A stretch of DNA of 51,769 nucleotides, the filler included, from Porpidia crustulata (lineage: Eukaryota): the NCBI GenBank assembly GCA_964255105.1. It is 2 parts of 2 records of this genome, joined end to end, with 100 filler letters (N's around TTAATTAATTAA, not from the genome) between each part and the next. Parts side by side here need not be neighbours in the genome. Positions count along the whole stretch, not along the records: positions 1 to 25,860 come from CAXUWE010000043.1; 1 more part is not named here. One strand, written 5' to 3'. The position numbers were made by a program, and so were the translations under genes. This document shows, piece by piece, positions 1 to 51,769 of the stretch. The notes below the pieces were generated by a model. That model was given only the letters and a program-made list of their open reading frames with translations. It was not told the origin of the DNA and made no database searches. Positions within the stretch are counted from its first letter, which is position 1, and every line of letters starts with the position of its first letter.

Positions 1-188
1 CAAGTTGGAAGACTTGGTCCAATACTACTAGATATGGTGGGTATGGCCGTAACACTCACACGTTTTCACTACGCGTTAAACCATGCAGATTTTAAAAATC
101 TGATCTGAAATTGATTGTTACAACAGATAGTGCTTCTTGGAAATATGTTGTTTCTCGGACAATGTTTGTTGAATATACGAATCGTTAC

Positions 189-288
189 TACTCGTTCCCA
201 CCCCCCAACGGTCCGCCCCAATCAGAATCACTCAATACAACCCTAACCCTAAATGTGGCGGACCTCTCTTTGGGGGTGGGAACGAGTA
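189..288. mobile_element. MITE-like element with terminal inverted repeats and TA ends
   Basis: TACTCGTTCCCACCCCC (189-205) is the exact reverse complement of GGGGGTGGGAACGAGTA (272-288). There is an inner inverted pair GGTCCGCC (210-217)/GGCGGACC (257-264), and the loop contains CCCTAACCCTAA. A related copy lies at 24852-24972. Confidence 0.6.
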
Positions 289-1164
289 CTTGTCGACTCG
301 ATTCAAATTTTACGCTTGATCATTTGAAGATTTCGTCAGCAGTTTCTGTTCTCCAAGGAAAGGCTCGATATTACGAATGTGCTAAGATAGTTCCTGACGA
401 CACCTCATTTTATAAGCCGCACGGTCAAGATTACTCGACCGAAGTGCAGGCATTGGATCGATGTTCAACATGCCCAGAAAAGGTACGCTCAAGTCTTGCA
501 TGGACCCTCTTTCTACTGACAAGACCGCATCCATGATTCTCACTCCCTTTCGACCATTGGTCTTGGTCACCCTCTCCACTTCTGGCACCCTCTCCGATTC
601 TCCTCCCTCCCACCTTTGGCGTCCCAAAGTCCTGATCAACCCATACCAATGCCTGGGGCTTGTGACCGTACCACATGATCAACAACCTCAAGCAAAGCAC
701 TATTTCGAGCTACCGGGGGAAGCCTGGTTCTTGTCGGAAGCGGTGTTATGCAAATGCCTATAATTCCTCTGCGGATATCGTGTATGTTTTTGCCGAATGT
801 CGCTGTCGCTATGGCGGTCGTAAGCGGAAAGTCTCATTGTAAGGTTTGATTTATTGCAAGGCTCGTGCAGTAGGGTCTGGTTATGCAGAGCCTACTGCAC
901 CAGCACCCCGCTCTCGCTTCTATCTTTTAAGTTCCGGACATGCTCGCTGCATCTCTTTCAGGACATGATATTGACGGAGATGAATGATTGTTACTTCGTA
1001 TCACACGCCTACGATCCACGGAAGCGCATGTACAAGTGCTGGCGCTATCCATCATTGGCAATGTGTGTCTATAAACTTGCAGCTTTCTTGACTGAGAGGC
1101 ATTCGAACGACCAGTCGAACCGCCGTACACATCCCTCTTCACGCCTCGGCTTGCTGTTACCCTG

Positions 1165-2192
1165 ATGGCAGCTCAACTTTGTGAGGCCGAGCCAATGACA
1201 AGTGCCTCCACAAACAGTACGGCCATTGATCGTCGAAAATGCAGGCGCATTGTGCCAATGAAAGTACTTGTCCTTGGCATGGGCCGAACAGGAACTACGT
1301 GTGAGTTTCCACCTCCTGGTTGGAGCCACTGAGACTAATCCAGATGTGCCGATCCCAACAGCTATCAGAATGGCACTGAAGCAGCTCGGATGTAATGACA
1401 CATACCACATGATGTCCGCCAGCATCGAGAATCCTCCCGATTGCTTGATGTGGTTAGATGCGTTCGCCGCCAAGTATGATGGAAGGGGATCCTTCGATAG
1501 GACTGATTGGGACCGACTCCTGGGGCATTGCCAGGTGTGGAACTCCCGCAAACTCTGATAGCATCTTAGGCATGGCTCATAGTCAGTTTACGTCTGCAGG
1601 CAGTTTGCGACTGGCCGGCCTGTGCCTTTGCGAAAGAGTTGATCGAAGCATACCCTGAAGCAAAAGTCATTCTGACCAATCGAGACGTTGACTCATGGTA
1701 CAAGTATTGGCTCCCTTTCGTCCCGCATCCTGCGTGGTCAGAATAATATCGCTTATCTTGTACTTCAGATCGACCATGCAGACCGTTTATTGGCGTGCTA
1801 CTGATCCTTGGCTCCGACTGCTATCTTACTTCGACTGGAACGCTGGCCTATACTATCCGATGTTGCGCAAGTTCTTCGACACCATGTTCCGCGGCGACTT
1901 TCCCACCCAGGGTAAGATTGTATTCCGAGAGCACTATGCGCAGGTTCGCGAACTAGTACCATCTTCAAACCTGTTGGAGTACGACATCCGCGACGGCTGG
2001 GGCCCGTTGTGTCGCTTTCTCGACAAAGAGATACCTTTGGAGATAGCTTTCCCACATGTCCATGACGTGGAGACCTTTCGCAGTCGGTCTCGGGCGCGGA
2101 ACCGAAAGCAGACGTTTAATGTTTTGCTCCGATCACTCCCTGCTGCGACGTTGTTGGTGATGATTGCATTGTTGAGCAAGAAACTATTTTAG
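1165..2192 (+). CDS. Sulfotransfer_4-family P-loop protein (fungal members are often labelled NAD-dependent epimerase/dehydratase); spliced, about 4 exons
   Basis: Spliced translation MAAQLCEAE...VPMKVLVLGMGRTGT|..ALKQLGCNDTYHM..WDRLLGHCQ|AVCDWPACAFAKELIEAYPEAKVILTNRDVDSW|..HYAQVRELVPSSNLLEYDIRDGWGPLCRFLDKEIP..FPH. It has a hydrophobic C-terminal tail. The first intron donor GTGAGT is at 1301. Confidence 0.85.
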
Positions 2193-2760
2193 AGTTACCA
2201 TCGAAAGCTGCCTCTATGTTGCAAAGGTGCTTGAGATCCTCTAGGCTCAAACGCTGATTTAGAATACTAAGAAAGTTTGTATCTCATACATTAATTGTAC
2301 TCCCTGCGGTCTTGAACTACCCTGCTATACCTCGCCAAGGTAAGGCCGTGGGGGGGTATATTTGAGTTACCTGGAACTATATTGTGCCGCACTGGTGCGT
2401 ATGCGCAAGGACTTCCTTCGGCCGAGTCTTACTCTCATTGTGACGTACTTCACTAAGGATATACTTCATAGTGGTAAGTCTCCACTGCACCAAGCGTCCA
2501 GGACTCACAAAGATCCTGGATCGGATGCATGTACGAAGTACCAGAGACCAAGAAATTGGTTCCTGGCGTCAGTCCCAACCCATCGTTCATGTCCTACTGC
2601 CATGCATGACTGGTTCGTCAAAGTACGAAAGTATCAATCGTAAATCGGTAGAATCGGCCTGCCCGGGCTACAGCGGACGCATTCTTTGAGGACGAAACAT
2701 ATGGCGATACTGGACTGACCCATGACGGTAATACAGGGCAGCCGGGATTGGTACCAGTAC

Positions 2761-2808
2761 CTAGGTACAATATACCTAGGTACAATATACCTAGGTACAA
2801 TATACCTA
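2761..2808. repeat. 15-bp tandem repeat (CTAGGTACAATATAC)x3
   Basis: Three perfect copies start at 2761, 2776 and 2791; the junctions create the palindrome TACCTAGGTA. Confidence 0.95.
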
Positions 2809-3621
2809 CCCACTTGGCCTTGAACTTCCAGTGCTTATGAGTTGCGTCAGTATAGAATGACCAATGAAGTCATACCGTGCCATGATGAACGCACCAAGAT
2901 GGTGGCCAACTGCCATAAAGAACATTGCGAAGATACGTCTCTCGCCCGGCAACTCTTGCAACGCTATCATACGCAGATGTGATAATTGACGCTGACCCGG
3001 TTGCACGCCAAAACAGCATCAATGCTTTTGGCTTGCGTAAAAGTGACGATGAGTGGCAGAGCCTTACAGGACTCCACCTCTATATGCTTGAAACCCGGCG
3101 ATCAACTCTAGGGGAGGGTTAAAAAGGCATTCCTACGTCGAGAACGGTATGTATGGCACTTCTCGTGGTCTCGGCGGTGCGGCTGCACTCGCCTATGGCT
3201 TAGCCTTCGTCTAAGTAGGAGAATGGAAGCTATGCCGTCTGTTCATTTGCAAATTGACCGTGGAAGAGTTTCCACCACTACGCCAAGAGTTCGTTTAACA
3301 CGATGCTTGGTGCCCTGACAGGAGCGTAATAGCGTTACCTATATTGTCGAAAAAACCACCCTGACGAGGTTTTATCTCCGTATGGGTTTCCAAACAGCAG
3401 AATCCTTAGGTACCAGGACTAAGGCAGCATTATCTTATCATGCAATGCACGTATCAAGGAGTTGCCCCGATATGTCCGCGGTATTTCTTCTCGCAAGAAT
3501 CTTCGCCTAGTGCGTTCAATCCGAGATTTTGTTACCACGCTTAGAAGTATCTCTGGTTCCCTGCATTTTCCGTCTAGACGCTATCCTGGCTCCCGCATGA
3601 TTAGTGCACGACCATGTGATG

Positions 3622-3800
3622 TCTTGAAGGGGATATGCTAGTTGCCCGCCTGGTCGGGCCCGGTCAAGCAGCCGATACAACCGGATCCAGTCGCCAACGT
3701 CGATCGTTTGCATAACCAAATCTTGGGAGGGACATGCTAGTGGCGCGTACGGCCGGGCCCGGTCGAACAGTCGACACAACTGGGTCCAGTTGCTAACCTT
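3622..3800. repeat. Diverged direct repeat, 99-bp period
   Basis: TCTTGAAGGGGATATGCTAG..GGGCCCGGTCAAGCAGCCGATACAAC (from 3622) aligns with TCTTGGGAGGGACATGCTAG..GGGCCCGGTCGAACAGTCGACACAAC (from 3721). Confidence 0.75.
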
Positions 3801-4074
3801 AATTCGCGGTGCCCTATCTAATACATCACACCTGCGGATCTTTGGGAAGAGTAGACCTAGGACCGAGATCACTCACAATACAGGCCGTAGCACCGTGGGA
3901 ACGACGTCCGAGGGCTACGGGGCAAGATGCAATATGAGGGTGGATGTTTGAACATGGCACGGGGTGTTCTTGCACTGAAATTTGCTCCCAATTGAGAACA
4001 TCTATTCCGTTTGTGTTTCGACAATTTGCACCGGCGTGCGGCGGATCATGAGCTAATGGAAATCACAAGTTCAT

Positions 4075-6367
4075 ATGATCTTGCCGGAGAGGTTCGACTT
4101 ACCTGCCATGGCCCCCACCGACCCGAATCGGAATAATGACCCTTTCGACGATGCTCAAAACCAGGCTCTTTACTCCCGCTCAGTAACAGCTCAGGAGCTG
4201 ATTGTTCGAGATATTCAAGAAGAAGACAAGAAGAATCACGGCAGTCACCAAACCCCTATGACCGCCACGGACACGGGAGGTACGAGCATGCGAGTTGCGA
4301 AGATTCACCCGTCAGCGTTACGGAGCCGATCAATGTCTGGATCGAATCAACGCTCAAGCCTGATGAATGCCGACTCAAGCCTGATGAATGCCGGCTCAAG
4401 CCTGATGAATGCCGACTCAAGCCTGATAAGTGCTGCACCATGGCCCATTGTAGGCTTGCCTCTGCAAGAGCCAGAGGGCGTGGCAGCAGAGAACGATGCA
4501 CGAAAGGAGGAAGAAAACCTTCTCAGGGACAATGGGTTACTACCACCAAAGCATGCCGAGAAACTTAGCTCACGCCCTAACACTTTGGAATCGAGGGAAA
4601 GAGGAACCAATCTGTCCTCTGGATCGGCCACAGATGCTACATCAGCAGATGAGAACAACGAGACATCGTCATTGAGCCACACAGATTCCATGCGCACCGA
4701 AACAAGCCCGCTCCTGCCTCGCAAGCAACAGCGCAACGAAGATCTTGCTGCAGAAATTGACTATAAATGGGACGAAGCAGTCGCAGCTGGAAAGATTCAA
4801 ACCAGTTGGCGGAGGGAGGCAAAAGTATTAGCACATCGATCACTGCCTCTGATCATAACTTCCTTCTTACAGTGCTCCCTCACTGTGGCAGGCGTCTTCA
4901 CGGTCGGCCATCTAGGCAAGGTTGAGCTTGGGGCGGTCAGCTTAGGCAGCATGACAGCAAGCATAACTGGCTACGCTACGTACCAAGGGCTCGTCACCTC
5001 TCTCGATACGCTCTGCGCACAAGCTTATGGCTCCGGAAGGAAAAAGCTTGTTGGGTTGCAAATGCAGAGGACGGTGCTGTTCCTCTGGTGCGTGACCATC
5101 CCTATCGGAGCGCTATGGCTTAGCGGTACAGCCATACTTGAGGCTATCCTGCCTGAAAGCGAGAAAGAAGTCGCACGGCTTGCGGGTCTGTACCTAAAGA
5201 TCTTGCTGTACGGTGCTCCTAGTTTGGCGGCGTTCGAGGCTGGCAAGCGGTTCATGCAGGCACAGGGTCTCTTCACTGCGAATCTCTATATTCTACTTTT
5301 CTGCGCGCCATTGAATGCCTTCATGAGCTGGCTTTTCGTCTGGGTAAGCCAATTTCTGAGGCCTGCAATCTCTTCAACCTAGACCTCGCAAGAGGTAGTG
5401 GTTTTAGGCTGCGAATAGCGCCCACTCATCGTCTAATCATTTCGCTAACCATACGATACAGCAATTCAAATGGGGCTTCGTGGGCGCACCCATCGCAATA
5501 GTACTCACCGATAACATCCTCCTGATATGCCTAATCCTCTACGTCCGCTTCATCAGGGGTAGCGAATGCTGGGGCGGTTTTGACAAACGTGCATTTGAGA
5601 ACTGGGGTCCAATAATCTGGCTCGCGATTCCAGGCCTTGTAATGGTGCTCGCGGAGTACCTAGCTTTCGAGATCCTTACCTTTGCCGCAAGCTGGATGTC
5701 TACCTCTCATTTAGCGGCACAGGCTGTGCTAGCTACTATTATTCCGCTGATGTATCAGATTCCAATGCCGGTATCTATCGCAGCGAGTACGCGTATCGCG
5801 AACCTTGTTGGTGCAGGATTGCCGGGGCCAGCGAGAACCGCAGCGAAGGTAGTGCTAGTGGTGGCGTGCTTTTTTGGCGCCGCGAATACCATACTGCTTA
5901 TTACACTGAAGGACTATCTTCCCAGGCTGTTTACACCAGATGACGACGTAAGGAGATTGGTCTCCAACGTCCTTCCAATCTGTGCAGCATTTCAGTTATA
6001 TGATGCGCTTGCTGTGTGTTGCAATGGGATCCTAAGGGGGATTGGAAGGCAGCGGTTTGGAGGATGTGTTTGTCTGTTGGCATATTATGCGGTAAATGAG
6101 CCGCATTGAGATTGGAAATAAGACCAGCTAATCTCGGAACAGATTGCGATACCCATCTCGTTCGGCACTGCATTCGGATTACATTGGCAATTGTATGGAC
6201 TATGGGCCGGGCCGGCAGTGGCGTTGTTTTTGTGAGTGATACACGCGTTTCAAGGCGAGTTTGAACTGATATGTCAAAGAGTGGCGTCTATAGAAGGTGT
6301 CTACATCTACCACACGAGCTGGGAACGAGTCGTTGAGGAAGCTACGAAGCGGAACACCATGGGATAG
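4075..6367 (+). CDS. MATE-family efflux transporter (fungal ERC1-like), spliced
   Basis: ORFs 4075-5382 and 5480-6109 join through introns. Motifs: WDEAVAAGKIQTSWRREAK, GHLGKVELGAVSL, SLDTLCAQAYGSG, LAEYLAFEILT, ASTRIANLVGA, NGILRGIGRQ. The last exon ends ...KRNTMG* at 6367. Confidence 0.93.
4353..4433 (+). repeat. 21-bp coding minisatellite (about 4 copies, SSLMNAD/G) in the MATE N-terminus
   Basis: CTCAAGCCTGATGAATGCCG(A/G) is repeated and translates to SSLMNADSSLMNAGSSLMNADSSLIS. Confidence 0.92.
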
Positions 6368-7003
6368 AGGGCAAGAAGGGAGGTCTAGCCACGAGTTTGC
6401 ATAGGTGCCTACAACATGTTCGACATCGAGCTCAGGAGACAGACGCATTTCCAATTTGGACTGATGAGCCTCAAAGGCACTTTTTCAATACGGATCAGGT
6501 TGACGTGAGAAAGAGTTTGCAAGACTCCACGTTACCACATGGAGTCTTTCGAGAGATGTACAAACCCAGCTCACCGCCAAGGTTCCCAACTAAGCTCGGA
6601 GAGGACCAAGCTACGTAAAAACGCGCTCTCCGCCAAGACACAGATGTGGTGCATTTCATAGAAGCGCAATATGACACCGCATCGAAGGTATAGAAGACTT
6701 GGGCAAGGCCTTGTTGCTTAATTCGGTAATTCCTAGGCCCTTTCTCAGAGATCTAAACAGGCTATGCTTTCGACACTGCGGAATTTGGGCTTGGTACGAT
6801 GACCTTTCCTCGCTGTTGACCGGTCATTGTCATCTTGCTTACGTTTTAGATGGCTTGTCTGCGAAGACTTGCTTGGAGGATTGTGCGGTTAAGAAGTCAA
6901 GCTATAGAAGCTTCTTAGAGAGAATGGGCTAATACGCGGCGTAGAAAATGTGGATGCTAAGGGATGCGAGAGACACTGTCACACAGCTCAAGCCTGTGTA
7001 TCA

Positions 7004-7070
7004 GAAGTAGATAGGCTCGTTGAGTGGCGTGTATAGACTCGAAGTAGATAGACTCGTCAAGTGGCGAGTA
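7004..7070. repeat. Imperfect 30-bp direct repeat upstream of the MFS gene
   Basis: GAAGTAGATAGGCTCGTTGAGTGGCGTGTA (7004-7033) versus GAAGTAGATAGACTCGTCAAGTGGCGAGTA (7041-7070). Confidence 0.75.
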
Positions 7071-7296
7071 CGCTCTGTGTGTGGTCGTAGCCTGACCTAG
7101 TTCTGTGGCTCAACGTAGCATTCCGTCAGTGACATAAATTTCTATTCTATTCTTGCGGCAAGCGCGTGCAAGCGAAGCCGCGGTACTCGTAATAATACAG
7201 TAAATATCAGCCCGTTCACAACAACAATCATGGACTACCTTCATAGTCGCTGAGGACCTCATCTGGCAATACTGGATCTTTCTAAGGTCCCTTGAG

Positions 7297-9457
7297 ATGC
7301 TAGACGAGAGGACCCCACTGATTAAGAAGGGAGATGATGATGACAATGGCACGACAACATCCAATGCCCTTTCCCCTCAAACGGAGCAAGAACAAGCTGC
7401 CGGCCCAGAGTCAAGCACGCCGAACGACACCTCTTCTACAGGCACAAAAGCTATCATCATGGTTTTAATTCTGGGTACAATTCGCCCAGCTTTTCTGCAC
7501 GTCTTCTCAGTGATACCGGCCAGGTCCGCTGATGCCGTCGTCATGATAGGAGTCTTCGTAGCTAATGCTGACGGAAACTTTCTCATCACTGTATATGGCC
7601 AGATCGCCTCCGAATTTAATCACTTTTCAAACGCCGGCTGGCTATTGCTGATGTACCCTCTTGCGACGTGTGCAACTCAGACTCTCGTACGTGCGCTCGA
7701 TTCAATTGTCGAGGCTACATCACTGAACGCATGTTGCATTCCTTACAGTATGGGAAGCTTAGCGATATATATGGGCGAAAGCCCTCGGTGCTGGCGGCGT
7801 ACATGCTTTTCCTAGTAGGATTAGGATTGTGGTATGTCTTCTTAGTTTTACCCAAGCAATTTCCTATTTCTCTTAAATGCGTGCCATACGACTGTTTTTG
7901 ACCATTTGCGGCAGCGGCTTTGCGTCAACCTTATGGCTTCTCATGGTCGGTCGGGTTGTAAGTGGCATTGGTGGGGCTGGGATAGTGCCACTGACAGCAA
8001 TCATTATAACAGGTAGGAAAAATATATACTATCAGTGAGAATCCTCATGAACTTCGCAGATATAATACCTAGAAGACATGTTGCATCCTGGAGAGGCTAT
8101 ACAAACATTGCAGTCACCACTGGACGGGCACTTGGGGGGCCAGTGGGCGGATTTCTTGCAGACACAATCGGATGGCGATGGTCAGAATCTCGTGTATGTC
8201 TCAATTGGGTCAAACAAGTCCTTACGGCTTTTAGGTCTTTCCTCGCACAGTGTCCTGCAATCTTGCTTGCTATTGCGTTAGTAGCCTGGAAGCTACCATC
8301 GACAGGTCGTTTCGGAGCGCAGCAAAGGACTATCAGCAGACTAAGACGGATCGATTTCGTTGGCTCAATTCTCTTGGCTGCCACGCTTACCTGTTCTCTT
8401 CTCGCCTTGAATGCTGGTCTGACGTTGCCGTGGAATGCACCTGTACCATGGGTCCTCGTTGGTACTTCTTTAGTACTTGGTATCCTGTTCTTAATCATAG
8501 AGGCCTATTTCGCATCAGAACCTATTCTTCCTCTTCGGCTACTCCGAAACTGGAATATTGTAGCCTCGTATATTATTATATTTCTTCAAACGTTCTCCCA
8601 GCTTGCAGTAAGCAAATATCAACAACAACTATTCACTAGGGAGCCTAATTGATCGAAGATCATATAGATCATATGCTCGGTTCCCTTATATTTCCAGCTT
8701 ACCGAAAACCTGTCAGCCAGTGTCAGTGGTCTATACCTGCTTCCAGCAGTCGCCGGTAACTGCGTTGCCGGAGTCGCCGCTGGTATCTTAATTAGAGTGT
8801 ATGTCGCTTTCTAACAATGTCAAGCGATACCCACCTAATCATCCTCAATAGGACTGGCCGATACCACTCTATTACTATGACTGGGCTACTGGGCGCCGCT
8901 ATAGGCACTCTACTATTAATTTTGCGGTGGCATAGCCATACTAGCATTGGAGAATCAATGTATATTAGTCTATGCGGCGCTGGATACGGTATAGTTGTAA
9001 CGACCGTATATATTGCCACAACTATAGGTATCGATATATCTGACACTGCTATTGCTGGTGCGGGCTTTTATCAATGTTTAAGTATCGGCTGGGTTAGCGG
9101 AGTGGGCATTGCCACTGCTGTTCTACAGGCAACCCTCCGCCCTGAATTGAGTCGAGGTCTGGATGGTGTCCCTGGCAAGCAAAGAGTATGTCTTTTCAGC
9201 ATTTGTAGAGGAAGCTGACTTTGTCCAGATTATTGAGCAATCACTGTCAGATATAGGCTATGTGCAATCACTGAAGGGCCATGTACATGTGGTCGTTATC
9301 AATGCGTACGTTCGCAGCATTAAGTACACACACGGTAATTCAGCCCTTGCACCCGTCAGAAAAGCTTGCTCACTCTGAAAACGCTGCAGTGCTTTCTCTT
9401 GTCTGTTCATGCCTAGCAATTCTAGTTGGGCTGTTTCTGCCCGAATTGGAACTTTAA
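7297..9457 (+). CDS. MFS transporter, 14-TM drug:H+ antiporter/Vba-like, multi-exon
   Basis: Motifs MLDERTPLI, YGQIASEFNH, YGKLSDIYGRK, GRVVSGIGGAG, GRALGGPVGGFLADTIGWRW, RIDFVG, EPILPLRLL. It ends ...GLFLPELEL* at 9457. Confidence 0.88.
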
Positions 9458-10299
9458 ATCAGGGGCTAAGTGACCACTTTTCTTTGAGATCTAAAAGGAA
9501 ATATTACCTTTGATCCGACTAGATATCTTTCAGCGTGAAGGAAGGAGGTTGGCTCGACCATAGGCTTGAGAATAGAAGAGAGGGGCCACTGAGCTATGGA
9601 CTGCACGATCATAAAGCTTTATGTTTTTATCAGCAGGAGGATTCATGTCACCACTGTGGTTGCGTTTAGTAGGTGCGCGTAAGAAGGATTTACGACCATT
9701 TACGACCTTTTTTGAGAAAATAGCACGGCAATACTTCCGGTAGAGTTGCAGTGTAAACTTGCGGTGATCCTCACTTGACTTCCCTTATCACTCGTACTCA
9801 GCACGGTAATAATGGTAAGGTACCTAGTAAAAGTAGGGGTAGCGTGCTTCTACGTCGTTGAATGCTTAGTACATCTACTCAACCTACCTGATATCAAGAA
9901 GTTCGTAATAGACAGCAATAAGAAGGCTGCCATTGCAGATGTTCAGGGCTCAGCTTAAACGCGTCAACATACATTCCATATCCCTCATCTGATGAACGTT
10001 TGCTATACCTAGACAAGTAGACAAGCGTGACAAGGCCCAATGACCAGATTAAGCGAGGTTGCTGTCAGTCGTCGAAGGCACTTCGTGACTTCGTAGCAGG
10101 GATATTGATTGTTGTACATAAACGGGCGGACTTCCCACCAACGTCTGGCCGGCCTTACAACAATTAATACCACTGATGCGAAGTCCTTGAGGCCGGACGA
10201 CGAATTAAGACTTCAAGCATCTCGAAGAATCTCCAGCCACTGGCCCTTCAGTACGTCTCCGTCTCGACGCCTTTCGTCTCCGTCCCTCTTTCCTCCCCG

Positions 10300-11007
10300 A
10301 TGCTCCCAACTCTCCCATCGCCGCTGGCGAGCGCAGTGGTGCAAGCCGTCTCCATCTCAGCGACAGCCAACATCGTCGCCCAATTGCTAAGCGAGTACCG
10401 CAATGAAAAGCCCTTATCCGTTGACCTTGGGAAGTTCACTCGCTTCTTGATTATATCTATACTCATGGCACCACTCAACTACTGCTGGCAAGCCCTTCTT
10501 GAGCGTACATTTCCGGCCCAACTTTCCGTGGGCAGAAACTCTGCCGACAGCGACAACTACAATATTACCCCGCTACATGACCACGGCGAGAGCGAGGCCC
10601 ACTTACTCATTGACAATGATCCTGAGGAGGAGAATACGGAGGAGGGAAACATACCAAAAGGCAGTACTAGAGGGGATAGCAGGTCTACGGGAAGGCAAGC
10701 TATTAAACTATACATCTGGCACACCTTCCTCAAGTTATTCGTGGACTGCTTCCTGCTCGGCACTTGGTGGAATGTGGTCTTATTCCTTATCCTCAACGGT
10801 GCGTTGAAATTGGAGAGCGGGCTAGAGGTTATGCGTAGTGTGAGGGCGGAAACAGTTCCCATCGTCCTCGACGCATTCAAGATCTGGCCATTTGCCATGG
10901 TTATCGGGCTTACGCTGCTCCCTATGGAAAAAAGGATTGTGTTCTACAGTACTGTCAACTTCTTCTGGGCAATCTACATGAGCTTTGTAGCTGGTCGGGA
11001 GCCATAG
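10300..11007 (+). CDS. Mpv17/PMP22-family membrane protein
   Basis: Single ORF with TANIVAQLL, PLNYCWQALLERTFP, KLFVD, AFKIWP and LPMEKRIVFYSTVNFFWAIYMS, typical of Mpv17/PMP22. Confidence 0.8.
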   Translation: MLPTLPSPLASAVVQAVSISATANIVAQLLSEYRNEKPLSVDLGKFTRFLIISILMAPLNYCWQALLERTFPAQLSVGRNSADSDNYNITPLHDHGESEAHLLIDNDPEEENTEEGNIPKGSTRGDSRSTGRQAIKLYIWHTFLKLFVDCFLLGTWWNVVLFLILNGALKLESGLEVMRSVRAETVPIVLDAFKIWPFAMVIGLTLLPMEKRIVFYSTVNFFWAIYMSFVAGREP

Positions 11008-11269
11008 CGTTGTCATCACGGTTCCAGCAGGCAAGCTTCAGCGACACCACCTAGTGACTTCAACTAGGACGAAGAAAGGATGCGGCATATTTCGCCAAAA
11101 GCCGAGCACGAGATACCTCTGTGCTTGATGACGGTTAACGCAGCTTTTCTCCTTTCTCGGCTTTCCACGATTCTACGTTTCTCGTTCAAGAGTAAGAGCG
11201 GGCAGCAAGTATGATGCAATCTATAGAAAGATGACGCATTGACTCCAGGTCTAGGACAGTCCATGCATT

Positions 11270-12966
11270 TTAAACATGTAACTCCAAGGTCTTGATAGTG
11301 TCTAAGTGATCATGATATGGTCCCAACGCGGTATCCACTTCACCTCCGAGTTGCGTGAATTTCTCGACCTGCTGGGCAGCCCGTCCTGTGAATGTGTTTG
11401 GGTCTAGAAGAACGTCTAAATTGCCATGTATTGGTTCGAAGAAGTCGCACTGTCTGATTCGATCGATTAAATCATTATCCCTACCGCGCTCCTTCACTAG
11501 CGCGGCAGCTTCATTCGACAGAACACCTAGGAAATCAGTTCTAGGAAACCCAGGTTGCACGGTGGATATACTGACGAATTTCCTCGTGCGCATCCTGTCG
11601 ACTTAAACCCTTGTGTACGCATTCCATGATTATGTTCTCTGTGGCCATCTGTTGATATTTAGCCAGGGAAAGCCGACCTGGTCGAGGGTTGCTTACGAAT
11701 GGCAATTCAGCTTCGATCCTCCGCTTTATGACCTCTTCATAGACGACGAGGCCAGCAGTAATGTTCAACAGCAGGATTAGGCAAGCGTCTGCACATAGAA
11801 ACGACTCGGGAATGGTAATGCGCCGTATTGCGCTGTCATCCAAGCTCATCTCAAGCCATTGCGCTGAATAGGTGTCGAGCGCCTCTTTGGGTTTGTTTCG
11901 TAGGTATCGTCCGAGTGAACAAAGACGCTCCGCGCGCATCGGGTTGCGTTTATAGGCCTGCCTCGAAGTTGGCATGATCCCGCAAGATGGAAGTTAAGAC
12001 ATACCATAGCACTGCTACCAATCTGGTCCAGCTCAAATGGCTCTTCCAGTTCCTTGAACACTGCTAGATGGCGGATATCTCCACCTACTCTCTCACACGT
12101 CGCACCGAAGGAGCCAAGTGCGTTTAGAATGTCAACGTCAACTTTGCGAGAATAAGTCTGACTGGTTATGGTGAAGACGGATTTGAATCCAGCCTTTTGA
12201 GTAATTAGCTCATCCAGTTGCTCTACCTTTTCATGATCATTATTAAATATCTGCAGAAACGAGGCTTGCGTCCCCGTTGTGCCTTTTGCGCCGCGAAAGC
12301 GAAGCTCATCCCGCGCTCTTTCCAGATTTCGAAGGTCCATGAGCAGATCTTGTATCCACAGACAAGCTCTCTTTCCAACCGTCGTCGGTTGGGCGGGTTG
12401 TCCATGGGTGTATCCTAAGCATGCTAAACCCTTATGATTCTTGGCGAAAGCAGAAAGCTGAGCTACAACCCTCGCGAGATTAGGAAGTAATAGATCAAGG
12501 CCTTTTTTCATGGCAATCAAATCACTATTGTCCGTACAGTAGGGAGAAGTTGCGCCCCAATGGATAATGCCCGCTGCGGCCGGTGCTACTTGGCCAAAGA
12601 CGTGCACATGGGCCATCACATCGTGCCGCCGCCTTTTTTCTTCTGCTGCGGCCGCATCAAAGTCTTCGTCTGTGATTCTTACGTGCGCTTTCATTTGAGC
12701 AATGGCCTCGTTGGTGATGGGGAGACCAAGTTCTAGTCTCAGTTAATGCCGAGTCCAGACACTGGAAATGAATCTGTACGTTTTTGGGCTTCTGCCAGCC
12801 ATAACCAGAGCTGTCGCCAGTTTGAGTAGCGGGAGCGCGGTGAGAAAAGAATTTTCATCTGATCGCCTGGAAACTCCGCCTTCAGTCATGGCCTGTTTGG
12901 TGTGAACAGGGAAAGCTTACCAGCATATCTCGAGTTGAACGGTGTTTGATACACATCGTTTGCCAT
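11270..12966 (-). CDS. ade13: Adenylosuccinate lyase (eukaryotic type), spliced
   Basis: [15 protein letters not shown]..., [25 protein letters not shown] (catalytic His), [38 protein letters not shown] (catalytic Ser loop), [18 protein letters not shown]. Confidence 0.96.
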
Positions 12967-13210
12967 TTCATGCAAACTCGAAGACGAAAAAGCAGCTAGA
13001 GCTGTAGCCTCTCTGCTGGCACCAGACACAAAACAGCGTTACCCAGCTAATTAATGGGCTTCGTACAAACTTGGCTTGAAAGTCTGTTGAATAGATCGCG
13101 CAGGAAAGTGAAAATCGACCGATACCTTTTGGAAAGAAAGGAGGTGCCTAGATAAGTTGTCCCACTGGTTGAAGCTCGGCTCGGCGCCTTTCCACCCGAA
13201 TACTACTGTT

Positions 13211-13232
13211 AATGCAATGCAATGCAATGCAA
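13211..13232. repeat. (AATGC)x4 microsatellite in the divergent lyase/BVMO intergenic region
   Basis: AATGCAATGCAATGCAATGCAA. Confidence 0.85.
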
Positions 13233-13825
13233 CAGGTCAAAACACGACCTGCAGCCGAGTACGGCCGGTGACGAAAGTGTCTCCGGGCAATCCCTCACCT
13301 TCTCCGCGCAAAAGTTGCGGCTACTCCTAAGCTACAGTAACTTAGCGTCGGCTATACACTGGGCAAGTCTGCTGAAGCACGCCTGCTACCAGATCTGGTA
13401 GAGGAGATCTCACAGCACCGTCTCCACCCCCACTCCGTAACATGGGACGTCATATGCGCAACTCTCAGATCCTCCAAAATTCCCGGAAGAGAGCGAGCGC
13501 AATAATGGTTTTCCTCCAACACCTCGCCGAGAGCTGCCGGGATGGTCAAGATATGCAGGCCTTATTTAGCAACTGCAAGATCCCAATGGTCACTTCTTTT
13601 GAGTTAACGCCTGCACCTGTAGATCCTGTCGTCGTTCGTCCGAGCGGGGATACGTACACCTTGTTCGGGGATATGTACTGTACACCTTGTTGAGCACTCC
13701 TCGAAACGGTACCTGTAATAACCTCTTGGCTGCTCATCAACATCGAGTACCCGTCTATCAAAGCCTACCTAAGCTTCGACCTACCCTCCATCGCTCACTC
13801 AGCTGTCCGAAACCCAGTCGCAGTT

Positions 13826-15769
13826 ATGTCACACAAACCCCCGTTCGAACATCATGCCGAGCAGAGAGACACGGTTAATCCGTACGCGGACAGTTTAGAC
13901 ATCGATGTGCTCATTGTCGGGGCCGGCTTTGGGGGCCTGTTTCTCCTTCACGAGATGCGTAAGGAAGGCTATCAGGTAGTGGTGTACGAAGCGGCAGGGG
14001 GCATAGGTGGCACATGGCGGTGGAATGTTCATCCTGGCTCGCGTGTGGATTCAGAAATCCCCGCCTACGAGCTATCGATTCCAGAGGTGTGGAAGAACTG
14101 GACGTGGAGCACGAATTTCCCAAATTATCAGGAGCTTCAAAGATATTTTGACCATGTTGATCAAGTCTTAAATCTGAGCAAAGACTGTGCCTTTAATACT
14201 ACAGTTGTCAGTGCGGAATTCAGTGAAGAAACAGTCAAATGGACTATCAAGGCTCGGGATGGACGTATCTGCAAATGCCGATTTTTCATCGTAGCTACTG
14301 GCTTTACTACTAAGCGCTTTGTTCCCGAATTCAAGGGCATTGACAACTTTCAAGGGAAGATGTATCATTCATCTGACTGGCCTACGGAGGACGTCGATGT
14401 TTGTGGGAAACGCTGTGCCGTTATCGGTACTGGTCCCTCAGGCGTCCAGATCGTGCAGGAATGGAGCCCATTTGTTGGTGAATTGAAGGTATTCCAGCGT
14501 TAGTATAACCTTGCCATCCTTTTCATACCGCCGTGATGGCTGACGGCTGCTGAAGGTACTCCGAATTTTGCTTTACCAATGGGGAGGAAGGAGCTTACTC
14601 CCGACGAGCAGAATAAGCTAAAACCACTCTATCCTAAACTATTCGCCCATCGTGAGCTGTCCTTCAGCGGTTTTACTGTGGATATGGAAGAGAAGAATAC
14701 CTTTGACGTCAGTCCACAGGAGCGAGAAGCCTTTTATGAAAGATTGTGGACTGAGGGCAGCTTTGCCTTTTGGCTTAGTAACTTCAAAGACTACCTACTT
14801 GATTACAAAGCCAACAGGGAAGCATACAGCTTCTGGGCTAGAAAGCAACGTGCTAAAATCCATGATGTGCGGAAGCGCGACATTCTTTGCCCCCTTGACC
14901 CTCCACCTCATTATCTTTTTGGTATAAAGCGGCCTTGTCTCGAGCAGAGATATTATGAGCAATTCAACAGGCCTAATATTGAAATCATCGACGTCTCTGC
15001 GTCATGTGCGGGTGAGAATGATATCGCGGAGTTCACTGAGACAGGCATTAGGATGACCGATGGGACCCACTATGACTTCGACGTTATCGCTCTTGCGACT
15101 GGCTTTGACATTACGACTGGTGCTATAACGGAGCTAGGCTTGCGGTCAATACGCGGGACTTGCTTGAAGGATGAGTGGAAGACGACCGCCTATAGCTATC
15201 TTGGCACTACTATATCTGGGTATCCCAACCTCTTCTACCTTTACGGACCACAGGGGCCGATGGTGCTGTCTAATGGAGCTGCAACTGTTGAGGTACAAGG
15301 TCGCTGGATTAGGGATGTAATCAAGAAGATCAACGCCCAAGGGCTCAAGTATATCGATCCAACGCAGGAGGCGACTATGGAGTGGAAGAAACGGATTAAT
15401 GAGTTGAGTCACGGGACTCTCTTTTCAACGGCACCAAGGTCAACATATATGGGCGGCGGTATTCCCGGCAAGGCCCCTCAGCAGGTGAACTATACCGGTG
15501 GGTTAGGAAAGTACAAGGGGGAGATTAGAGCGGCTTTGCCGGGATGGAAGGGGTTCAGGGTCGTGGCAGGCGCTGCACCTGGCACGGCGGCATGCGCAGC
15601 CCAAAGCACACCGACGGAAGTACCACAGAATATCAGAGCAGAAACTTCAACTGCGGGATGCTTACCAGAGAAGAACATTAAGGCCCCCTTGACCAACGGC
15701 TTTCATAAGTGGCAAACCGCTCCTTCGATGATGCAACCTCCGTCTCCTCTATATGAGAGCTACCACTAA
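13826..15769 (+). CDS. Type I Baeyer-Villiger monooxygenase (FAD/NADPH), 2 exons
   Basis: GAGFGG Rossmann motif, GGTWRWNVHPGSRVD, BVMO fingerprint FQGKMYHSSDWP, second Rossmann motif GTGPSG, FQR|TPN across an intron at about 14499-14555, KRP, ATGFD. Confidence 0.93.
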
Positions 15770-16103
15770 TTCCTGCCGTCTCCTACCGTGTAGCCTCCTC
15801 AACTCCTTTCCTGTCGGCATACCGCGCACGCCTGTCTAACTAAGAAACGGAACAAACCATGGTCCCTGTGGCCGTGCCCCTTCCACCGCACTGCTTCTCC
15901 CCCCATCTATCTCGTTCCCTGTCGCACTAAACCCAACCAGCATTCGGACAGCCAACTAACGTACCGGCGCGTACGACATTTGTGAGACTGGACCTGCCGG
16001 ACTATGGGCAATCAGATCTAGAAGGGCATATGTAAATAAACGGATTCTGGAACAATCTATATGCGTATAATCTCTCTACATTGTGAGGTACTGCACCATC
16101 TTC

Positions 16104-17699
16104 TCATCTAACAATCATAGCCTCCCTTTCTGGACCCGTGCCGATCCATTTGACCTTGACACCGACGAAGCCCTCTATAAACTGTATGTAATCCCGTGCC
16201 GCCTGAGGCAGTCGATTATATTCCGTGCAGCTTGCGGTCGTCTCCTCCCAGCCGGGGAATGTCCTGTATGTGACGCTAACCCTGTCCAATTTTTCCATAT
16301 CGGCTGGGAAATCTTCCAGTACCGCTCCGTCAAGTGTATACCCCACCGCGACCTGCAGCTCGTCAAATCCATCCAAGATATCCAGTTTCGTCAGATTCAA
16401 CGCCGTGTAATGGTTGATGGCGCAGGAGTAGCGCAGGACAACGAGGTCGAGCCATCCGCATCTGCGCCTGCGGCCCGTGGTCACGCCGAATTCGCCGCCG
16501 AGCCGCTGCAGCGTGTCGCCCACGTCGTCGAAAAGTTCGGTCGGGAAGGGTCCGGGGCCGATACGCGTCATGTAGGCCTTGACTACACCGATGATTTCTT
16601 TGATTCGGAAGGGGTTGATGGCGAGGCCGGTGAAGACGCCACCGAGGCCGGTGTTGGAGGATGTGACCATGGGGTAAGTACCTGTTTTAGCGGACAGAAG
16701 ACGTTAGCTTGTTGCGACTACGGTTGGACATTGACCGCCACTATCTCACCGTGGTCGATGTCGAGAAGCAGCGCGTTCGCGCCTTCGATCAAGATTCGTC
16801 CACCTTGGTCTTCCTCCTTTTGTATGAGTGGCACTTGGTTGACAATAAACGGGCCCAGCCGCGTCCGATACTGGTCAAAGCGCTGGATCTCCTCCTCGAT
16901 ATCATACTGCAGAAGGTCTCCATATCTCTTCTGCCAGCCGCTGGCCAGTGTCCGCAGCTTTGCATTCATCAAGTCTGCATCGTTGATATCGCCCACCCTC
17001 ACACCACTTCGAGCCGCTTTTGTGGAGTAGCAAGGCCCAATGCCCTTTTTCGTCGTCCCTATTTGCGCGGCGCCCAGCTCCTTCTCTTCCAGGTTGTCCA
17101 CGCGCTGGTGGAGATCGAAGACGACGTGCGCGCGATCGGAGACGAACAGTCGTCCTTTGGCGTCGACGCCAGCTTTCTCGAGTGCTTCGAGCTCGTCGAA
17201 GAATTCGCGGACGTTGATGACGCAGCCGCCGCCGACGAGATTGCGGGAAAAGGGCTCCAGGAGACCGGAAGGCAGCAGGTGGAATTGGTACGCCTTCTTG
17301 TTGCGGTCGGCGTCGCGCCGTACCACGGTGTGGCCCGCTATACTGTAGTCAGCATCAATCGACTGTGTACTGTGAGCTAGAGCGGACCATTGTTGCCGCC
17401 ACTGTGTCTCCAGATCAGCTCCTGGCTACATCACCAGCAATGACATGGATGCTACTCACGCAGAACGTGCACAGAGATTGAATTCGCCGGAACTGATCAG
17501 CACGTCTATCAATTTTCCCTTCCCTAACGCACGTATGAGCTCAGAAGGGCGTCTGCCGAGTCTCTTGGTCGTCTACCTTCGTCGCCCAACTGTGGGTAGT
17601 CGAGGGTTAGCTTTGACCAGTATCTTACAGCTCCGTGTGTGACTTCTGATGGTGGAATCTAAGCCGTACCTGTGTACCTAGAACTATAGTGCTGCCCAT
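16104..17699 (-). CDS. ade12: Adenylosuccinate synthetase, 6 exons including two micro-exons
   Basis: Exons 17699-17670, 17589-17577, 17523-17460, 17401-17388, 17337-~16750 and ~16681-16104 give [96 protein letters not shown]. Confidence 0.95.
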
Positions 17700-18350
17700 A
17701 TCCCAAGCGCTACCGCGCGTGTGGCGCGTTCTTCTGCGGGCCCGTCTCAGCTTTGTTCAGAACGACAAAGATTACCGTAAAATCTCAATAAGTGGCCACA
17801 GAGGGATGATGCACTTCATTACAGACAGTGCGGCCGATGTGGAATCCAATGGTCAATAAGAATAACAATGAAAAAGAGGCACTGGTCACATCTCCGCTGT
17901 CTGTGTGCTTGCGTTACTCTGCCCCGCTACCGAGTGTCTCCGTTGTGGGCGAAAGTTCCAGCTATAAATGCGTGCTAATGTAGGTACTTCACAGTAGATA
18001 TGCGACATGCGACATGCCTGCTCAGGTGTGCTTCCAAATGCATGAGTAACCTGCCTACAACGTCCGGACGAAGTATCTTCTAGCGCTATCCTCCCCCCAC
18101 ACGACATCCTTTCCGTGTATCCCGGATTGAAGCTTCAGGCTCTACTTTTGTATTTACCCCTCCCAGTCATATCTGCACCAATCGTGCACAGAGTGTAGGC
18201 GGCAGGAGGGAGCCGTGCAGCTTAAATGCCTAGGTACATGACTTGTCGGACTTCATCGGCTGAAATGGAGGTGGACGTGCAAAGACAGAAGCAGCTCTAC
18301 AATATATCCAACCGTGAGCATTCATCCTCTGTTATCCACGACGACTAAGA

Positions 18351-19467
18351 ATGGTTCCTAAGCATACGTCGTCGTCCTTGGCGACTCGAGCCCCGGCCGA
18401 GAAATCGAGTCCTCTACCGCTCTCTGTGACGCCATCACCCCAAGAGCTTTCAGATCAGCGCCTTTCATGGAGAAATCTCGAGCTGGCTATACGAGCACTT
18501 CACCGCGATGGACTTGTGGTCATTGAAGACGCAATTGACCATGCCAAACTTGACTTCCTTAACCAGAAAATGATCCAAGATGCGCTGGTCTTGCAGTCGG
18601 CTGGCGACGAAAGCCCTTATAACTTCAACAAAGGGTCAGTCTCTTCATTTGCACTTGCTGGCTTGCTATTGACAGGCCCTGACTAGAAATCTTCAGCAAG
18701 ATCCGCCAATGACGAGTCAATACTTCGAGCCGAGCATTTTCCTCAATCCGCTCGCCACACAAGTAACTTCTACCATCCTCGGGCCTCGACCCAGGCTATC
18801 CTTTGTCTCTGGTAACACAGCCCTACCACCAGTACCTGGAGTTCCTCCTCAGTCGCAACCGATCCATTCGGATTGCGATTTTGACCATCCCAACTGTCCG
18901 TTCGCGCTGGCTGTCAACGTACCTCTTATTGAGATGACTCCTGAGAACGGTAGCACTGAAGTATGGCTTGGCACTCACGTAGGGTCAGGCGTTTTGGCTC
19001 AGGAGGTAATGCCTGGAGACAGAGGCGGCACTCGAGTCAAGTCTAACTTGCTCGAAGAACGCGCCATGGAACGACCACCATCACAACCGACGATTAAGAA
19101 AGGGTCGATCATCATCCGCGACTTACGCTTGTGGCACGGTGGGAAACCAAACTGGACGAAAGACGCTAGGGTTCTGCTCGCGATGATTCACTGGGCTCCT
19201 TGGTATCGGTAAGCTGCACCCGCTTTCACTATTGTTCTAACATTACACTGAGAACCGCAATCAAGGAGCTCAATGCATGTGGAATTTGCAGAAAGCCTGC
19301 GGCCTATACTCGATGCACATAGGTCCGACTTGCAAATCCAAAGCACCTTTATGCCAGAGGAAGACATCTACAAACGTTATTTGAATCGTCCTTATGGTCA
19401 CGCCTATGACTTCGACCAAACTGATCGTTTGGAATTTTTTGATCAGCAGCAGGAGCAGACCATATGA
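18351..19467 (+). CDS. PhyH-family Fe(II)/2-oxoglutarate dioxygenase (kanamycin B dioxygenase KanJ-like), 3 exons
   Basis: LHRDGLVVIEDAI, PYNFNKG|NLQQDPP, QPIHSD (HxD), NVPLIEMTPENGSTEVWLGTH, RDLRLWHGG (distal His), R..LAMIHWAPWYR. Confidence 0.9.
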
Positions 19468-20896
19468 CATCGGGTTGAGAACCTTTTGCGTGCGTTTCCT
19501 AAGGATCCCAGGGAGGTTCGCAGCCAACAGGTTTGAGCGACATTACGCCCCCAAATTAGCACTTTACCCATAAGAGAGTTTGTGAGGACATTGCATGCGC
19601 AAAACCGGGTCAAACCGAAGTAGCGTATTTGATATATCGTCCCGAATAGATAGACCGACCGTGAGGGTGTTTGTATCTAGACAGACGGACGGTACCTATC
19701 CAGACTGTCTTGACGGTCTGGCTGGTCTGGATAAGGTAAGGAACATATTAAAGGTGGAGGGAATTACTGTAGAACTAGACAAATAAGGGTTGTAAGAGAT
19801 ATCTGTAGCAGATACCAGACACCTTTCAACCTCCCTGTCGCTCTACAAAGGCTGCACCCGTAAAGAAACTGACGGCGGTAGAAAATCCCTTTTCCACCGG
19901 TACGGGATACGGGCCAATTCCGCCTTGAACCAGGCAATTACCCCCTCGATATCTTCTCCCGAATACACCCACACATCCCCACCAATCCACGCACCCCACA
20001 CTCCTTATTTCTTGACCAAAAGAGAGCCACCTACGAACAGTAAGCTCGATCATCTCATTAGTGTTGAATATGCCCGAAATGCCATTAAATGCTGATTGAA
20101 GCACAGTGCCTACACCATTTCCTCCAGAGTCGGCCGATCGTACAACAGTTATTCTGTGGATTGTACAACAAATGGCCTCATTCTACAATGAAAATGGGAA
20201 TCTGTGCCCACCGGAACCATGATTGCAAACGCCGAATTGTTGAACGTCTCTCGAGCTAGTCTCGAATACATCTCTCTCAATACGTTTGAAGATAGTCTCG
20301 GAAGTGCCGTTGGATGCTATGTTTTGGGTTGCATTAGAATCGCTCAGGATAAGGAAAAAGAGAGACAGGTTAGCTTTTTCCATCTTTAATGTGCATTTCT
20401 GTGATTCTCAGGCTCGTAGCATATGCGAGGCTCATTTCTGATACTTTACCAATTTAATATTTTTCACAGAAGTACCCTTGGCTGCGACAATCGGCATCTA
20501 CATTCCCGAATCCTTATCTAAACTCAAGTGATAGTCGTGTCAATTGGCCTTTTTCTTCGTCTTCTGTACAGTCAAATTTCTCAAGGACGTCCGGGCAAGG
20601 TAGTACACGTACTAGTTTAGCAAAAAAAACCCAGTAAAATCACCCTGGCCATTATTATCTACACTTCTCTAATGCGTCGATTTTTACTGCTTCATTAACA
20701 ATAGCAACGTTTATTCAACGTTTGAAATGCGCCGGATGAGACGCATAAACCCTCGTCGCGTATAACTCGGTTATCTACTTTTACCATTGACTTCCGGCTT
20801 ACACCAACTGCATCGAACAAGTTTCGCCCACAGCATCAATTGCACGGTCCAGCTACAGTAGTGTTCAGGTGTCCACTCAAATCGAAACCTCACACA

Positions 20897-22623
20897 ATGG
20901 AAACGGATACCAAACCACGTAAGCACATGCATTCTCTTCCAGTCACTTCCGTTCACAGCGCAGCTCGATACAGAACCTCCGATAAAACTTCCTTCGCCTA
21001 TGTATCTGCAAGGGATCGATGGTCCGTCATGCTCGTACGTACCCTGCCTCTACAGTTATTATCCACAGCTTAAAACTTTCTGCGTAGACTGGAGTCATGG
21101 ATGATGTACAAAGAGCTATTCTCGCAGTAATTGAGCCAACCCAGCGCGATGAAGGAAAAAGGATCGTTGAGGGAATCTCACAGCTCAACTATGAGATACA
21201 ACACGACAAAAAGCTCACGTCAGTTGCTTCTAATCAAATCTCGTAATACGTTCTCATAAATGCATACCTTAGGCCGTTGCCGGACGATGGATGTAGCGAT
21301 AGAGTAGGATATAATAAGGAGCTGGAAGAACTTGGGACGCCCACATGGTTCGACATGCCCTGGCTTTATGCCGAGTGCTACATTTACAGGTTGGCAGCCG
21401 TGATCCCGCTTCTATGAAACTCTCTCATGACCCGGGATAAGATAGACGACTGAGCACATTATTTTCATTGTCGACGACATGGAAAGCTTATGACGTGTTC
21501 CACCGCCAGAAGACGGCTACATTCAAATCCTCTCGAGCCGCCGTCCTTGAGCTAGCGTTCAGGTACAAACACCTGATAAGCCAGATTGAGACGAAGCATG
21601 AAGCGGCAGACACCAGCTTGGAGGAGGTAGAAGAAGCTGAGAGGATAATATTCACCGAAATTTGCGAGATATGTCTCTGGGGTAATGCTACGGATTTGTC
21701 ACACTGGACTAATCTAACCTTTAACGATGTGCAAAGACTGCAAGGCTTAAAAGTTTGTAAGGAAGCGGAGAGAAATATCATCGTTAATGATTTACCGTTG
21801 GCATTTCAGGTACTTAGAAAGGCCCAAAGAAGATCAGCCAGCGGAGATCGACGAGTGGATATCGTCCTGGACAATGCAGGTTTCGAGCTCTTTGTGGATC
21901 TTATTCTCGCAGGTTATTTACTCTCCGCCAACCTTGCAACTACTATTATCCTCCACCCTAAGTCTATACCCTGGTTCGTATCAGACGTTATACCAAAGGA
22001 CTTTAGCGACCTTCTGAGCATTCTTGGCGATCCCCAAGCCTTCTTCATGACACCCCTTAGGGACGAGGACGAGAGGCACGCTAGGAAACCACTACAGCCG
22101 CTGTCGGAGCAGGAGCTAGATAGGCTGTCCTTTCTCTTCATTCAATTGAATCACTTCCTCGCCGAAGGGAAGCTTGTCATCCGTCAGAACCGATTCTGGA
22201 CCGAGGGAGGAAGCTACTGGCGATTGCCCAAAACCGAACCGAACCTTTTCGAAGACCTCAAAAATAGCGAGCTGGTAATCTTCAAAGGTGATCTGAACTA
22301 CGGAAAACTCACAGCCGACGTAAGTTCTCCTTCACACTGTGGATATCGCTCATCATCTGGCCTGACTGAACATGACCGACAAACTTGCATAGGCGATGTG
22401 GGATCCTACCACCCCATTCGCAGAAGCAATCGGACCCTTGGGTCCATCCTCTGGTATACGAACTTTGGCGCTACGAACATGCAAAGCCGACGTTGTCGTA
22501 GGTCTACCATCAGGCAAAGATGAAGAATTGCGCGCTACCGAGGGCGGAGGCGGAGAAAGTGGGAGAAAGTGGGCATGGAGTGGCAAGTGGGCTGTGATAC
22601 AGTTTTGCGATGGCAAAAAGTGA
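20897..22623 (+). CDS. DUF89/ARMT1-like damage-control metal-dependent phosphatase (subfamily III), spliced
   Basis: METDTKP|PRYRTSD..ARDRW.., PWLYAECY, YDVFHRQK, LWGNATDLS, IVLDNAGFEL (metal DN), PWFVSDV, FKGDLNY, LRTCK (RTxK motif), WAWSGKWAVIQF. The reading frame is intact across GT-AG introns. Confidence 0.92.
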
Positions 22624-23370
22624 GTGACTCGACGGGGACGGATATATATCTAGTTGTATGCCTAGAATCAGTTTCTATCTCAGATACGTGAAAATAGTCG
22701 ACCAGGCCGCTTTGGTATATATTCCCTTTCTGAGCTTCACCATTGCGAACTCCTTCCATTTTCTTGGCTCCGTCACCCCACAATTTGATATGCCGGTTTT
22801 GCATAGATGGCATTGCACACGTCCTCGTCCTTTGCCCTTTGTACACCGGTCACTGCCCGGGCTGGGCCAACGTTGAATCGGTTGACCCGCGGCTCACAGG
22901 TTGGGGGATACGCTACCTAGGGTCATATGGTGTATTTATCCAAGTGTTTTGTACTTGTGTTGGGTTGCGATGCACACGACGACGATGTTCGTTGTATTCT
23001 GCGTTCTGAGTGGCGGCTGCTTGGGTGCGTTGGTTTGAGCGTACGATTGTAAAGGGGCATGGTTTTTCTGGTCGGGTCGTTGCGACTAGATCATTACACT
23101 TTGGATCATCTTGGTCAAAATGTGTGAATAATAGTTATCTATATATAATCTAGGTGACCGCGTGCGACGTGGTTTTCTCCAAGATTCGCATGGTAGTAGA
23201 GGCACAGATAAACGTCGTCTTGATGGTATCGTTGCTTGAATATGTTGACCCTTATGTCGATGTCACAAGACCTAACGTTGACATCCATGAATCCAAAACT
23301 CTAGAGCCATGGTCATGCCCCCGACGTCGTTTCTCTAGGAATGGAATCCGCAACTTGAATATTACCGTGG

Positions 23371-24153
23371 TCATTGCATGTACGGTAACCTCTGCCTCGC
23401 AAAATGCAAGCCCGCAGCCCAGTGAAACAACTTGGCCGAAACGACCGTCTTCTCTTGCTTCGAATACTCCAGTAACCTCTCATAAAGCTCATCCAGCGGC
23501 ACCACCGCGCGCTTAATATACTCCCCATCATCAAGATGCTGCTCAGGCTCCTCATCCTCCTCGCTCAACCGGATCTCCACCATCACCAGCTGCAAATTCG
23601 CCGACGTCATGCCCGGATCGAACGCCAGCACGGGGCTCACGTCCAAAACCCGACCCGAGTATCCCGTCTCCTCCCGCAGTTCCCGCACCGCGGCGTCTTC
23701 GGGCGGTTCGTCGGCGTTGATCAGACCGGCGGGCCATTCGACCGTGGTGGCGTCGACGGGTGGCCGGTATTGCAGGACGAGGATGGTGGAGGGTGGGCGC
23801 GAGGGGTGGAGGATGATGGTGCCCATGGCGACGACGTCGACGCCGGCTTTGCTGCGTGTTTTCCGGGATGTGGCTTCCCAGATGCGGTGACGTCCTTTTT
23901 GGTCGGTGTAGCTGATTTTCTTGAGTGCGACCCATTTTGCTTCGGAGGTGGGGAGGTCGGCGATGGCGGTGATTTTGGGTTGTTGATCTTGGTGCGACAT
24001 GTCGAAGCACCTGGAAATGTACAATTGAAATTCAGATGACTGATGGGACTGATGGGAGGGCAATTGAGATTTTCGAGCGCTGAGAGACCTCAAATTCCGA
24101 ACGGAGAAGCGAGGGAAGACGCCGGTAAACTTGAGAGCGTTCATTTGTGGCAC
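23371..24153 (-). CDS. Nudix hydrolase, ADP-ribose pyrophosphatase (NUDT5/Ysa1)-like; alternative internal start at 24000
   Basis: Nudix box GLINADEPPEDAAVRELREETGY. AKWVALKKISYTDQKG..WE..RKT, LQYRPP, DPGMT and LDDGEYI are characteristic of NUDT5/Ysa1. Confidence 0.92.
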   Translation of the reverse strand: MPQMNALKFTGVFPRFSVRNLRSLSARKSQLPSHQSHQSSEFQLYISRCFDMSHQDQQPKITAIADLPTSEAKWVALKKISYTDQKGRHRIWEATSRKTRSKAGVDVVAMGTIILHPSRPPSTILVLQYRPPVDATTVEWPAGLINADEPPEDAAVRELREETGYSGRVLDVSPVLAFDPGMTSANLQLVMVEIRLSEEDEEPEQHLDDGEYIKRAVVPLDELYERLLEYSKQEKTVVSAKLFHWAAGLHFARQRLPYMQ

Positions 24154-24851
24154 GTGCCGAGGTGCATTGTTGCGACAAAGTCAAGATCCCGGGGACCTCG
24201 AAGATCTTCACTCAAGTTGCATTGACAGGCATAATGCGCAAGCGCAGACAAATTTGCCCGCGAGAGATACGGACAGCCAACAAGACGGCCGGAGGCTGAT
24301 GTACCCAACATGCAAGCAGTCGCCGCTTTTTTGAAAAGAACGGCTCAATGGGAGGAGCTGATAGCGAGGTTTACTCATGGGAAGCCGTAATAGTGGAGGA
24401 AATGTGCATTCGAAATGGCGAAAAGAAGTCAAAAGACCGAATTGAAGCGGAAGCAGGAGATAGACTTTCCCTAGAGCTAGCATCAGGTGGGCTTCATCGC
24501 TTCGATTAACCAATCTGGCAACACAGAAGCGTACCACAACCCGGTCTCCCGAACATCTCCATATCCTTCGAATGAGCGTAGCAGTAGCACTCACACAAAG
24601 CGGTCTTTGGGCCTCGACAACAGTAAAGACGAGACGATCAGTTCCGCGGATCATACTGCACGGACTCGAATCCTCCACCGCCTCTCTGATCGCCTATCAC
24701 TACTGTCGAGTTCTGACTCCGGATAACACTCATTCGGGCGCGACGGCCACGAGTTAGAACGTGTGGGGTTCAGAGTAGCTTTAGAGCTGAAAGCCGGTTC
24801 ACTATGGGTGCAAAGGTTGTCTAGGGATACCTCTCAGTCTCCGCTAGATCG

Positions 24852-24972
24852 TACTCGTACTCACCCCCTCAACGGAATAACTGGGCTCAAACTAGTGGAA
24901 ATAACCCTAAGCCTAACCCTACGCCTGCTGTTCCTTTGAGGGGTGTGTTCCGTTGAGGGGTGAATCCGAGTA
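24852..24972. mobile_element. Second MITE-like element, related to 189-288
   Basis: The left end TACTCGTACTCACCCCCTCAACGGAA and the right end TTCCGTTGAGGGGTGAATCCGAGTA are imperfect inverted repeats with TA termini. The centre contains AACCCTAAGCCTAACCCT. Confidence 0.55.
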
Positions 24973-25860
24973 CGTCGCCCCAAGACCAGTAGCAATATAC
25001 AGATTTGGCGGCATCCATAGACATGGGCCCTACGAGGACGTGAATGACTACAAATGTCGAGGTGAAAATCATGTATCAAGGGATTTAATGCGTTTCGTTC
25101 ATTCAACTGACGCTCGTTTATGTGCAGATCTAACATTTGCTCAGGTTTACGTTCCCCCCTCCTCAATCCAGCTTTACTGTTATATATCTAATTCTTCTAT
25201 CTCTTCTTCGTCTCTGCACCATACGCGTCTTAATATCATTTAAAATCATAAAGCATTTAAAATCGGCACTCGCCCTCCCACTTCGCAAAATCCATTCCTT
25301 TCATTCCCTCCATCGACTCCTAACCGTCTACACTAACCCGACGCCACCACCGCCAGCATCACCTATGAATCCCACAAGACCACCACACTCATCGCCATCC
25401 TCCTCATATCACCTCTCCCATCGCTTCCATTGAAATACCATTGTAAATCGCAGCCATCTTCAGCCCCACGCCGCCGTGATCGGAGACCCTACAGATCTAA
25501 CATTACATCCCGACCGCACACTGAAAAAAAAAAAACCAACGATAACAGAGCTACAATCATAGCATTCGGAAAGCGATGAAAAAATACCTGCGCAATGTTA
25601 TAAGAGATTTAAAACAAAGTCGAAAAGCTTACCTATGTTCAAGCCGCTTGACCCACCCCGAGTCTTTGAAACTAGTGGGAACGAGGATCTGCTGGAAGTT
25701 ATGTGTATATTGGATACAGAAAAGATATGGACGAAACGGAGGCGATTCGTAGGACTGAGATATTTAGACGATGTTAGGTTCTCTGCGCACGGTTTATGTG
25801 AACAGCGTCTACTATGAATAACCGTTGAACCCCCCCCTATCAAACCTCACCATGCTTATC

Positions 25861-25960
25861 NNNNNNNNNNNNNNNNNNNNNNNNNNNNNNNNNNNNNNNN
25901 NNNNTTAATTAATTAANNNNNNNNNNNNNNNNNNNNNNNNNNNNNNNNNNNNNNNNNNNN
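25861..25960. other. Artificial assembly spacer/gap
   Basis: 44 N + TTAATTAATTAA (stops in all six frames, 25905-25916) + 44 N = 100 nt. Confidence 0.97.
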
Positions 25961-27782
25961 AACTAGGAGTCATCATTGAGTCTGTCAAAGCCATCGACCA
26001 CGACGAGGTGGAGAGTTTCAAGGCATCCATATGGCCAGTAATTGAGGAAGCCGGTCGTCAGATGGATGCTCATGCCAGGATCATGTCGCCAGCTGCCATC
26101 TTGATTGTTAATCCAGGCGCCCTTCCGAGATCAGACAAGGGAACTATCCTCCGAAATGTGGTGGCAAAGAAATTTGCCGAAGAGATAGCGGGCGTATATC
26201 GTAATCTCGAGGCCAGCGTGGACGCGCCTCCTCTTGACTTGTCCTCGCTCCGGTCAAGCATCAGGGCTCTAGTGCCAGAAAACGCCAATTGGCAAGCCCC
26301 TGGCAATGACTGGCTCGACGACGATGACTTCTTTGCGCGGGGCATGGACAGCCTCCAGGCAACTCAGCTGCGAAGGTTCCTGACAGCCTCGGTACGCGCG
26401 ACACACACTGCGTCCGGGTTCGAAGCGGACCATATCCTGTCCGTCGACAAGATCACCGACGACATTGTGTATCTACACCCATCTGTCAGCATGCTTGTTG
26501 AGGCACTGATACCAAAACGCCCGGCGGCGAACGGGATCGTACTTGAAACGGAACTCGTCGAACAGCTAGTTGAGAAGTACTCGGGTAGACGTGACCACGG
26601 ACAACAACAAAAGAAAGCCGTCGTCGTGCTTACAGGCGCTACTGGAAGTCTGGGATCATTTTTCCTTGGGGAGCTTCTCATGGATGATTCCGTGGGTTGC
26701 ATCATCTGTCTGAACAGACCTGGGAAAGAAAATTCAATCGAAGCTCTGAGATCACGGGATATCTCGGTCAGTGATGAGATGTGGGCCAAAGTTGAGATAC
26801 GCCAGACGAGTACAGCGGCCCGATGCCTCGGGTTGGAAGAGTCCGAGTACGAGCGCCTAGCGACTGAAGTGACTCACATGGTACACATTGCGTGGCCGAT
26901 GAATTTCAAGATGGGCCTGCAGTCTTTCGATGCTTCGTTTAGAAGTCTGCAAAACCTGATCCAGCTGGCGCACAAGGCACACTTTTACCATCATCGGACA
27001 AAACCAAGGGTGCTGTTCATATCTTCCATCTCCACTGTTGGCAACTATCCATCCGTTCAGGGGGGGGCTCTGGTCCCTGAAGTCATTGTCAAGGACCCGA
27101 CCTGGACGCTCAAATTCGGCTATGCCAAAGCCAAGCTCGTATGCGAGAAAATGATCGAACGCGCGACTAATGATTACCCTGAGATTGAGGCCGGACTGGT
27201 CAGAGTTGGGCAGATCGCAGGCGCCAGCAGTGGCTATTGGAACGCCAATGAACACTTCGTCGCCGTCTGCGCCTCGTCCCAGAAGATGGGCAAGTTTCCC
27301 GATCTACGTGGGGTAAGTCCAGCGCCAAATTCTCATCCGTCTACATACCATTCGTCCCACTGATATCCGTGAAACAGACATTGTCCTGGCTACCAGTTGA
27401 CTCAGCTGCCAAAGCTATCGCTGAGATTCTCTTTGATCATCTCCCGCTCCAACTGGTCTACCATCTGGAAAACCCTGTCCGACAGAGCTGGAAAGAGGTA
27501 GTAATGCTCATGTCCAAGGAGCTCCAGATACCTAGCTCGTCCATCATCCCACTGGAACATTGGCTGGACCTCGTTGCGTCTGCACCAGGACCAGGCAACC
27601 CCGCCGCGAGCCTCATACAATTTCTTCGAAACGATTTTCTTAAAATGTCGTGCGGGTCTGTAGTTCTGGATACATCCATCTCGCGCAATGTGAGTTTAAC
27701 TATGGCCAACATGGGACCTGTGGGAGAGAATGCCATCAGGGCCTACATCTCTTACTGGAGGAGGATGCAGCTATTTAAATAA
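25961..27782 (+). CDS. NRPS-like adenylate-forming (carboxylic acid) reductase A-T-R, 5' part lost in the gap
   Basis: A-domain end LPRSDKGTILR, T domain DFFARGMDSL, R domain VVVLTGATGSLG, HIAWPMNF, FISSIS, GYAKAK (YxxxK), RVGQIAG. After an intron: LSWLPVD..YHLENP. Confidence 0.92.
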
Positions 27783-28224
27783 GGTTCCAAATGTCAAGGC
27801 CCTGGCCTATATTTCAAATATATTGTCGCTCGTAATAACTTGTTGTTAAGGACCTCCAACCCCGGCCGAGCGCCCATCCCGCATTCCTTCTCTTCGAACA
27901 CAAGCCAATCCCCAGGACGATATTGCCATGCCTAGCATCGGTATCGCATTTGAGCACAGTCTGAGGAGAGTCCGGGAAGATCACAAAGACAAGGAGAGAG
28001 GCCGCCTTGCGAAGATAACCCAGATTTGGGATGACAGAGGAGGAGGCAGGACGAGCGACGCCGGAACATATGCGCGAGATGTACAAAAGATTGGTCGCAG
28101 ACCAGCTGGTAGGCGTCTATACTCCATCTCCATCACTATTGATTCCGCCAACGCCTAGATCGATCGAGTACGACCACCCAAAAATCGCGGAGTATTCTAC
28201 TAAAGTGCCACTCCAGCAAGAGAT

Positions 28225-28815
28225 CAGCCCTTCTCTGAATGGATTCAATAGAGCCTGCATCTGAATCTACGTCAGAGAAGTCGACTAAATTGGGTAGGGG
28301 GAGCTTGAATTTATATACTCCGGCAATTCTTCTACCAATTGAGAGTCTCCAAGTCTAATCAGAACCCCTTCGTCGCCGTAAACCTTTTGATCTAAATCAT
28401 CAACTACCCTCTCAAGCTCTTAACGTACTGTACTAGCTCAGGTAGACCTCTGCCGTACAACGTAACTGCTCTATGATTATTGGGTTCTTGTCAGGCCGTC
28501 GTATTAGCACCATATTTCTTAGTTCTGGGAGGCTCTATTTCGTAGTACACTCAGCAAGACAAGCTAACCCGGCCTTATCATCCTTACGAGCCTGGGTTCC
28601 TTGAGTATTAAGCTCCTTCTTGGCCTTGTCTAATTGCTTGAACCAATGTTCTCTCTGCCTCGCGAAGCTTCTCTCCCCCCTCCCTTTCATCTCTAATTCT
28701 TATTTTGCGTGTCCTTCCGGCGATGGATGTAGACTGGATTAGTCATTTTTCTTCCCCTTCTTGGAACTTACCAGCGCTTTGCGCTTCCGTTGTTGTTGTT
28801 ATCGAGCATGCTGTT
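28225..28815 (-). mobile_element. Degenerate C-terminal fragment of a probable pogo/Fot1-type DDE transposase
   Basis: Broken minus-strand translation IRIRDEREGGEKLREAERTLVQAI/KAKKELNTQGTQARKDDKA..PELRNMVLIRRPDKNP...SDVDSDAGSIESIQRRAD resembles from memory the charged C-terminal tail of fungal pogo-like transposases. It contains stops and frameshifts. Confidence 0.4.
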
Positions 28816-30082
28816 TATACAAGGAAGGATACGAGATTTAGTATTAGAAGTGTGATTGTATGATTAATAATATCATCTCGTTTTGATCGTCTATTTAAAC
28901 ATGATCTGATAATGACGATGAGGACTTGAGTCTTAAGAGAGAGATGCGAATGAAATTACTATATAATGTGTTAAAGCGCGGTGTTCATCGAGGACCGGAT
29001 CATGATCGTCTGTGTAATGATGGTCATTTGCTTAGATAGGAGCTTTGTACACAACTCTTTCCATAGTCAATACAGTCCACTGTCGTCTGCAATATCACTA
29101 GACCATAGTCTAGTAGCAAGGAGCTACAAATCGCTCTGTTTACATCTTGTGTTATTACACCCGTTACTAAAATGCTGACGTTTATTTAAAGTTATTCGGA
29201 GTCTATTTGAGGTAGCTTCATCTGGCGGGGCCATGACTGCAATGAGGTAGATTGGCAAGCTAGGCATGAACTCCACGAAGAGCTAGAAGCTGAAGAAGGA
29301 TGGTTGGGGGCTCGGGGGCGCTAGTCCCAACGTGACCTAGCTGCGGGCCCAAGCCCTAGGACCCGGGGTGCCGGGTCAATCTTAATTAGATCTAGGTCAA
29401 ATCTGCCAGAACCTGAAGATACAGAGAGTTTATCGTCACACAAGTCGTATGATGTGCATCTTTTCGATCTCATCTGAAATGATACTGCGGACGTAATAAC
29501 TTTGATGAAGAAGAAAAGATGACGAAGAATTTCTGACTATTGGTGATAAAATTCATTTCTTATCTCTTTTACATGTTTATAAATAGAAGTCCTATGATCA
29601 TAACTGTTGAAAAGTGCGGTAGGACGAAGGCCTTACCTCCTCATTATCTAGTCGGTGTGAATGGATGGATTGGATCTAGTGGTAGGGCTCTGCCCTACCC
29701 CTGTCTTATGTGACCACCTGGCCACTCAAGTTTTCAGTTCTGTACGTAATTCAGTAGCAATACTACGACAGTCACCCTGCCTGTTCAACAACAACGATGA
29801 ATAAGTTAAATATGACAGATCAAAAGCGAAGCTCCATCGAAAGACTGCTTGGGGCCCCCCTCAGCAGATCTCCAGCCGTTTGTTTCCGGCCTTTCATGCA
29901 CCAATCCTTGTAGATAGTAAAGCTGAGGATGCTGACACCAACAACCGTCAATCGACAATTCCATCAAGCCTCCACAAGCTGATCAACAGCGTTTTAGATG
30001 AAGAGCTGGGTATGCTGACTGCCGCTAGTCCTGGGTCTAGACCAATAGTGCATTTGAAACCGGCTTGTGGCAGGCATTCAAT

Positions 30083-30109
30083 GGACCCGAGTTATCAACG
30101 GACCCGAGT
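30083..30109 (+). promoter_or_regulatory. Paired GGACCCGAGT motif upstream of the FAD oxidase
   Basis: Exact copies at 30083-30092 and 30100-30109; the motif recurs in three other cluster promoters. Confidence 0.65.
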
Positions 30110-30539
30110 CACCAAGCCCCTCGCGCCTTCGCTCCTCGGAAACACGTACAACCCACCCTAAACAAACATTGTCTAGCGGGGCGTTACAAGGGGTAAGACC
30201 AGGGCGTGCAGCGAGGTGCAGCGAGTAAGATCTGCTGCATATGTCGCGTGGAAACTAAGCAGGGTCCTCTGGGTACCTACATTCCGCCTCGCCTCGGCAG
30301 AGCGAGCTGGGTCAGCTCCTTGTGAGACTGATCAAGCACTAGACCCACTATCGATTTCGGAGTAGCCTACAGCCCACCGGGCACAACAATAGAAGGAGAA
30401 GGATCTGGCTCCGCCGTCACCCACCCGCGGCACAGCCACGAGAAACATGGGCATGGCTTCATCGTAAGATTGGGGGGGCGCTGTAAGCAGCAGAGTGAGG
30501 CATGGCTACCCGTGCGGCGTCGAGAGCGCAAGAGAGCAA

Positions 30540-30546
30540 TATAAAA
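30540..30546 (+). promoter_or_regulatory. Putative TATA box
   Basis: TATAAAA about 115 bp upstream of ATG 30655. Confidence 0.45.
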
Positions 30547-30654
30547 GGGAGCGATCATCTTTTTGCCAAAGAAGATTCATGAAGTATTGATTTGACAAGT
30601 CTGAATCGATCATTCTCCTGTAGCCTGGCTCATTTCAGTTTCCAACCACAGACA

Positions 30655-32565
30655 ATGACCCGCCTCACATTTCTTCAAGCCTTGCCGGCGTTCCTAGCCA
30701 CCTTTCAGACCGTGTCGAGCACACCGTTGACCTTTGGAGGCCTTCATCCGCGGAATGAGCCCCAATCTAACCACACGGTCTGGCCCACAGACGTGGCTGG
30801 TCTGGCCCATGACCAAACTTGGCCCAACTTCGCGAACAAGACGTCGCGGTGGTCCTCGTACCTACCCCCGAGTTTTAATGAAGTATTCCTTCCGAAAACT
30901 GAGAAAGATCTTTCCCTTGGCGTGAGTACATTGTCCTTTGTGTCCAATACTTCCATATCAGGGGAGAGATGTAGACTGAAAGTACGCGGTGTGTAGCTTC
31001 AATACATGTCAAGCAATCACTTGCCCTGGCTGGCTAAGTCGGGAGGCCACGGATATTCTCCAACCCTCCACGCGATTCAAAATGCCGTCTTGATCAACAT
31101 GGAGAACTTCAACTACGTCAGGGTGGAAGGCGATGGCAGCGCTGTCGTAGGTACCGGCACGCTTTTCGGCGATCTCATAGACAGTGTAGCCGCTGCGGGT
31201 AGAGAGCTGAGTAAGTCATTCCAGCCGCGAATATCTTGTGCTCATTCTAACCTTCACACAGCCGTGGGTTCATGTCCCTGCGTGGTCAGTGATAATTCCG
31301 TTACTATTCTATTCTTTTAGGCTGTCCTTGAAGCTGCGAGACGTTCTCTAATCCTGGAACTTGTCTTAAATCTCAAGAGATATCCATTTATGGCAATCGC
31401 TAACACGAATTTGTCACAGGGTTCAACTGGCGCCATGCTCGGTGGTGGTCTCGGGCGTCTTCAGGGCCTCCATGGCCTGACGAGCGACGCTCTTCGTAAA
31501 GTCCGCGTGGCCTTGTGGAATGGCACCATTGTTGAAGCTTCCAATGAAGTCAACCAAGACTTGTTCTGGGGCATAAGGGGCTCAGGCCAGAACTACGGCA
31601 TCGTTATAGAATCCACATACGAGACTTGGCCCGCGACCAATGGAGGCATGCACTACAACGCAGACATGATCTTTACCAAAGACTCCGTGGAACGGATCGT
31701 GGAAATCATTAATAACCTGACGACTCCCGCATTAGATTCTAAATTGGGCTTCGTTGTTTTTTTCGCATCAGATGCCGCAACGTCCAAGGTACGTGGAGTG
31801 TCCCTGGCCGCGTGTCATTCCATCTCCATGTTTGTTGCTACATTTCATCGCTGACCTATCAAGCTTACTGTCGTTGTCAATATCGTATATGCTGGTTCAA
31901 AGGAGGAGGGTCGGAAGTATACCAAACTATTCTCGTCTTTCAGCCTGAGTCTCGCGGAGAGCATGCTTCCGTGGGCAGAACTACCCACGAAATCAGTTCT
32001 TGGTCTCATCCCTGCGTCCTGCGCCGAGGGACGACGATATAACCTCTACAGCGTGATCACCAGGACTTTGGACCCGAAAAGTTTCGTCAAGTTCAGCAAC
32101 GATTTCGAGAAGTTTTTGCAAGACTACCCTCCGGCCAACGGATCCGCCATGATGCTCGAGACGTTCCCCGTCCAGGGCGTCGAGGCGCTTCCAGACGACT
32201 ATTCCGCCTTTCCCCATCGCAAGAATTTTCACAACCACATCGAATCCATTGGGTCGTACACGGATGACTCTGTGGCAGACGCTGTGGACAACTTCTTCCG
32301 TGGGTGGCGCGACAGATTCGCTGAACCCGCCATTTCCGGCTACGGCGAGCTCCACGTCTACCAGAACTACGCTCACGATGACGAGCCCTTGTCGGCCCTT
32401 TACGGATACCAGGAGTGGCGCCACGAGCGTCTGACACATCTGAAGAACACCTATGATCCTCACGGTTTCTTCAATGGGTACCACCCTGTGCCTTCCGATG
32501 TCGCAAAGTGGGGAGAACGACAAGACACCAAGGACAACAAGACGAATGGAGGGAAATATGCATAG
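30655..32565 (+). CDS. BBE-like/VAO-fold FAD-linked oxidoreductase with signal peptide, spliced
   Basis: MTRLTFLQALPAFLATFQTVSS signal-like N-terminus, AKSGGHG (His for covalent FAD), VGSCPCV|G (second FAD-linking Cys), LGGGLGRLQGLHGLTSD, DLFWGIRGSGQNYGIV, YQNYAH..YG..RL..LKNTYDPHGFF. Confidence 0.92.
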
Positions 32566-33094
32566 ACAGAAGAACTGGCGGAGGTGTATCTTACAATGAA
32601 ATTTTATTTCTCGTACGGGTTCTAGTTCTTGGTCTCGACTGCCGCGGTTTCTCGGGGACGTTAAGGAGGAGGTGTAGGGGTAAAATTACCTCAATCATGC
32701 CGAATCAGTACCCTTTCCGTTCCTTTTGTCCTTCAAAGCCATTAGCTGTAGTCGTCTCTTTGTTACCACCAATTGAATTCTCATGGCTGATGCTTTGTTG
32801 GTGCTACGTTTACCCCCTTCACCATACTTGTGTCAGAACATGGAGTAGTGGCATGAATACCTATACCTAGCTGAGTAATACCAGCATGGTATAGAGTGTA
32901 TACCTATATATACTGGCCACGTGTATCCATAGTAATTTTTCAATTTTGTGGTTACGAGTAAGCGAGATAACCCCGCGAGGGGTCACCTGACAGCCAGGCA
33001 TCTGAACCTTTCAGCCTCGTGGTGTCGAAATTTTCAGCCTCCTCGTAAGACTATCGCACTCACGACGCGGCAAGAAAAGCCCAATATAACGGGC

Positions 33095-34697
33095 ATGACG
33101 CTGCAATTCATCGATCAGGGTGCGATCGGGATAGGTCCGTCGGAGTCCGACCGGCGCATCATTCGTTCCCATGTTATGAGAGGCAAGAATGCGGGCAGAC
33201 CACGCCCGTCGACGAGAAAACAAACAACTATTGTTCATGGTAAACGGGTTCGGACCGCCCCCGGCATACTAGGATCAGGATACTCGAAACTGGGACGACA
33301 GCTGCTCTGGAACGATCTGTGTCTCACATCGTTCCCGCAACAGCTTGACTCGGAATCTACCAAACTCATGCATCGATGTACATTCAGCGTTCTACTTTCA
33401 ATCCCTGCACTCTTTCCTTCGTCTTCGCTTACATACTCCTCTCAGGGTTCTTTGACATTAGCGATGCGCTGTTTCCGCCCCAATTCTGCTCGAAATTCGA
33501 CATCGTCAAGTCGATTTGGGTTAATTATGTCCTGGTAGATGAAGCATGTGAGTAACGTATCTAAATGCCACGTTCATTCACCAACGTTAATACCTTACCC
33601 CCCAGACTTCCACAGCACGTTGGCTATATCAGCGTCTTACGTCGACTTCTTCGAGCGTAAGCCTGGAATATCCTCCAAAACTCTACATCACATTTCACAG
33701 GCGTATGCGTTAGTCAACCTAAAGCTGTCGGGCCCTGAATCCATTTCAGACAGCGCTATAGCTGCTGTGGTTACCCTCGCCATCTACCAACAGATACATC
33801 ATCTGCACTCTACTGGCTTGATACACCTCAACGGGCTCTATCGAATGATCCAGCTACGGGGAGGAATCGCCAGACTGATGAAAGAGAACCGTGCATTGGC
33901 GCTGAAGCCATTGAGGTACGTGTATATGCTTGCATTTGCGGTTCTTTCTTTTTGTCTCTTTCCTTTTTGAAGCGAAAAGTCTTACGATTACCAGGCTTGA
34001 CGTCGAGTTGGCGTTGCAAACTGGGTTACCTACTGTGTTTCGCAGCGACGCAGTAATACTTACGAACGGCGTCTCAGGCGATTCTTGCGTTATCAAGGAG
34101 CAGCTCCTAAGCACTACCTCCAGGCTTTCACGTATCATGATCAGTATCGTCAGCTTCGCCAGCCTCCTCAACGGCAAGGAGAGGGAGGGCCGAACGAAGC
34201 TCGACCCGCTGAGTTTCACGGAAACGCTAGTATCACTCCTCTATCGTCTGATAGAGGTCGCTCCTCTGGGGCAACCACATCCCATGTTGGGAGGCCTCTA
34301 CGACGAGATGGCACATCTAGCAATGCTAGCATTCATGACCACCCTGCTCCCGGAATACGGCCGTGACGACTCCAGTCACCTTCTTTCTGATCGCCTGGAG
34401 AGCGCCATTCAGGATCTCCATGTCACGTCCGCAGACACCCAGGACAGCGGGTTCTCACTACTTTTGTGGACTCTGTTTATTGGCGGCGCATCAGTTTTGA
34501 AAGGCAAGGACCATCGGTGTTTAATCTTGGAGACTTGTGAACGACTGGAGCTATATGATTGGCCAGCTGTCCGTCGTCAGCTGTGTGGGTTTCCTTGGAT
34601 ACACACGCTGCACGACGTTCCTGGTCGATCCCTGTGGGAGAGTGCCCAGCATTGGAGCACTGAGGATTCACGAGAGCTCTTACAATTAGAATTCTGA
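33095..34697 (+). CDS. Fungal-specific transcription-factor-like protein with no visible Zn2Cys6 domain
   Basis: N-terminus FIDQG..DRRIIRSHVMRGKNAGR, followed by D.A.FHSTLA, AYALVNLKLS..SDSAIAAV, IHLNGLYRMIQLRGG, LLWTLFIGG, the pattern of fungal TF middle domains. It has 3 introns. Confidence 0.7.
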
Positions 34698-34826
34698 TCA
34701 TGGCAGGCTTCACCCCTACTTAGTCCTCATTCAAATAGTACACGTGGGCGTCACTATGAAATATTATGATTGGTTCAACGAGGATTTGGAACTGTCCGGT
34801 CATGATGTTTCCCCAGCATAGCGATT

Positions 34827-36294
34827 TCAGACTGCAGCATATCGCGCTTTGTGGTATAACTCGGGAGAAATATACGACTTCACGTCTGGTTCTCCCTTCT
34901 CGGTACATTGGTAGCTGATGTAAGCATGCATTCCCTTCCCATTCTCCAGCCCTCTGTGCTCAGCAAGCTTCTCCAGCATGCCGAGGTAGGCATCGGCATA
35001 GGCATCGCGACCATGTGCGCGCAGCCAAGCCATCAGATTCCGAGCGATGGTCAGATCGTCAGATCCATATTTACGCGTGGTCAAGTAGAACTTGACCTCG
35101 GGCTTGCCACTCATGGGAGCAATGTCGAAGAAGTAGACGAATCCCTCGCATAGTGCGTCAAAGTCAGGCCATTCGTTGCCGCCAGTCGACTCGACGGAAA
35201 TCTCGGCATCCTCGGGGTAGTCCTCGGGAAGCCCCAAGACGGCAACAATCAGGGAGCGCAGGTCCTGCAGACTGGATTCGGAAACATCTCGGAGTCCGCC
35301 CATCGTCATGACTTCTCGGACCGACTGGAAGCTGGTGTGGCGCGATGTGAAGTACATCTTGAGCCGCGACTTGGATGGTTCCACGTCGTCCATGCCCATA
35401 ACGTTGGGTTTCATGAGCTGCCCCTCCGGGCTGGTTGCAAGGAAATTCATCAGAGCATCTCGGCCAGGGTGACTTCTGCCGGGGTTTAGCTTCACGATGG
35501 CGTCGTCCCATTCCTGCAACGTCGCGGGGTCTCCTCCTTGGAACAGCTTCCTTGGCAAGAAGTACGACTTGAGTCCGAAGCTGGCATTCTTGTTATACTC
35601 GACAGCGTGCATGAGAGTCGTGGCCGGTGGGTCACCCTGTTCCAGCCCCTTGGCGTAAACGGACCTATCCGGGTCGTACAGCTCGGCCAGGAAGTGACGA
35701 TACCAACTGAAATCGGTGCCTGGGAGCGCTGTCGACACCTTCTCCATGTAGTCCAGCGTGGGATCATGGTTCAATGGGTCAGCGGCCATACCTGAGGCGT
35801 CGCTTATTGCCTCCCAGGAGTAGCGGATGTCGGGTTCGCCACTCGTAGTGTTCCATCTCCACGAGTACTCCAAGGGCGAACCATCGTAGGCTATAAGCGA
35901 CTTGAACACAGGACGGCCATCAGGCTCGGGTGCTGGGCCCAATCGAGGCACCTGAACATCCCAGTGAACCCCATTAGAAAACTTTTTGAGCATTATATCT
36001 TTCATTATGGCGGGGTTGCTTGCTTACGATCCAGTGATAATGGAAAAGCAGCGTCTCATACTGCCTCTCCGTGGAATAGCCAGCCGCGTCAATCATGACC
36101 GCCAGGTGGTACCCAGTGAGTCGCCACCAAAACTCGGCATCTTTGTCTTTCGTGGGCGGGAGCCAGTTATTTACCAGTGAATGCCACACCTTGAGTGGTG
36201 GNNNNNNNNNNNNNNNNNNNNNNNNNNNNNNNNNNNNNNNNNNNNNNNNNNNNNNTGTCACTTGGCCCTGCAACTTTGTGATAAGAGCTGGCAT
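34827..36294 (-). CDS. DMATS-type (ABBA) aromatic prenyltransferase; small N gap in exon 1
   Basis: WHSLVNNWLP..FWWRLTGYHLA..AAGYS..Q..L.FHYHWI|VPRLGPAP, DGSPLEYSWRWN, IRYSWE, LKSYF, SRLKMYF, YFFDI..PEVKFY, YIS..KSYISP. Confidence 0.94.
36202..36255. other. Scaffold gap (54 N) inside DMATS exon 1
   Basis: Run of N with no linker; the length preserves the reading frame. Confidence 0.97.
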
Positions 36295-36431
36295 GGTTAT
36301 TTACGATGGAGGGATGGTGGCTCAGCAGACCACTGACTGATATCAGGGCTTCAGAGACAGCAGTACGATATATATTACTTTTGTGCTAATGTGACATGAT
36401 TGTAGCAGTCCTGCTTGGATGCGAGTCGACG

Positions 36432-36457
36432 GGGCCCGAGTTAAGGGGGCCCCGAGT
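36432..36457 (+). promoter_or_regulatory. Paired GG(G/C)CCCGAGT motif upstream of DMATS
   Basis: GGGCCCGAGT at 36432-36441 and GGCCCCGAGT at 36448-36457, about 140-165 bp upstream of ATG 36294. Confidence 0.55.
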
Positions 36458-36641
36458 GCATGCGACTCAATCCACACGACACCCTACCTTAGGCGATGCA
36501 AGTTGTGAGCCACAACTAGCACACACACGTGCGTCATGGCAACTCGCGTCCGGACCCAACAACCGATTACATCTGCATCAATTCTACCTCTATCTTATGC
36601 ACATGCGCGATAAGAGCATGTATGTAAGTGTTTACATGATC

Positions 36642-38594
36642 CTAACGGCGGGTTGACAGTTTTACACGGAACCCGGACGGCTTCGCAAGCCATCTGTTCT
36701 CAACAGACCAGTCCCCAGCTGGGCTTACAAGTTCGATCTAACGAAGATTGTTAATTGGGTTTGAGCGATTTTTAAAAGATATTTCCATTTCCACTCACAT
36801 CGTAGCGCTGCAAAAGCGACGGGATGAGCTTGTAGATCTCGAAGTAGGCAAGGTGCTTTCCTAGGCAGCTTCGGTGACCGGCGCCAAACTGAGAAAATTG
36901 AAGAGTGAGCCAAGTGCGTGCGAAGGTTGAAAGTTACTCGGCGTCGTGGGTGGTGGTGATTGAACTTACCGTGAGAATTGCGTTGTACATGGCCGCTCTC
37001 TTTTCTTCATCGCACATCCATCGCTCTGGTCGCCAGACTTCAGGTTCGTCACCGTACAGCGACACTTCGCGTTGCATTGCCCATGGGCTCTAGAACATCA
37101 AAGAAAGTATCAGCCAAACCCGGGCTTCAAGGATCTGAATGAAGAAGTAGAAAACGGAATTAGGGTTTCTTTACCATCCCGACTCTTGTGCCTGGGGGGA
37201 TGAAATAGCCGTCGACCTCTAGTCCGTTCACAGGTACCACGCGCTCAAAGGGGAGGGCGAAAGGGGGATGCATTCTGGTGGCCTCGTTCACGCAGGCCTC
37301 TAGGTAGGGCAAGGTTTGAGACTCCTTCCAGGTTACGTATCTGGAAATGCGGCCTTCAGCTGCGGCGTCGTCGACCTCTTTTCTGAGCTTTGAGAACGAG
37401 GAAGGGTTCTTGAGAAGATGATACATCGCGGCACTGGCCAGTATGCTGGTCGTATCTGCACCTGCCACGATGTTGGAATTGACCCATGTGGGAATGAACC
37501 TGTGCGTGCGTTATGCATCAGTTTCGTATGCACGTAATATTTGCCGCCAAGTCTTGACCAACTAGGTCCTTACATGTCAGGCAACGTATCGTCCTTGGCC
37601 TTCTCCTTTATGAAACACGAAAGGGAATCTCTCTGGCTGATGTTTTGCTTCTCGTCCTCGGTCAGACTCATTCGCTCCATGATCCGAGCAGCGCCGAACT
37701 CGGCCAGCGTATTCTTCTTGGACGAGACGGGGACCAGAGGATTATCCCTCCACAAGTAATCGAGCCAGGGCATCTGGGTGTTCTGAGGGTTGACAAACGA
37801 TTAGCGAGGAGATTGAGACCACGGGATAGACACGCACTGCTGCAATTTTCTTGAAGTAGAGCCAGATGTCGTGGATGACGTCCTCGGGATCTCCCCCTTT
37901 TTCGAGACACCCCAGCCGCCGAGAAAACGTGACCTCACCAAGGACGTCGAACATGAAAAACTGGATCCAGTTGAAGAGGTCCAAATCGACGCCTTTGTCA
38001 GCAAACAGCTCGTCCAAGCGGACAAAGAAGTATTGCACAGTAGACGTCATGAGGGTCTCGAACGTGATCAGATTCGTAACCGAGTACAGATTGGCAACAG
38101 GACGTCTCATCTGCCGATGCACGTCCTCATCACGCGTGGCGAAGACGTCTGGAATCTTGCCGCCCTTCATCCGGGGCATGATGGCATCGTAAAACTCGGA
38201 CTAATGATCCGGCCGTCAGAGTTGTCAGGTTACCTACACATGAACACCTTGGTAAGAAAAATACGCGGCATGCCTTCTGAAACCTCGTCTTGAACCCATA
38301 GATCTTGTCGATGGCCTCGGGCTGCGAGACCATGACCGCATCGGGTCCGAACCGCACCACCGTGCCGTATCGCCGGTGCAAATCGGTGTGGATCCGATGC
38401 GCGTCACCGGTCTTGACCCACGACCGACGAACAAGGTTCGTAAGAGCTGCCAGCCGTGGCCCGGGAATATGTCTCAAGCGCGCGTATGAACGGACCGTGT
38501 TGAAAACGGCCGCGAGGATGGCGGCGACGGCCAGGATCCCGGCCAAGCGGGCGGCCCTGCCGTCGAGATGCCCGGAAAGTGGTCCTGGATCCAT
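36642..38594 (-). CDS. Cytochrome P450, MpaD/CicH-like (aryl-methyl hydroxylase type), multi-exon
   Basis: N-terminal TM helix, [27 protein letters not shown]-helix AGADTT, EATR (ExxR), PFERVVP, WRPERW, haem motif [10 protein letters not shown]. It ends ...VKLSTRR* at 36642. Confidence 0.93.
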
Positions 38595-38722
38595 GGCGAT
38601 GACTGGGTGAGTTGATGTCTGCAAGTCGGGTCGTACCCTTAACACACAAGTTTGACCGGGCTCGCAAGCCTCTTGAGGATGTCTTTCTAAATCTATCAAT
38701 CCCACTATCACTCGAATCACTC

Positions 38723-38779
38723 GGACCCGAGTTGTTCGGTTAATCACGACTTATCACAACCGAGCCATCGGACCCGAGT
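38723..38779 (+). promoter_or_regulatory. Paired GGACCCGAGT motif upstream of the P450
   Basis: Exact copies at 38723-38732 and 38770-38779, about 130-185 bp upstream of ATG 38594. Confidence 0.68.
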
Positions 38780-39124
38780 GACTCGGATTCAAATGCAATC
38801 AATGTATTCGCGACATCATGTTTTCCGTGAAGTAAATCAAAGATCAAAGGTAAGAAGAGGATCGGTCATAAAGTCATGCATGAAGGGGGAAAATATAGGC
38901 CTTGTTTTGACTAGGTGTCCCAGAGTAAAGATGGGCTTGCGGGGCAGAATTTGCTTTTAATTTGTAAGTTTTGCTAGTAAAAAACAACCCCAAATTTTTC
39001 CCTCTGTGCATGACTTTTGACCGATACTCTTACGTCCGCGATAGATTAATGCTTTGGAACTTCGAAAATCTACGCTACGTATTTCGAAATGATCTGTTCA
39101 GCGCTGTTATTCCATTGTGATGAT

Positions 39125-42100
39125 TCACACAATTTCTCTCCCAATCCTCCGAAGCAGAAACTTGTATCCCTCCGTAACATAACCCCAGCGACTTCCGTCA
39201 GGATCCCGGTACATATCAAACAGATGAGGCTGACCCGGCGCGAGCGTAAGCCCAGACTCGACACCCGCGGCCCTCATCGCTTCCACCGTCCGCTGGGCCT
39301 GCTGCCACGGAATCAGATCGTCACTGGTGCCAAACACGACATGCGTTGGCGACTTGTAGTTGCCCCGAACTATCTGCGCGTAGGGGCTAGCCCGCACGAT
39401 GTCCTCTCTCGGCGGCTGTTCCAGATGGTTGAAAGGAGCCGCAGCTTGTGGTGCCACGCTCGATGCCGATGGGAGGCCCCTGAAAAGGACAGGCAGCGTT
39501 TGTCCGTGCCAGTTCATGTGGAGTACCACCCGACTACGAGGATCTTTCGGCGCTTTCCAGCCTGCTGCTGCGATCATCTTGGAGGGCACACTGTACGAGG
39601 TGATGGGCGTGGGGAAAACCCCATCAATGACGTTGTATGTTTCGTTTGCAAACCTGCCGGAGTGGTCTGGGATGTTGGGCTTCCGCCAGAAGTCGTCTTC
39701 GTAGTCGGTTGGGCAGTAAAAGACCAAGATGGCGTCGGGAGGCGGGATCCCACGTGATATAGAGGTCCAAGCTAAGGACATGGCCAGCGTGCCCCCAGTC
39801 GACCAGCCGATAACCACAGCCCGGGTGGGATCAAGCAGTCTATTGGTATTGGTCTGTGTCAGGTTCAATAATGGCAGCGTATTCCGTAGCCAGGCATATG
39901 CGTTGCTGACGTCAACGAGCGGTCCGTCTAGAATTGTGGTCTCTGGGCAGAGTCTGTAATCCACGGCCACAGGCAGCACGCCGTTATCGAGGAGAAGTTG
40001 GAGTTGGCGCGGACGCAAATCCTGACGTGATAGCATCACATGGCCCCCTCCGTGGACCATCAAGCCTGCACCAGAGCAGCGTCAGCTCCAGCGTGTCTAT
40101 ATGTAGGTAATCAGACTTGTACCGTACCAGCGACCCAAGTCCCGAGAGCAGAGGCCTGGGACCGCGAAGGATAATGGACGTCTGCTCGTAGCGGAAGTTT
40201 CTTGTCAGTGTGGGCGAAAACAACCGTCTCAACACCACTGGCGTTCTCCTGGGGTGTGCTGCGATACGAGGATGGATCCCCGACTGGCTGTTTGAAACCG
40301 GTGATGACCCTGACGACTTCAGACTCGCGCGTGTACCCGCCCGTCCATGAAACGTGTTGAAATCCAATTTGTCGCATCGACTTTTCCCAGAACTCTGGGG
40401 TCGCGAGCACATAAGGGCGCCCGTCATTGTACAGCCACCAGCCGTCGAGAAGACCGAAGACCATATCCAACCAAAAATTCCTGGTTGTCAACTCAACCAG
40501 CGACACGAACCCGTGGGGCTGCAAGAGCTTGCTGATATTGCCCAGAGAGTTGGGAAGGTTGGTGGTGGCGTGGATGCAATTGGTTGCGAGTACAATGTCG
40601 AATTGCCCTTGATATTGGGCTGGAGGCTCCTTTTCGATGTCGATGGTGGCATATCTGACACAGTCTAAATTGGCGAATTTGCGCTTGGCCGCTGACACCA
40701 GTGCAGTCGAGATGTCAGTGAAAGTGTACTCAATGGGTATCCCCCGCTGCACCAAACGATCCACGACCCAACGTGTCGTAGCGCCTGTGCCTGCTCCCAA
40801 TTCAACGATGTGGAACTTGCCGTCGGGTCCAGGCACTGATGTGCTCAATGCCTTCTCGAGAAATGATGTGAGAAGCTGCGACATGATGACAAACATGGGA
40901 GCCGTGGTATACACGTCTTCGAGAATGTTCCGGTTCGACTTGTTCCCGAATAGGACGGAGAGGGGATCCATCTTGCCACTCAAGAACTTAGACATGTCTG
41001 CTCCGCAGAGACTCAAGAGCATGTGCTCCCTGGAATGCTGGGGAAACTGCGTTACGATGTCTCTGAAAAGGATGCTGGAGTTGGTCGTCTCGACAGGCAC
41101 GTCCGAGCGAATATATTCTCTACCGTCGTAGTCGACCAACTTGCCATGACGGAGGATTTCGTGGAGAACATCAAGCATGCGGTCATATTTTGGTACCACA
41201 CTCATTCTGGGGATCTGTTCACCAGGTCCTAATGAACTTAGGTTGGTGCCAAGGTCCGAGAAAGCCTCTACAGCGTAGGCTAGAACCAATTGCGCCTGCT
41301 TGTCGTATACCCTACCATAGAAGTCACTAAACTCGTACTCGTCTGCAAGCTTGTCGAAATCACCCTTGATACCCTCAAATTCCCGAGCTGCACTAGCCAG
41401 AATATCAATTGTCGAAGAAGAAGAAGACGTCTTCGTCGTCCGGACCTCGTCAACGCCACTATCAGGAACGGTGACAGGTGTGATGAGGCCAGACGATTGT
41501 ATCCGCGTAGAAGTAGCCGTGCTCGAATTCGTCGTGCTCGTATGTCCAAAGGGCGCAACCGCACTGACGAGTATGTCGGCAAGTTGGCCGAAGTTGCCAT
41601 CACCCGTGAGAACAGATAGGTCGACCGAGACGCCAAACATCTTCTCCACGTCGCTCATGAGTTCCATGCAGAGAAGAGAGTCCAGGCCGCGATCTACGAG
41701 GTTCGTCGAGCGCTCAAAGTCGCTCGCTGGGCAATCGAGATGGCTGCCTAACAGGCTTGCCAATCGCGACACCAGATCCTGATGCTGATCGTACTCTTTA
41801 ATCTTGGAACTTCCAGCCACTAATGTAATTTGTTCGATTCTATGGCCGAGGTTGATCTGTTGGTTCGTAGTTAGGTGGCTGGGTAGTGTATGTGGACGTA
41901 GAAGTGGAAGTATGACTAGAATTCCCTGAGGCCGAAGGATGTCCAATTCTTTCTGAGGTCCCTGTCGACTCTCATGGGTATCTAAATATCTACAGAGAGA
42001 TGAAACAGTCTGCAAATCCTGGAGACGATCCTGCGGTATCGATATGTGGAAGACTTCATGAACCTCTGATACAATCTCTGTGATCATCAGAGAGTCGATG

Positions 42101-45100
42101 CCAAGCTCATTGAGTGTGACATGTCCCTGAAATTGATCCGCGGGTAGGTCTGTCATCTTGCTGAGCATTTCTCGTAATTCATCTTCCACACTAAATGTTT
42201 GAGGCCCGGCTCCATTAAGAGACGGTAACGACGGCGGGCTTCGATCAACGGGGATTTTTCTGCTTGAAGATGGAGGCTGCTGCGGCTGCTGCGGCTGGAT
42301 AGGACGAAGATGATGCAAGTGGTTCGAGGTGATTGCTTGGGGCTTCACCTGAGGTGCTACAGAATGATCCGGGGTTTTCTCAACACGACCTCGTTGAGCA
42401 GATGAAGAAATCGTAACAGCAGATGCATCATCCGGATTCGTACGAGACAGGATCTTTGCAAGGGATGTGGTTCGTATCCTGCTGAATTTTGCACCAAATG
42501 CGACAAAAACGAGCTGGCCAGTAGCCTGGTCAGTGACGAAGATGTCGTTGCTACTTTCCTTGTCGTTTATTGCGGTGGACATGGCAAAAACGTCCCAGCC
42601 GCGGCTTTTCCCCTCGACCTGCAGCTTCCCGAATTCCGGCGACAACTGGATGCGATCGACGTTCGTGGAGACAAAGACCTCGTCGGACGGACACGGTGCG
42701 AGGCAATTTGCATACAACCCAGGAACCTGGAAGAAGTTATCGATGGCCACTGGCATGGAAAGAAGCTCCTGGATGCAGCTCGGCTGTGATTTTGGCAGGT
42801 AGACCTCTGCCACCACTACATCGTCGTTATTGCTGGCAACTCTGCGAACGCCTTTGTACAAGTCACGGTATTGTACAACCGTGGAGAATACCTTGTATAC
42901 GAGCGTACCATGAACAGCCTCGCCGCCAGGCTGCGTGACCATCTCGGCGAACTTCTGGTCTCGGTCCTGGCTCTGGTTCTGGGGCATATGCTGGAGGAGC
43001 TTCCTCGTCCGTTCGAGCTCAGCAGTAACAGCAGTGTCGTCAGCTGGAACGATCTCAACTCTCCCAACGGCGTGCGTAGTTGTAACCTGAGACGCTTGAA
43101 GTGTGTTCTGTCCTCCGGAGCCCGTGTGACGACCTTGTGCAAGGAAAGAGAAATTGAACTTGCATCCCGTCTGGTCGGACGGCCTCAGGATAAGCTGAAC
43201 GATTTTATCCTGACTCATACCCAGCGGCGAGGTGATCTCTAGGTCATCCACACGAGCAAATGGGGCGCAGGGAATATTCTCAATGGCCGCAAGCTGCTTG
43301 GCAGCCTGCAGAACCAGTTCGATGTAGAGAGGTGCCGGACACAGAGGCTGATGTAGCACGGAATGACCGTCGACAAGTGCTTTCCACTCCTCCGAACGCG
43401 GGTCAATCATGAAAACAGCTTGTTTCTGGCCAACACGAACCCCATCTCCAGCATCCTGGAAGCCGGAGAAGGTAATGAGTATAGGCTCTGGCTCTGGCTC
43501 GATAAGTGGCCGCTCAGGCGTCTTGGGCAGTGCGGGGGCTGACTCAGGTGTCTTCTCTGACTGAAGATTGAACTCGAGCCAGTGTCGTGTCTTCTCGAAC
43601 TGGTATGGAGGCAGGTTCAGAACCCGATAGTCTTGGCTGTGGATACGGTGGAATGGCCAGAACTGAACACGGTGACCATGCTTCCAGAGGTTGACAGTCA
43701 TGTCTGCTAATGCACTCAGGGCGTCATCTCGGCTCAAGTTGACGGGACAAAAGAGGTTATTGGTGTTGGTGTTATTGCTGCTCTTCTGGTCGGATAGAGC
43801 GCGACGAGCGATGCTGGTGACTGACGTGTTGGATCCGGCTTCCAACCACGTACATGCGCCGTATCGGGCCTCGATACGCTTGACTGCATCCTCAAAGTAA
43901 ACAGGCGTGCGAGTGTGGTCGGCTATTAGCTTTGCCGTGACAACCGGCCATGTCCCCCCATCAGAGCAGGTCTCGACGTAGATCTTGGGCTTGTTGAACG
44001 TCAGACCCTGGGCAAGCTTCTCCAAGTCGGGTAAGATGGGATCGCAGAACCTCGAATGAAAGCCGTGCGTCACATCCAAGACCTTGACTTTAGCCGTTGG
44101 GGCTATCTTAGCTACCTCGACGAGAGCAGAGTCAATTTCGGCAGACGATCCAACTAAGACATGACTTCTGGGCCCATTAAAGCATGCCACGTCGAGTCCA
44201 AAGTCAGAAGAGGTACTGGTCTTTCGTACTGACGAGATGAGGCCCAGAACGTCCCCGTGGTCAGCTTCGAGAGCAATCATGGAGCCTCTTTCAGGACCCC
44301 ATTTATCGCGCATCAGGACAGCCCGTCCGTGCACCAGCTTGAGGCCATCTACGAGCGAAAGAATGCCAGCCACAGTCAAGGCAACCAGCTGACCAAAAGA
44401 ATGGCCCAGGACACCATCGACCTTCAGACCGCAGGCAATCCATGATTGAGCGCAAGCGTAATGCAGGGCGAACTGCATCATCTGGAGTGAAACGACGTCG
44501 TCGGTGGGTTTCGTCTCGAAGATGTCAGGGTAGATGCCCCGGTAGCCAAAGCCTTTGGCTATCTTGTCACACTCATCAAGGTACTTGCGAAGGAGTGCTG
44601 AGGTATCGTAGACGTGCTTGTTAAGACCTACAGACCGAGCCGTCTGACCACCGAAGATCAGGATGATGGGATTCGGCTTGGGGTTGGTTTGGCAGAGCCT
44701 CGAGTCGGGATTCGAGGCTACAACATGAAGCTGGTTGTCTAAATCTAACAAGCTGGAGACCGTCGTTGCGAAGATGTTGGGCAATGTCCGATTTTGCTTA
44801 TCACTCAGGTTGAAAGCGAGATCCACCAGCATGTTCGCGCCCGAAGCAGGGTCCTAGTGGAAAGAGGACACATAGTCCCTCAACTTGGCACAGTTCTCAC
44901 CGAGGCTCTTAACACTGTTGGCAGTGAGGATGAGCGGACATCTTTTCAGCCCTTGGGCCCTGGTAGTCTGCAGACTCTGCCCCTGCCCCTTATTTGGATG
45001 CGCTTCCTTGACAACCATAGCAGCGATGCTACCTGCAGCTCCATAATTGTTGACACACGCGATGAGCGTATTGGCAGTCCACGGAAGGGTCTCTGTCGGG

Positions 45101-46293
45101 ATAGACAACTGCCCTGGTATAAGGGTGATCTTGGGATGCACCGACACATAATTAGCCTGTTTGGGGATGGTGCGGTTCTGCATCATTAGAATGGTTTTGA
45201 TGAGGCCGGCCACTCCAGAGGCTCCTTCAGTGTGTCCGATGTTTCCCTTCACGGAGGCCAAATGAAGAGGCTCTCGTCTCAACTTGCTGCCAAACACCTC
45301 CTTGATAGCCTCGAATTCGAGAGGATCACCGACGGGCGTGCCCGTGCCGTGAGCTTCGACGTAAGTGACGTCCTCGGCAGCGATATCAGCCGTACTCAAG
45401 AGCTTGCGATACAGCGCCGTCTGTGATGGGCTGTAGGGAACGGTGATGGGCACCTTGTTGCTGCTCTGTCTGACTGAGGTGGCGAGAATCGTGCCTAGGA
45501 CGGTATCGCCATCTGCGACAGCTTGCGAAAGTCGTTTCAAGACCACTAGACCAACGCCTTCTCCACGACAGTAGCCATCAGCACTGGCATCGAACGATTT
45601 ACTCGCACCGGTGGGACTGAGGAAAGAGGCAGCCGATAGGTTTTGGTAGAAGAATGGACTCGTGAAAACTGAGACACCACCGGCAATGGCGCTCTTGCAG
45701 TCGCCATGGAGGACTGCCTTACAGGCAGCATCGATGGCTACTGCTGACGATGAACAGGCCGTGTCTAGAGCGATCGAGGGCCCAGATAACCCAAAGAAGT
45801 GGCTGACTCTGCCTAGAACAAAGGCTCTCAAAGTCCCTAGTGCCGAGAAAGCGTTTGACGGATGACTGGCCACGTTGTCATTGTAGTCAGACGCGCACAC
45901 TCCGATGAAACAGCCAACGTCAAGGTCCGGTTCATGAGGACCGAAGAAGCCAGAAGACTCCAACGCTTGATAGGAAACCTCCAGCAAAAGTCGTTGTTGG
46001 GGGTCCATCGACGCTGCCTCGCGGCTGGACTTCTTGAAGAAGCGGTGGTCAAAGCTTGCAATATCGTCGAGGAAGTTGCCAAAATATTTCATCTTTTCCG
46101 TATTGCGTTGGTGGTCATGGGTCGGAAAGCGCCTGCTGGGAGGCTCGCTCAGCATTGACTGTCCCGCGTCTAAGATGCGCCAGAAATCTTCGACTGAGTC
46201 GGCTCCAGGGAATTTGCATCCCATGCCGACGACAGCGATGGCGTTGGGCGGCGTATCCTCCGGAAGGACGCCATTTGTCCCGATTCCAGACAT
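39125..46293 (-). CDS. Non-reducing PKS KS-AT-PT-ACP-ACP-CMeT-esterase (methylorsellinate-synthase type), with no SAT domain and an in-frame TAG at 44856-44854 (possible pseudogene)
   Basis: KS DTACSSS/HGTGT/GNIGH, AT GHSFG and HGFHS, PT GHSV..PLCPAPLY, ACPs LGIDSL and GLDSL, MT ELGAGTG and TNCIHAT. After a GTACGG..CAG intron at about 40127-40066 come esterase motifs HGGG and GWSTGG. Confidence 0.93.
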
Positions 46294-46457
46294 TGTAGTG
46301 AATTGGGAGTAAGTGGGGTGTTGAATCTCAGGTCGGTATTTCAGTACGAGAAGGCAAGATACAGACTTGCTAGCCCAGTTAAAGCATCAGACTCAATTGT
46401 AACCGTTATTTGGCCCGAAATTAGACTGCAATTCAGGATGTATGCAGGTTTAACCCA

Positions 46458-46492
46458 ACTCGGGTTCGTCAGGGTCAACTCAACTCGGGTCC
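46458..46492 (-). promoter_or_regulatory. Paired G(A/G)ACCCGAGT motif upstream of the PKS
   Basis: ACTCGGGTTC at 46458-46467 and ACTCGGGTCC at 46483-46492 (reverse complements of the motif), about 165-200 bp upstream of ATG 46293. Confidence 0.65.
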
Positions 46493-47710
46493 GTCAGGAT
46501 CATCCAGGCATAGCACAAAAACCGTATGAGCACTATCCTGTCAGACCATAGCTTCGTTCGCAAGACACGGGCTCTCAGTTCAAAGGGAATCACTTGCCAG
46601 CCTGGATACGTATTAGGGGGTACGTATCGCGGTTCTGGCCTTCCCTGGGCCCATCTTCAGGCTCCGCAGGCGACGCGCAGAGCTTTCCTGCTCGTCTAGG
46701 CGTATGTGTCACCCAAGCCCTCCCTTCCTTCCTCGTAGTACTTCCCAACTCATTTGAACTAGTTCCTTCTTTGGCCCAGAGAGCGTCTCTCGACATTGAC
46801 GGGTTGGATGAGCCAGTCGAGCTGGGTGAGAGTGTGGCCGCTCATTGAGAAGAGGGAAAGGCCAACTGATACATAGACCACTGTCAGCACGAGGTGTCAA
46901 TTGGACGCGAAGCCAATCTGAGTAGGACCAATGTCAAAACTTTGTGGTATAGATCAGCCGCAGCACACAATCTCAATCTTGCATGCCCAAGGAGTCAATT
47001 TACTTTGTCTCCTTGCCTGGCCCAAGGGTTGTCGCGCTGAGCAGCAAGGAAGCAGTATCTGTAAGTCAGTTATAGGACGAACGCTGCAGAGCTGAGGGAT
47101 TGGGACGCCAGCTGTCTCTCTTCGACCTCTGAATGCTGCATTGTAGGTAGTTGGATTTCTTTCCCAACTATGTTGTCTTCTTGTCCCTGCTGGGCCGATG
47201 CCCATTACAAAGTTCGGGGTGGTCGCGGACGGTGTCACTGAGATTCCTACACACATACGGACCAGATAGGTAGACATCAAAAGGTGAAAGGATGGCAGAT
47301 ACATTGTAGGGTAAGATACGTCGTGGGATTGATGTCGCAGAGTGGCTGCCGATGACAGGGGTCGGCCAAAATTGCCGGTCGGGCAGTCGTTTTGTACTGG
47401 TCCTTTGTACTTCAAGATCAGTACACAGAAGTACGTGGAAGGAGTAGACAGGATTCTACCGATGTTGGAGCAATTGAAGCCCAATTTGCCTCCCGTTGAG
47501 GGCCAAGGCCGGCAGCGAACAGAATAGACTTGAACACGAAGTCATATCTGAATGCACAGTGCTGCATACTTCTGTACGGAATAATGGTGAATAAATTTTG
47601 GTGATATGTCGACCTCAACGGTTGCTCCTACTTGCAAGCTTCTGCCGCACCTCAGAGCTAATCCTAGTGTCGAAATTACTCAAATGCTTACCTCATATCT
47701 CCTAAAGCAG

Positions 47711-47937
47711 AGGGATGTGAGCCTGAAGTCGTGGATGACGGTGTCCCATGCTCCCGTGCGTATAAGATGTTGATAGACTATGCTACTACGGAATCAAAGC
47801 TTGATGCTGTCACTCATGCCCTTGAGGAAGGATGCGTACCAAACGCAGGTGGAGGTAGCAAAGTCAAGAGTAAAACGATGATAAAGGCCTTGGATGACAT
47901 CTGTGGCTGGCGGAGGCACAGAGTGCCCATTCGATAA
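47711..47937 (+). pseudogene. Orphan terminal exon-like fragment, possibly the C-terminus of a fungal regulator
   Basis: After a CAG acceptor the sequence reads ..DDGVPCSRAYKMLIDYATTESKLDAVTHALEEGCVPNAGGGSKVKSKTMIKALDDIC, which looks protein-like and recalls C-termini of some fungal regulators. No intact upstream exons were found. Confidence 0.3.
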
Positions 47938-48068
47938 GCAAGGAAACAGATCTGAACCGATGAGTTCCACGCGTATCGGAAGATAGCACCTTCAAGAAGG
48001 AAGCTTGGGAACTCGATGAATATCAGCTATCGTTCATTTGGGCTTTTATTGGAACCATCTGTGATGAG

Positions 48069-48337
48069 GGGAGACGGAAGAAGGCAAAAGAGCCGGAGGT
48101 GCAAATGATGGAGACAAGAATGAGGCTTCTGGGGGAGGAGCATCCGGACACGCTGACCAGCATGGCCAACCTGGCGTTCACTTGGAATTCCCTGGGTCAC
48201 GATCATGAAAATTTGGGTTGATCAAAGAATGCGTTCTGCTACGGCAGCGGAAGCTTGGTGCGGATCAATCCCACACAACTTCTTCACGAGAAGCGTCAGA
48301 TGCGTGGGAAACAGTGAGCTTGAATGTAGGTTGGTAA
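48069..48337 (+). pseudogene. Relic of the TPR (kinesin-light-chain-like) C-terminus of a fungal NLR-type gene
   Basis: GRRKKAKEPEVQMMETRMRLLGEEHPDTLTSMANLAFTWNSLG, then a frameshift to LIKECVLLRQRKLGADQSHTTSS..W. This matches the LGxEHPDTLTSMANLA repeat consensus. There is no start codon or NB domain upstream. Confidence 0.8.
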
Positions 48338-49123
48338 GTGTCCTTATACACTACAGGGCTTTCGAGATACACGCAGAGTATATTTCACAAGAAACTGATT
48401 TTCGGGTCGGCCTGGTGGTGAAGATCAAGCATAATACTGTACAATGTATCTAAGTCGGTCTGCCTTTCTATCATGCCCCTACAACAGGCAAACAGGAAAT
48501 GACCGAGTACGTTGAGGCGAGTGGGTAGCCGGTAGCGTAGGTAATGGCCGAGGAATTGGATGTAATATTTCCGCTCTAAGTACCTCGGCCGAGTATTATT
48601 TGTGTTATACACAGTTTATGCATCTGCACAATACCGGACTTAAGCCTCTGAAGTTCTGAGATGCCGACTTAACCGCAGTCTAGCTCAATCAAGAGTAGTT
48701 GTGCAACTATCGGGTGTCGACACAGATTATGCAGCTTGAGTAGACTCGTATTGAGCAAAGAAGAAGGCATAAGGGTGTCGGTGGGTGTCAGGTCGCTGGC
48801 TGTCCCCTCGGTCTCTTAACTCCTTTGCTGTACCACCACCGCTTTCAGCATGTCTACATAAGGAGTCAAATCTGTCGTACATGCTCTCAACATGTTTCTA
48901 TCTCTCGTTCTGCTGTCTGTCCCATTTTCATCGACGTCGTAGAGTCGATCCACGGTGGGGGCACTTCTAGCGCACGGGAATCCAACGCCCACCGTCTTGG
49001 CATCTAGCTTAGACCATAAGGTACCATACCTGTCAGTCCAGACATGCAATTCTGATATGGATAATGAACATCCTCACCGCCATCATCTTCAACTGACAAT
49101 GGCTTCAGCGTTTAGAATCCAGC

Positions 49124-50984
49124 ATGGTGGAGTCAATCCCACCTCTGCCATCCCCAATCGACCCAGAGAAGCGACGGGAAGAGCTGGCATACCTTGAAGG
49201 TCATGATGCCGATATCCCCACTGAAGATCAGTCTCCACAAGGCGCCATCACCCATGCCTCAAAGCCACATGTCGACAGCGATGTGGAGAAGCGTTCTGAC
49301 CCTGCCGATGTGTCGCCGACGAACTCGCAGATAAGCCGAGATGGGGAGCAGGATCTAGCAACTGAAACCGATCTCGAAGCTGGCCCCAGAAGTGACGATA
49401 CGAGCTTGACAAAGGCAGAGAATCTCGTCAGTGAACCACAAGATCCCAATATTGTCTGGTGGAGTGGGCCAGATGATCCCGAAAATCCTCTCAATTGGAG
49501 CGAAAGAGTGAAATTAGGCAATGTTGCCGTCATATCGATGATCACCTTTATCACGCAAGTCTTTCGGTCTACAGGTTTCATCGGTTGACTAACGTCTTCA
49601 TTAGACCTCTAGCATCTTCAATGTTTGCCCCTGGTGTTCCAGAAGTGATGCTTGAATTCAAATCCACCAACATCCAACTAGCTTCCTTTGTCGTCTCAGT
49701 CTACATCCTCGGCTATGGCTTTGGTCCCTTCATCATCGCCCCACTGTCGGAGCTATACGGACGTATTCCAATATATCACGCCTGTAATGTTGGATTCGTC
49801 ATATTTACTATTGCTTGCGCCGTTAGCACCAATTTAAATATGCTCATCGGCTTCCGATTTCTGGAAGGTTGCTTTGGATCTGCACCATTAACATTAGGTG
49901 GCGGCTCGATAGCGGACATGATTGTACAAGAGAAAAGAGGTGGTATGATGGCTATATGGGCCATGGGTCCTCTGCTAGGGCCCGTGGTTGGTCCGGTCGC
50001 GGGTGGGTTTCTATCGCAAGCAAAAGGATGGCGATGGGTGTTTTGGCTGATTACCATTGTTGTGGGTACCTACGCTGCCTTCAATGCCGCAAGTACTAAT
50101 AGGTCAGGCTGGCGCCATCACCCTAGCGGCCTTTGTCTTGCTGCGCGAGACCTACCCCCCGACGCTGCTAGAGCGTAAGACAAAACGATTAAGGAAGGAA
50201 ACGGGCAATCAGAATCTAAAATCCAAACTGGCCTCGGAGCTGTCCCCAAAGGCTTTGTTCAAGATTGCCATTGTTCGCCCCGCCAAGATGTTGATCTTTT
50301 CGCCAATTGTATTGGTTCTTTCATCATTCATGGCAATTGTCTACGGATACCTGTACCTCCTCTTCACCACAATCACCGAAGTCTTCGAACAGAGATACCA
50401 CTTCTCCCAAGGTGCCGTGGGTCTCACTTATCTCGGTATCGGACTAGGCATGTTCTGCGGCCTACTCGGCTTCGGCAGCGTAAGCGATCGCCTCGTTAAA
50501 TGCATGTCCAGAAACGGGGTCATGAAGCCCGAGTATCGCCTGCCACCCATGATCCCCGGCGCCGCATGCGTCCCCATCGGATTATTCATCTATGGCTGGA
50601 CCGCCGACAAGCACGTGTTCTGGATCGTCCCCATCATAGGCACCGCCTTCGGTATCCTTCGCTCTTCCCTCCCAACTCTCGCATTCGCTAACAAATCACG
50701 CAGTCGGCGTCGGCATCCTTGCCACCTACATGCCCATTTCCACCTACCTCGTCGACGCCTTCACCATCCACGCCGCCTCGGCACTCGCCGCCAACGCCTT
50801 CCTACGGTCCATCCTCGGCGCGCTGCTCCCCCTCGCCGGCCCGAAGATGTACGCCACCCTGGGTTTGGGATGGGGGAACTCGCTGCTGGCATTCGTCGCG
50901 CTGGCAATGTGTCCGATCACGTGGTTGTTTTATCGGTATGGCGAGCGGATACGGACAAGTCCGAAGTTTCAGGTGAAGTTTTAG
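49124..50984 (+). CDS. MFS transporter, DHA1 (12-TM drug:H+ antiporter) family, 4 exons
   Basis: [85 protein letters not shown]. It ends KFQVKF*. Confidence 0.95.
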
Positions 50985-51539
50985 ATGAATGTTGTTAGGG
51001 AGGAAGTTGCATCGTCGGGTCTTTTGCAGCATGATTCCGCTTTGGTAGCGCGGAAATTTGGATAATCGCGGCAGAGGACAGAGAAAATCCCATGGATATA
51101 CCCCTTGATTCGACGAGAGCTTGGATGGACTCTAGGAAGATCGACGCATGTGTTACTGGTGTCGCAAAAGGGAACCGCAAGTTGAACACGCATAGAAAAG
51201 GAAAATCCATAGATTATCAACGACGGTACAGGATACCAATCTAAACTAACTAAATCATCTTGATATCCACGCTTTCTAGACCAATCCCGCCCACATTCGG
51301 CTTTTCCAACATCTCTCTATAGCTCCCTCACTTGGGTGTTTGCTCCTTCTCTCGTTTCGTTGTTTTTTATCTAAAGTCATTCTTTTTTCCTTTTTTTTTC
51401 TTGGAGATTGTTGATCTGGTGGTTTTGGCAGGTTTCGATGAGGGTTTCGATGCGGTGGTTTTTCTGTTGGGGGGGATTGATGAAGGGAAGGAGTTGGATA
51501 CTTGGTAGTGATTTCGATGGAGTTGTACTTTTATTTATT

Positions 51540-51690
51540 CCTTTTCATCACTCTTCAGCCGCTTCCTTCATGTTTCTTCATTCCTTCCACCTTTCTTTCC
51601 TTCCGTCTTCCCTTTCTTCCTTCTTTTCTTCCTTCTTTTCTTCCTTCCCTTCTTCCTTGCTTTTGTTCTTCCATCCATCCTCCCATTAAT
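51540..51690. repeat. Pyrimidine-rich low-complexity tract (TTCC/TTCT repeats)
   Basis: For example TTCTTCCTTCTTTTCTTCCTTCTTTTCTTCCTTCC. Confidence 0.85.
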
Positions 51691-51769
51691 CACCAGATCA
51701 TGCATATTCCTAATGTTTCTGAATCCGAACTGTTGTGGAAATTTTGACGTTGATAAGAAAGAGGAATGG

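Follow-up and report, generated by a model that had tools for sequence, protein, structure and literature searches.

A variant adenylosuccinate lyase beside a variant adenylosuccinate synthetase in Porpidia crustulata: a possible self-resistance pair near secondary-metabolism genes

The locus described here raises the question why a fungus should carry an adenylosuccinate lyase (ADSL) that looks complete and yet lacks an arginine that is near-universal in this enzyme family. The window, i.e. the whole stretch of Porpidia crustulata DNA that was analysed, comprises 51,769 nucleotides with filler included; its positions 1-25,860 are record CAXUWE010000043.1, a second record is joined after 100 N, and the two parts need not be neighbours in the genome. 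The ADSL gene lies on the minus strand at 11270..12966 and has six exons (12966-12921, 12866-12780, 12732-12005, 11957-11697, 11648-11576 and 11526-11270, including the stop codon). All five introns are of the GT..AG type and 47-54 nt long, and in this gene model an uninterrupted reading frame gives an intact protein of 483 amino acids. Pfam finds Lyase_1 (PF00206) with 1.1e-17, and the last exon alone, which is only a piece of the protein, matches ADSL_C (PF10397) with 1.6e-6 and 28.8 bits, below the cut-off of 32.7; full-length homologues carry both domains. Fungal Ade13 proteins are matched with E-values down to 2.6e-135 and human ADSL with about 1e-96 over exon 3. By its predicted Lyase_1 and ADSL_C domains the protein is an adenylosuccinate lyase, of the same fold family as fungal Ade13 and human ADSL (EC 4.3.2.2; PDB 2J91, 4FFX, 5NX8, 5VKW).

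With these enzymes the variant lyase shares the catalytic His, the Ser loop, the Lys/Asn/Glu residues and the Arg, Tyr, Ser and Arg of the phosphate site. Retained are R13/Y14, H81, H86, T106/S107, H154, S284/S285, K290, N292, E297, S329 and R332/R333, and H154 (the catalytic acid, human H159), S284, S285, K290, N292 and E297 are shared by all, or almost all, of the 119 fungal homologues. The Ser loop S-S-A-M-x-Y-K-R-N-P is present, as are the 5'-phosphate contacts in the N-terminal R-Y (R13, Y14) and in D-D-S...R-R (S329, R332, R333), the roles of which are described in excerpts of PMC2917274 and PMC13539675. A first-pass annotation of this DNA had claimed that the catalytic His, the Ser loop and the phosphate-binding residues are kept, and the alignment confirms all of them. 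As the residues that contact phosphate and ribose are conserved, the substrate is probably still a ribonucleotide. A function like that of the nitrosuccinate lyase CreD, which is matched with 5e-9, was considered and rejected, since all ribonucleotide phosphate contacts are in place.

The two changes that the first-pass annotation had seen within 11820-12560, E-M-S for E-R-S/T and GATSP for GATSC, are both found in the gene model and the alignment. Met324 (codon ATG, 11849-11847, minus strand, inside [10 protein letters not shown]) stands where the motif E-R-(S/T)-L-D-D-S has its Arg, the base/oxyanion residue R329 of human ADSL (R301 in B. subtilis, R361 in Leishmania), and Pro108 (codon CCC, 12544-12542, minus strand, inside GATSPY) replaces the Cys of GATSC and aligns with human C113. 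Met324 aligns with chain index 332 of a 487-residue human construct, which would be R329 by a tag offset of three residues, and with R301 in B. subtilis/S. aureus numbering, where Ser306 follows five residues on; the equivalence that the first-pass annotation gave for this Arg is thus borne out. By a constant offset of 18, Pro108 presumably corresponds to Thr95 of the S. aureus enzyme. According to an excerpt of PMC2917274 the hydroxyl of this Thr95 binds adenine N1, and PMC6301967, as far as its excerpt goes, places Arg329 where it can stabilise the negative charge on O6 of SAICAR, in line with the earlier statement that the Arg lines the purine-ring site. Both changed residues are therefore predicted to lie beside adenine N1 or SAICAR O6, and the suggestion of a remodelled nucleobase pocket fits this mapping.

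The fungal comparison set consisted of the best 120 homologues, namely the orthologue P0001 and 119 others. P0001, which is 91% identical and comes from the metagenome-assembled genome (MAG) of a lichen fungus, is the only close orthologue found, and it alone among these 120 has Met and Pro together. In the other 119, the Met324 column holds Arg in 118 and a gap in one, and the Pro108 column holds Cys throughout; the alignment with fungal Ade13 that had been proposed as a check hence found Met not to be common (0/119 of the best 120, P0001 aside). The wider family was sampled with 150 representatives (34-79% identical). In the Arg column, R stands in 134 of them, another residue in 11, a gap in 5 and Met in none; the Cys column is mixed (C 59, A 17, Q 14, S 10, M 7 and further residues) and never holds Pro. 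Across the family the Cys108 column is far more variable than the Arg column, a difference that had been overlooked. A degenerate DNA pattern for Q-W-x-E-M-(S/T)-L-D-D-S-A gave 0 matches and thus no further Met-type loci in the JGI metagenome collection.

A single base separates ATG from AGG, and a sequencing error or a decaying pseudogene had been named as the alternative. This can hardly be the explanation and is rejected, as the orthologue carries the same Met and Pro, neither the frame nor any of the five introns is damaged, and at least two base changes are needed to turn a Cys codon into the Pro codon. The Logan assembly of run X1 shows no difference in 1851 bases, which, since it is probably the same sample, checks the assembly only. 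Runs X2-X4 come from relatives at a divergence of 5-6%. The Logan contig of run X2, from a relative that is about 5% diverged, differs at 94 of the 1851 bases, and among the 40 differences listed (11242-12146) 22 are synonymous, 12 non-synonymous and 6 non-coding. The Met codon is untouched among them, taking those listed as the first 40 by position. Because synonymous differences outnumber non-synonymous ones in this list, the lyase appears to be under purifying selection, which also speaks against decay.

The first-pass annotation overlooked that a paralogue of adenylosuccinate synthetase (AdSS) is encoded 4 kb from the lyase, and with this neighbour the question concerns a module of two enzymes and no longer a single unusual one. 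The AdSS gene (16104..17699, minus strand) has six exons, including micro-exons of 13 and 14 nt, and encodes an intact protein of 428 amino acids; its N-terminal micro-exons are modelled from the motifs that they would restore. All catalytic motifs are kept. In the alignment of fungal AdSS, the strand K-A-Y-M-T-R-I-G (16560..16571, minus strand) has Ile277 where 119 of 119 other enzymes have Val, and Met274 where they have T (94), Q (24) or S (1), and both changes are common to the variant synthetase and its orthologue P0121. Ile277 maps to index 273 of the E. coli chain, and in the contact table of PMC11571797 the backbone of H. pylori Val264, the equivalent of that Val, binds the 2'/3'-OH of IMP. 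The changes are thus predicted to lie in an invariant active-site strand beside the IMP ribose and the aspartate site. A scan of the JGI metagenomes with an exon of this gene gave 182 pattern matches, none of which was confirmed by tblastn.

Lyase and synthetase each belong to a divergent gene pair within a block of 8 kb. The lyase shares a 5' region of 859 bp (12967..13825, with a short (GCAAT)n run near 13213-13235) with a flavin monooxygenase (13826..15769, plus strand, from ORF translation; FMO-like 1e-15), and this region may be a shared promoter, the start codons being taken from ORF translations. The monooxygenase holds what we take to be the two motifs of type I Baeyer-Villiger monooxygenases (BVMO), GGTW..N..PG...D and F.G...H...WP. 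Across 651 bp, the synthetase is divergent from a PhyH-family Fe/2-oxoglutarate dioxygenase (18351..19212, plus strand). This block at 11-19 kb belongs to CAXUWE010000043.1, and a cluster with an oxidase, a transcription factor, a DMATS, a P450, an NR-PKS and an MFS gene is found at 31-51 kb, in the second part of the joined stretch. Counted along the joined stretch, the cluster starts about 12 kb past the block and the PKS core is 26 kb off, with a YMR027W-like DUF89 phosphatase and a NUDT5/Ysa1-like Nudix gene, both within 7 kb of the block, in between. Like the flanking Mpv17 gene these two look like housekeeping genes. The variant pair itself is interleaved with BVMO and PhyH, and housekeeping-like genes come before the NR-PKS/DMATS/P450 cluster. 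Of the words sampled, a fraction of 0.05-0.07 is present in the RNA runs X19 and X20.

In the trees, both lineages have long stems, 0.16-0.20 for the lyase and 0.49 for the synthetase. The median identity of the variant lyase to other homologues is 68%, compared to 71% among those others, and its nearest canonical relatives are the group of P0003 and P0244 (81-83% identical), which could be the ordinary gene of the lineage or something else. Teloschistales is, as we assume, the sister order of the taxon labelled on P0001. An AU test (25 rows, LG+G4) rejects a placement of the lyase with Teloschistales Ade13 with a lnL difference of 124 and a p-value of 4e-49, which is weaker than it looks in that the groups were picked after the first tree had been seen; an earlier AU test had forced Letharia into the constrained group and was not clean. 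The rejection fits a non-vertical or extra copy. A search seeded with Teloschistes Ade13 found no second ADSL of the orthologue's MAG among the 120 matches listed, which is not evidence of absence. Named relatives in the homologue clusters are Lichina, Bachmanniomyces, Lasallia, Umbilicaria and Cohaesibacter.

The reading that we prefer, with a probability of roughly 40%, is that lyase and synthetase are co-inherited, inhibitor-insensitive copies of both enzymes of the AMP branch. The lyase would be a paralogue-type copy of fungal Ade13 that is functional and under selection, with Met and Pro in place of the two polar side chains flanking adenine N1 (or SAICAR O6), and it would have been inherited together with a synthetase that is itself changed in an active-site strand. 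The two would form a dedicated two-step module from IMP to AMP, co-arranged with secondary-metabolism tailoring genes, and would maintain the supply of AMP while a blocker of the ordinary enzymes is being produced by the fungus. This blocker, possibly a Cys-reactive compound or one that resembles adenylosuccinate, might come from the gene cluster nearby, and its contacts would have been removed with the Arg and the Cys. Canonical Ade13 and Ade12 copies should then exist elsewhere in the genome, and the module should be co-regulated with the cluster. In both copies the catalytic machinery is kept and ligand contacts are substituted, the usual pattern of resistant targets, and the recurrence of Met and Pro in P0001 against their absence from 119 fungal and 150 wider representatives, the purifying selection on the lyase, the Ile277 and Met274 common to P0121, the long stems, the AU test with its post hoc groups, the divergent pairs with BVMO and PhyH and the PKS cluster farther along the joined stretch all point in this direction.

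A known parallel is the mycophenolic acid cluster, in which a copy of IMP dehydrogenase is the self-resistance target. To our knowledge, no ADSL has been reported as a self-resistance copy, and a full-text literature search gave a mention of AdSS only. This precedent is an AdSS homologue in Hypoxylon clusters, named in an excerpt of a study on resistance-gene mining (PMC12616698); like the variant pair, such fungal copies are purine-synthesis enzymes beside tailoring genes that keep their catalytic residues and change a ligand contact, with the difference that here two consecutive enzymes are involved and their candidate role comes from sequence alone. Two resistance genes for consecutive steps are unusual, and it also speaks against self-resistance that no second ADSL of the MAG was among the 120 matches listed, that the overall divergence of the lyase is not unusual, that the P0003/P0244 group could be the ordinary gene, and that the PKS core is distant, with housekeeping-looking genes in between. 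Segall and Colman are said to have found in 2004 that the equivalent Arg of B. subtilis is critical for catalysis, and for this reason a Met enzyme may not be active enough to restore growth.

The same concern bears on the possibility that the two genes are simply the only Ade13 and Ade12 of the fungus, with a lineage-specific quirk and a neighbourhood due to chance, as Met at such a residue would burden de novo purine synthesis. The search result just mentioned, a divergence of the lyase that falls inside what other fungal enzymes show and the ordinary-looking Mpv17, DUF89 and Nudix genes favour it; nonetheless it is improbable, given that near-invariant fungal residues (Arg in 118/119 with one gap, Cys in 119/119, AdSS Val in 119/119) are changed in both enzymes, that both stems are accelerated, that the AU test, with its groups picked post hoc, argues against the expected vertical placement, and that a chance adjacency of both AMP-branch genes is not to be expected. 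Vertebrate AdSS isozymes have separate roles, and two are kept there (mouse isozyme 1 and human isozyme 2 are in the match list), which would be compatible with a sub-functionalised pair for the IMP-to-AMP step or the purine nucleotide cycle that arose by duplication and makes no natural product. The Arg would then have been lost because it is mainly needed for SAICAR, and a partner that supplies adenylosuccinate agrees with this. The excerpt of PMC6301967 proposes that Arg329 stabilises the charge on O6 of SAICAR and is unable to do so for adenylosuccinate, so that its loss would selectively hit the de novo step. Against this stands the Leishmania enzyme, which in an excerpt of PMC13539675 lacks SAICAR activity and keeps Arg361 as a substrate-binding residue; with Arg in 134 of 150 diverse family members, and with Cys-to-Pro and the AdSS changes left unexplained, sub-functionalisation is unlikely.

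A natural product is also involved if the pair is biosynthetic and aminates a 6-oxo purine-like ribonucleotide analogue by aspartate addition and fumarate elimination, the Met/Pro pocket fitting a base altered at its N1/C2/C6 edge; this is possible, if doubtful. Both changed lyase residues face the base, with the contacts to phosphate and ribose unchanged, and bacterial pathways to toyocamycin and formycin use the same amination. Adjacent AdSS and ADSL genes are a signature of toyocamycin-type clusters according to an excerpt of bioRxiv 10.64898/2026.04.15.718813, and the genes at 11270-12966 and 16104-17699 are arranged like the bacterial ToyF/ToyG-type pairs of 7-deazapurine and C-nucleoside clusters, in which lyase and synthetase convert an IMP-like to an AMP-like nucleotide. 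In tubercidin synthesis, an excerpt of PMC6112128 assigns the last dephosphorylation to a Nudix enzyme, comparable to the Nudix and DUF89 genes near the block, whose role in a nucleoside pathway is weakened by their close match to the ordinary NUDT5/Ysa1 and YMR027W orthologues. In contrast to the bacterial pairs, the genes here are eukaryotic and contain introns, the lyase closely resembles housekeeping Ade13 (it is only about 19% diverged from the canonical enzyme), their immediate partners BVMO and PhyH are typical of polyketide or terpenoid tailoring, and Pfam ORF scans of the window, which short or intron-rich genes could escape, found no modified-base or ribosylation genes (GTP cyclohydrolase, phosphoribosyltransferase, GMP reductase, radical SAM). 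More doubtful still is the idea that this intron-containing pair is the fungal equivalent of the 'alternative purine' amination modules of bacteria and phages, turning a non-canonical 6-oxo purine ribonucleotide with changes at the N1/C2/C6 edge into a 6-amino one.

The natural inhibitors known for AdSS and ADSL are few, and we know of none for ADSL. If the two are resistance copies, they point to a new natural inhibitor of AdSS and/or ADSL and would identify the residues that it uses. If instead the pair has a tailoring function, no fungal module for aspartate-dependent amination of purine analogues would have preceded it, and an alternative-purine module would mean that a lichen fungus makes an undescribed base-modified adenine nucleotide or nucleoside. 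In either case, the natural double change of R to M and C to P is a ready test of the catalytic role of a near-universal Arg, and it bears on whether this residue serves SAICAR only, as has been proposed from human ADSL structures. Fungal Ade13 and human ADSL stand alone, whereas the variant lyase is linked to an AdSS copy. In the divergent family members P0343, P0367, P0387, P0419, P0407 and P0304 (36-43% identical to P0001), the same Arg is replaced in an otherwise recognisable motif, with H, G, Y or Q in its place and never Met. P0387 and P0419 carry an Arg in the Cys108 column instead, a swap which suggests that the two positions lie together.

The altered adenylosuccinate lyase, ADSL*, is encoded on the minus strand at 11270-12966 in six exons with five GT..AG introns of 47-54 nt, and splicing by coordinate gives an uninterrupted protein of 483 amino acids. 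In Pfam, the largest exon falls under Lyase_1 and the last one under ADSL_C; with exon 3 as query, E-values go down to 2.6e-135 for fungal Ade13 proteins (the canonical homologues) and are about 1e-96 for structures of human ADSL. The two deviating codons picked out in the first-pass annotation are found in this spliced model as Met324 (ATG, 11849-11847, minus), which lies in a motif of ten residues, and as Pro108 (CCC, 12544-12542, minus) in G-A-T-S-P-Y. All remaining catalytic and phosphate- or ribose-binding residues are unchanged in the alignment with fungal homologues, as had been noticed from the sequence for the catalytic His, the Ser loop and the phosphate-binding residues. By homology the protein is an adenylosuccinate lyase, yet it lacks one near-universal feature of the family, the motif Arg.

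When the spliced protein was aligned with its 120 best fungal homologues, the Met324 column had Arg in 118 of the 119 sequences other than the close orthologue P0001 (one gap), and the Pro108 column had Cys in all 119. Only P0001 carries both Met and Pro; it is the closest relative of ADSL* (91% identity over 426 residues), and the MAG in which it is annotated bears the label Heterodermia aff. obscurata. Wherever the sites are covered, another 29 cluster members from the nearest groups are canonical. When P0001 was searched against 1.84 billion representatives, 150 diverse members of the family were obtained (34-79% identical), in which the Arg column contains Arg 134 times, a gap 5 times, other residues 11 times and never Met, and the Cys column Cys 59, Ala 17, Gln 14, Ser 10 and Met 7 times plus others, but no Pro. 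The Arg is thus close to universal, whereas conservation of the Cys is confined to the level of fungi and animals. Among the 11 non-Arg rows, five seem to stem from broken gene models, and in the other six the motif is recognisable and bears His, Gly, Tyr or Gln.

It had been considered that an AGG to ATG decay or a sequencing error could explain the Met, which is contradicted by the occurrence of both changes in P0001 and by a separate Logan assembly of run X1, probably of the same sample, that is identical to the window at all 1851 bases. Contigs from three other organisms extend over the entire gene and show 94, 121 and 103 differences. In 40 of the 143 difference rows (11242-12146, all involving run X2) there is no difference in the Met codon, and these rows comprise 22 synonymous, 12 non-synonymous and 6 non-coding changes, where about one synonymous per three non-synonymous would be expected if changes were random. 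As a change from a Cys to a Pro codon moreover requires at least two base changes, error or pseudogene decay has practically no probability left.

In the human ADSL chains of 487 residues, the position aligned with Met324 has index 332, which should be R329 if a tag of three residues is allowed for, and Met324 is placed five residues ahead of the phosphate-binding Ser, just as R301 precedes S306 in B. subtilis and S. aureus, so that alignment and spacing uphold the earlier assignment of the lost Arg to human R329 and B. subtilis R301. Pro108 aligns with human C113 and presumably corresponds to S. aureus Thr95, given a constant offset of 18 residues in the numbering of human ADSL relative to its S. 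aureus counterpart. According to an excerpt of PMC6301967, Arg329 is in a good position for stabilising negative charge at SAICAR's carbonyl O6, a carbonyl that adenylosuccinate does not have there, and a passage of PMC2917274 describes the Thr95 hydroxyl as accepting the contact of adenine N1. As SAICAR O6 and adenylosuccinate N1 are both bonded to C6, the lost Arg and Cys side chains would face the same substrate atom position, and since the other catalytic and phosphate/ribose residues are unchanged, ADSL* should still bind a ribonucleotide 5'-phosphate. With both changes mapping beside the substrate base, the remodelled nucleobase pocket that had been proposed is borne out, and a selected remodelling of its N1/O6 side is a solid conclusion. 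Two distant family representatives, P0387 and P0419, have Gly in the column of the motif Arg and an Arg in that of Cys108, an apparent relocation of the guanidinium which suggests that the two positions may be adjacent in the fold.

Only 3.1 kb from the ADSL* start, Pfam scans of stop-to-stop ORFs detected an altered adenylosuccinate synthetase, AdSS* (16104-17699, minus; canonical homologue Ade12), modelled with six exons and an intact protein of 428 amino acids. Its N-terminal part is predicted from two micro-exons on the minus strand, of 13 nt (17577-17589) and 14 nt (17388-17401), which would restore the P-loop G-D-E-G-K-G-K and G-G-N-N-A-G-H-T. This part is missing in the database model (404 amino acids) of the orthologue P0121, and gene callers therefore probably miss the micro-exons. 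P0121 is the best match with 84% identity over the exon, and all others reach at most 63%. The catalytic motifs are all kept, but the invariant strand K-A-Y-x-T-R-V-G has two changes, both shared with P0121: Ile277, where 119 of 119 other fungal AdSS have Val, and Met274, where the others have Thr (94), Gln (24) or Ser (1). Ile277 corresponds by index to residue 273 of E. coli, at which Val, as reportedly found by Gorrell et al. in 2002, also shapes the aspartate site. In H. pylori, part of PMC11571797 reports that the backbone oxygen of Val264, equated here with E. coli 273 via an offset of 9 that was derived from the Arg294/Arg303 pair, binds the 2'- and 3'-hydroxyls of IMP. The fourth Arg of T-T-G-R-x-R-R is kept in AdSS* and in 119 of 119 other AdSS and is Thr in P0121, either as a real change or as a model error.

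Four genes fill 11270-19212: ADSL* (minus) and a flavin monooxygenase (plus) with both Baeyer-Villiger motifs are divergent across 859 bp, and AdSS* (minus) and a PhyH dioxygenase (plus) across 651 bp. A short (GCAAT)n microsatellite (13213-13235) lies in the shared 5' region of the first pair. Upstream of this block, Pfam scans found a Sulfotransfer_4 gene (1262-2192) and a MATE transporter (4057-6109), besides an Mpv17/PMP22 gene and an ORF that weakly resembles MFS; downstream of the block are genes for a DUF89 phosphatase and a Nudix protein, close matches to yeast YMR027W and human NUDT5 and probably ordinary genes. A reductase-type NRPS-like gene (25909-27782) has AMP-binding_C_3 and NAD_binding_4 domains; as Pfam scans detected no AMP-binding N-terminal domain in the ORFs upstream of it, the gene may be truncated, rich in introns or diverged. 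Still further downstream, a separate secondary-metabolite cluster (30997-50998) was recognised by Pfam scans, with an FAD/BBE oxidase (30997-32565), a fungal transcription factor (about 32936-34697), a DMATS prenyltransferase (34827-36300), a P450 (37163-38750), an NR-PKS of the type KS-AT-PT-ACP-ACP-CMeT whose C-terminal ORF is of esterase type (39125-46386) and, last, an MFS transporter (49477-50998), an architecture that resembles methylated-orsellinate or depside synthases.

Since ADSL* and AdSS*, both remodelled, have been inherited as a pair, interest centres on the two enzymes as one IMP-to-AMP module, and the preferred, still tentative reading (probability about 0.4) is that both are self-resistance copies. 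This is preferred because the pair is interleaved via putative divergent promoters with polyketide-type tailoring genes, because the catalytic machinery is kept and ligand contacts are changed, and because an AdSS homologue inside fungal clusters is noted in a portion of a resistance-guided mining study (PMC12616698). A mimic of adenylosuccinate would hit both ADSL and AdSS, and a Cys-reactive compound would account for why a Cys present in all 119 other fungal homologues has been lost. A module for the aspartate-dependent amination of some purine analogue, which would follow the logic of toyocamycin, is unlikely, as Pfam scans of ORFs across the window found no scaffold genes and the Nudix and DUF89 genes look like housekeeping genes. 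Somewhat more doubtful is a metabolic pair for adenylosuccinate only: it would fit the proposed role of Arg329 with SAICAR, but Leishmania ASL does not cleave SAICAR and nevertheless keeps the equivalent Arg361 (extract of PMC13539675), so the Arg is not dispensable merely through handling adenylosuccinate alone. Both main readings lead to something new, and full-text searches of the literature yielded no report of a fungal cluster with an ADSL/AdSS pair or of an ADSL in which this Arg is changed.

That ADSL* and AdSS* are the only housekeeping copies is improbable, and ADSL* as an extra or non-vertical copy is indirectly favoured by the phylogeny, where it joins the canonical P0003/P0244 group (81-83% identical) and then groups with sequences of Lichina, Bachmanniomyces and Trypetheliales. 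A grouping with Teloschistales, the sister order of the taxon on the orthologue's MAG label, is rejected by the AU test (run under LG+G4 on 25 rows, with groups that were named once the first tree was known) with an lnL difference of 124 (p 4e-49), or 111 (p 1e-9) with P0244 included. In the trees, the stems of ADSL* and AdSS* with their orthologues are 0.16-0.20 and 0.49 long, respectively, versus 0.02-0.15 for typical inner branches. An argument against an extra or non-vertical copy is that both proteins, taken as a whole, diverge just slightly more than the fungal background. No second ADSL from the orthologue's MAG is among the 120 matches listed in a search seeded with Teloschistes Ade13, and metagenome scans for related loci found nothing. 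For each of Lasallia pustulata and Umbilicaria vellea there are two ADSL entries, possibly duplicates or haplotigs, which are located on different contigs, belong to one 90%-identity cluster (that of P0021) and are all canonical at both sites.
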